DNA of 64,000 nt from Gordius albopunctatus (GCA_964276515.1 OZ193910.1:2480001-2544000), one strand, 5' to 3'. Positions 1 to 64,000 are shown, counted from the first letter of the stretch. Translations and numbers: made by a program. Notes: generated by a model from the letters alone, not told the origin.

Positions 1-1864
1 AACGACAATAAAGCCGAAATAGTCAAGCAGTGGAAAAATTTAACAAACAAAAATGAAATAAAATCCTTTCTAGGATTAACAGCATACTTTTCAAAGTTCA
101 TTAAGGACTACGCCAAAATCGTGCACCCGATTCAGAAACTAATAAAAAAAAATGTGGTGTACCACTGGGGGGGGGGAGAACAACCAGGCGAATTTTAAGC
201 TATCAAGTCCGCGCTTACGAAAGCCCCGTACTGGCGTACTTTAATGGAGATTGGGAGACTGGCCTGGTCGTTCAGGGGCCATCTTACAGCAACGAGCATC
301 AGGGAAGAATTGGAGGGTGGTGGCCTATGCGTCAAGAGCGTTAAACGATAGCGAAAGCCGGTATTCGACGATCAAACGAGAGGCCCTTGCGGTGGTGTAT
401 GGACTAAAAAAGTTCAATTAATATATAAAAGGACGAAGCGTTACTATTATGACGGATTATAGACCGCTAGTATATATATTTGATCAGAGCAAAAGGGGCA
501 AGGAACAATGGTCACCTCGTCTAACTAGGTGGGCGCTCATGGTGTCAGGCTAAACGACCAAGTTTGAGTACAACAAGGGATCCGAAAACGCGGCAGATTT
601 CTTGTCTAGGAAACCGAACGAACACGCGTATTAGGTTAACAAGGAAATGCCAGACGACTCGATGAATCCGTTTATATCATTGGACTTAGTAAGACAACAC
701 ACCTTCGATGATCCGGGGCTACGTCAATTAAAAGAATGGATGAGAGGTAAACAAAACACAATGGTCACGTGTGGTCTAAAACGCGCCTACGAAAAACACC
801 TGCCAAAGTTGCATGAAGCCAAAAGCATAATATATTACAAAGGGCGACGAATATTAATTCCGGCTAAGTTACGAGGAGCGGTACTGCAAAGACTACATGG
901 GGGCCACGTTGGTATCAAGCGAATGCAAGAAGTGGCGCGGCAGTATATATGGTGGCCTACTCTCGACGAGGACTTATTGAGCGTAGCGAAAGGATGCCGG
1001 AATTGCAATTACACGGCCACGGCGGCGAAGAAGGCACCGTTGATAGAGTGTCAACCTAGCCAAAAACCATGGGTCCAAGTACATATCGATATCATGGGGC
1101 CTCTCAAGGGTAAATCATACCTCGTGATGGTGGACAATAGTTCGAAATGAGTAGAGGTGTTTAAGTTAGAAGACACCACATCGACAACCATCATAAAAAA
1201 ACTTGCCGAGACGTTTGCGAGATTTAGAAATCCATCATGGCTAATATCGGATAATGGCCCACAATTCAAAGGACAGGATTTACAAAACATTTGCAAGATG
1301 AGAGGGATTAATCAGCGATGGACAGCTCCTTACCATCCTGCGTCGAACGGTTTGGCAGAAAGATACGTACGATTAATGAAAGAAGCCATCATGAGGAGTG
1401 AGTCGGAAGTAGGGATAAATAGATTTCTGGAAAACTATAGATCGACTAAACACCCCGCAACCAATAAAAGCCCGGCAGAGATGATGTTAAAAAGGCGTAT
1501 GCGAACCGAATGGGAGGTATTAAGGGAAACCGTACCACAACAATGGGTAGAGACCGGGAACCCACGAATGTTCAACGTAGGAGACTTGGTGTGGGTACGC
1601 ATGTTCCTGGGTCCAAGCAAATGGGTGGAAAGCACGATAAGGGCCAAACACGGAAGTCGTTCCTACGATGTATGGGCACAGGGAAGAAAGCACCACCGAC
1701 ACCTGGATCAAGTAAGGAAACGGAGGCTCCTGGATTGGACCACGCTGGGACAAGAGAACGAGTGGCCACAAAGAATATCATCAGAAAGGAAAGTGGGAAC
1801 AAATGCAAAACAGGGTGACAAGTGCGACAAGGGAACAAAGCCAAAACCAGACAGGAACGCCTAG
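1..1864 (+). mobile_element. Decayed Ty3/Gypsy LTR retrotransposon pol (RT C-terminus, RNase H, integrase), truncated by the window start
   Basis: Broken frames contain SFLGLTAYFSKFIKDYA (RT thumb), VAYASRAL..E.RYSTIKREALAVVYGLKKF (RNase H), H-x3-H...C-x2-C (LHGGHVG...CRNC), HIDIMGP, ISDNGPQF and PYHPASNGLAER (integrase). Several stops and frameshifts. Confidence 0.93.
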
Positions 1865-1872
1865 GGAAGAAC

Positions 1873-2008
1873 TGCTTGCGTGTTGTCGATCAAATTATCG
1901 TTATTTAACTTATATATGCGTTTGTTATATACGGTGATGGTCACTTTTTCGATTATTGTATCCCAGTCCTAATAGTTTATGTGAATAAAGATCCAGCCCT
2001 TCAACACA
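1873..2008 (+). repeat. Putative short or truncated 3' LTR of the Gypsy element
   Basis: Purine tract AGGGAAGAA directly after the pol stop, then TG...AATAAA (1984)...CA. The 5' LTR is outside the window, so this cannot be confirmed. Confidence 0.4.
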
Positions 2009-3037
2009 AATATAATTAATTTAAAATTAATAAATGCTTTTAATTTATTATGGTTAAAATACATATTTTGTGAAGATGAATGAAATAATAAAAGTAAAAT
2101 TTATATTCTCATAGTACTGCACAGATTTGAAAATGGAAAATAGCTATACAAGATTACGTAATTAAATGATAATATAGTTAGTTAGTAGTCTAAAAGGCAT
2201 TTATTTAGTTAAAATAAATGTTATAAATATGAAGATAACATTAATATTAAAAAATTTTTAAGTTTTTATAAAGTCAAGTTATTTAGAAAACCTTTTTTAG
2301 TCTAATTTATGCCGAGGACGCATTTAAACGTTTTTGATATAATAAAAAACTTATTTAGAAATTACAAACTTGCAATTTATTTCATTCTAAAAATACAAAA
2401 TAAAAATTATATAGATTCTGTACTATAATTAGTAAAAATATGACCTTGTTTTACAGTCTAATTAACCTTAGTCTAGGGCCTTTTAATATAAATATTGGCT
2501 GCTACAAGGATTTAATCAGTTTAAAATTAATATTTTTATTGATTTTTAAATTAATTCAAATTGCAATTGCATTTTTAGGTTACATCATTAAGTACATGGT
2601 AAAGGTAGAAAAGATTGCATTAAACATAAACCGTTTTTGATTTGGCGTGAAATTCTATATTATAATTAAATTTATATTAAATTTTGATTACCAACATTAT
2701 TATAATTTAATTTAGAAGCCATCCAAATTTCGTTCCAATCATAATTTAATGGATATTCATTAATAAATAAATAATAATTCGTCTGTTTGGGTGAATGAAT
2801 TAGGGGCCATCACCTTAATTGCAATATAAGTTTATTTATTTATCTTTAATCTACCACCAATAGCAAATCAGGAGGTTTATCAATTTACTTGCTGGCAGCA
2901 TATCCCTAGCTACTTTTTTAAACCTCAGTTAAATTTGTCAATTGTTTGATTATTAAAGTTAAAACTCAAAGCAATGACATTAAATTTATAAATTTATCTC
3001 TTTATCTAATATTTAACTTTCGTTGAAATAATATTTT

Positions 3038-4273
3038 ATGTTTAATTTTTCACTCCAGTTTAAAATGATATACAATATGAACCTCACGTCTTTCCAGTCT
3101 TTACAATTAGTTAAAAGTTGCAATAACTTGACGCACTTGACTGCAAATTACGAAAATATCATATATGGCAAATTATCGCCAATCCTTATAGCGTTGGGCA
3201 TATTTGGTAACGTCTGCAACTACCTGATCTTTTTGGACATGTCAAAAAGTTTAAGTATGGCTTACATGAAATCTGCTTCTTTTGTGGATCTGTTAGTTTG
3301 CATTCTGTACATCTGCTACCCAATAACAAATCGTGCGAACCGATTAAATTGGACACTGGCCACGGCCTATGGACACGAATGGTTTAGGATCAAGATTCAC
3401 CTTACCTTCTTGAATTCCTTAATGAAAACTTCGACACTCATTTTGGTGTTAGTTTGCTTAGAACGATACTTTTACCTTTACAAAATAAGCACATATATTA
3501 AATGGTGTGGAGATAAGTCAATAAGGACCCTGCCTTGGTTTTGTTTTCTCCTTTCACTGGCATTAAACGTCTCCACAGCTTTTAATTACAACATAATTCC
3601 CTGCTACGACGTCTTCAAGCAGATCTACAAACATCAATTTATCGTTAAATATCACAGAAAATGGGTGTTCGTTTATAGCATGTTCCTAGAGCTTGTACAA
3701 ACCGTTGTCCCATGCCTTATCATATTTTACGTCAACATAAAGCTTTTCAAAACCTTTCGAAAGTATTATTTTAATAATTCCATTTCATCCACGAGCTTAC
3801 GAATCAAAGACCAAAATGTTGAGATAAAAAGCGCAACTATTAGGTTGCCACAAAGTAGGATAAACGCTATTAATTATCATAGCAATATGACAGCAAGGAA
3901 TGTTATTTTCTCGCGCAGTATCCGAAGTTCTAAACAAGATACGGAATTGAATGGTTCTTGCATTAGATATTTTCCGGATAGAGTGGGCAAAGATAAGCGC
4001 ATTTTACTGCTGCTGTTCTCTTTCGTCCTTTCTTACGTCGTTTTTATCTTACCCATATCAGCTATGGCTGTGCTCCACCTTTTCCCTTGGTGGACTATTT
4101 GTGAGAAACCTCCATGTGTTACACGCCTGTTAACCTACATATTTAACAATTTTGAACTTTGCAATCACAGCCTGAATTTCTATCTCTACCTTCTCGTGGA
4201 TCCAAAATTCAGGAAAAAGTTTATACAACTTATATCGTGCTTTACTTTTCGCAATCTCGGGATATTTTCTTAA
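3038..4273 (+). CDS. Intronless rhodopsin-class 7TM GPCR, FMRFamide/myosuppressin/sex-peptide-receptor-like
   Basis: 411-aa ORF with seven hydrophobic segments, GIFGNVCN (TM1), D in TM2, CLERY (DRY equivalent), NHSLNFYLY..D.KFR (TM7/helix 8) and N-terminal N-x-T sequons. True start may be the ATG at 3065 or 3077. Confidence 0.88.
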   Translation: MFNFSLQFKMIYNMNLTSFQSLQLVKSCNNLTHLTANYENIIYGKLSPILIALGIFGNVCNYLIFLDMSKSLSMAYMKSASFVDLLVCILYICYPITNRANRLNWTLATAYGHEWFRIKIHLTFLNSLMKTSTLILVLVCLERYFYLYKISTYIKWCGDKSIRTLPWFCFLLSLALNVSTAFNYNIIPCYDVFKQIYKHQFIVKYHRKWVFVYSMFLELVQTVVPCLIIFYVNIKLFKTFRKYYFNNSISSTSLRIKDQNVEIKSATIRLPQSRINAINYHSNMTARNVIFSRSIRSSKQDTELNGSCIRYFPDRVGKDKRILLLLFSFVLSYVVFILPISAMAVLHLFPWWTICEKPPCVTRLLTYIFNNFELCNHSLNFYLYLLVDPKFRKKFIQLISCFTFRNLGIFS

Positions 4274-5687
4274 ATAAGTTTTGCCCTCCCCCTGTTTTAG
4301 TGTTTCATATCGTATGATGCAATTTTTTAATCAACAATCATTAGAATATTTTAAATTTAATTATTTTAAATATGTAATGACTCTATCGAACACAAATTTA
4401 ATTCTAGGGATGTTTAAAAAATGACCAAAGAGATACATTTAGTTTCTTAAAGGTGTGTCATGACAATTTGAGTAATTTTTATGTATATGTATTTGTTTTG
4501 GATTCATTTAATGTTAAGGATGAATTACATGTATCAACTTTTGGAACAAGGAGTTATATAAATAAATTCAACATATGATTCTTGGGCTATGAAAAATTAT
4601 ACAATGAATTTTGTCTGACATATATTATTCAGCCTATTGAATATTTCTTAAGAAAACTCATAATTAAAATCTTTTGGAGCTTACTTATAGTGGACGAACT
4701 GCTTATGTTACATTAAACGTGATTTTTATGGGATAATTCAATTGAAGCATAAATTTATATTTTTATTATTTTTAATTAGTGTAATATATTTGTGACATCC
4801 CCACAAATTATTCATTTTACTAGTTATTAAGATAACAACTATTTGGGTTTATATTAAATTCTAAACAAGTGAATCTCAATATTTTACCTTATAATCTTTT
4901 GTAAGTTTGCTAACTTTAAAAGAAAGTTATATTGAATAATATAAAAGGTCGGACTTATAAAAAAACATACAAAAATACAATATATAATGCATCCCGAAAG
5001 CATCAAATTTATGATCCACCAAAAATGGCCAGCTATGGACGAGAAATTAAAAACAACTTTATACCAATTTTTGTTTCAAAAATATTTGTAAATGTTTTAA
5101 GACCAGATAGTGTCTGCCGATTCCTTTAATAGTCAAAATTGGAGAATTTCTGACCTTGTTTGCTTTCGCTTCCAGATGCACCTGGGGATCCTGTTTTACC
5201 AGGAGGTCACATGGTTATATGTGTTTTTATCCAAATGTTAGCCTAAATAGTCTTGTAAATTTGATTTTCAACCGAGAGCCGACTAGGCATTTTAAATTTA
5301 AAGTGCATCTGTAATATGGTTCATTAATTTTTAAGTTTTTATTTGAAAATTTAATTTTATATACGGAGCTATGGACATTTATTATTTTCTAACTTCATGC
5401 ACGGGTCATACCGAACTCGACACATGAATTTAGATTGTCTTAAAGTCTGTGCCAAAATCGGGCCTTAAAGTTTAATTATTTTAAAATTTGGGCTCATGCC
5501 TGGCCCTAAAAAGGTATTTCCTAGCATATAAAATCATTTATTCTCATCATTTTAGCTTGATTAAAAAACCCATATATTTGCTGAGATGAACAAATGTGTA
5601 AAAACACAAACACCGCCGGTGTTGTAGGAGTTTCTATTCTTGATTATAGATGCAAAACAAAAATCTAATATACCACCTGTTTATGGT

Positions 5688-6800
5688 TGAAAGGTTGTGA
5701 GATAACGTGTGTAAACGTTTAGATTTAGTTATATATATTTTTTCAAATTTCTATGTTCCTTGCGGAGTTATGTTCATTGCGTAATTCAAATATTATATTT
5801 TTGTTGTATCGTGTCACGTTTTTTGGGCAGAAAAAGAGATGTACAAATTACGTTGAGATGTATAAATTCCTTCTTCCATAGTAAATAAATCACCCTTCTT
5901 TCTTAACATTTGGCGTCCTTGGACTAGGATTTGAACTTATATGGAATCGTATAAATTAGAAGATTCGGTCCACTGTTATATACTGCAGTCCGATACATTA
6001 TAAGTGACAGTCCGGTGCCCAGAAGACAAGCAAGCTGCTTTATCTACTGAAGCTTTCCGGAAGGTGGCAGAAGATGTCATCCCAGACAACCAAACAAAAT
6101 GGGCTTTCGAAGAATTAAATAGAAGGCTGATAAAGTTATTAAAAGGGAAAATTGTTCTCTGGCGCAAGATTTATTCTTGGAAATATTCGCGAGGTACAGA
6201 GAGAGCTTGAAATGTAATTCGTGCGCAGTCTCTAGGCCGCAGCAAAGGATAGCAACTTTGGAATCAGGGAGTTAGACAAAAGACTTATGGATCAATATAT
6301 TCTGGGATTGCAGAACTCAACGGTACAAGCCAGGTTGATGGCTGAACCTTAAATGGGACAAGGTCTTCGAGATAGCACCATGAATGGAAGCTATCGAGAA
6401 AGGGCTAAGAACGGTGCACCGACATGCCGACAAAGCATTCGCGGTGGACGTCAAGAGCAAGCTGTAGCTTGACCAGTTCACCTATGAATTAAGTCTATCG
6501 ATTTCTATATTAATAATAATTTGAATCAATTTTTATTGGACACGGGATCCTCCGCAATGATTGTGCGAGTAAGCTTCAGACCTCATGCCCCAGGCTATTT
6601 AAAGCACTATACTTGTGGGACAAGGGAAAGCGTTTAAGTTTGAAAGGTTGTGATATAACGTGTGTGTAGCATTTTTGATTTAATTATATACATTTATTTA
6701 TATTTCTATGTTCCTTGCAGGGTTATGTTTTTTTCCAGAATTAGAAATGTAAAAATTGTGCTGTGATGTCATATAAATTCGTTCTTTCCTAATACAATCA
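5688..6800 (+). mobile_element. Small degenerate non-autonomous LTR element (TRIM-like)
   Basis: Diverged direct repeats starting TGAAAGGTTGTGA at 5688 and 6641. First copy ends TTAACA (5908) and is followed by PBS-like TGGCGTCCTTGGACTAGGATTTGAAC (5911-5936). Purine-rich tract at about 6617-6630 precedes the second copy. Confidence 0.45.
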
Positions 6801-6913
6801 TTATTATTTCTAATGGTAATTAGTGGTATAAAACAATATAAGTCTAAGAATAGCACTTTACTATTACTAAAAATTCGTGAATGTTTGTAAACCATATGAT
6901 AGCGACAATTTGA

Positions 6914-7598
6914 ATGATATCAAAATTGCATATTACAAAGAGATTTCAAATATTTGGTCGCAACATAGGACAAATGTCGGCAAACAGTATATATGATTTC
7001 AAAGTTAAAAACATAGATGGGGATCTGGTATCGCTAGATAAATATAAGTACATTCTTTCAATGTTTAAATATAAAATTACAGAGGAAAAGTGCTTATTAT
7101 TGCAAATGTTGCCTCCAAATGTGGGTTTACTGATTCAAACTATAAAGAATTTCAACAATTATACTTTCGATATGCTGATAAGGGCTTTAATATATTAGCA
7201 TTCCCTTGTAATCAATTTGGAAATCAAGTATAAATGCTGAAACAAGTGATATATTTTTAGGAAGGTGGAGATGAGTGTGAAATTAAAAAATTTGCTGCTA
7301 AATATGATGCTGGTTTTGATCTTTTCTCTAAAATAGATGTCAATGGGGCCAGAGCTGATCCATTGTTTCAATATCTCAAGAAAGTTCAAGGTGGAACATT
7401 GATTGAGTAATAAAGATTTTTTTACTAAAATGTAATTTAGTGCAATAAAATGGAACTTTACAAAATTTTTAATTAATCGGGATGGTATACCAGTTGCTCG
7501 GTATGCTCCAACCACTGAACCCTTGGTAATTAATATATTTTTATGCATTACCATTCATCTAGGCAATAGCTAAGGATATTGAAAAGCTGCTTAATTGA
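6914..7598 (+). CDS. Cys-type phospholipid-hydroperoxide glutathione peroxidase (GPx4-like); exons 6914-7047, 7083-7227, 7261-7406, 7441-7525, 7563-7598
   Basis: Spliced translation gives [60 protein letters not shown]. All four introns are GT-AG and restore the frame. AATAAA at about 7665. Confidence 0.93.
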
Positions 7599-8389
7599 TT
7601 CATAAATCATGTTTCTCTACAAAATCATCACTAAATGTCATTTAAATTGTTAATTAATTGCACCAATAAATGTATTTATTATTTGAGCTTTTATATGGAT
7701 CTGTATATTTTATAGAAATTTCCCTTGTTATACTGTTACAAGCTATTAAAATCCATTATATGTATTTTTTTATAATTAAGATCACCAATACATTTCTTAT
7801 TATGTGTAGACACTTATTTAACTAGGAAAGCCCGAACTATAGTTACTCTAAAAATCAGAAAGGTCTAGAAAAAATATTTAAAACAATTCTCGTGTACCTT
7901 TTTCCCAAAAATTTTCTTGTTCACAATGTTTATAAGGACAAAAAGTGTTATAACATCCCAATTAATAGTTTTTTTATATGTGGGTCTCAAAAAAATTTGT
8001 ATAGCTTTAAAAAATTCTAGGGTAATGGGGTCCTTCAAGGGAGGCTAAGGTGTCATCAGTAAAAGTACAAATAACTTAAATTCATATGTATTAATAGCTA
8101 AAATATGGAAAGTTTAAGGGTTTATAAAATTTTATATGGTAACTTATAATAAGGTAAATGTGAATTTAAATTTGTTTCTTCAACTAGAGACAGACATTAT
8201 TTTTAAAGTTTACCTCAAGAGTACTTATGAAAATCTCATCCTGGGCAGATTTAACCCCATTCTTAAATTTATCATAATTTTAACACCAACATAGGAACAC
8301 TTTCCAAATTTTGAATCTAAGTTTATAGCCTCTTATAGGTCATTGGGAAAAAATAATTTGTATAAATAATAGTTTAAAAATTATATGGA

Positions 8390-8519
8390 CATGGGCTTAG
8401 CCAGGGGGGACGGCCCCCCCTGAATGACTGGAAAAAAAATTTCAATGCAAAACCCTTAAAAATTAAAAAATTGTATGTTTTGCCCCTCCCCTCTAATTCA
8501 AAACTTGGCTATGCCTATG
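8390..8519. mobile_element. Short MITE, CATGGGCGTAGCC-TIR family
   Basis: Imperfect TIRs CATGGGCTTAGCCA / TGGCTATGCCTATG; internal TTTGCCCCTCCC...CTCTAATTC shared with many other copies in the window. Confidence 0.7.
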
Positions 8520-9867
8520 TATGTATATCGAAATTACTAAATCGTAGGAAAAATTATAAAAAAAACAAAATGTGATGTCTTATTTTTGTCAAGGACACCA
8601 ATCAGCTAATAAAAATTTTAAAATGCAAATGATTTTTATTAAAAGAAGGTTTAAAAAATATAAAAAGCATGCATTAATAATAAAATTGATAATGAAAATA
8701 ATAGAAGTATATAAAAAATGTTAAGCTTATTATTACTAACTTCAAAAAGACCCTTTGGCTGAAAGCCTGCATATAATTCTAAGTTATATGCAAATAAATT
8801 TCGAGGTCATATTTGTTATGCTTGTCTAAAATATATTTCCTATAGGCCTGATAGAACAATCAACAGCTTATTACAAAAAATTACTAAAAATAGCCCCACA
8901 AACGTTTAAATAACCTAAAATTAAAAATATAATAACAATTTTAAATGTATAACTATTTAAATTACTTTTTTAAATATAAGATAAAAAAGTTTTGAAAATG
9001 TTTAAAAAAACCTTCTTAACTGACCTTATGGAGTATATGGAACCCGAAACGCTTATATCAAAAATTATTGGGGCAGAACTAGAGGTGTGCACGGATCAAT
9101 CCGATCCGTCCAAACTCGGATCGGATCAACATTTTATTTTAGTCGGATCGGATTTTAAAATTTAAAATAAACAATAATAAGTTCTAATTAATTAAATTAA
9201 TGATTTTTAGTATACCTTTTCATAATTATCTTTGCATTCTTTTTTTATTTTACCATTTTTAATGCCCAATACCACATCTCACCTTACTTACCCTAACATA
9301 TTTATCAGTATTTCCCTAGCTAGACTTTCTTGATTGGCGAGAAAGGAGTTCGTCTCGTCTCGAGGTCAAAATTCTCGCATCGACTCAAATTTTCAAAATC
9401 TCGTGAGACCGAGATTTTTCTCGGTTTTTCCGCATCACTACACATTTGTTCATCATCTCTCCCTCCTTAATAGATCCTTATCTTTCCCATTAAACATGTC
9501 ATTTTCTTAACAAATACTGGACGATATACTGGGTCGTCGCGCTAGTTGTGGTTATAATTTTTAATCTTAAACTATTCCACCTCCTGGCGAAATATCGTCA
9601 GTCCGTTATTACTGGTCTTAGCCACGCCATTGATCTGGCCTTGATCGTGCAATCGAACGCTTAGCTTGGAACGTTCACTAAGGTCTATAGGCTTGGGGGT
9701 TACTGTGAAATGTGAAAGGTTATATCCGGCGTTCTCACTGTAAGCTCATGCTAAACGTTGATAAAGGGTTCCTAGCCGGAGATAGTGACGTCAGCACCAC
9801 CTCCAAGTGCATTTCACGCACGTTTTAATGTTTATCTATATAAGGTATAGATCAGAACACATTTAAA

Positions 9868-10063
9868 TTGGTGTAGTGGGTACAGCTTTAGTCTTTGACG
9901 CAAGAGCTCGCAAGTTCAATCCCGCCTCTGACACTTATTTCAAAAGATTAAAAATCACATCGTCACCACGGCTGTCAGTCCTGGATAGCCGAGCATCACC
10001 CCTTATCCAAATATTTAAATAAGCTGACCACCTAAGGGTGAAAAACAGCTATTTGAAACAACA
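9868..10063 (+). mobile_element. tRNA-derived SINE, copy 1
   Basis: A-box-like TGGTGTAGTGG and B-box-like AGTTCAATCC, followed by a non-tRNA body shared with 47223-47420. Confidence 0.7.
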
Positions 10064-10746
10064 TAAAACTATTAACCCGCACAACATAATTTGTTCAACC
10101 TGAAAATTTTTTGTATTAATGTCAACGCGTATTTACTTTAATAAATTTTAAAGCCTGTATCTTCTACTGGCCTCCCACATAGGATTTTCACAAAGGGTTG
10201 CGGGCTGACAATTTCAATTTATTTAACGAATTTTTATCTAATATATAATGAAGAAAAGCCAGCCGGGCCAAGCTATTATCGTAAAATTAGATATTTTGGC
10301 CAGCCCGGGTGGACACCTTAACAAGATTCGAACAATTCAGGCCTAATAAGATTATTTATATAGTGTATTACATTGTTTTGTAAATTATTTTGTCACTTTT
10401 CTATTGTATAATATCTATTAATCAAGTTTCTCACCTAAAAGAACGAGAAATAAATTTATAATCTTTCAAATAAAGAAATTATGTTAACAATTTTTAAAAT
10501 CATTATTTCGCATCTAGCAGTTCGGGTAGCTTTAATAATAATTCGGACATAGCCTGGGGGGACTCTTGGAAGGGTGTAAGCAGACCCGGGCGGGAAATTT
10601 AAGTATAAAATCGGACCGGGCCAGGATAAGGCAAATATTTCAACAAATCTGACTTCTAAAAAATAAGAGTTCTGTGTATAAAATATAAAACGTTATAAAA
10701 AGAACCAGGGGCGTACGTTTGCCTATTTTGGGGTATTGTTTTTACT

Positions 10747-13700
10747 AAACTCATCTATACTCCGTATAAACGTAGCATATTTGCTATGGAATTTATGGGT
10801 GAGAAAGGTGGGAAGGGGCGAGAATGCCTATGGTGGGGGAGGGGGCAATGATCAAGCCGGGAGTCAGATAATACTCGTACAACGTTGTTATTGTTTTTCC
10901 AAATCTTCTTCTTCTTTATCAGTTATTTGGTCCCACATTGGTGGGGTTTGTTTTGATGAGTCTCTTCCATCTTGACCGGGTTAGTGCCATGTCTTGACTA
11001 ATCTCTTTAGTTTCCATAACTTTATCGACTTGCATTTTCCACGTGACACGTGGTCGTCCTCTTCCTCTCTTCCCCGGTATTTTCATGTCTAGCACTTTTC
11101 GATTTACGTCATCCGGGTCCCTTCTTAGTATATGCCCATACCACCTTAGCCGATTTTTGTTAATCATGTCCGCCATAGGTTGAATACCCATTTTTGCCAT
11201 GAGAAAGTCATTCGTCATATGGTCGAGCTTAGTATACCTCAAGCTCCACCGTATCATTCTCATCTCCGTGGCTTGTAATAGCTTTCCTTCCGTGGTGTTT
11301 AATGCCCATGTTTCACTTCCATAGAGTAACAACGGTCTTACGATGGATTTGTAAGCTTTGCTCTTCAACCATATTGGAATTTTCTTGTCGCACATTACAC
11401 CGGATATACTTCGCCATTTAACCATCATTTTTGAATCTGGGCATTGACTTCCGTTGCGCAACCTCCCTCTTGATGTAGCGTCGAGCTGAGGTATGTGAAC
11501 CTGTCTACTTTTAGGTACTTTAGGTGGTCATCCAGCGATGGGGTGCTTGTACCGTTCATTTCCATGTATACAGTTTTTCGATCGTTGACCTTTAAACCAT
11601 ATCCAGCTAAGCGCTTTGACCACTTTTCTGCTTCTTCGAATACCTTCTCCCTTGTTTCCTCGCATAGTACTATATCATCGGCATATAGCATACACCATGG
11701 CGATGGCTTTTGAAAGTCCCTCGTTATCGTGTCTATAACTATATTAAATAAAAAGGGACTTAAAGCAGAGCCTTGATGTAATCCAATATTAATCCGAAAA
11801 GGTTTAGAGTCTCCAACTGTCGTTCTAACGCAAGAGTTTGAGGCTTCATAGATATTTTTCATAAGCCGTATATATGCGTCAGGGATATTTTGTTTCCTCA
11901 GGCACCACCATATTAAATCGGGGGGGGGGGGACCGTGTCATAAGCTTTCTCCAAGTCGATAAAAACCATATGTAGGTTTTATCTTTTCACCATACTTATC
12001 CATCATTTGTCTCAGGGCTAGGATTGAGTCGATTGTGGATTTGCCGCCTACGAATCCGAATTGATTAGCCGATATTTCCACCTCGCTTCTTAGCCTTGTT
12101 ACTAAGATCCTTTACAAAAGCTTCAAGGAGTGGCAAGTTAGCTTGATACCTCTGTAATTGGCGCAGTCCTGAGGGTCTCCTTTGTCTTTAAATAATGGTA
12201 TAATCGTGCTTGCTCTCCATTGATTAGGGATTCGCTCTTCTACCAATATCTTGTTAAGGAGGTTCGTCATGGTGGTGACTCCTTCTTCACGACATCCGAG
12301 AAATGCTTCCATATGTATTCCATCTGGACCATTTGCTTTTCCTTTTTGCATCTTGTTCATTTGTGTCCTAACTTCATCCTCCTGAAAGAGTTCGACCATA
12401 TTTATATTTGGCTCAATTTCGGGAAGGGAATCCTTGTCATTTGTAATATTCATAAGTTTCTTAAAATATCCTTTCCACCTTTCCATCACTTCCTTCGGCT
12501 TGAATAAGGTTTGACCCTTCTCGCTTTTGACTATTTTAAGAACTCCGACATCTCGACTTTTATTCTCCCTTATCTTGGCCAATTTGTACATAAGCCTATC
12601 GCCCCCTTTATGATCCAGTTTTTTTGCCATCTCGGTGTACGCAGCATTCTTCGCTTTTGCAACGGCCTTTTTTGCGGCCCTCTTTGCGTCCCTGTACTCT
12701 TGATGATCCTCCGACTTTTTTGATTTATGCCACCGTCTATATAGATTTTTCTTTATTTCGATGAAGTCTTTAACGGATTGATCCCACCACTATAGTTCCC
12801 TATTCATAGCCTTGCCTCCTTTGGTCTGTCCTAGAACACAAATCGCTGTTTCCTTAATATCCTTAGATAGCGTCTCCCAATCTTCGTCTACGTCCCTTTG
12901 CAACTTCCTTGCACCCAAGAGTGAGGAGGCTTTTTGATGGTATTCTTCGTTCATCGACGTATCCTTTAGCCTTTCGTATTGAATTCGAGGTTCATGTACC
13001 TTTCTTCTTTCAGGAAATACTCTTCTGTCAAGGTCCATAACAAGGGGACGATGTTGCCTGGCTATTTCTTCTCCCGGTATCACTTTGCAATCCTTGATAC
13101 TCCATAAGTCCTTTCACCGTATAAGCAAATAGTCGATTTGACTAAAATGCTTCCCACTTCTATATGTCACAATATGATCTTCGCGCTTTTGAAAATAGGT
13201 GTTAACGATCGACATGTCATATGCTTGGGATACTTGGAGAAGTTTTTCCCCTTCTTTGTTCTTCAGATAATGCCCATAGCCTCCATGATTGCGTTCATAC
13301 CCGAGGCGATCTTTCCCTACGTGAGCTTTGAAATCGGCCCCAATAATTAGCCTTTCTTCCTGTCGGATTCCTTGTATTTCCTTTTCCAATGATTCGAAGA
13401 ATATGTATTTCTCTGATTCCGAACACCCAATTTGGGGAGCATACGCGCACATAACGGTTAGGAGGCCCCCTTGATCGGCAATCTTCACCCACAATAGCCT
13501 GTCGGAACAACGTTTGACTTCCACCACCTTGTCCTTGAACGATTCGCTTAGAACGATACCGACCCCGTTTCTAAGATTTGGTGACCCACTGTAGAAAAGC
13601 TTGTATCCTTCTCCTAATTCTCGAGCATTCGTTCCGTTCCACCTCGTCTCTTGTAGGCAGGCGATGTGTACCTTTCTTCTTTTTAACATCTGTGTGACCT

Positions 13701-14213
13701 CGATGCTCTTCCCCGTCAACGTTCCCACATTCCAGCACGTAATTCGCATTCTTTCCACAACTAGTTTCCTTAACCGCCTTTGTTGTGAGTTAGGCAGTAA
13801 CCCTAGTGTATTTTTCACATTGCACGGGCGGGGTATGCAGTGCGCGTCGTTTGTGGAGGACGCCCTAGCCTTTTCTTGTAAAATCTCGTTTGAATTGTTT
13901 TTCCAAATATACTATTTAATTTGCCTTAATAAATAAAATAATAATAAATGTTTTATTGCAGTTTAATATTACGAAAATTTAACTTCTTAAATATTTTTAT
14001 GCAAAAAAACTAAGTTATCACTTTGCATTTTATTCTTTATTTTGAGGAATAGGTTTTCTTTCATTTATTGTTTATTATAACCTGGTTTTTATTGCCTTAT
14101 CTCAAATTCTAAACTCAGAAAAATTATTATTTATGGGGAAGGGAACGCAAATGGTATGACCTTGGAAAAGCCAATAGTCATCCTTCCAAAACGTACTACT
14201 TTAAATTGAGAGT
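10747..14213 (-). mobile_element. Inverted partial copy of the DINE-1/HINE-like family, split by the RTE LINE
   Basis: 10747-10839 is the reverse complement of about 15722-15814, and 14133-14213 is the reverse complement of about 15485-15565. Confidence 0.6.
10905..13893 (-). mobile_element. RTE-clade non-LTR retrotransposon (APE endonuclease + RT), near full length, inactivated
   Basis: WNVGTL, CLQETRW, AYAPQ, SQIDYLL (APE); NYRGIKL, NQFGF, FIDLEKAYD, GLHQGSALSP, YADD (RT); LLYGSETW, EMRMIRW, RLRWYGH, RGRGRP. (GAA)n 3' tail. 15-bp TSD ATTGTTTTTCCAAAT at 10890-10904 and 13894-13908. In-frame stops and frameshifts. Confidence 0.96.
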
Positions 14214-14466
14214 TAAAGACATGAGTTTGGGGAATCTTATCATATAATGAAGAATATTTTATAATATGAAAAGCTATTTTTCGCTTATACTCAAATGCAA
14301 CCTACCACATTTTATTATATTTTAGCACAAATTTAAAAAGATATAAGTCATATAAATTGTAAAGTTGAGATTAACCAATTTCCCATTACAATATTTGATA
14401 AAAGGAGAGTGTTTTAGGCAATTAGCCTTTTCATTGAGGATATCAAAAGTGTTACATATATTGTTA

Positions 14467-15870
14467 ATTGCTATGCAATTTATAGGCTCGCCTTTTGTTG
14501 TCCGTCCGTCCAACGTTCCTGCTGGTTCGATACCCAGAGAGGGCAAATTTTTTTTAATTAAATTAATATATTGTTCTTGTTAATACCATTGATAATATGA
14601 CTTTTTGACCTTGTCCTGGCTACTGACCAATGAAAAAATGACCATTGGCCAAATTGTGAATCGAAAGTTTTTTTTCCGTTTTTTGAATTGGTATATTAGA
14701 TTAACATTGATAATTACCTATGCCCCCTTCTACAAGGGCCTATGCTTCTACTGATATGGGTCCCTGTGCCCCCCCCACAAAGGCCTATGCCTCTACTGAT
14801 GTGAGTTCGAATCCCGGAGAGGGCAAATTTATTTTATTTTTTTCATTAATATATTGGTCTTGTTAATACCATTGATATATGACCTTTTGACCGTGGTCTG
14901 GCTACTGACCAATGGAAAAAGGATCATTGGCGAAATTGTGATTCGAAATTTTTTTTCGTTTTTTTCGTCTCTTATGTATTTATATCCTTTTTGATCGTGT
15001 CCTGGCTACTGACCAATGAAAAAAATGAGCATTGGCCAAATTGTGAATCAAATTTTTTTTGTTTTTTTTCGTCTCTTATGTATTTATATCCTTTTTGACC
15101 GTGTCCTGGCTACTGACCAATATAATTGATATGACCATTGGCCAAAGTGTAGCAAATTTTTTTTATATATTTCAAATATAGGCTATTTGGCCGTTTGCTG
15201 ACTACTGACCAATAAAAAAACGACCACTGGCCAAAGTGAGATTGAAATCGATTATTTTTTCTAGAATATAATTATAGGCTAGTTATTTGGCTGTCTGCTA
15301 ACCATTAGAAAAAATGACCACTGGCCACAGTAATGGAAAAAATGTCAATGGCCAAGGTCTGATTAGAAAATTTTTTCGTTTTTTAATATCTTGTTTATAC
15401 TATACATTTGAATAGAGTCTATAGTCATAATTCAAATTATGGGTCGCCTACATCAAATTGTTAAAATTTATACAGTATCAAAAAAACTCTAAATTGAAAG
15501 TTATACGTTTTGGAAGGATGACTGTTGGCTTTTCCATGGACATACCCTCTATTTGCGTTCCTTTCGTCATTTTGATTAACTTAGAAGTTGATAATTAAGA
15601 ATGAATGAAAATCTATTTCTCAATAAATAGAGTATTAATAAGTGTTTTATAGCAGATTTTACAAAAATTTAACTTTTTAAATATTTGTATAAATAATTAA
15701 CGAATCATTTTGCATTTTATACCCCCCCCCCTATAGGCATTCTCGCCCCTTCCCACCTTTCTCGCCCATATGCATAGCAAATATGCTACGTTTATACGGA
15801 GTATAGATGAGTTTCGTTCCCCCTTCCCTTCTCTTGTCCTCCTTGCCACCAGGGCCGAAGGCCCTGGTCT
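14467..15870 (+). mobile_element. DINE-1/HINE-like (Helentron-associated) non-autonomous element
   Basis: 5' subterminal TTGCTATGCAATTTATAGGC, then (GTCC)n, central tandem units GGCTACTGACCAAT...GACCATTGGCCAAA, a 3' inverted partner GCCCATA..TGCATAGCAA (about 15764-15780) and a terminal hairpin AGGGCCGAAGGCCCT (15851-15865). Confidence 0.6.
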
Positions 15871-18465
15871 ATCTATCTATCGCGATTGAAACTAATGCAA
15901 GTTTTTTTTAAAACTCATTAGGAAGCGCACTCCATTTTCCCATTTTTCACACTCAAAATCGGCTGAAATTGGACTATCTTAAAATCATGGAAAAATCCTA
16001 TTCTGGGGCTGGATGAGCCATGACTTACTTTTGAAAGGATATCACGCAAAAAATATTCGGGAAGGAGAGCCGCTGATTTCCATTATGCCAGCTAACATTC
16101 CATCAACGTCGAAGGGAGGAGTAAATTTAATTTTTGCCCCTTTTGTATTTATATTGTGTAAAAGTTTCATGGGTATAAGGGGGGGGGGAATGATATTTTT
16201 TGTAATTAATTATTATTTCGATGAATATATATAAGAATTTATTATCAGTTTTCAATTTGGTAGTGAGTTTGAGAATTGCAAGCATTTTTTGCATCTAGAT
16301 GAAAGCAGACGATAGATACTGAAAGCTTTAAACTTATAATTTAATTTATCGTAAATTTTTTTTTAACGATTTCATCAGATTTATTTAATATTTATTAATT
16401 GCGTTTAGCATATATCATGACGTTTTATTGAATTAAATTACCTGCTCCGATTTGATTCCATTTTGATGCTAATGGCTTTAAACTTTACGAAGGCAACTGC
16501 CCCCCCCCCCCCAATCCTATTTAAAAAGACACATAAATTATATGCTGCAAAAATTGTAATTTTACCCATCCCTAAGGTCTTGTTTTAATATCGGATTCAG
16601 ATTTAAATCGCGCGAATTTATCTTTGTCTAGATATCCGATTCCAAACTCGGTTGTAATTATTAATATATTGTTTTTTGATAGTTAAAAACGTTTTTTGGT
16701 TTATTTAAACTCTTGAGATTAAATCTAAACTTTGCTGATACCTAAAAATTTAAAAACATACAACATTTAAGCTTAGGAAAAATTTGCATCTTACAAAATC
16801 GCTGTTATGTTTTGGGTCTGAAATGTAAATCTGCTGTGAATTCGAAGTTAAGACACAGCTATGTCATAACTCGTACAACGATTTTTGCTGCGCAGTAAAA
16901 TCCGATATTAAGACAAGCCCTAAGATATTACTTAGCTTTTTGCCCCTACACTCGCTTACACCAGCCTGATGTTCTTTAGAAAAAAATTGGACAAGCCTTA
17001 GATTTCCGCTATCTACTCAAAACCAAATTATAAATTCAAGAATAATATACCTTCAAAATATTAAAAATTGGATACTATTATTTACATATTACGTATTTTA
17101 AAATTGATTCGAAACACATAAAGGCTATTCCATGTCGAATGGTCAAAAGAAACGATTTTGATCGACCATCTCTGATTCTGATAATTTCACTGGTCAACAA
17201 ATAATGGACTTGTGAAATTAACCTGCAAAATATTTGCAGATTCTGTTAGAGTTTTTCACTGTGAACACAAATATGTTTGTAGTTTTTTCCCTATACGTCA
17301 AGTTTTTTAAATATTCGCTGTCAAAGTTGCCAAAAACGCGATTTTAGCGTTTTTCAGACGTAAATAACTTGCAAATTAGTCGGTAAAAATTTTATTTAAT
17401 AGATTAAATACGTAGAGATTGGGGAGAGGAATGTATTTACAATCTTTTTTTATCGTAGCACTTTTACTTTTTAAATTATATACAAAATTAATTATCCCTA
17501 TCTTTTACATTGACAAATTACACCAGACTTGAGGGCGCCCTCCTTTCTCTTTAACACTAGGAATTAAGTGCGTGTTGTTGTTTATCTACTCTACTACTAC
17601 TATTACCCCCTTATTTTTTACGCTCGTGGGGGGGGGGGGGGGGTAAACCCCCCCTCTGCTGAGAAAGAGGGTAAAAAAGAAGGGGGGGGGGAAATGAGCC
17701 TGTTCGATACCAGGGTTTATATCAATCAAATCTGCCAAATGCCCGGTTACTTACATCTCTCTCAACCAAGCAACCATAGCTGCCAGTGATATCAACCGGG
17801 TTATTAACCAGCATGGTGCTGGTTATGATGATGGTAATGGGCGAGATATGGTAGTAGCATTTTGGCATATTAACAACACTAATGGTAAGTGATGTGTGCC
17901 TATTACCAGGTTTAGCACTATACAAGCAGAACCAATTCGAGTCGATTGTTATCACTAGTTTTATTTAGAGATATAAATGAAAATTAATATCTAAAAAATG
18001 AGTTGGAACGACTTTCTAATTTGTTTAAATTATTATCCCTGAAAAGGGGTTTGAAAAATAAGCTTTAAATGCTCATTTGTTCCTCCGCACGGAAATGTTT
18101 AGTAAAAGGCGAAACATTTGTACGATTTGCGTTGAAACCGAGTTAACAACTTCTCTTAAAAACGTCTCTTTTTTATACTACCAAAATGGTATAAATGTTA
18201 GGTGTTAAAGAAATATGTAATCTTTATTTCCTTATGAAGCTTTAAAAATTATGATGTTTTCCCCCTATATATACAATGTAAATTTAAATGCAAAAGACCA
18301 TAGATGTTTTTAGTTGCGGCCCATAGCTCTTAAAATATTAACAACCTCTTTGAATATGTCACATCCGCTAGATGGCAGCAGCGTATCACTTTACCGTTAC
18401 GCAGATTAATTCCTACCTGTTAATGCTTCAAGTGTTTTTATGTTTACATTTATATCACTATTGAC

Positions 18466-19460
18466 TAGTGTTGTGAATGAACGCGTGAAAAATGGATGAA
18501 CGGCGTTCTTTTGTTTTTTGGTGAACTTTCAACGTGAACGCGTTCCTTTTTTTGATGAACGCGTTCAAATTTAACGTTCCTTCAATTTTAAAAACTCTTT
18601 TTTATTTTTATTTATTTTAAAAATATTTTGTAACAAAAATGTCTTATATTTTTAATCAGCTGTTTTCCATTTTTCCTATAACCTATTCTGAAATAAACAT
18701 ACCATAACGTGCAAAATAATATAAGATAAAAGTTTATTAATTATATTTTAGTTTGTTGGTTAATATGGACAATCATATTATTATATCGTCGTCATCTCCA
18801 GATTCTGAATATTCAAAATCAGCAGATGAATTGACATTGACATGGCAAAAATATGATAATCACTCATTTCATATAAAGGACCGAATTCAATAATTACTAA
18901 ATGTAAAAAAAATAAACTTTTAGTTTTATTCGAAAAAGGGTTTGAAACCCCTAGAATTGATAATGAAAGAACTATCGATTCCGAATATTATTTTTGACGA
19001 GGAAGTAGAGGGCGGATTGGAGGATGATATCTTATCGCAATTTTTTGAAGCGAAGGACAAAACATTAAATCTTTTTAAAAAATTTCCTGCTTTAAAAGAT
19101 TTGTTTATTAAGTATAATACTCAAATCCCCTCATCTCCTCCTGTGGAGCGGGTTTTTAGTATAACTAATGCTTTATTGACTGCCAAGCGTTCCTGCTTAT
19201 CCAACGAAAATTTTGAAAAACAATTATTATTAAAAATTGATAAGAAAATTTTCTTATAAATAAAAAATCTTTATATTCGTTCTCGAAATAAACCTATTAT
19301 TTTTTATCATTGTTAATAAATTGTGTTAAAAAATATTAGACATTTATTTATATTAAATTAATTAAAAAAAATTATCATAAAATTTTGAACGAACGTGAAT
19401 GGGTTCATTAAAGTGAACGCGTTCTTTTTTTTGAAAACGAACGTGAACGTGAACGCGTTC
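18466..19460 (+). mobile_element. hAT transposon deletion derivative with transposase C-terminal dimerisation remnant
   Basis: ORF 18942-19259 contains FPALKDLFIKYNTQIPSSPPVERVFS...KRSCLSNENFEKQLLLK. TAGTGTTG left end; repeated GAACGCGTTC subterminal motifs at both ends. Confidence 0.78.
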
Positions 19461-19468
19461 GATTTAAC

Positions 19469-20020
19469 TTTTAAATTAAAATTTTACGAACAGAACTTTT
19501 TATTGATGATTAAATTCAAAATACATAAAAATAAGGTATAGCAATTTTAATAGACCTGAAATAAATATAAAATTTTATTTGACCAATTCCATATTATCAT
19601 ATAAAAATAATAAAGAATCTTGTTAACGATTGAAAACGGTCGAATCTTTTGAAATAAAATAAATTATATGCTTTTCAAATTTTTTTTTTAATTTTGTGAT
19701 TTCAGCGAGAGGTTTTGTAACAAATTTTTCAATTGTATTTTTAGCTGAAGTTTTTGGAATACATTTATGATGCAAAAGATGGGAACTAGATCGGATCGGA
19801 TCAACATTTTAATTTTGGAAGTCAGATAGGATCGGATCAACATTTTATTTTAGTCGGATCGGATTTTCAAATTTAAAATAAACAATAAAAAGTTCTATGG
19901 AATTAGTCAAACAAAATTGTATATTTATTTCAGGTCTATTAAAATTGCTATACCTTATTTTTATGTATTTTTAATTTAATCATCAATAAAAAGTTCTGTT
20001 CGTAAAATTTTAATTTAAAA
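19469..20020. repeat. About 125-bp inverted repeat pair
   Basis: 19469-19592 matches the reverse complement of 19896-20020 with few mismatches. The spacer contains GGATC-repeat sequence also found at about 9115-9185. Confidence 0.8.
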
Positions 20021-20044
20021 ATTTGGGATCGGATCGGATCGGAG

Positions 20045-20736
20045 TATGTATGTATGTATGTATGTATGTATGTATGTATGTATGTATGTATGTATGTATG
20101 TATGTATGTATGTATGTATGTATGTATGTATGTATGTATGTATGTATGTATGTATGTATGTATGTATGTATGTATGTATGTATGTATGTATGTATGTATG
20201 TATGTATGTATGTATGTATGTATGTATGTATGTATGTATGTATGTATGTATGTATGTATGTATGTATGTATGTATGTATGTATGTATGTATGTATGTATG
20301 TATGTATGTATGTATGTATGTATGTATGTATGTATGTATGTATGTATGTATGTATGTATGTATGTATGTATGTATGTATGTATGTATGTATGTATGTATG
20401 TATGTATGTATGTATGTATGTATGTATGTATGTATGTATGTATGTATGTATGTATGTATGTATGTATGTATGTATGTATGTATGTATGTATGTATGTATG
20501 TATGTATGTATGTATGTATGTATGTATGTATGTATGTATGTATGTATGTATGTATGTATGTATGTATGTATGTATGTATGTATGTATGTATGTATGTATG
20601 TATGTATGTATGTATGTATGTATGTATGTATGTATGTATGTATGTATGTATGTATGTATGTATGTATGTATGTATGTATGTATGTATGTATGTATGTATG
20701 TATGTATGTATGTATGTATGTATGTATGTATGTATG
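20045..20736. repeat. (TATG)n microsatellite, 692 bp (173 units)
   Basis: Read directly; no interruptions seen. Confidence 0.98.
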
Positions 20737-21774
20737 TTTTTATGTAAGGGGTAAATTCTGAAAATACCGGCCTGATTCGCGCGAAATTTTACACGTAGGT
20801 TCCCAGGGCGGCCAGGGGTAAAATAGCTTTTTCAGATTCCTAAAATTCCTTTTAGTTTTGAAAATATCGGACATTTCCCGGTTTTATACGTTTTGACGTT
20901 TAATAAAATGTCAATCAAACGCAACCTCATGACGTACTGCGTATCCCTCGTGTTCTTTGGAAATTTGAATATACAGTTCTTTAGTAAAAGTGTATCATCA
21001 CTTATAGTATTTTCTAGACCGTCATGCGTGTAGCTAGTATAGTGTGATAAATGAAGGCATGTGCTGCGGAAAATGGAAACATTTTACGATTTGAAATATT
21101 AATTTAAAGTCATTTTTTGCTTATTTTTCACGTCAATTATTATTATAGGACGGTCGTGTCCCCTCCTGCGTGGCTAAATAAATTAAAAAAATCTAATTTT
21201 GATATTTTTTGCGTGTTAAATAAGGGGGAAATGAAAATACTTTTAACAATGTGCCAATAAATGTTGATATATCTCAGTTCTTCGGACGTTATTAAGTTCA
21301 GAATTAAAATTTTTATTCATAAACAAATAATTATAATTATGATATTGTTTCTCAATTACAAAAAATTTAAAAAAATTGCTTGAAGGGCCAGGGGCCAAAG
21401 ATTTTTCCCTTGGGGGGGGGGGGGGTGTCATGGGGCCAGGTTTTCTCTCTTGGGTGGGCCTGGGCCTTGGACCCTTTTTAACTATTTGTTTAAATATTTT
21501 TGCATAATAAACACTTACCAATTATATTTGATATATTCTTAATCTATTATACGGAAATAGAACAATAGAAGTAGACAATAACCGCTTTATCATCATATAT
21601 GCCCTAAAATTCCAACATGATTTAATACATCCGGGTAAATGGCAAAACAACGTTTTCCCGGGTTCATCTAGTATTAGATTAAAAATCACATGGTGATTCG
21701 ATTTCAATAAAACGTTTTATTCTATATTTTCGTCTAAAAAAGCTTGCCCGCTTTTCATTTAATATTATACCAAC

Positions 21775-23328
21775 TAGAGGTCTTCATAGGCCGAAATTTC
21801 CGGGTCAGGCCCGGCTCATACCCGCACAGATATTTTTTTTACCCGTACCCGCCCCGCAAAATAACAACAAAAAATGCGCCGCATCAGGCCCGCACGAGAA
21901 AAAAGCTTCAATGTTTTCAAAAAAATTTATTTATATAGAAACAATTTTGCATGTATGAAAAAATTGTTATAGCATATAAAAACGATATTAATAAAAAAAA
22001 ATTATAATTCAATATTGTCATTTAGAAATAATAAACTGTCTATTCTATCAGGTAGTAGTCTTATTCTTCTTTGTTCTATTAGGCGACTTGCCTTACTAAA
22101 CGTGCGTTCCCTTGTAGCGCTTGTGGCTGGAATTGCCAAAAACTGTACAGCTAACTTTGTCAAAATAGGTAGGATAAAGTCGTGTTCTTTCCACCATGAA
22201 ATAATATCAAGCTCATCATCTATCGGTTTAAGATTTAATTTAAAATAAGTATCAAATTCATTAATCTCCTCAATCTGCTCTCTTTCATCGTCCTCCTAAA
22301 CCGAGATATCCATATCGACTTCACCAATAGCTAATTGCCTACATACCTAAGCTGAATTGGTCATAGATGGACGACTGATGCGTGAAGAGCTAGGATCTTC
22401 TTGCATTAATTTATTTAAAGTTTGTGTTACCATGGTTTTAACAAGAATAGCAATGTTGATATTATATAATAAGAAGGAGAACTGTAGCTAAAACTAATTA
22501 ATTATAAAATAAAATTTTTTAATGAATTACCTTAAAGCTTAAAACAAGGTCAATGAGATCTTGGAACAAATATTAAGCAATCTAAGAATTTGAAAAGCGA
22601 GGGAAAAAATAAACAATGAAGTTAAAAACAAACACTACCTTCTATCCATTCAATTTAGTGATGATCAAAACCAACACTTTATTTATCAAAATTTATAAAC
22701 ATATAGATGGCGTTATCGAGTAATATACATGTTTAACAATTAATTAAATTTTTATATAAAAAAATCTTATTTTTTTTTTATAATAATAACCAAAAACTAT
22801 TTTTTCTTCATTTAAAATTGTAAATATTTAAAAAGTTTGACGCATCTTGAAAAAGGAAAATAGTTAAAGTAAAATAAAAATTTATTCTTAAATTTATCGC
22901 ATAAAACAAGAGATTTTTATCAGGTTAAGCTGAGGTCAACCTGGGTTTCAGGTTGGGGATAAAATTGACCTGAAGGTTTTTCAGGTTGATTTTCGGGATC
23001 AACCTCAGGTTAAGGTTCGGGTGTTCAAAAACCTGGTAAAAGGTTTTTGAACACCCGAACCTGAACCCAACCTTCAATTAATTTACTTAATTAACGAAAA
23101 ATATAATATTAAATTTTCCCTCAAAATAATACTGTTTAAATAGCAAATTTTTGTTAGAAAAAATAAATTTTTTATCATCAAGATAATAAATGCATTTTTT
23201 GTGTCAATACTATAATGATAGTATAGAGTTTAATATATTTAAATTTTTTCACTTATCAAAGCCCAAGCCCGGCCCGCACTTTTTTTAGTGCTGATTTTCA
23301 GGTCCGGCCCGGCCCCTGCAGACCTCTA
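21775..23328 (-). mobile_element. hAT non-autonomous transposon
   Basis: TIRs TAGAGGTCTTCA / TGCAGACCTCTA; exact 8-bp TSD ATACCAAC (21767-21774, 23329-23336). Minus-strand remnant at about 22010-22290 reads DIISWWKEH..LPILTKLAVQFLAIPATSATRERTFSKA..RRIRL. Confidence 0.9.
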
Positions 23329-26300
23329 ATACCAACACTAAATGGGCGCTCGAGGGAAGCGCTGGGTTGTAGGGGTATATTGTATTTAATAAGACGTTTT
23401 TTTAATTTAGAAAAATTATCGTATATTTTTAAAAATCCATCATTATTGGTAGAAATTGTTGAGTCCGTTTTGTCTGCTGCCTTGCTATTAGTTTATTTTC
23501 TTTGATTTTTTTATATATCTAAATGTTAATTTCCAAAGTTAACTTCTTATAATAAGCTTTTATCTTCCATTCGCTTGCTAGTTGTCGCTAATCTAGGTGC
23601 AAATAAGTGGAAATTATTGTTACATATATAAATCAGTCCTCTGACCTCGCGGTTGGTATTTTTTAACCCAGGCTCTTTTATTTGCTAATTCTGTGAGGAG
23701 AAGGATGAAAACAGTGATCTTGAGAGGTGGGCGGGGTTGACAATAAAACGCGGTACTAATTACGCGCAGCATATCAACAATATTTATCACTTTGCCTTAA
23801 TTTAAATGAGTAAGTCATAATAATTTAGGAGAAAGAAGGTTATAACATAATTTATAGCAATTAATTGAATTAAAATAATAACACATCACCTAATAGTAAT
23901 AATTAAACAACTATCCATGCACGAATTTAAAATTGCCTATGTATCACGCACGGTCGTGTATCATTTTAAAAATAATTTTAAAAATGGGCGCAAACTTTCG
24001 AGAGAAGGTCGGCCTATATTTAATATTAAATTAAGAAGTCAAATGTGAAGAACCTTTAATATTCAATATTAACTCAACTCCAGAAATTCAAGTTAATATT
24101 TTAATTTTTTTAAACAAAAGCGAAAAATTCCCACTTTATATTAATTTCTATGCAATCTATGGGCTCACTTTTCGCTGTCGTGTCATGAGTGAGTGTCGTG
24201 TCCAACTTTTATTTTGCTTCCGCAAATAAACTAGCTTATGACCTCTGCTTGGCTTTAATTTTTCGACCTCGCCCGAGACCAAATTCCGTTATTGTTTATG
24301 GGCCCAACTGATTAGCTTTATAAATTGCTATGCAATTTATGGGCTCGCTATTCGTTGTCGTGGAATATATCGTAATCAAGTTTCATAAAACAAAAAAGTT
24401 CAACAAAACATCTGTGCTTCGGCATTAACATCGATGCGTAAATCATTGGAAGGGAGAGTGAGGGTGGAAGGAGAGGGGAGAGTGGTTTTCGTTGTGAATG
24501 TGTCGTTTCTGTTCAAAAATAAAGCTCTTCAAAAAAAGATAATAAAAAATTTAGACCCTAAAATGCACTTGATGTCTTATGAGGTGTATGTCGCATAGCA
24601 AATTTGAAAATAAAATTTAAATATTGAATTTATAAAAATGGGTTAGATATTCAAAAATAGAATTTTTAAAAATAAGATCTATAATTAGATTTATTAATAA
24701 GATATCTAAAATTAGCATAGATATTCAAAAATGGTATAAAAAATGGGATATTCAAAAATGGTGGGAAAACTTCCGTTAGAAGGTTAAATCTAAATTGCGA
24801 AAGAATCTTAAATCCATGGATTAATCTAAATTGCGGTAGAATACGTTTAAATTCTCAATTAGATATTCTGCACTATACGCAGAAATTGTCAAATATTCCT
24901 AAATTTACATTAGGTTGTATGCATACGTCGAAATTGCCAAATGTTCCTATTGATTTATTAGCATTTTTTCTGATCAGCTTTTTTTGAAGAACTTTTTTTG
25001 AATAAGAATCGAATGTGTAGAATCGTAATTAATTTGTATACAAATAGTCAACGGTGAAGCGTTAATTGAACAATACCACGAAATGATTAACGTCTTTACT
25101 TTAGTATATAAACAAAACGATACTGCCACAAACCACGCTCTCAAATCTTTTTTCAGACTTTATATTTTACCTTTAATAAATAGTACCCCCACTCAAAAAA
25201 TGCATTGTATCCACAACTATATAAAATATCCTTTTCAAGGTAGCCCTTAAATGCTATATTTAAAGTATTTTATTAACTAAAGAATATTAAGGTATTTTGA
25301 ATCGCATTTGGAAATGGGAAATGTGTATAGTTGAAAACAAGTTATAGGTTGCACAACTATGCAATGTTAGTTCAAAATTAATTCTTCTGATGCTCATATA
25401 ATTATAAGTTCTCTTATTATATAGGGTGTTAAATCACATTTCCAGGAATTTTCGAGTATTAACCTAAGTTATTTACTTATTTTATAATAATATGATCCAT
25501 TAAATTATTATCCATTTAATAACTCAAAATAGGAGCTATCTTAAAGTTATGAAAGTTACCTACTTAAATATTAAAGCTCAACGAAATAAAATGAAATTCG
25601 AAACAAAATTTGGGTTTTTAGATAGAATGAATAGAATCCTTATATTAGAAGAAGGCGATTTTGGCGTCGTAAGTCAATAAATTATCTGCACATAATATTA
25701 AACTATAGATTTGCCGGAATGCCATGGTAACTGATGTTAGATCTATTTGAAAAGTTGGATCGGTTATTTTGAATGACACATTTGCTCCATTAAATCATAC
25801 AACACAGCTTAATATATATTATGATAATATAATTTAGTTTATCAATACCTTTTCACATGGTTTTGTACAAATAAACAAGTATAGCATCGTAAATATTCAG
25901 CAATACGAAGTTTATATATCAAGTCTCAAATTAAACTTAAGACGAACCTTAAAATCCTCTAACTACAGGATATTATCGCTATCATTAATTGGTTAAATAA
26001 ATCTGCACATAAACTATAAATTCTCTCATTAATTTACTTGCTCTGAATTTGATGCACTTGATGGATTTATGTTAATGATTTTAATATTTAAATTCTCATT
26101 ATTTTTTTTCCTAAAAATGTAGATAAAATTATTTTATTTCACGTTAACCAAATTAATCTAAAATTGTTCGTGAGTTAGCACATGCAAATCATTCAATTTT
26201 TAAACAATCTTAGACTTAATTAATTAAGGGTTTTAATTATATGTTTTACTTAGGGTATAATCCAATGGGCCCAATATTATGTCAACAAAGTTCAATGGTC

Positions 26301-26635
26301 TAATATGCTAGTCATATATTTATAAGTTCAATGTATTTATATTTATACTTATTTAAATAATTTATACAAATACATTCGCCGTTAACATTGATAAACATAA
26401 AATTACAGAATTGAATTAGACATTAATAAAAAATTGTCATGTTATATCAATAAAGGGTTTTCTCTATTGCGTATATGCCTAAAAATGTGCTTGACAAGAA
26501 TATAGAGTAATTACAGATATAAAAATCCAAAAAAGTAAAAGATTATAATAATCTATAATTAATAGCAACAAAACTTATTCAAATATAAAAAAACGATATA
26601 AAGGAAGTTAACGTGTTGTATCAAGCCAAATTTTT

Positions 26636-27880
26636 TCAGGAAAATATGTCGAGATCGTCAAAAGTAAAGCACGACATAAGCTGTTTGAAATTTTTCCTGA
26701 ATTGTGGATCCACGAGAAGGTAAAGATAGAAATTCAGGCTGTGATTGCAAAGTTCAAAATTGTTAAATATGTAGGTTAGTAGGCGTGTAATACATGGAGG
26801 TTTTTCACATTCAGTCCACCAGGGGAAAAGGTGCAACACAGACATAGTTGATATGGGTAAGATAAATACGACGTATGAAAAGACAAAAGAGAACAGCAAT
26901 AGTAAAATTCGCTTATCTTTGCCCACTCTATCCGGAAAATATCTAATGCCACCACCATTTAATTCTGTACCTTGTTTAGAACTTCGAATACTACCCGAGA
27001 AAGTAACCTTTTTCTCCGTCGTTTTAGGATCAATAAAAGACACTATCTTACTTTGTGGCAACTTAATAGTTGTGCTAATATTCTCAATATTCAGATCTTT
27101 GATTTGTAGGCTCGTGGTTGAAATGGAATTATTAAAATAATACTTACGGAAAGCTTTGAAAAGCTTTATGTTGACGTAAAATATGACGAGACAAGGGAGA
27201 ATTGTTTGAACAAGTTCTAAGAACACACTATAAACATAAATCCATTTTCCATGGTATTTGACGCCAAATTGGTGTCTGTAGATCTGTTTAAAGACGTCGT
27301 AGCATGGAACTACGTTGTAATTGAAAGCTGTAGGAACGTTTAAGGCTAGTGAAAAGAGGAAACAAAACCAAGGCAAGTGTTTTATTAACCTATCACCGCA
27401 CCATTTAACGTATGTGCTTATTTTGTAAAGGTAAAAGTATCGTTCTAAGCAAACTAGCACTAAAATGAGCGTAGAAGTCTTCATTAAGGAATTCAAGAGC
27501 GTGAGATGAATCTTGATCCTAAACCATTCGTGTCCGTAGGCCGTAGCCAGTGTCCAATTTAATTGGCTCCCACGATTTGTTATTGGGTAGCAGATGTACA
27601 GGATACAAACTAAAAGATCAACGAAAGAAGCGCATTTCATGTAAGCCATACTTAAACTTTTAGACATGTCCCAAAAGATCAGGTAGTTGCAGATATTACC
27701 AAATATGCCCAGCGTTATGAGAATTGGCGATATTTTGCCGTATATGATTAGTTCGTAATTCGCAGTCAAGTGCGTCAAATTATTGCAATAACTAACTGAA
27801 TGTAAATACTGTACGTAAGTGACGTTCATATTGTAGAGCTTTTTATGTTGCAACAAAAATTGTGTTTCACTAAATATCAA
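26636..27880 (-). CDS. Intronless 7TM GPCR, paralogue of 3038-4273
   Basis: Same GIFGN, CLERY and NHSLNFYLY motifs; colinear and highly similar to the + strand copy. The ORF track start is TTG, so the likely ATG is 27829 (MNVT). Confidence 0.88.
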   Translation of the reverse strand: MIFSETQFLLQHKKLYNMNVTYVQYLHSVSYCNNLTHLTANYELIIYGKISPILITLGIFGNICNYLIFWDMSKSLSMAYMKCASFVDLLVCILYICYPITNRGSQLNWTLATAYGHEWFRIKIHLTLLNSLMKTSTLILVLVCLERYFYLYKISTYVKWCGDRLIKHLPWFCFLFSLALNVPTAFNYNVVPCYDVFKQIYRHQFGVKYHGKWIYVYSVFLELVQTILPCLVIFYVNIKLFKAFRKYYFNNSISTTSLQIKDLNIENISTTIKLPQSKIVSFIDPKTTEKKVTFSGSIRSSKQGTELNGGGIRYFPDRVGKDKRILLLLFSFVFSYVVFILPISTMSVLHLFPWWTECEKPPCITRLLTYIFNNFELCNHSLNFYLYLLVDPQFRKNFKQLMSCFTFDDLDIFS

Positions 27881-28998
27881 GTTTATACGTAGGTTAAATT
27901 TAGATAAAGAGATAAATTATTATTAGGCTAATGAATTAAAAATTAAGGTGATGGCACATAGATCATTCCCCTAGTAGTAAAGAACGGGTGATTTATTATT
28001 AAATCATCCATGAATATTCATTAAATTATAATTGAAAACACCCAATTTACTGTCCGCACGCATGCATATAATTAAATTATAATAATGTTGCTGATATAAA
28101 TATATTATAAATTTAATTATAATATAGGATTATTAGCCAAAACAGAACCGGTTTTGGCATGCCTTTAATTCGAATCTTTAATCTAACCTTACGTATTTAA
28201 CAATTTGATCAATTATATATTAAGCATTGCAATTTTAATTAATTTTATAAATGATGTAAACATATATGCTTAATCATTTTTATAAATATGTTGAGGTCTA
28301 TTAGATTTTTAATGTTCAAATGATTAATTCCATGTAGAAAAAGATATTTAATTATAAGCGGGTTATAGAGTAAGTTAATTAGAGTTAAAGATGAACATAA
28401 TTTTGATGTATTAACTAATCTTAATTTAATATGATTTTTATTTGCACCCTGGAAATGCAATTTATCGGAAGTTAGTAAATATAATAACTAGACTAATGCT
28501 AACATACATTTATAATTTATCAGGTATTCGTGTATAAGCATTTTTAAATTTGTGTATTACAAAAATAATATAAAATTTACTACTAAATTAATACAAAATT
28601 GCTTCATTAACGAAATAATATATTGAAGTAATAAATAACTCTGTGAATATCTAAAACGTGAATTCATCATTACTCCATTAACCGAATGGCACGATTCATT
28701 AGTCACAAATTAATAGTTATGATGAGGCATGATAGTGTAAAAGATTTCGCAAGATAATGATTATATTTGTTTAAACCTAAGGTTAAGACTACTATACTAA
28801 CCTTTTTAAGCCAATTTAATAATAATAGCAACTAACTATAGTAAATCGATTATTTAACTAAATTGAAAAAATAAGAAAAGCGACGTCATTTTGGTTTATT
28901 ATGAATTCTGAAAATTATAATCTTTTATAACTAACTGAAAAGTAAAATATTTTAAGGTTTAAATCATAAATAAATTTGCAAGAGCTTGAAATGGCACT

Positions 28999-31900
28999 TT
29001 AAAATTTAGTCGGTATTTTTCCAATATCTATAAGCAGGTGAGTGTAGAATTTGAGAAGCCTCGTCTTTACAATAGTATAACTGATAGTGTTTAGACCATC
29101 CAAATCCATCTTGATTTCAGTCATTTGCAGCAGAACCCTCCTATATATAATATTTATTTATTGATGACATATTAAACTAAATAGCAACCTTTTGTAAGAT
29201 TTTATTGGTCGACGTTTCACGTGTTTTAGCATTTGGTAAACGGCGATTGACGGTGGTGGCCTCACGATTTGTAATCCCATAACATTTAATCTCAATAGCG
29301 TTTTAAAAATGTCATTTTAAAAATGGTAGCTATATACAATTCGATATATAAAATTATATATCTTTATTCTCAAATTGTTTTTAGTTTATCTCCTATTATG
29401 ACAATATTAATAATAATTAACTTTTTAATGTAAATGAAGCGATGCAATGAAATTAAAAAAAATCCAACTTGCGCCAATAAAAAATCGCAAATTGATAACA
29501 CATCAATCGATTTTAACGGTATAGACGACTTAGCTGGAAAGTCGGTATGCCCACCTTTTTAAAGTTTAATTTAAAATCTCTTTATGAGTTAATTTATGTA
29601 GAAAATTTAATCCTAAAAAATCATCACATAACTTAATAAGAAATATATAACATGAATTTTATTAGGATTTTGATATTTTTTTGATAATTTTGGGCGACAA
29701 TAGCTATTGCCATAAAAAAATAAATTTTTTCAGCTATCGCCCTTTTCAACACATGCCATAGATTTTCCATTCAAAAAAATTAGGCAATACAATTAATTAT
29801 TGTCGCCTTAAAAAATACAAAGATTTCTACAATGCAATCGAGGGCAGGTATGCAATTGTATTTTTTATAATACCCATGCCATGTACAATGTGAAATTTTA
29901 ACAATATTGTGATGATAAATGATGCAAAAGTTAAAAACGTTATATAGAGAGAGATCAATTTATTATACTGGGAACCGTTCCTTTCATATTGGTTTTTTAA
30001 TTGAGAGAACAGTTGCTTTAAGCCTCTTTAAGCACGGCTAAATACAGAAAGGTCACCCACGAAATATTGGTAACCATTATCTAACGTTAAATTAAATACT
30101 TAAATCGTTAATTAGTTTCGATTTGAATTTGTCGGCTACTTTGGCGCTTTTATGGTTCTAGTGTGAGTGATATAATTTGAGGAATGTTAAAAAATATTTT
30201 GTTTTTTCTTTTTTAGTTAAATCTTGAAATTTTTGTCAAAATAACTCGTCATTTTAAAAACGGCTCTTCATTTCATATTTAAACAAATTTGATATTTCAT
30301 TATTCATTAATAGTTATTTGTAATAAGAACTATCCTTTGGCTAATAATAAATTTAGAAATTTCTCTAGGAGCAAAATATAAATGTGCTGTAAAAAACCAA
30401 GGAAAAACATTTTTGAGACTGATGTACAGGTGCGCAGCCAGGGGGTGGCAGAGAGGAGCGCCCCTCTAAATTCAAAAATTCTTCAAAATTTAATATAGTT
30501 ATGACTACAATTACTAAAAATTATTATTCTGCCCCTCCCTAAATCATTATCGCCCCCCCCCTCTGAATCCACTCTCTGGCTACGCCCGTGGTGCTATATT
30601 TCACTTCTGTGCAAAATGTAATATAGGCAAGGGTTAGATTTAGTGATTTATTTGATAATATGTATTTATTTATAAAATAGTATTATACATTTTGATATTT
30701 AACTTATTTTGTTTCAATTAACAATTATAGTATCCTTTTATTACGTACTTTTTTAGTACATCATATTACATGCGTATGAATATGTGTGAAAACCGGTCTC
30801 AATTTCTAAAATACGAATATTACATTATTAGATTTTGCACATATTAGATTTTGCACCAGATTCCTATATTTAAGCCATTAAAAGGCTATGATATTTTTTT
30901 AGTAAAATCGACCGAATCACCTTGATCATAACCGTAGCAAGCTTTGGAATTAGAGGGGGGGGGCAGTAATGATTTAGGGAGGGCAAAATGAATATTTTTT
31001 GAAAGTTTAGCCATAATTTTGATAAATTTCAAAAAATTGGATTTAGAGGGGGGGGGCAGACGCCCCTCCCTGCCCCCTTGGATACGCCTACGACCTTGTT
31101 CATATATTCTCATGGCTGAGAATCAATTTAAAATAGATGACTCTTACGCTTTTAGCGGCAAATTTTATATCTTTTTTGATGTACAAAGGCGGGAAAAGAA
31201 AAGACGGACTCGCTCTTATTTCTAAGATCAGAGGATTGCTTATATAGGAATTCATTACTATCAACCATCGCCCTACTCCTCCTCCTAACCCATTGACAAT
31301 GCAAAAAAAACAACAAAAAATTTAATCTTTCTTTCGGACACGCTCTTCATAATATTGATGCTGGCTACAAACTAGTCTTTGAAGCTCTCGCCGTCATCAT
31401 AGAGATTTAAAAAGTGATACCAATGTTTTCATGGACCTCAGGAAATCACTTTTAATTAGGCAAAAGATAAAATTAAAAATCTTTAAATCCAACACGATTT
31501 CTATTCGCGAGTCAATGCCATCCTTTTAGTTTAAATGTGTTTTGACTATATGAGGCGTCAATATATTATGATTTGTGAGCAATGTATAGATGATTCAATA
31601 ATTAAAATATTATATATATAGTAGTGTAATTAATAAAAATTAGAACTTTCGGACCTAGTCACGGGCTCCGCCCCTGGACACCAAACTAAATTATTTTGCG
31701 TTACCCATTTAGCCTTATTTTTTCTTCTTTGTCTCTACTGCCAATTATTTATGTTTTTGTAAACACAACTGTTGCAATGACTCCTTCCTGGCTTGAGATT
31801 TAAGCGATTGGAAAACAAATTTTACTTGAAATGAATGACTATTTTATTTTATTTCCCTTAAGCATTTTGCAAATAAATATTTTCACTATTAAGAAAGCAA

Positions 31901-33654
31901 TGTAAATTTAAACCAAGGGTTTATATAATTATAAATTACCTTATAGCGAGATCATCATCCTCTCCACCCCAACCCCAAAAGAGGTTTGAAAATCCGTTTA
32001 CCGAAATGAAATGTTGCGGTTTTATGACCAAAACTCCACCAATCAGATTATCGTAGGGCAATCTGCAAGCCAATAAACTTTGATCAAATTTATTGTAGAA
32101 AATTCAATTTATAAAATAACACTTAAAAAACGAATGTCAGATGCGTTTAATAGTTTAATTATTGAAATTGAAAGCATAGACCCTCTATAAAAGGTTCTAA
32201 TTTGACGTTAAAATACGTAAATTCATGGGCGTGGGGGTAATGATGATTTAGGGAGGGGCAAAATGATCTTTTTTTAAAACAATTTTGCCCAAAATTTTAG
32301 CCATAATTTCAACAAATTTTTGGATTTAGAGGGCACCTTGACTACGCACATGTGTAAATTTATAAAAAGTCCTCATTCAGTGTATTTTACCTATAATTTA
32401 GGGTATCGACTCTGACAGTTAAATGCCGAGGTTTATCGGGGCAAGTATACAATATTCTATCATCCAGCGGTACTAAATCCACGTCGTGGAATATAAAGCA
32501 ATGAAATTTGATCTCAGCTTTCAGATAAACATCTAAGAAAGCCGCGTTCATTAAGGCTGCTTTATTGAAAGTACCATTACCATTCTAAAATAGTAGGGAG
32601 AATCACGAATTTTTAAGGTTTTTTTTTATTTATGGTGCAAAATTACAAAAAATAGTTTGAACTTAATACTTGTTCGACCACAAAAATTTGATAATGAATC
32701 TGCTGTTTTTGCAGGTGATCATGCAAATACCCTATTATGGCAGACAATTGTTTGGCCCGATTTCTGTAAGGGATTATAATAGCTACTTTATGTCTTGAAA
32801 TGCAGGCCAAAGGCTTTCCTCCGCCTAAAAATTGCTGATTTTCACTATTTTGGCCGCTATTTATTTCCTTGCTTTCAAACAAGTTTGCCAAACCCTTCAA
32901 CAAACGAATTAGATAATTTGATGAAGACATTAAAGGCCCAGATTTTTGACCAACTATTAATAATAAAAATATTTCAATCGTTTATATGATTAAACTATTT
33001 ATTTTGTTAATATTAAATGGATAAAAGATTACTTATGAGAGGAGATACAGGTGGGCATAGTTCTAATTTTGAAAATTTAGGTGTCGCTAATTTTGCAATA
33101 TTCTTAGATCTTTGATGTTCAACACTTTTTTTAACGATAAATTCCTGATGCTCAGCCATTTCTCTGCTAATTTTTTGCTTTAAAGCATCATTTTTTGCTT
33201 GGGAAAGGATTTTAAGGCATTCAGATTTACTGAGTTGCCCTTGTAATAAATGTGTATTATGCTGGATTGGATCAACCACATTAATTTGGGTAGGAATTAA
33301 GTTAGCTAATCTACTGTAAAAATCATTTTCCTCTATTGTCGTTTCCATAACACGTCCGACATAATAGTCAACATTTCGGCTTTTAAGAGAGCGCCTTTCA
33401 TTTTTCCTCGGCTTTAAAATCTGTTCTGATTTTAGGGATTTTCTAATTTCTTCCATATATTTATCGACGGGTACTGTAAGCCGTTTTTTTGACTGGGTCT
33501 TACTTTTGGAATTGGAAAAGATTAATTTTAATTCGTAATAAATGAGGAGGAAAATTAGAATTTCTAGCCCTAAAACTAGTCCCTTTTTAATGTTGCCTCG
33601 GTAAAATAATCGCATTTCTATTAAAATTTCATTATTTCTCAAGTTTTCTATCAT
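28999..33654 (-). CDS. Glycosyltransferase family 7 (beta-1,4-galactosyl/GalNAc-transferase, bre-4/B4GALT-like); exons 33654-33033, 32953-32670, 32584-32391, 32062-31940, 29290-29189, 29140-28999
   Basis: Type II N-terminal TM and long stem, then CPPVSP, VAIIIPYRNR, QIFVVEQ, FNKAALMN, FHDVDL (DxD), PRHL, NGFSNLFWGWGGEDDD, DGLN. GT-AG junctions keep the frame; one acceptor is GAG. Confidence 0.9.
30427..30590. mobile_element. MITE, CATGGGCGTAGCC-TIR family (intronic)
   Basis: CAGGTGCGCAGCCAG...CTGGCTACGCCCGTG ends with the family core. A second copy in opposite orientation lies at about 30927-31092. Confidence 0.7.
32224..32352. mobile_element. MITE, CATGGGCGTAGCC-TIR family, internally deleted
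   Basis: CATGGGCGT...ACGCACATG flanked by CGTAAATT/TGTAAATT (8-bp TSD, 1 mismatch). Confidence 0.7.
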
Positions 33655-35465
33655 TTAAAATTAGGAGCAACTCTATTTATTTAGTAACTCAATACTTTAA
33701 AAAGTACTTTGGTTTTGAAATTCATTCCATGTTACTCTATTTTATATTTATTTCTACGATATTTTTATGCAAAAAATGTCATTTAATTTTGCACACTTTG
33801 TGATAATTTTAAAAATTCTTCACAGTTGCTAGGTTTCTCTTATTTAAGAAAGTCATTTTATCTTTTAAAATTTAGGTATTTAGAATAAAAAATTTTGCGT
33901 GTCAATAGTATACAGACAGACCAGAGTAATTTCATATTCATGGAGAAGTTTTAATTTAATACAGAAAACAAGAACTTAAGTTAGCTAGAGGCGCGAGGCC
34001 ATGAATTTTCCATTTAAGCTCATTATAAGTCAAATCCTTAAAAATTGGCATCCTTCTTAAGTAATGTAAACAATTCCAAGGCTAAATTTCTCTCATGTCA
34101 TTTCGAAAGTGTCTTAAAGCATATATGACAATTAATTTTTCATTTATTTTTTGTCTCAATTGTGTTCAAATTTTTTAAGACTTTGGAGTATTAACATGGG
34201 TCGGTGTTGTATTTTTAATTCATGCAACGCATTGAATGTTAAAATATAATGAGAACAACTTTAATTTTTAACATTTTTACTTTGATTTTAACGTCGTAAA
34301 ATGTGGGAATGTATAATTGCCACAATTTTATATGAATTTCTATCTTAAATTTAGATTGAGAAATAAAATTTTTAATTTTTTTATCTTATCAAAGTTTTAA
34401 AAAAGTAAATGCAAGTATTCATAGCAATTAATATATATATTTAGAGTATTCAAATGAGTGCTACGTTTTTATAAGCTTTGTGTTAGGTTGTTTACTCAAC
34501 TGTGCGCTAGCTTGCCAAAACACTCCTTCCAACCATATTAAAACAAATTGATTTAATTTACTAAAATAGTGAACGATAAATATATTTTTTTCGCGGCTAC
34601 AGAAATTGTTTAGTTAATATGTAGCAACCTGATTCAGTAAGATGCAATAATCACATACGCTGTGACCTAGTGAAGAGTATGCAAGTGAAAAAAATTAACT
34701 GATCAGGTTTACGTGTTATAACTAGGCCAAAACAATGTGTCCCTTTATGTCTTCTCCCCTCTGCGCACCATTCACAAAATTAGTTATATGAATGAATGCT
34801 TAACATGTGATCAAATCTAGTTCATGTCGACACTTACCGAACAGCAATGTTCTAATCGCTATTAAATATAATCTCAGCAATTTATCATCTAAGTACGGTT
34901 TTAATTGAGAAATTACCGCTTATATATACATCATCCGTATTACAGGAGCATCCCATATCACAATAGGTAATTATTGTTTTATTTTCCATTTATGTGTAAT
35001 TTTAATTTATAATCCTCCTTAATTTTTATTAAAATACATAACTCCCAATAATCTATATTGGACTTCTGACTTCTCATCGAAATTAGATCCTCACTAAAGT
35101 CCTAATTCACTAATAAATTGAATTAAAAGCTAACGAGTGTGAATTTTCGGGTAAACTCTTTATAAGATAAAAAAATACCCCAAAATATCCGTGAAAAAAT
35201 ATTAGCAAGAAAGAACACAAATTATAATCTTTAGGCGAATTAATTTTAAAAAAAAAAGATGAATCTTTAGGAGCAAGGGTTTTGGTTTTAGTCGATCAAA
35301 CATAAACAAACCAAAGGTCTGACTAAAAAATCTATGGTCTGCTGTTTATGTTTAGTCGACTAAAACCTTAGTAAGGCAGTTAATTGCATTAACTAAATGT
35401 TTAATTTTTTTCTCCAAACTTCGCATGCATATAAATTACTTTTTTTACATGCAAAAGTTTAGAGA

Positions 35466-38400
35466 ATGTCGGATAACCCAGGGAGCTCGTGGGTTAGCGA
35501 GGGAGAACCTGAAGTTTCGTTCAGTAAGATGAGCATATACAAAAACGTGGTAGTTCTCAGCACCGCTTTTTTTCTCCTTTTTGCCGCGTTTCAAGCCGTT
35601 TCTAGCCTACAGACCAGCATCAACAGCCAAGAAGGTTTGGGATCGATTTCTCTCAGCGTCATATACGCCTGTCTCATAGTGTCTTGCCTGCTCCTGCCCG
35701 AATTAGTCATAGGTAAAGCCATGTGGATTTTATTCGGGCCGAGCCCAACATTTCAATTTGCCCAATCCGAGTCTGAAATGTTTTTTTAGCCCGACCCAGC
35801 CCGGCCCTATTTTCTTAAATTGAAATTTTATGCAACTTTAAAATTGGAAATTATTAAAACCTTATAAATATAGTATGAATTTAATTGTTATTGATTTGTA
35901 ATTTCAAACAACAAAACGCTGAAAATAAATTTTATTTCAAATTTAACACTCTAACACTGTAAAATTAAATTTTATAAGCGGCAAGAATAAATAATCTTTA
36001 TGAGCTATTACATTATGCCTATGAGTGTACATCATTTAAAAATATTAAAAAGCTTTTCTTAACTTTATTGAAACGTAATCAATTTTTTTGACATAATCGA
36101 ATATCTATTTACCTCTCAGGCTTTTTAACGATCAAATGGACCCTGGTCCTTTGCATTTGCTGTTACGGAGCATACATTTTCGCGAATGTGGCACCCTCTT
36201 GGTACACTCTCATGCCCACCTCCATCATGGTCGGATTAGCCGCCGGCCCCCTATGGACCTCGGAAAGTACTTATATAACGGAAATGGGTACTCGGTTAGA
36301 TTCATTTCAACCCGAGGCTGCTGCGAAATCGGGCGTTTCTTTACTGTTTGGAATATTCTACTGCTTTTTTCAAAGCGGGGCCATACTCGGTAATCTGATT
36401 TCCTCCATGACTTTGCAAACGGGACAATCCCGAGCATTTTCCATCGATTTTGAACCGGTATGGGTTTACGAATTGCGAGCCCCTTCGTGCGGAGGCAATT
36501 ATTGCCCTTCTAAGTTGATGATGGCTAATTCTACACTTAATAATGACACGTCCAGAGAAGGGCTGACACCTTCAGCCTCTAAAATATACCTTCTATGCTC
36601 CGTGTATACCGGAATGTCCGTAGCCGCAGCTCTAATTATAGCCCTCTTTTTGAAAAATTATTCCCCACCACGAAGCAATGGTTCGGCCAACGAAGGTTTG
36701 CAGTCGTCAGAAGTACAAAAGCTTCATGGTATAAGATTAATTACAAAATATAATCTTTAATTAAAAAATGCGCTAGGATTTGTGAAACATCTTTAAAATG
36801 TCGGAATCATTTATGATAAACTTATTTATAAATTGAAGACAATGTGATTAATGGAACCAATTAGCCCTTTTAAACTCTTATTTGCTGGAATTTAAATTAG
36901 TTTTACATTCTCCGGGCCATAATGTAATTATAGAAAAGGTATATACTAAAATAGGTAGGGCTAGAGATTTCCATGGGTCGAGCCTAAAAAAGGTGCGGCT
37001 TCCCCCTCTAGATCCAAACATTTGTTAAAATGTATTAAAATTATGGCTAAAATTTCAAAAAATGATTATTTTGCCCCTCCCTAAATCATGATTGCTACCC
37101 CTCTAATTCCAGTTTAGGTAAGATTATTTAAATTTAATGATGCTGAATATAATCATAGTCTAAACTCTAAAGAAAGTCAATAAATCACCTAAACTCAGGT
37201 CTAAGGCAAATATTCAAAATTTGGACAAATACTCTGATATATTTTTGTTAAGTTATTGAAAAATTCATATTTTTACACTACACCTATTAACTTTAATGAT
37301 TTTTTGAAATATGTTATGGGTCACCATTAAAACCAACGAGAAAATTATCTTGTCAAAATCTTTTAAGTTCATCCTGCCTTATTCCTACTGCTTGAGCTTG
37401 TTTTATATTATAGAACATGTTCAAAAATTAACGATTCATTACCACCTCTTTTAGCATCGGAAATACTCGAATCAATAAAATTAGATAACCTCTCTCTCCC
37501 CCCTCTATAAAATCAATAGTTTTTTCCACGCACGGGGTAATATATCCTTGCCTACGTGCTGGTTCGATACCCGGAGAGGACAAATTTTTTAATTAATATT
37601 TTGTTCTTGTTAATACCATTGATAATATGACTTTTTGACCGTTTCCTGGCTACTGACCAGAGGTCAGATTTGTTGGAAATTTTCTGCCCGAACCCGGCCC
37701 GACTAAATTTTTTAACTTCATTGCCCGCCCGAACCCATCTAAGTGTCCGCCGGGGCCGACCCGAATTGTTAAAGCTGCCCGAATTGCCCGGCCCGAAATA
37801 TTAAATTTTTCCGTTAGTCCCGAATTTATGAGGTCCCAAAAAGAGGTCGGAGTAGTTAAAATTTTTCTGACCGAACCCGGCCCGGTTCAAATTTTTAACT
37901 AAATTGACCGCCTGAACCCTTCTAAGTGTCGGCTCAGCCATGCCCAAACCATTAGAGCTGCCCGGCCTGATTAATAAAATTTCCCCGGTAGACCCGAAAT
38001 TATCCAATCCCAAAATCTTTTAACCACTATTACAAAATAAGCATTAAATTAATGGCATATTGATCCAAACAAAAATGACAATATTTTATTATTCATAATT
38101 ATTATGTAAAAATAACAAATCGTCTGCAATTTCCGGGGATAATCTTGTGCGTCTTTCCTCTATTAATCTTCCTGCGATAGAAAAACTTCTTTCACTAGCA
38201 GCACTCGTTGCCGGGATGGCAAAGAGTATTTTTGTTTACCTTGCTAATTTTGGATACCTAAAATAGTTATAATTTTTAATAACTTTAATGTGACTTGTTT
38301 GCTTTATTTTTCCACCGTGTTTTTTTAGTTAGAAATTAAATGAATTACAATTATGCGCATTGTTAGAAAATGGTATGAGCCTTTGTTTTAAGTCTAGATG

Positions 38401-41400
38401 GCACACATGTGTAGTGTATTGCGAACAATGAAATGGCTTTGGCTACATAAATATAAATGATCCAATCCTTTCCATAATGGAGTAGGGCAAAGATTTAACT
38501 GAACGCGATAAAAATGTAATAAAATAATTTACTACCAGAGAGTAAAATGGTTTCTTCCATAGTATTAGATTAGAGTAGCAGTTTACATGGGCGTAGCCAG
38601 CATTAAAATTAGAGGTGGCAATAATGATTTAGGGAGGGGCAAAATGATCATTTTTTGAAAATTTAGACATAATTTTAATACATTTTAACAAATTTTTGAG
38701 TTTAGAGGGGGCAGCTGCCCCTTCCTGCCCCCCCCCCTTGTCTACGCCCATGGTAGTTTAAATCGTTGTGATTTTATTCTTTTATAATATAATCTGAAAA
38801 TTAAAAATTTTTGATCTTGAGACAAACCAGTTAAACTAATTTATTCGAAATAAAATTTAATTTTGAAGAAATTAAAATTAGGACATTATATAAACATACA
38901 ATGAAGATTTAAGCGATAGAAAAAATCTAGTCAAATTTATTATGGCCCAAAATTGTTTATAAGCGAATTTTTCTTTTTTCAAGGAAAATTAATTTGATAA
39001 AATTTTGGGCATGCCCGAATCTTATCAGCGTGCCCGTCCGGGCCCGCCCGAAAATTAAAATTTAAGGCAGTTGCCCGGCCCGTGGGCCGGGACGGGCGGG
39101 TCTGGCAGCGAGCCGGGCATTTCTAGTCTCTGCTACTGACCAATGAAAAAATGACCGTTGGCCAAATTATGAATCGAAATTTTTTCTTTCCATTTTTGAA
39201 TTGGTATATTAGGTTAAAATTGATAATTACCCTATGCTCTCCCCTACAAGGGCCTATACCTCTACTGATATGGTTCCCCCTGCCCCTCCACACAAAAGCC
39301 TATGCCTCTATTAATGTGAGTTCGAATCCCGGCGAGGGCAAATTCTTAATTGCTGGTTCAATACCTGGAAAGGACAAATTTTTTTTAATTATATGGAAAA
39401 TTTGTATAAATAATTAACTAATAATTTTGCATTTTATACCCGCCTATAGGCATTCTCGCCCCTTCCCACCTTTCTTGCCCATAAATTGCATAGCAAATAT
39501 GCTAATTATTATCCAATCATGGACGTTAGGCAGCCATGATTGGACCTGTGGGTTCTTGCAGGGCAAGCCTGCTATCGCCCACAAGGTTTATTATTAATAA
39601 ACTAACACTATATATGACCATATGATATGACGTAACGAATAAAAGTTTTGGCGAAATTTTGTGATATAAAGTATATATAAGGTGAATAGAAGGTGCTATA
39701 TATAAAGGTGTAAGATCGCGAAATCCAAAAGAGCGAGCGTAAAATGGTGGTAATTTTTTATATATCCGCGTAATTTTAATGCGCGATTGGGTTAGATTGG
39801 TTCTGGATCTTTGTTCACCGGAATTTCGCCACCTGCCCATGTGTCCCAGTCGAATAGTTCGTCCTCTTCCTCTTAGATATCGGGGAACAACTGGCCCTCC
39901 AGCGGGATACCTGCGATAATGGATGTAACCGTGTAACGTTCTGGTTGGATCCAGGTGCGTGAGGCGTAGTCGGCCGGATTGTCATCGGTTGGCGTCCATT
40001 GCACGTTTTACCTGATGGCTAGGAGGGCGTCCAGGCCGTATTCTTTTACGAATCTTGAGATGAGGTCCTCGATGGCCGGGGAGTTGGAGCCGCCCTTCAT
40101 CAGGACGTAGTAAGCGGTTGATGAATCGGTGCGGATGCGAGGAAAGGGATGGCCATCTTTTTTTCCCCCCAGGTATCCGTATAGTGCTCCGATGGTTTCT
40201 GTGAGCGTGATGTGGGGGTTGTCGGGAAGGGTGTAATTCATGGCTGTCGCAGCATCCGCGAATTTGATTGAAAATTTTCTGTCAGGGCAGAATATTCCGA
40301 TATGTTCGTTTGACGCATCCGTATAGATGGTGATATCAGGGATAATGCATAGGGGGATGAGGTGTTTTAAGGATTCGATGATGGCGAATAATTTGAAGCA
40401 TGCCGTATTCATATTGAACAGGCGAGAGCGGTTCGAGAGGTATGCATAGAACGGAGCTAGCAGCTTCGACATGCCGGTTAAGTTGTACAGAAAATAATTT
40501 AAGACGCCTAAGGCCTCTAAGAGGACTTGTGTGGGGGGAGCCGTGTTAGTGGTCCACGTGTAAAAAAGGATGTCGGAGGCATATTCAAGTCGCGTGATAA
40601 CCTGCGGCGTACACCGAATTGAATGGTCCTCGAATGATATTTGGAGTACCAGGTATTCTATGTCCCTTTCAGGGAGTAGGGAGGACTTCTGGGCATTGAC
40701 CGTGAGACCCCATTCTGCGGCCAGTGAATAGATTGATTCTAAGTCCTCCTGGACATCCGTGTATGAATCTCCGTAGATCAAGATATTGTCAAGGTATACA
40801 TTATATTTGCACCTGGTGACTGCCTTGGCAGTGAGGTCTGCTACGATCATTTGGAGTACATAGGGGTAAAAGGATGCCCCCATGGGGAGGACTTTGTAGC
40901 GGAATTTCCGTGTTAGGAATGTGTAAGCGGTGTATTTTCGGGCCGAGACGTTAAGCGGTATACTAAAAAAGGCGGCCTTGAGGTCAATTTTGTCGGCGTA
41001 GAACGCTCGGCTGAGTTGTCTTGACGTCAGAGATATTGATGCGAGTTTGATGGGATAATGGACAAAATTCTTCGATACTTGGTATAGATCTATTAATACA
41101 CGGGCGTCGCCGTTGGACTCTGGAATAAAAAAAGGTTGCCGATTTTACTATTTAAGGATGTCGGAGGCATATTCAAGGCGCGTGATAACCTGCGGCGTAC
41201 ACCGAATTGAATGGTCCTCGAATGATATTTGGAGGCCCAGCTATTCTATGTCTCTTTCAGGGAGTAGGGAGGACTTCTGGGCATTGACCGTGAGACCCCA
41301 TTCTGCGGCCAGTTAATAGATTGATTCTAAGTCCTCCTGGACATCCGTGTATGAATCTCCGTAGATCCGGATATCGTCAAGGTATACTTTATATTTGCAC

Positions 41401-44091
41401 CTGGTGACTGCCTTGGCGGTGAGGTTTGCTACGATCATTTGGAGTACATAGGGGGAAAAGGATGCCCCCATGGGGAGGACTTTGTAGCGGAATTTTCGTG
41501 TTCGGAATGTGTAAGCGGTGTATTTTCGGGCCGAGACGTTCAGGGCTATGCTAAAAAAGGCGGCCTATACTTTCAGACAATGATCGACGCAGGTGTGGTG
41601 GAGGAAACCTCCGGAGAAATAGTAAAATCGGCAACCTTTTTTATTCCAAAGTCCAACGGCGACGCCCGTGTAATAACAGATTATCCAATCATGGCTTTTA
41701 GGCAGCCATGATTGGACCTGTGGGTTCCTGCAGGGCAAGCCTGCTATCGCCCACAGCGTTTATTATTAATAAACTAACACTATATATGACTATATGACAT
41801 GACGTAACGAATAAAAGTTGTGGCGAATTTATGTGATATAAAGTATATATGAGGTGAATAGAAGGTGCTATATATAAAGGTGTAAGATCGCGAAATCCAA
41901 AAGACCGAGCATAAAATGTTGGTAATTCTTTATATATCCGCGTAATGTTAATGACTTTTATACGGAGTATAGATAAATTTCGTTCCCCCTTCCCCCCCCC
42001 CTTCCCTCGAGGGCCGAAGGCCCAAGTCTCATTATTACGGATTGAATAACACAATAAATTAAGTTAGGTTGAATGTAAAACTTTGTCTAAATTCGCTACT
42101 TATTTTTCCATAGGCGTCAACGAAGAGAAGAAAAATAGGATGGGCGACGAATCTCCTGTTTTATGGGAAGCTAAAGATGATAATTCCTTGGTTGCCAAAA
42201 CAAGAACTTGCTGCAAGAACCGCTCCACTGGCAAACCCATAAATGTATTGGATATGTGTTTCGCGACGGTCAGACAAATGCGCGACCCACGACAAGTACT
42301 ACTTATCCCTTTATCCATGTACAGCGGACTCCAACAAGGCTTTATGGCGGCCGATTACACCAAAGTGAGTGTGCGATACACTTTAATCCCAGTGAAAATT
42401 CTAAAAAAAACTTGTTTTTAGAAGGATTTTGATGAGAATTCTCCGTCTAATGTAGCTTGATATAAAGTTGAGTCTAAATCCATCTGTGTTCACCTATGTG
42501 TTTATCTTTAAGTGACACAAACATTTTATAATGTCAAAGTCAAATTATATAAACCTGTTCTAGTAACCATATATAACGAGGAGGATGTAATGTAAAATCA
42601 TTAAATATATTAGATTTACAAGGACAAGGTCATAAGCATTGGATGACACTAAAAAGGAGCCAAACGACCGTTTAATTTTTGAAAAACGCTATGTATTAAA
42701 ATGTTGCTTCACTCTGCTTAAGACATCCAATTTATTTTGTATCAAATTGACTCTAAATATGTTTGATGATGCAACCAATTCACTTTTAGTCTAACTTAGC
42801 TACTATTGCCCAAAGCCTCCTTCATCAGTTATTTTAGGCCTACATAACTCTTTTTACTCTGACACCACTTGAAAGTCTATATGGGTGGGATTTTTTCCTA
42901 ATGAGTAGTGACTTGACACAGCCTATAGTGCAAAACCCAACTAAAATATCCACTAATTTAAAAATTTGATCATAATTATACCCGCTAAATGTCACAACAT
43001 ATTATTGTTAGTTCGACCATTAGCCCAAGTGTGGATACAGCGACTTGAAAGAGCTCTGATAAATAACCGCATTGCAGCTTTACTGGCTTAAAAACTGCGA
43101 AAAACTACCTAATCTCTCAGGACATATGTTTAATTTTGTTTTGTGTAATGAATGTTAAACTCCTCACTCCATATAATTAAATCACAGTTATATCACTTCC
43201 ATTATGTCACGCAAAATTATATCTTAAATTTCTATAACTCCTTAAATCTGTTTTATGATCGTGTAAACAAAGTTAATGCATTGAATTAATTTTATTTTAT
43301 ACTTTCAGTCTTACGTGACTTGCATATACGGAGTCAAATACATAGGATTCACCATGATGGCTTATGGCATAGTGAATGCCTTAATGTCACCTACATCAGG
43401 CTACTTAAACAAAAAAGTTCCCAGATGGGTCCTGTTCGGAACCGCAGCCATTTTACACTTTTCCATTTTTCCCGTTCTCGCCTTTAGGACCGTGAAGTTT
43501 GCTCAAAATTTATATCTCGTCTTCCTAATCGCAGGTCTTTGGGGAGCGTTCGACGGAATATTGCAACCCCAAATTAATGGTGATGGTTTTAACATTTAGT
43601 TATTATATCATTATAAATTTATAGTAGTTTTGTAAAAACTGCTGGGATTTGTTTGGTCGACCTTTGGTTTTAATCGACTAAAAATAAAAAAATAAAAGAT
43701 TTTTTGGTCACTTTTTCTTCGTCGGCCTCTAGGCTTTATTGATATTAAAAAAAGACCAGAGTAGACCACTAATCTTAGTTAAACCAAAGGTTGACCAAAC
43801 AAAATCCAGCCGTTTTTACAACAGTAATTTATAGTATAATCAAATATTTTTGAAATAGCTTTGTACGGTTCAATATTCGTGAAGAATCGCGAGCCTGCTT
43901 TCTCAAATCACCGTTTGTGGGAATCCTTGGGATTTATCATGAGCTTTGGCTATCACGATTTATTGTGTATTAGGTCTAAATTGTTTGTTCTGTTTGGATT
44001 ACTACTAATTTGCTGTTGCACATACGTATCGGTGGAAATACTTCAAAAAGTAAGAGAGAAGAATATGCCAGCTGACGTTTTAGACAGGTAA
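35466..44091 (+). CDS. UNC-93-like MFS membrane protein (UNC93A-like); exons 35466-35712, 36120-36728, 42114-42364, 43309-43579, 43859-44091
   Basis: KNVVVLS.AFFLLF.AFQ..SLQTSIN, GL.AGPLWT..TYIT, FFQSG.I.GNLISS, CGGNYC, LLIPL.MYSGLQQGF..ADYTKSYVTC, AFSNHRLWESLGF. GT-AG junctions are phase-consistent. Confidence 0.92.
37658..39132 (-). mobile_element. hAT non-autonomous transposon nested in the HINE-like copy
   Basis: CAGAG...CTCTG ends; exact 8-bp TSD CTACTGAC (37650-37657, 39133-39140); CCCGA/GGCCCG subterminal repeats. Remnant at about 38100-38260 reads ILFAIPATSAASERSFSIAGRLIEERRTRLSPE. Confidence 0.9.
38586..38752. mobile_element. MITE, CATGGGCGTAGCC-TIR family, nested in the hAT
   Basis: TIR CATGGGCGTAG / CTACGCCCATG; flanks GCAGTTTA/GTAGTTTA (8-bp TSD, 1 mismatch). 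Confidence 0.8.
39508..39781 (-). repeat. Terminal direct repeat A of the RT-RH element
   Basis: About 17 mismatches over 274 bp versus 41680-41953 (hand count). Confidence 0.92.
39792..41153 (-). pseudogene. RT-RNase H polymerase reading frame (5'-truncated, one frameshift, two in-frame stops)
   Basis: SATFFIP.SNGDARVLIDLYQVSK, IDLKAAFFSIPL, FRYKVLPMGASFYPYVLQ, YLDN (YLDD in the duplicate at about 41373-41385), IYTDAS, HITLTE, IRTDSSTA, WTPTDDNPADYASR. Confidence 0.85.
41680..41953 (-). repeat. Terminal direct repeat B of the RT-RH element
   Basis: As repeat A. Contains minus-strand TATATAA, AATAAA and two adjacent stem-loops. Confidence 0.92.
43625..43826. mobile_element. hAT-type MITE (second family) in UNC-93 intron 4
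   Basis: Long imperfect TIRs TAGTTTTGTAAAAAC / GTTTTTACAACAGTA; exact 8-bp TSD ATTTATAG (43617-43624, 43827-43834). Related copies at about 35275-35370, 52247-52437 and 58225-58320. Confidence 0.82.
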
Positions 44092-46199
44092 TTAGTTTCA
44101 ATTGTCCAACATTTAATCTTGTTAATAGTCAACAGAATAGTCATTCCGAGTGATTATTGGGCTTGCTATTGTATATTATCGCCAGGAGTACTTTTAAGAT
44201 TTGTGATTTTTTTGAATATATTTTTACCCCACAACTGAAACATTTAAAGCCCTATATTCTTTTTAAAGGGTATTTAATGCTCATTTATTACAATGCAATA
44301 CATTGGTACCATTTATTTAACTCTAAGCACAATCGCTTTATTGATTTATACGAATCTTTATTTAAATAATGGCCATATTCCAATATCTAGATTGTATGAT
44401 TAATAAAGCTTCTGATTATTGTCTATTTTCAATTTGTATAGGATTTTGGTGGTAATGTATTATTTTACCTATGAATTGAAAAATTTATTCTTATGAAATA
44501 AAACTAGGACCAAGTGATTGTTTGTAGAAATCTGTAGGGGAAGGGTTTTAATGAGATAATCAATTCCTATTTCATAATTTGAAATATGAACGTAAGATTT
44601 CACAATCTAGTTTTAATTAAAATATATTAAAATCAAATAATCTATATTATAATTAATTGATTTTGACAACTCCCACCAGCAGCGCCCTTAGTAAGCTTAC
44701 GTCTTAACGAGGAAAGATTAGATCAAATCTTGAAAAATGAATTGTCTTTTGTTTTTAAATGACAATATTAAATTGTGATTCCGGAAATAAATCGCTATAA
44801 TATATGCCATATTTTAGTTACATCTTAAACATTAAGGCCTTATTATTTCACAAATAAAAACATTTAAGCAGTGAAAATTTTTTAAGCCCTGTTAATTAGG
44901 GCCACCTGTGTGGCTTAATTTTAAATTGTTGAATGCTAGCTGGGTGCTGGCCGAGAAAAATATATATTTATGGCCCTGCGATTCAATTCTTTAGCCCATG
45001 CAGATTTTTGTTGGCATAAGAGCGGTAAGCATGGATTGAAACTCTAGTTATCAATCATTTCAAACCTAATCTATGTTTTTTGGCCTAGCTAGCTTTTAAA
45101 TCGTTTTCTCAAACAATATATCACAAAAAAAGATTAATTTAAAATTAATTAAAACCAGAAAAGTTATATCGTTAAAATAGACGATTTTATGTACCTAATT
45201 AGAATACTGGTATCTTTATGATTTGGATATCCCTCTATTCACACTTCCTCTTACTCTATTCACAGTCATTCTAATTTGAATATCTTACGGCGATTTAATA
45301 ATGTTATTCATATTAACCTCGATACAATGCGATATAAACTAATGTTTAACGATAACAGGACATCTTTGGGTTATTTATTAATAAAGTAGAAATCCTCTAC
45401 AATTTCTCATTTCCCGCTATCATATCAATTTAGGAAAAGGAATCACATAGGCGATATTATGATTTATCATTATTATATCACCAAAATGCTTTATCAAACC
45501 TTAATTTATATATTTTTATGGCTGTTATCGTTACTTTTCAAAAGCAGCCGTTATTACCACTATCTCCAACCCTACTTGCTAAAGTAGTGCTTTAGAGCAA
45601 CATCATTAAAAATTATAAACGTTCTACAATTTATTGTAGGAATTTAAAATTTTAGACTAATATCGATAATTTTAATAATAATATATTTTATTCAAATTAA
45701 TTATTAAAAGTATCACATGGGTAAAATACATTGGTAAATAAAATACTACAAAAGAAAACGCGTTAAAAACTAATTGGATGGCATTGATCCGTGTATGGAA
45801 ATCGTGTTGGATTTGACGATTTCCATAGTGATCTTTTGCCTGATGTAGAAGAATTCTTTAGGTTCTTTTTATATTTTTAAACAAGATGAAATTTATATTT
45901 GTACAGGGTGCGATTTAAGTATGAGGAATAGGAATAGAGGGATATATCGGGCCGGGAAAGGATAAACCTTGCACCCCAAAAGGAGACATACTTTTCTTTC
46001 TTTTTTTACATCCTCTATATATTTTTATTAAGAAAAATCACAAAATAAAATAACGATTGAAATATAAAAATTATCGATACGATAACACGTGTATATCAAA
46101 TTCACTGATGCGTGTTGATAGAAATAACAAACACGTACAAGCGCGTGGTAAGGGGGGTAAGTCACACACACGTAAGTAAAATAAAATGTAAAGGAAAAG

Positions 46200-46850
46200 A
46201 CGTGTATACCACAGTTCTAAAGAAGAATTCGTCATCGCTTTCCCGATTTGTTTGAGGAAAGCGAGAGCCTCTGAGGTTGCCAATAGTGGTAGCTACCACG
46301 GGGATGAAAACTGTATTGGTGAGAGTGGAATATTTTTAGGCCTTTTTCTTCTCTGCCTTGATTATAAGGTCAGGGGAAGAGTTTGAGGGGGCGAAGATAT
46401 CGACTGTAGTAAAATCCCAAGTGAAATTAAGACCGCGGGACCTAGGTATGAGCGTTAACCCGTCTGGTCTTTTCCCGTCGGTCGTACTGAGGCCAACAGG
46501 CTCTAGGGTATTGAGATAACCGGCTTTTCGAAGGTACTGACCTATGATTTTGTTAATTCCCGCATGTCTGGGGTTGCGGCCTTTGCTCTACTTGCAGTGA
46601 AGAGGATGGTGTACATTGGGTTGGACAGGCTGTTTGCAGAGCTCCAACATATATGGGGAAACGATGTCGCAGCCGAGGCAGAGGCCTATGGCGATGCGTA
46701 ACTCTTCATCATACATATGAAGACTCAAATTCATGCTTGGGATCGCTTCGAGCTATTCATAACCGGTGTTGGAAATATAGTTTTCCCTGGCATAGTTAGT
46801 TCGAAGAGAGGAAAGCTACTGAACGTGCTTTTAGGGGAAGGTCCCATTCC
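46200..46850 (-). mobile_element. Remnant of a CRE-like (restriction-like endonuclease) non-LTR retrotransposon C-terminus
   Basis: Hand translation: LRIAIGLCLG..C....HPLHC..KGRNPRHAGINKII...LEPVGLSTTDGKRPDGLTLIP..GLNFTWDFT.VD..KKK..Y...FIPV (zinc knuckle plus PD-(D/E)xK-type region), with stops. Confidence 0.72.
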
Positions 46851-47222
46851 TTTTGAGTCACAATTATTTTAAAAATCTACAGCTTTATTTAAAAAATAAG
46901 CTACTATTAAAGTGAGAGTATTTGTAAAAGTTTAGCGTAAATACAGGCAAATCATACCAACATCAATAAGAAAGTAGAACAATTGTTATATGCATTAAGT
47001 GCGCTATAATTTGCCATTCAACGCTGAGCAGCTTTCTTCTTTATCTTATTCCAAACATCTAATTTGGAGACCATGAGCGAAAATGGAATTAAATACTGTA
47101 TACAAATGAATGTATTGGGTTGGGGGACCGTTTGGTTCTTCGTAGCTGCTGCCGCTGGACCAACGTTCTCTAAAGATGAAAAATAAAATATCTTCCAGCC
47201 CCATAAGGCTAACGAGTAGAAA

Positions 47223-47420
47223 GTGGCGTAGTGCGTAGAGGTTTAGTCTTTGAAGCAAGAGCTCGCAGGTTCCATCCCGCCTCTGACACTTATTTCAAAA
47301 AGATTAAAAATTACATCGTCATCACGGCTGTCAGGCCTGGATAGCCGAGCATCACCCCTCATCCAAATATCTAACGAAGCTGACCACCTTAAGTGACAAA
47401 CAGCGATTGGAAATCACGGT
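47223..47420 (+). mobile_element. tRNA-derived SINE, copy 2
   Basis: TGGCGTAGTG A-box-like and GGTTCCATCCC B-box-like motifs; colinear with 9868-10063. Confidence 0.7.
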
Positions 47421-47734
47421 CACATTCCCGCTATTTAAACACTGTCGATGCACTTCTCAATTTGCATGAGGGATGCCGACAGTTCAATGTACTGCACGTC
47501 TCCACTAATATGAGGCATGCGTTTTACATATTCGTCTGCTTCTAATTAGTTCCCATTTATTCACTTAACGAATTTTAGTTGACAAGATACAACACGCTAT
47601 CCTTCCTAGCTCATTTGCGTAAGCGCGTAAACGTTAAGTGATTTAACTACTTAACCACAACTACAACACTTCTTACAACCAATTTTCTTTGAATCGGAAC
47701 TACATTAAGTTTAGCCCTTATATTTTGATTCCTT

Positions 47735-47860
47735 ATTAGGTCTATTTTTGCTTTTTACCAAGATCCATCTTAACATTCGCATCTCTACTGTAGCCAAACT
47801 TTGCTCTTCTTTTGCCTTAATTTGCCCATGTTTCCGCTCCATACAATACCACCTTTCTAT
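47735..47860 (-). mobile_element. Old RTE LINE 3' fragment
   Basis: Minus strand gives VLYGAETW and EMRMLRWI-like pieces. Confidence 0.55.
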
Positions 47861-48431
47861 AAATGTGCTGTATTAATGGCGATTTGTTAAATTTGTTTCA
47901 TGCCTCACTATATTCTACTCTGCGTTAATCTTGATAGTTTAAATGGCATCGCAAAATTCTTAATACATCGGGCCAATTTTAAGCCGCTTTTCTTAAATTA
48001 AAACAAAATGGGGTAAGCTATATTATGGACAAAATTATCATTGAAAAGTGTTAGTTAAAGCTGTTATATCACTAGTCAAAAATAAGATTGCATTTTTTTA
48101 AATCGAATACAACTATCGTGACACGTCTAAAAAATGTAGTATAAAAATTAAAATTCTATGAGATTTTCCCATCGTAGAATTAAATGCTAGTACCAAATTA
48201 TAAAACTTGTCCATTACGTATATTTAAACTTTAATAAGCATTTAAAGCTTATATCTAGCTAAAGTTGGTGTCAGGAATTCATTGGAGCAAGTCTTGTATT
48301 TGAATAATCCAAACTAATACAATATGCTAGGCTTAAGGGCCAAACATATTTATATTGTACCCTAAATTTAAACGGCGAGTTTAAAGGCATTTTAATCATT
48401 TTAGGTACACATTTGGTACTAATTTTATGCC

Positions 48432-51400
48432 ATGGATTTTTTAAAATCAAAATCTGCCAAAAGTGTTTATAAAAAAATACTTAAAGTAATTTATGTTGAA
48501 TTAATAATAAATGTAATAAGGATCATCAACAATCATTGCAACTGACCAATCCTAACCATGAGAATTCCTTTCAAAAGCAATTTTCGACTGATTTAACAAA
48601 TGGTTATATAAATAAAGACATCAATCTACTCAATGGTGAAAAAAAGCCTGATGTAGACAAAGAAATTGCAAATTTTATAGTATAATTTTATTTAGTAAAT
48701 TCATATTTTAATAGCCTTATTTACCTATTGATGATATAAGATTACTAAAAGATAGTCGATTACTTGGATACAAAACGTTTGAATGGGTTATTTATCCCAT
48801 ACAAGTTGAGACTTTTTTTAAGTAATATTTTATTTACATAGAAAGTACAAAGTATTATATGTATATTTAAAATCTTAATTTATTGATGAATTTTTAATTT
48901 ATTTTATGTTATTAATACAAACCTTAGAGAAATATGGGAGAAAAAACCCTTGCTCATCAAGAGACATAATAATGAATACTATGAAAATTTGTTTTCTACA
49001 AAAAAATTTGATGAAATTCTGAGAAAAGTATGTTTCTAATGCAATTTTTATATTTTAAATAAGAAGTTATAAGTTAAAAAATGAGAATCAAAAATGAAGT
49101 TTTGTTACTTTAAACATTGTTTGATTTTAAGATTTTATTCTATTTCGCATCTAAATTTTTTTTATAGATTAGAATATTAAGGTTATATATTAAATGTAAT
49201 GACAAAAACAACTATAAATTACTTTATAAAAAATTTGAAGTATCAATTAAACATACAATTTCTGGCATATATTTGCCAATTGTTAGTTTGACCATTAATT
49301 ATTTTGTTATTATTTTATAGGAATTTATAAATTTTTCAGAAAATGTAGATGTTACTACGTACAAAGATGGCATCAAAGAAATACATAATCCTATAGGAAG
49401 GGCATATGCACCAGTTGTTTGGGACTATTACAAGGTTTTTTTAATGTATCACAATTCTTAACAATAGTAGTAAATGACTAGTTTATTTTGTTCATATATC
49501 ATTGCTTAAATTACAGAGTAATTTATGTTTTTCAGGGTTTCTATAATTGGTGCAATTTTATGCCCATTCTTTGTTATCACTAGTTAAAATAAATGTCTTT
49601 CTAAAGGAAGCTCCTATATTTTTTACTGATTACCATTTCCTGTGAATATAAGGCTAAATGACAATCTGATAATATCTAGCATATAAAGCTTTGCAAGGGA
49701 GCTTAAACCCCTGATTTATCTCGTATATATTTTTATATTCTTTTTTGTGATTTCCTGTCAGTTTGGGATTAAATCTCTTTTGTTTTCCTCAAGTGGTGAT
49801 ATTCTATCTCATTCTAAGCTTGGTTTACCAATATTTCACCTTATTCCATCATTCTGTCATATATTTTATTCTCCGCTGCCTTTAAAATTTATATTAGCAT
49901 TTTATGCTATCAACACGAGTATTGCTCCTCCCTTTTATATATATAACATGATTTCGAGTCCTACATTGTACAATATATCCTTCATGCTCGTAAAAATCCT
50001 TTTTTCCTATGATAACTTTATTAAATCTCTACTTTTAAGCCTCTCACCTCTGTATTCGATTGCTTGAAAGAGTTTAGATATTTAAAGGGCTATTCATTAT
50101 TAAGTTCTCAATCACTAATCATATGCTATGCTCTTTGCTAAGTTGCATCATATTTGATACTGGTTTTTATGCGCTATGTATTTAATATTTACCTTATTTA
50201 TCCTCAAACCTGTCTCTTCCATTACACTTGATAATTTTTTATATAGTTTGTAAAATTGTGTTATACATTGGCACACAAGAATATACCTTTTTTAAATATC
50301 GCTGTTTACGGTGCACAATCTTTTAGGATATATTTAAGGAACAGGTGACTAATAGTTGGAACCTACGTTGAACCATAGCCTGGGACAACATTGTAATTAA
50401 ACGGGGGAATAATGATTTAGTGAGTGTCAAAATGATGATTCTTCGAAATTTTATGGGATTTTTCGATTTAGAGAGGGGTGGCAGCCGCCCCTCTTTGCCA
50501 GCCACTCCCTGGCTAAGCTCATGGATGCATCCTGGTTGGGAAGCATAACCGGACGCTACTTTGATCATTTTCTCTATTATGCCTCTCACGTTTTGAGGAG
50601 GAAAAAGGAAAGGTGTGCCGTGCCGGCCAATTGTTACGTTGTGGCTTGGTTGGGGCAACGCGTCTCAGGGTTTTAGCTGTTAGTCCGGGTCCTTAGTCGC
50701 AAAGGTTTATGATTAATTTTGCGGGATTCCTTAGTCCGATGTGAGATTGACAATAGGTGTTAACACAAATGTTAACATGAAAAGAGCATATGACAAGAAG
50801 CATAAAACATTCATTCATTTGGCATTCCATTTTTATTCATATATCAGCAATCCCTAAACTTCCTCCCTGTTAACACATTCAACAATCGCATCATCACCAC
50901 ACATTTTATGATCAATCACATTCATTCGCATTCCATAACAATACACATTAAGCAAGTTTTCACATTCGCAATCTCACATGTTATACGTTCTTAATTCATT
51001 CACATAATTCAATCTAAAACATTTAAATAAACAAAATCTTCACTAATAGGCGTAGTCAAGAATTTATTTGATTTATATCCGAATTGACAATAAGCTCGTT
51101 CAAGAATTTTATTGGTGTTGTATCAGTTGGTAATAGGCGAATTCGAGAATTGTGTTCAATCTTTATAGTCAATATATGTCACGAAATCTCTCGAGGGGGG
51201 GGGGCAGTGTTTTTTAGGGTTTATCGTGGGTAGGTGGGGTTTATGGGGTATAACCAGCGCGGGAAAAATATAATTGTCGTATGGGGTTCGTAAGGCCACA
51301 TTATAAGAGTAAATGGAAAATTAAAGAGTCGAGAAAAAATGGGAGAAGTTGAATTAGTTGGTGAAGAGTGGGGACAACTTAGCCATAAATCGAGTGAAGG

Positions 51401-54400
51401 TGAGATAGCTTTTTGGGAAGAATAAAAAAGTAAAAAGAATATAATGATTTTTAAAGGGATTTTTTCTTCTTTTTTTAACTCCCGCGTTCCTTAACCCCCT
51501 GGAGTTTATTGACATTCGTAAACCAACCGCGGCCTCATTTCAAACTTATCCAAACTTAATTTCTAGCACATCAATCTCACACAACTAGAAGAACCCAAAA
51601 CTCACAAACTATTCACCCCAACTTATTTCCCAGTACATTGATCTTAATGGTCAACCCAAGTGGAACATTCCAAACCATTAATCATAATAGTTACCCCAAC
51701 CGGGACATTCCCCTCTTTAGGTACATTTGTAATAAATAATTAGGGCGACCTTAATTCAATCCCAGCTATTCCCCAACCTTAAATACATACTCCCATTAAT
51801 CAATAATCAACTTTTCCACCACAACATTCCAAACTTAAATAGAACAAAAACTCGACATTAAGGGACTACTAAGGCAGGGGCAATTAGGGGGAGGTAGAGC
51901 CCTGCAAAGTCTCTTTTTTTCAACCCGAACCCGACCCGACCCGAAAGCGTTTTAAAATTTTCAACTCGGGTCGGGTCGTGTTTCAGGTCAGCCGTGCAGG
52001 GCTCCAGGCAGGGGTGAGGTATTTAGGGTCCCGTAGATACGACAATGCCAAGTTTGAACATCATACATAAGACAGTCCTTGTTCCTTCACACCTCAATGA
52101 CTTTATCTTGCTGATGTGAAGCTAAAAGGATTGCCACGCCATTCTTATGCGTTTTCAAGCCACAAAAGTATTAAGCCTGTAACCCCTTCATCTATCATCC
52201 TTGATCTCGCTCCCCTCCATCTTGTTTCTTGTATATCCGGTATTAGTAGTAATGTAAAAACGGGCGAGCTTTGCTTGGTTGACCTTTGGTTTAAGTCGAC
52301 TAAACATAAACAGACCCAAGGTTTGACCAAAAAACCTCTGGTGTGGCTATGCTACTAAGAAAAGCAGACGAAAAGACGTTTGGTCCGTTAATGTTTACTC
52401 GACTAAAACCCAAAACCAGCCATTTTTACGACACTACCGTTAGGCTTTAACGTGTATGCCATTTCACGATTGCAGGAAGGTTGTTCCGTCCGATTTTTGA
52501 ATCCGCAAACTTATGACCGATGCGTGTGGCGCCTCTCTTCTCAGCTCCAAGAATTTTTTAGCTCGTTCGTGGGCGCAAATATTTATCTAACCCCGCCAGA
52601 CAGCCAAGGATTCGCTCCGCATTACGACGATATCGATGCTTTCGTGCTGCAACTAGAAGGCAAAAAAGTTTGGAAAGTTTACCCCACCGACGTTCTGATT
52701 GCGCAGAATTTCCCTAAAGGTCTGTATCTACGAAAAAGATATATTAAATGTTTAGTGGTTTCCCTTCAATATGCCATTCACCGGCGTCTTCAGCAGTGGG
52801 ATTAGAGGGGGGGGCAATAATGATTTAGGAAAGGGAAAAGTGATCGTTTTTTATGCTTTTACACGTATGAAAAAAAATATAAAAATTTTTACAGAGAGCT
52901 AAAAAGTTTGGCGAGCTTAGCTCACCATTAGGTCTCTTTACTCAACCTTGTCCTAAATGTTATCGTAGTATTCGTTATAAAAGTTGAAATCATTTCTTGT
53001 AATTTAAATCTGCTAAAGCACGACATAGATGCACCTTAGATATCAGATTAATAGGCTATACACGAGTGTTTTCAAATGATTTTAAGCAAAATTATTATCA
53101 ATTTTTGTTTGATTTAAAGCTTTTATAACAATTATAGAAGCTTGAAAAAAATATACAAATAAAATATCAAAAAAATCCTTCCAAAATGAAAAGTAGTGTA
53201 TAAAACTCTTTTATACGACAAAGCTCGTGATGATTTATAGTTCTATCAAGCGAAAGTTTAAATGAAGAAGAGAAAAAAATTATGCTAGGATTTTATTTAA
53301 AAAAACCTAGTTTAACCTCTGAGCGGCGATCTATTTCAATCTTTGAGGAGGAGAAATATTTATTAAACTGAAAGGTAAGAATTGCCACGTTATATGGTAT
53401 TCAAAATAAATAAGCTTAATATTTTCGATTAATGACTATTAAAATTTTAGACGCAAATTATTATTATATCCAATTAGGTGATTTCAATGAGTCTCTACAA
53501 GTCCGTGACCCTGCTTTAAAAATAAGAGCTCCGTCTTTTAACTATGCATAGAGATGTGGGCGCTAAAATGTGCTTTAATGCTACCCCAAAATTTCAACTT
53601 GAACCCGAATCGATCCCAAAGTATTTTAAATTTTTGAACCCGAACCCGGCGCGGTGGTACCCGAAGATATTTTAAAATTTTCAACCTGGGTGTCAGCTGA
53701 TAATATATCTGATTCACCAAACGCAAATGACCTTATATATTAAATTGCCGATAAATTATTATCAATTCACCTTTAAGGATGATGGGGGAAGGGGAATAAA
53801 TGCTTGAAGGGTTCCTCTAAAGGATGCAAAATTTGAAATTTATGCTTTTAAAATCTCTGACTGCGTCGCTAGAGGTTAAGGGTGAAACGGTTTGCAGCTT
53901 GGTAAGCCTTTTTATAATATTCTCGTCGTAATAGCTTTTACCAACTTAGAAGGAGGTAGGTACCTTGGTTACATATGTAAACTTATTAAAATTAATTTTT
54001 GTGATATATTAATTATTATTTTAGGGATGTTAAAATGTTACATAGAACCGAAATTAAGATCACTCTCCCCGACCCTTAAGCAAAGATTACAAAATGTTTC
54101 AATTATTTTATCATCATTAAGATAACTTTTTTTGTGTATTTACCATGAACGGTTTCATCATTTTAGTCATAATTTTGGTGGAATAAATACACAGCTTTAG
54201 TGAGTTTAATGAATGGGAAAAAAACTATAAAATAAATTTTTCCCAAAACTATGTTGATTAAACTAGGGAAAATCTTAAAGCCCTTTGCCTTCACTAATAT
54301 CCGGTATAAAAGATATTTGTCGTTTTAAACGTTAGGGGTCGCTTGCGTTATGCCCCTGCATTCGAGTCCCAATTTTGTGGAAGAAAGAGATTTTAAAGAT

Positions 54401-57400
54401 GGCGCCCAAACGAAACCCCTGCTGGAAACGGAGTTGGAGCCTGGCGATTTATTGTATATGCCTCGGGGGTTCGTACATCAAGCTAGTACGCGCTTCAATA
54501 ACCTCAACAAACTTCAAGCCCCTTTGACTAGTAATTTATAATTTAAATTCTGCTAAATAAACTATTTATTTGCCATATATTTTTAGTTGGAAATGCCAAT
54601 ATCACATTAAGTCAATTTATGTCCCACCCCGTTGCTTTTCAACTCTAGCTGTGGTCCTGATTAGTTAATGAAAATCTATTATTTTAGTATTTATTTGTGT
54701 ATTTAAGTGCAAAAAATTTGAATTTTAATCTTTATTCTTGTTTCATTTTACCCACTTATTTTTAAATTCAACATCTTTTTTTTGTTTAAATTTTTGAAAA
54801 TTCAAACTTTCACCTTGGTCCGACAGATTAGATTTGCAATACAGTGTTGTTTCATCGACTAAAAAGGGAAAGAGTTTTTATTCGAAACTTGTATTTTCGC
54901 CTATGTAAGGTTGACTACTATTATTAGCAGTTTCATTAGGATTAAAGATACCTAATAGCTCGAATTCTTTAATTTCTGACTGACTACTAGACTTCAAATT
55001 TTGATTTAATTTCTCAAAGTTCCCACTGATTTTATTGTTATTTATTATATAATAAGAAACTTCCTCGGCTTTTGCAGAAACATTTTTCTAAGTTACTGCT
55101 TTTTCCCATATACTTATTATATATATGACGTGCAGAAAAGAGGAAATTGGTGGAAGCCCATTCCCTCCACATGACCCTTTCGACTTGTCAAAACAACACT
55201 TGGGCCAAACTAATGGAAAAAGCTTTTTCCCTAGCCCTCCATTCTATCACAACCTCAAATGAAGAAATGAGAAAGTCTTTGCCGCCAGGGTATTTGCAGT
55301 ACATGGGATTACCTTACAGGCAAATGGATGCAAATTTACAAGCTGGTATGGCTTTAATGTATACATGTGTTTTTGGAAAATGGGAGATAATTGATTTACA
55401 TAGGCATAAACGCAAAAATTTGGGTGAAATTTATTAAAATTATGGCTGAAATTTTAAACATTGATCACTTTGCCCTCTCTAAAATATTAATTGTCGGCCC
55501 GTGATGATTTATATGATCTTTCTACTAAACATACTAGCGATCATACGTTTTCTTTTGATAAAGGAATATTTACAATTTCGATGGTTTGGCATTAAAATTC
55601 TTTTAGATTTAATTATATATTTTTAATCTTTGAAAATCTATGAGATTGGTTATAAAATACTGTTAACAAATATTTAAATTTTGATGAACCCCTGAAAAAG
55701 TAGTTTCAGCCAAGTTTTTTAAATCAATATATAAATCTTTCAAGAATTATGAGTTCAATATTGGACGAATAAAAGAATATTGTTAAAATTACCTTACCAC
55801 CTTCTTCCTTATTTATTTTCATTTTGCATTGAATTTACGAATTAAATCACAATAGATTTTACCTATACTTTTCTGCTTTATTGGCTCCTCTATTATTCGC
55901 GGTGACTCTTAATGTCGCAAAAGCTCGTTAGAGTTAGTCCTAAACGTTTTCAACACTTTTAAACAAAAATATTGAGTTTTGATCTGGAACTTTTAATTTA
56001 ATAAACTTTCAAACCTTTAAATTCCCTCGTTTTTTAGCCTCAAGAGGATTTAAAACTGCGATTTAGATATCCAAAATCACTTATATTCCACCGTAATATT
56101 ATATTTACCTAGCTCTAGATTAGAACTAATAATTTTAGCCGAATCCGTTAGAAATGATCAAGGGTGGTAGCTGCATTTTGGGCCATTGTAAAATAGTTTT
56201 AAAATAAGTTGGGCTACTCCTCTGCAAATATTTTTCTTTTTTGTCCGTTTGAAAATGTAAACACAGATATTTTTTAGAGGACATCGCTCATTATAACTGT
56301 GTTTTTAACACCCTCTACCATTCCCGAAAATAAATCCACGAAAAACATTGTTTACGAGAGTAAAACCCTTTCTAAAATGTAAACGCAGGTAGTCTAAAAG
56401 ATTTGGACTTTTACGCGATGGCCAAGAGTGGTAACTATACGGACCAAAGCAAGGCTTCCCTCTCGAGGTTAGCCTTCGTTTCGCATTTCAAAAAGCTTTG
56501 CGAAGCCTGTTTCGAGACCATATCACCGGATATGGCTGTTGACGACTTATCTAAGGAGCTTTACATGCGAGAAGCCCTACCCCCTTGCCTGTCCGGAAAA
56601 GAACGACAATTGACGATCCTGGCTTCCGAACCTAATTTTGGACCACTTGCCCCCACCCAAGAAAAATATAGTAAGACCGAGTCTATGATTTAGCCATGGG
56701 CTGGGTTAGAAAAGATCTTATGGTTTTTCTGAAAATACCTGTATCAAAGAACTCTTTAGATTTTTTAGGGTGACATTATTATTAATTTGTTGGATGTATT
56801 AATGCGTTTAAAAAAATTTTCGTTAATTGTTTTTTGCGTGAGTAATGTTTATAGTTGAATTCAAGAGTCGTTTTCATAGCAGGCCCTACGCAAATGATAA
56901 GAGTATTTTTTTATAAAATCTCACTAAAAAATGGGTTTATTATTGTTTAGTTATATGTCTTTTGTGTCAAGTCTAATTTTGGTTAAAAACAAAAAATAAT
57001 AATAGTTTACCTCCTCGAGGGCTCGTTTTTTTAAACATTTGTTAGACCCACAAATTTTGATTTATATTTTTAATGCCTTTTCAATTTAAGTTAGGAAATA
57101 ATGGAGAGAGAGTGTCGAGGAAAGAAATTTTATATTTAGTTGTCCAATACCAAAAGTATTTAGATGTATTATTTATTTTTTGTGCGATAATATTTTAGAT
57201 AGGGAACGAGAATCACTCATTGAAATGACGCCTAAAACAAGGGTAAAGATTTTGCGTCACGGTTGCTTTAGGGTTATATGTACGCCGGGTGACGCGTTTG
57301 ATCCCCAAGATTGCGAGGATAAAATTGTCATTTATCATTGCTTGGAAAATGGGAGAATATACGAGGAAAGACTTCCCCAGTACTTTCACCTAGCTCCAGA

Positions 57401-58632
57401 CGTGAGGAGACACCTTTTTTTAATTTAAAAATAAAAATCAATATATACGGAGACTGTTTATCCTCAAATATTTTTCATGCGTTTTCGGGCACCTTTGGTA
57501 AACACTAAAACAAAGACTTGGTTTTCTCGTGGGTTTAGGCGGTGGGGGGGGGGGCTGGCCCCCTCTAAATTAAAAAATTTATTAAAATTATGGCTAATAT
57601 CTTTAAAAATGTTCATTTTTCCCCTCCTAAAATCATTATTGTCGCCCTCTAATTCCAGTGATGGATACGACCGCGGGTATTCTCATAGCCATCATAACAT
57701 TTTTAAATTGTCTGCGGATTCTTGTCAATTTTGGAAGATCCTCTCAGTGATTTTTTATTTGAATAGTTTTTTTATTATCTGATGCTTTTTGTTTTATTAT
57801 GCAATTATTATTTATTAATGCAAACCCATTTTGAAACAAAAAAACAATAACCCAACAATTTTATCTTGGTACTAGTAGTGGCCACGACCCTCGGTAATTT
57901 AGGACCCGAGTGTAGCCAATTTATAAAACAAATGTATCAAAATTTATTGCCGCTACCCCACGCGACCCTAATTTTTTTAACATTAAAAGCAGAAAATCAC
58001 TATGGAATTTGTAAAATCCAATGCTATTTCCATGGCATTAGGCCTGTTCATTTATTCAATATGTTTTACCTTGTATATTTATAAGGATTTAAAAATAAAT
58101 AAATTGCCTCCCTATTGAAGTTTTTTTTTCGTGAGAATGTTTTATAAAGGTATATAAGCAAAGTCACGAATGACACGATTGGGAGTGGGACATTAGGTAA
58201 TCACTGAATATGAATAGTATAAGTTAGTGTTGTAAAAAGGGCTGGGCTTTGCTCGGTCAACCTTCGGTTTTAGTCGACTAAACATAAAGAGACCAGAGGT
58301 TTGACTAAACTCTTTGCTCCACTTATGCCACCAAGGAAAACAGGACAATAATATTTCATCATCATATGATTTCGAAATTAATGTTATTTATAATTATTCT
58401 TTGTTTTTGTTTCCAGGTTCTTCCTTGTGTCGAGCATTTGATTAATGCTTACCCTAAATACGTGTCAGTTTCTTCATTACCTATGAAATCGGATGCCGAA
58501 AAAGTATTTTTATTTTACATATAAAGTTTTCACGCTTTTATATTTTGTTAGGTTGATGTAATAACTTCGCTGTTCGAAAAAGGGATTATTATGGTCTCAC
58601 CCAAAACTATTAAACAGAAAGATGATTTTTGA
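48432..58632 (+). CDS. RIOX1: Ribosomal oxygenase 1 / NO66 (JmjC histidyl hydroxylase/demethylase); exons 48432-48485, 48521-48679, 48715-48821, 48928-49027, 49321-49434, 52476-52719, 54336-54485, 55136-55345, 56389-56670, 57199-57401, 58417-58503, 58552-58632
   Basis: [108 protein letters not shown]. All junctions are GT-AG and in phase. Exons 1-2 are less certain. Confidence 0.92.
51895..52006. mobile_element. Tiny hAT-like MITE
   Basis: TAGAGCCCTGCA / TGCAGGGCTCCA ends with CCCGA repeats. A similar left end occurs at 59001. Confidence 0.6.
52145..52240 (-). mobile_element. RTE endonuclease fragment in an NO66 intron
   Basis: [17 protein letters not shown] resembles LQETRWNGTNARELGEG of the RTE at about 13600-13660. 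Confidence 0.55.
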
Positions 58633-60092
58633 TATATTAAAACAACATTTTTAATGATTGTTATTATACACCCCCTTGCAAAATTGTTACGGATAATCCT
58701 ATGTTATTTTTATCAAAACACCAACATTTGTATCTTGAAATAAAAGTGCATTCCTTAAAATTAGTTTATATAGTTAATGCCATAAAAAATATAAACATCA
58801 ATCCTAACATTTTTTGTAAAATTAATGCTATATTATACTTTCATAAAATTTTTTTTAGTTTACATATTTTCAAAACGTCCGTTTAAAAGTATTTACTTTG
58901 TTTCAAACTGGACTAGTGATTAAACGAAAAGCATATAATACTTTATACTAAATGCTTTTCGTGTTGCTTTTGCCTGCACAGTATTTTATAGTATTATTCA
59001 TAGAGCCCTGCAAAATGAAAAATTTTCTGCTCAAACCCGGCCCGACATCTCAGTTTTTATTTTGCCCGAGCCGGAACGCCTTTTTATTGTTGGGCCCGAC
59101 CTGATTTTTCAAATAGGAAATTTAAAAATATTATTTTAAAATTTTTGAAAATTATTTTACCATATAAATACATAATGCATTAAATTGTTATTACTCATAA
59201 TTAGCGCATTTAAGTGCTATCGGCTGTAGCTTTAGCGCCTCAAACCCAGGGGTTTGTCCCAAACGGGGTAAAACCCGATGTTTTACAGAACCCAAACCCA
59301 TTTTTAAAAATACCTTTAAAACCCGAACCCGATGAATCCAAAAAAGGGTTCGGGTTTTTAATTCAAAAATATATTGTGAATTGAATATCTCAGTTTTCTC
59401 TATCATGACTATGTAACGAAAATCATACGATTTTAATTTCAATATTTTTATGTTTCCGCCATTTTTCATTCATTAATCAATACTAATTATCTCAAGAATT
59501 ATTTGTAAGTATTATATATATAATTGATATATATTAGTTATGGTATGGTTTTTAATTATAATAACAGTTTTTAAAAAGTTAATAATAACTCGATAAAAAT
59601 TTGTAAATATTAAATTAAATCTACATATATGGTATGCCTTTTATTAATTATATTTTTATTGCGTGAATTTAATTAGGTGCTATTTAAAAATTAAGTTAAC
59701 TATTCAATAATTTTGAAGGTAAAAATGTATTATTAGTATAATATAATTTCTTGAACACGAACCCAATTCCTTAAACCCGATAACGTACCCAATTTTATTT
59801 TGGGCGGGTCCAAACCCCTGCTCAAACCTCCCATCTCCTATAGCACTTAAAGTGACTATGTGCTATTAGATATAACGGCATATGGTTGCTATGTGCTATA
59901 GCTCCTTAAAAACGCTATTTACCCATCACTATCTAAAAGACATGTTCGCTTGTCTCCAAATAAAATTTTGCCCAAGCTAAATAATCTTTCCTCATGGGCA
60001 CTTGATAATGGCGTATTATCTATATATATATAAATCTAAGTACCGTTTTTTTGTGCGCTAATAACTTTTGAAGTTCTCAACCGATTGCCACC

Positions 60093-60548
60093 AGTCTAAG
60101 AATTAGGGTATAATTCACGACCATACTTTTACTCTTCATCGTTTCCCCCCTCGTGTCTTACTAAACCCTTGACCCTCGTCGGTGTAAAAATTTCTCGCGT
60201 TTCCTTTCTTATATATCAATATTTTATTTTACATCACGCGACCGCATTTATAATATTACATGAGGAAATATTAATAAATAAAACAAGAGTTAGGGAGTCC
60301 CAAGCGGGATATCATTTATCTTACTAAGGGAGGTCGACTTAGAAAAATATTTGTTTAGGGGGGTGGTGTCAGAGATATTCTTTCTAGAAGAAGTTCTTCT
60401 TGGCATAAGCCAATTAAAAACAGGGACGAATTTTGGAAAAATTCAATAAATTTTCACACCGACGAGGGTCAAGGGTTTAGTAAGACACGAGGGGGGAAAC
60501 GATGAAGAGTTAAAGTATGGTCGTGAATTATACCCTAATCCTTAGACT
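60093..60548. repeat. About 100-bp near-perfect inverted repeat pair inside the Helitron
   Basis: 60093-60192 versus the reverse complement of 60449-60548, only a few mismatches. Confidence 0.9.
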
Positions 60549-60769
60549 CTTTTACGGTATTCGAGTTTTCAGGAACCTTCCCACGTTTCGTGCTTTTTTG
60601 CTATTTTTACGAAGTTTTTTTATATTACAACTTTCCCTATTTTCTTAATTTGTAAGGTTTGGAGGCCAAAGGTTGTTAGGGTGGTTGTCGCGATGGAACC
60701 AAAAATTATAGTATTGTTAATTTCAGAGTAATTGAAAATTTCCGAGTGGATAGGGGATATTTGTTGTGA

Positions 60770-61260
60770 TAAGATGTGGCGAATACGTCAGTACATCTAT
60801 AGTCCCATGCTAAAATGAGTCCTTTTTCCCAAGCGCCTATAGATTGGCCAACGGGTTGTTTGCTATCTTCACAGAGGCCTGTGAGTTCAAGAATAGAGGG
60901 GATATTATAAGTTTGTTAACCGCGGTATGTCAAAGATACCGGGCTTTGTTGCTATTACAGTGTAGACCATGATGGCCATTCGATTTTAGGGAATTATTGC
61001 AAAGTTAAGAAATTTTTTCAGCAACTATTTTGTCCTAATCTTAGGCCTCAGATATCGTTGTTCGATAATAGTAGACCGAGGTTACGACTTGGGAAAGCTT
61101 CGGGTCATTCGTGACCTGAGCGTGGAGCTAAGCTCATAAGCGCTGGAAGTTCCTCTGCCGAAGTGCCATTAATAAGAGACTTTAAGAGACACTCGGACAG
61201 GGGGCCATTCCAACACTTTTGAGTGTTTACTCAGGGGTTTGATAGATTGTAAACGACTTC
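60770..61260 (-). mobile_element. Second, more decayed CRE-like LINE C-terminal fragment inside the Helitron
   Basis: GHHGLHCN..HTAVNKLI / SILELTGLC...AWEKGLILAWDYRCTDVFATSY parallels the 46.2-46.8 kb remnant. Confidence 0.55.
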
Positions 61261-62538
61261 ATTAAACCAAATTTTAAGGTGTTTTTCTACTATCTCTTCA
61301 TTTTATTACTGTAGATTTTAGGCTATGACGATACACAACTAACTATAAACGCATTACTAAAATTTATCTCTGAATTGTCAAACATTATCATCATTGTCAA
61401 ACATTATCATTGACTTTTGTATATGTCACTCAACTATGCATGTTATCGCTAAACATCGCTACCTAATAAAAACTGTTATAAATCTATTTGATTAATAATA
61501 AATATGGCTTTTTTCTTAAGCTAATATTTATTTGCATAATATAAAAATATATTTTTTCACATCATAAATTCTCTTTCAGCTGACCCAAATTCTTTCATAT
61601 ATTTTCTATTGATAGGTACCAATTATTTAGGCAAATAAGTACTAAGCCAAAGCAACGCTTGGCCGGGCACAACTAGTATTTAATAAATAGCTTTTTTAAA
61701 TCGGGAAAACTGTCTAAAAGACTTAAATTTCGGTTATTAGAAAGCAAAAAACTTTCAATTTATTCATTCTTTTCATCATTTTTTAATTCAAAAAAATTTA
61801 GGAACAAACAAATTGATATCCTCTACATAATTTGCTTTTATGTTCGCAGCGCATTCTTTGCGAATCAAATTCCAATCTGTTTTAAAAGCAGGACGGAGAA
61901 TAGCCGCCGACAAATTTTCTTTTTAATTTAAGATTTTTTAATGCAAATTGAAATTGGCAAAAGGAACTTAAAATGAACTTGTAAGTAGTTCCTTTTGCGA
62001 TAATTTGAGAAAAAAAGGAACTAATTCCAATTCTTCATTTTAAAAAGGAACTAGTTCCAAGGAACTAATTCCTTTAAACTAGTTCCTTTAACAGCTTTAC
62101 TTATGGCGATATAAGCTATAGCGCTACTTTATGACGCCAGCGCCTGTAAATGTCATGATTTTTTAAAGTTTTTTTTGGCAAATACCGCAGCAATATTATT
62201 TTTAGTTAATAATTTAAATAAAAACTTTTACAAAAAATAATACCATTAAAGTAGACCCACCAACCTTGACTCAAATAACGCATGATATTATTTTTAAGCT
62301 AAAATTATAGTTCCAACAATCAAAACGAGATGATGATGATATAAACTTTAGTATTATTACAATGACCAGATGGGTTCGGTTATTTTATAACTATCAACTA
62401 AATTAAACGTACACGAATTATATGGCATATAAGTAGGGTAATGAATTAGGCGTATACTTGGTGTGTGGCTATAGAGCTGTTGATGTTATATATATACACA
62501 GTCGACACAAACTTCTGACCTTTCATAAAACATGAGCT

Positions 62539-63112
62539 TTAACGGATCTGAATTATTCCAACTTCTATGAGTTTTTGAATCTTCCCCGCTATGTTTGGAT
62601 TTTTCATGTGCCTGCAAAATTTTTTTTTTAAAAAACATATATTTTCGTTCTATTATTGCTAATGGCATTACAGTCCCCTCGAATCAATCACAATTGTTAC
62701 TTTTTACTACATTCATTTTTTAGATATAAAGTAGGATCATTTAATTAAATAAAATTGCTCTTACAATTCAGCTATTTATAATAATTTTAAATTCTCTTAA
62801 AAGATATAAATTCCTCGTGTAGCGTGATGCTACATCGCCAATCATTTTAAACCTCTTTAATCAAGCCGGTGTTAAAGTAGGGCCTAAGACTCGCATCAAA
62901 ATTCAAGTTATTTCACGCATAATAAAAACGTACTCCCTGAGGGCGTTGGGATCATTTTGCATCTGTTCCAGGATCATTCTCATGGCGGGATCCCCGAGGA
63001 TGGATTGAACCTCAGGATTTTGCAAAGCCTTTTCCTTTATTTCTTCCGTAGATCGGGACGACTGATTTTGCCCAACCGTGTCGTAGCAACGTCTGGTCCC
63101 TTCCAAAGCCTC
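62539..63112 (-). CDS. STIP1: Stress-induced phosphoprotein 1 (Hop/STI1), last two coding exons 63112-62934 and 62611-62539; the gene continues beyond the window
   Basis: EALEGTRRC...EEIKEKALQNPEVQSILGDPAMRMILEQMQNDPNALRE|HMKNPNIAGKIQKLIEVGIIQIR* matches the Hop DP2 domain. Confidence 0.93.
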
Positions 63113-64000
63113 CTAAACGTTTAGGTTTGTGTAAAGTGTTGTAAAATTTAAGATAAAAACATTTGATATCACTTTGGACGAAGGGAAGCAAGAGATTGCA
63201 AAATAACCAATGCAGCAGTATAGGATATAACGGCTTACCTATATAACTACAAAAATGACATTTTTACCTGTTATTATCACAAAACCAATCGACCCAAAAA
63301 ACATATTTTTCTAAGGATTACAGGTCTTACCACTACAACAAGATTTTATGATTACGAGGGTGAATAATTTAAAAAAATGATCGAATTTAGCTTCATGACC
63401 CAATGTTGTAAAAGACCGACTTTGCACGTTTAAGTCCCCACATTTTTTAATATAGTGAGTGGGCCAAAGGAGCTAAAAAATTGAGAATAAAATCAATATT
63501 CCCGACATTTTCACCAAATTTCCAACAATATTTAAGGGGATGAGCAGAAAAGGTGGCGATTTGACATGGATTGCCGCAATAACTAAATAAGCATCATATC
63601 GTAAGGATTGCGAAAAAAATAAGGGAAATATCGCTGGATAGCAGTCAAAATTATTGTTTGCAACAGAGTAATCCTAACGTATAAGATCGTTGTACTTGAT
63701 GTTAGGCCTTTAAAGCATTTCATTTCCTAAAACTGATATAAAACATCTCTTATATATTCACGCATCAAAAGTGTTGCCAAAAACGACCGCAATTTTGATA
63801 AGTGATGTAGAGTTTGTATAGCGATGGATTGTATAGGACAATAATCATTGATCTTATAACATGAAACAACCCATTTTAATCATTATAGCGATTTTAAAAA
63901 TTCTTCAAACCATATAAATTTGCCAAAATTCATGTTTCACTTATTAAAATGGCTGCCAAAATGGGGGACACTTTTAAAAAGGGAATGGTATAAAACCTGA

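Follow-up and report, generated by a model that had tools for sequence, protein, structure and literature searches.

HEART retroelements reportedly go back to Gong and Han in 2018. They are non-viral relatives of hepadnaviruses and nackednaviruses that occur as endogenous RT elements of invertebrates, and the known hosts are insects and ticks in the available parts of three papers (PMC12691608, PMC11551314, PMC12440569). Hepadnaviruses have been proposed as descendants of HEART retroelements, according to the accessible text of PMC12691608. Only a small number of HEART sequences are known, all of them damaged, and the mobilisation of HEART is described as unresolved in the available sections of Kojima 2025 (PMC12440569). 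The Blubervirales have RT signatures consisting of F-L-V-x-K-N with a longer loop, S-D-G before R-K-x-P-M-G, and K-x-T-P, as far as the available part of PMC12691608 supplement 6 goes. In the available part of PMC6681497, VIPER/TATE elements are given the ORFs Gag, YR, and RT/RH, their RNase H groups with hepadnaviruses, and the VIPER repeats are split in the order A1..B1-A2-B2. VIPER was reported only from kinetoplastids in those portions of the literature that were at hand. Two further systems could be set aside. LTR retrotransposons (Ty3/gypsy) have a DDE integrase, TG..CA ends, PPT/PBS, and a 3-6 bp target duplication, a combination that the insert did not show. Troyka was rejected on account of the integrase, the CG..CG ends, and the 3-bp target duplication given for it in the accessible text of PMC12440569.

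We analysed a 2.45-kb insert in a 64-kb stretch of Gordius albopunctatus DNA, the whole of which is called the window. The insert had been predicted from the sequence to be a relic of a hepadna-allied pararetrovirus or retroelement with terminal repeats and no integrase or recombinase. It belongs to a distinct lineage that tends towards the hepadnaviruses and whose end is defined and structured, its novelty being judged against the ends and hosts of HEART given in the available parts of later papers. The lineage is likely to be new and of HEART grade, and not an endogenous hepadnavirus.

The family resembled HEART in the short DIRS/LTR-type loop of RT motif 1 and in the aromatic-x-[LM]-Q after motif B. 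It was also an endogenous RT element of an invertebrate that fell towards the hepadnaviruses in the RT+RH trees, HEART itself being compared by eye only. However, the family carried PMG and Y-L-D-D, whereas seven Ixodes HEART rows, compared by eye in the accessible material of PMC12691608, carried PFG and W-x-[HY]-[LI]-D-N. Its relatives were found in Nematomorpha, not in insects or ticks. A hairpin-ended terminal repeat was not described for HEART in the available parts of PMC12691608, PMC11551314, and PMC12440569.

With the Blubervirales, the family shared a terminal RNase H directly after RT with the end NPAD-x-x-SR, PMG, and no integrase downstream, and the predicted RT-RH geometry was closest to theirs among named viral models. 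However, the long FLVxKN loop, SDG..RKxPMG, and KxTP were missing from the family, and PMG was the only part shared. The RNase H of about 137 aa had the DIRS length and was about 28 aa longer than that of hepadnaviruses (108-110 aa), and the family was multi-copy in chromosomes. No TP, core, DR1/DR2, or circular genome was seen in the family, whose 5' half was missing.

Layout of the insert and its terminal repeat

The insert extended over 39505-41953/41954 (Table 1). On the minus strand, the order was R, the inverted RT piece, the RT-core duplicate, the main RT-RNase H frame, and R again, so that the duplicate and the inverted piece sat between the main frame and the upper R.

Table 1. Features of the insert and of the flanking host repeat in window coordinates
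Feature	Position	Strand	Basis and remarks
3'-terminal repeat R	39505..39781	-	element end = 39505; self-comparison and junction contigs
Three successive terminal hairpins, then a 7-nt AT tail	39505..39605	-	RNA and ssDNA folding
Main RT-RNase H frame, 5'-truncated, two in-frame stops	39792..41153	-	translation, Pfam, paralogous contigs
Direct duplicate of RT 40566-40978	41154..41566	-	95.4% identity; two own stops; YLDD
Inverted RT N-terminal piece	41567..41681	+	self-comparison; tblastn against Gordionus P0160
Second R copy, 5' side	41680..41953	-	self-comparison, junction reading
High-copy host repeat, left part	39132..39504	.	paralogues 14619-14829, 15680-15788, 10773-10831
High-copy host repeat, right part, end near GGGCCGAAGGCCC hairpin	41954..42060	.	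paralogues, junction contigs

The main frame was open at 41144-40011 (378 aa, minus strand) and matched Pfam RVT_1 with E 2e-20. In-frame stops were located at 40010-40008 and 39875-39873. The final stop at 39794-39792 left a gap of 10 nt before R, which confirmed the original prediction of a minus-strand RT-RNase H frame ending about 10 nt before a 274-bp repeat. The RT-RNase H motifs quoted there were present in the frame. The exception was YLDD: the catalytic motif of the main frame was YLDN, and YLDD was found in the duplicated piece and in relatives. The RNase H ended in NPADYASR, followed by an acidic tail.

No DDE-integrase or YR match was obtained in Pfam for any family protein scanned. 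A YR remnant was not found near the element by tblastn with two DIRS YR pieces, which was a weak test. The hepadnaviral TP profile gave nothing in window positions 36000-46000 or in 13 family and RH-terminal proteins (control E 5e-63), and the Gordionus N-termini available to it covered as much as about 130 aa ahead of RT. In Gordionus P0152, the segment before RT was weakly similar to the RT N-terminus of DIRS/LTR proteins, with TM < 0.5. Since the copy was 5'-truncated and rearranged, the predicted lack of an integrase or recombinase held only downstream of RNase H, where the frame ended 10 nt before R and paralogues bridged the same junction.

The RT-core duplicate was 413 bp long. In the inverted piece, 65 nt overlapped the start of the main frame with 93.9% identity, and about 50 nt extended further upstream. 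It matched residues 87-123 of Gordionus P0160 in tblastn with E 9e-5. The junction between the duplicate and the main frame was crossed by a contig of public run X1 with 0 differences and 30 nt on the short side. The upper R ended 3 nt before the true 3' end and overlapped the inverted piece by 2 nt at the joint. An assembly artefact was ruled out, because the duplicates were about 5% divergent and each had its own stops.

Substitutions between the internal duplicates were 17/274 for the two R copies, 19/413 for the RT duplicate, and 3/65 for the inversion, and these were homogeneous (p 0.63). The simplest reading is that one event formed all three internal duplicates and that decay followed. 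Sixteen codons differed between the duplicate and the main frame: six synonymously, eight non-synonymously, and two by nonsense changes. The synonymous share of 6/16 was not above neutral (p 0.24) and was indistinguishable from neutral decay. The copy is dead, 5'-truncated, and rearranged, its 5' genes are missing, and it has no evident function.

The two R copies (39508-39781 and 41680-41953) were direct repeats of 274 bp with 93.8% identity. R starts 10 nt past the stop codon, with TATA-like motifs from R+18 and AATAAA at R+190. R had no TG..CA ends, and no purine tract was found ahead of it. The first 100 nt of R were unstructured (z 0.28). The terminal stretch of about 100 nt was predicted to fold as RNA with z -4.99 in the lower R and -7.26 in the upper R, and 0/200 shuffles were as stable. 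Three hairpins were formed: a 7-bp stem holding AATAAA, a stem-internal loop-stem, and a terminal stem of 11-14 bp. The terminal hairpin region folded as ssDNA as well. Rfam gave nothing at gathering score for 39000-42200, and R contained neither a hammerhead nor any other RNA family already known. The middle hairpin was considered for an epsilon-like role, which was dropped because the hairpin had a symmetric loop and lay at the 3' end. In self-BLAST, neither split repeats nor a B repeat were found; the whole 274-bp terminus was repeated with nothing after it. The element had no inverted terminal repeats. The upper R could be a genuine terminal repeat, as the start just past the stop codon and the TATA-like motifs would allow, or else the 3' end copied a second time in truncated form.

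Comparison with two paralogues of the host repeat that lack the insert (window positions 15660-15900 and 10680-10840) gave a target duplication of 0-1 bp, in agreement with the claim that there was none. Position 41954 was either a 1-bp duplication or the first base of the element. Many contigs of runs X1 and X2 joined 39501-39505 to 41954-41958 (among the 15 of 90 joints listed), and these are other copies of the host repeat, not an empty allele. The host repeat with the insert sat between exons of an UNC-93/MFS-like gene. The window also contained introns and 7tm_1 genes, and its CpG observed/expected ratio was 0.98, which together point to a probable invertebrate animal as host.

Other copies and database relatives

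Other copies in the same organism were sought in the contigs of the two public runs, X1 and X2, which belong to one study. Contigs at 80-95% identity spanned the whole frame, and their summed depth gave no copy number. Among the 16 pieces listed of 331, four spanned the junction between the RNase H tail and R, with 12-27 differences, and these may represent two copies, each present in both runs. The gene-to-repeat layout was shown by the window copy and by at least two further ones. Most paralogous contigs differed from the window inside both internal stops, which meant that the stops were not traits of the family. Contigs of 890-950 nt ran about 465 nt beyond 41566, so other copies retain more 5' sequence. 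Among the 12 of 94 loose ends listed, two X1 contigs parted from the stretch at precisely position 39505 and went on into different flanks, which suggests that the element has a fixed end at this position. The family is multi-copy.

A HMMER scan of 1.84 billion representative proteins gave 7,748 matches at E <= 0.001. Only three of these were close (E 3e-67, 3e-55, and 2e-27, with 36-48% identity), and the next was at 6e-20. All three came from Gordionus sp. m RMFG-2023, Nematomorpha. Six further Gordionus proteins were found in another protein search, and one protein was found by word-indexed search. Gordionus loci of this kind are XP_065317776.1, XP_065315139.1, LOC135924076, and CAK9296137.1. 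The best 150 matches after the Gordionus proteins were mostly DIRS-like.

Among the distant matches was a group of unnamed proteins from metagenomes that carried RT and, if complete, a terminal RNase H; this group is here called the RH-terminal set. In the complete proteins, NPAD-x-x-SR lay within 3-56 residues of the C-terminus. Hepadnaviral PF00336 was matched by five of them, above cut-off by P0044, P0094, P0179, and P0184 and below it by P0049; it matched one of the five RNase H-bearing family proteins with E 0.028. When compared by eye, several RH-terminal proteins had motifs in common with the seven Ixodes HEART rows from the accessible supplements of PMC12691608. The set was used as a HEART proxy, its likeness to HEART being judged by eye. 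P0161, P0044, P0023, P0027, and P0077 grouped with the family and showed, again by eye, the HEART motifs PKF-x-LP, LHP-x-A/S-x-x-x-T, and W-x-H-x-D.

Searches elsewhere gave no family member among IMG/VR viral contigs (queries P0001, A1, P0044, and P0094), in the prokaryote genomes searched, or in metagenomes. In the metagenomes, 184 pattern matches yielded nine loci with 22-33% identity, and the best of these, L021, was a Ty3/gypsy element. Motif scans of IMG/VR gave 0 matches for proto-nackednavirus and 1 for nackednavirus (L030), and a third protein search brought no additional HEART-like rows. A description of such a family in hairworms was not found among the papers that literature searches listed, and Repbase or Dfam may carry an entry that is unnamed or filed as DIRS.

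Placement by trees, motifs, and predicted fold

Hepadnavirus polymerases for the trees were taken from IMG/VR. Sets of 38 and 33 rows were hand-picked from 167, and P0016, which was mis-cut, and P0004, which was short, were left out. The labels DIRS-like and Ty3-like were based on Pfam Dam, YR, or integrase matches for some rows and on motifs and trees for the rest. Rows of HEART, nackednaviruses, proto-nackednaviruses, and VIPER/TATE were absent from the trees, as were identified PAT rows, and Ngaro was represented by one partial row in the 38-row tree.

In the RT+RH tree of 38 rows (LG+C20 PMSF), the family was recovered with 100/100. It grouped with seven of eight RH-terminal proteins and four hepadnaviruses (95/87), and DIRS with Ngaro formed a clade of 98/99 that left the family outside. 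The second RT+RH tree, of 33 rows, was made from another alignment with no partial rows under LG+G4. The family was joined there with three of four RH-terminal proteins and the hepadnaviruses (96/94). It branched first in this hepadna/RH-terminal group, the rest of which received 88/60, and it was again outside the 17 DIRS rows (99/95). In the RT-only trees, the family was unplaced and the hepadnaviruses fell elsewhere. AU tests did not reject the family with the DIRS (+ Ngaro) clade (p 0.196 and 0.201) or with hepadnaviruses alone (p 0.30 and 0.25). They rejected the family with Ty3 (p 0.043) and, for a group chosen after the tree was seen, with 11 core DIRS1-like rows (p 0.015). Nesting of the RT inside DIRS, which the original prediction had named as the result that would count against it, was not obtained.

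The motif counts were in line with the trees. M in P-x-G was present in 4/4 family proteins, 5/7 RH-terminal proteins, and 13/13 hepadnaviruses, against 5/116 DIRS-like and 3/27 Ty3-like rows. L at motif B +3 occurred in 2/116 DIRS-like rows. The RNase H ended in NPAD in 23 of 160 proteins, namely 12 hepadnaviral, three family, seven RH-terminal, and one nested in DIRS; the last, P0162, shows that NPAD is not exclusive. The other ends among the 160 had another single residue (9), two residues (71), or no call (57). The family RT profile scored 293 with RH-terminal, 261 with DIRS, 210 with Ty3, and 85 with hepadnavirus profiles, and the family RNase H pointed in the opposite direction, with scores of 84 with DIRS, 73 with RH-terminal, 36 with hepadnavirus, and 32 with Ty3 profiles, where profile depths differed.

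The 378-aa open part was modelled with pLDDT 91 from an alignment that held no hepadnaviral rows. The accession series of the unnamed BFVD entry A0A3S9H6R8 may be one of nackednavirus proteins. The best match of the model among named viral models was HBV P, with TM 0.72 and rmsd 4.3 A, both sides being predicted. An unnamed viral entry of 634 aa gave TM 0.70, and caulimo-, meta-, and retroviral polymerases (Ortervirales) gave TM <= 0.58, in a viral fold library that contains no DIRS or VIPER model. The model of Gordionus P0002 showed the same pattern. The protein thus looked intermediate, resembling DIRS in the body of the RNase H and hepadnaviruses in motif B, in the end of the RNase H, and in the geometry of the domains. 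The hepadna-allied placement was supported by the two RT+RH trees, PMG, the NPAD end, and the predicted HBV P fold, but it fell short of proof; a sister position to DIRS was not rejected.

Alternative origins and a possible route of spread

Our leading reading, to which we give about even weight, is that the family is a HEART-grade retroelement lineage that has no integrase of its own and enters the genome as linear cDNA through host break repair. The element would be transcribed by Pol II and polyadenylated near AATAAA in R. Reverse transcription would begin at the structured 3' terminus, which would give the cDNA its fixed end at 39505. Template switches during a single event of synthesis or repair could account for the duplicated and inverted pieces and for the second R. 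The linear cDNA would be ligated by host break repair with no target duplication, and the product was probably ligated in this way into the host repeat within an intron of the UNC-93-like gene.

A narrower version of this origin is tentative and rather doubtful. It places the family as the earliest-branching lineage on the hepadnavirus stem, integrase-free, with an RNase H of DIRS length, hepadnaviral RT-RH geometry and motifs, an RT start at three hairpins, and spread by host repair.

An unlikely alternative, and the best surviving one, is a VIPER/TATE-like YR retrotransposon in an animal, with gag, YR, and RT/RNase H between direct repeats, whose gag and YR were lost with the 5' half. RT/RH is probably the last ORF both in VIPER/TATE and in the family. 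The two also share a hepadnavirus-like RNase H, direct repeats, and the absence of a methyltransferase, and YR integration would fit the lack of a target duplication. The top two ESM Atlas clusters for P0002 (score 0.96, three members each) were mostly Euglenozoa where the phylum was known, which points the same way. However, the host here is an animal, against the kinetoplastid record of VIPER. The entire 274-bp terminus was repeated in place of split repeats, and YR and gag were unseen, with the 5' half missing and the weak tblastn test for a YR remnant negative.

A long-branch sister of DIRS/PAT/Ngaro that lost its methyltransferase and downstream recombinase is improbable in our view. The grouping with hepadnaviruses would then reflect long-branch attraction. 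The AU tests left this position standing, and the mostly DIRS-like matches after Gordionus, the length and internal motifs of the RNase H together with its best profile score, the segment upstream of RT in P0152, and the missing target duplication all fit it. However, the DIRS clade excluded the family in both RT+RH trees, including the one under the mixture model, and PMG and L at motif B +3 were rare in DIRS-like rows. The family also differs from DIRS1-like, PAT, and Ngaro elements in having no methyltransferase or YR after RNase H, and in lacking ITR/ICR and split repeats.

It is very unlikely that the element consists of endogenised pieces of an actual Blubervirales virus of invertebrates with TP and core, integrated as rearranged linear DNA: the HBV P fold match, the AU tests on hepadnaviruses alone, the rearranged junctions with no target duplication, and the TATA-like and AATAAA motifs within the repeated stretch would fit, but the RT signatures of the published alignment (PMC12691608 supplement 6, available part) were missing, the TP profile was negative, IMG/VR held no relative, and a transposon accounts better than a circular genome for copies that are dispersed in two hosts and have a fixed linear end. 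The pararetrovirus part of the original prediction found no support: the Blubervirales RT signatures, TP, and a core gene were not found and the family was multi-copy with a fixed linear end.

A recombinase upstream, if present, would make the family VIPER-like despite its animal host, a combination that is new relative to the parts of the literature at hand. The family is multi-copy, its end is defined and structured, and it has long open frames in Gordionus, for which a chromosome-level genome exists; this would make the mobility of HEART testable from existing data. If the stem-lineage reading is true, the apparently intact Gordionus frames would be the first to give a HEART-grade element defined ends and a mechanism that can be tested.

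Host repeat and genes around the insertion

The RT-RNase H insert of 2.45 kb was located within a host repeat whose copy number was very high and which contained tandem units. This repeat carried a B-box-like GTTCGAATCC, and the hairpin GGGCCGAAGGCCC was found at its terminus. It presumably resembles non-autonomous Helitron/Helentron-type elements. Among the UNC-93/MFS-like exons that flank the insertion, Pfam matches were obtained for the first three, with the match at 42068-42418 being weak. The two receptor genes were similar to each other, and each was long and in a single frame. In the microsatellite, all six phases were open as frames.

Features located in the window
Feature	Position	Strand	Related copies
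Host repeat	39132-39504 with 41954-42060		14500-15890, 10680-10840, 37557-37597
UNC-93/MFS-like gene exons flanking the insertion	36092-36757, 42068-42418, 43285-43596, 43840-44088		
Rhodopsin-family receptor gene (7tm_1)	3032-4270	+	
Rhodopsin-family receptor gene (7tm_1)	26639-27916	-	
LTR-type integrase fragment (H2C2, rve)	635-1861	+	
Broken LINE, APE endonuclease and RT	10922-13911	-	
Long TATG-type tetranucleotide microsatellite	about 20010-20760		

Contigs over the 274-bp repeat

Contigs from two public sequencing runs, X1 and X2, were compared with the window. Summed contig depth over the terminal hairpin and a second patch of the 274-bp repeat (39514-39555 and 39703-39744) was several-fold above that over the RT-RNase H frame. 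In each run, one contig joined 39569 to 39821. Short non-autonomous derivatives retaining the hairpin end of the element may exist. In addition, two X1 contigs left the repeat at 39707, and their next nine letters matched the right flank of the host repeat. These contigs represent either a deletion variant of the insert locus or a separate insertion into the same host repeat.

Candidate HEART-like proteins among the distant relatives

The distant relatives included 11 unnamed RT proteins from metagenomes and run assemblies (P0023, P0027, P0044, P0049, P0077, P0094, P0157, P0161, P0172, P0179 and P0184). In many of them, an NPAD RNase H was followed immediately by the C-terminus. Several had long, acidic or proline-rich N-termini and matched the hepadnaviral family PF00336. 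These proteins look like an undescribed spread of elements resembling HEART, the non-viral retroelements near hepadnaviruses.
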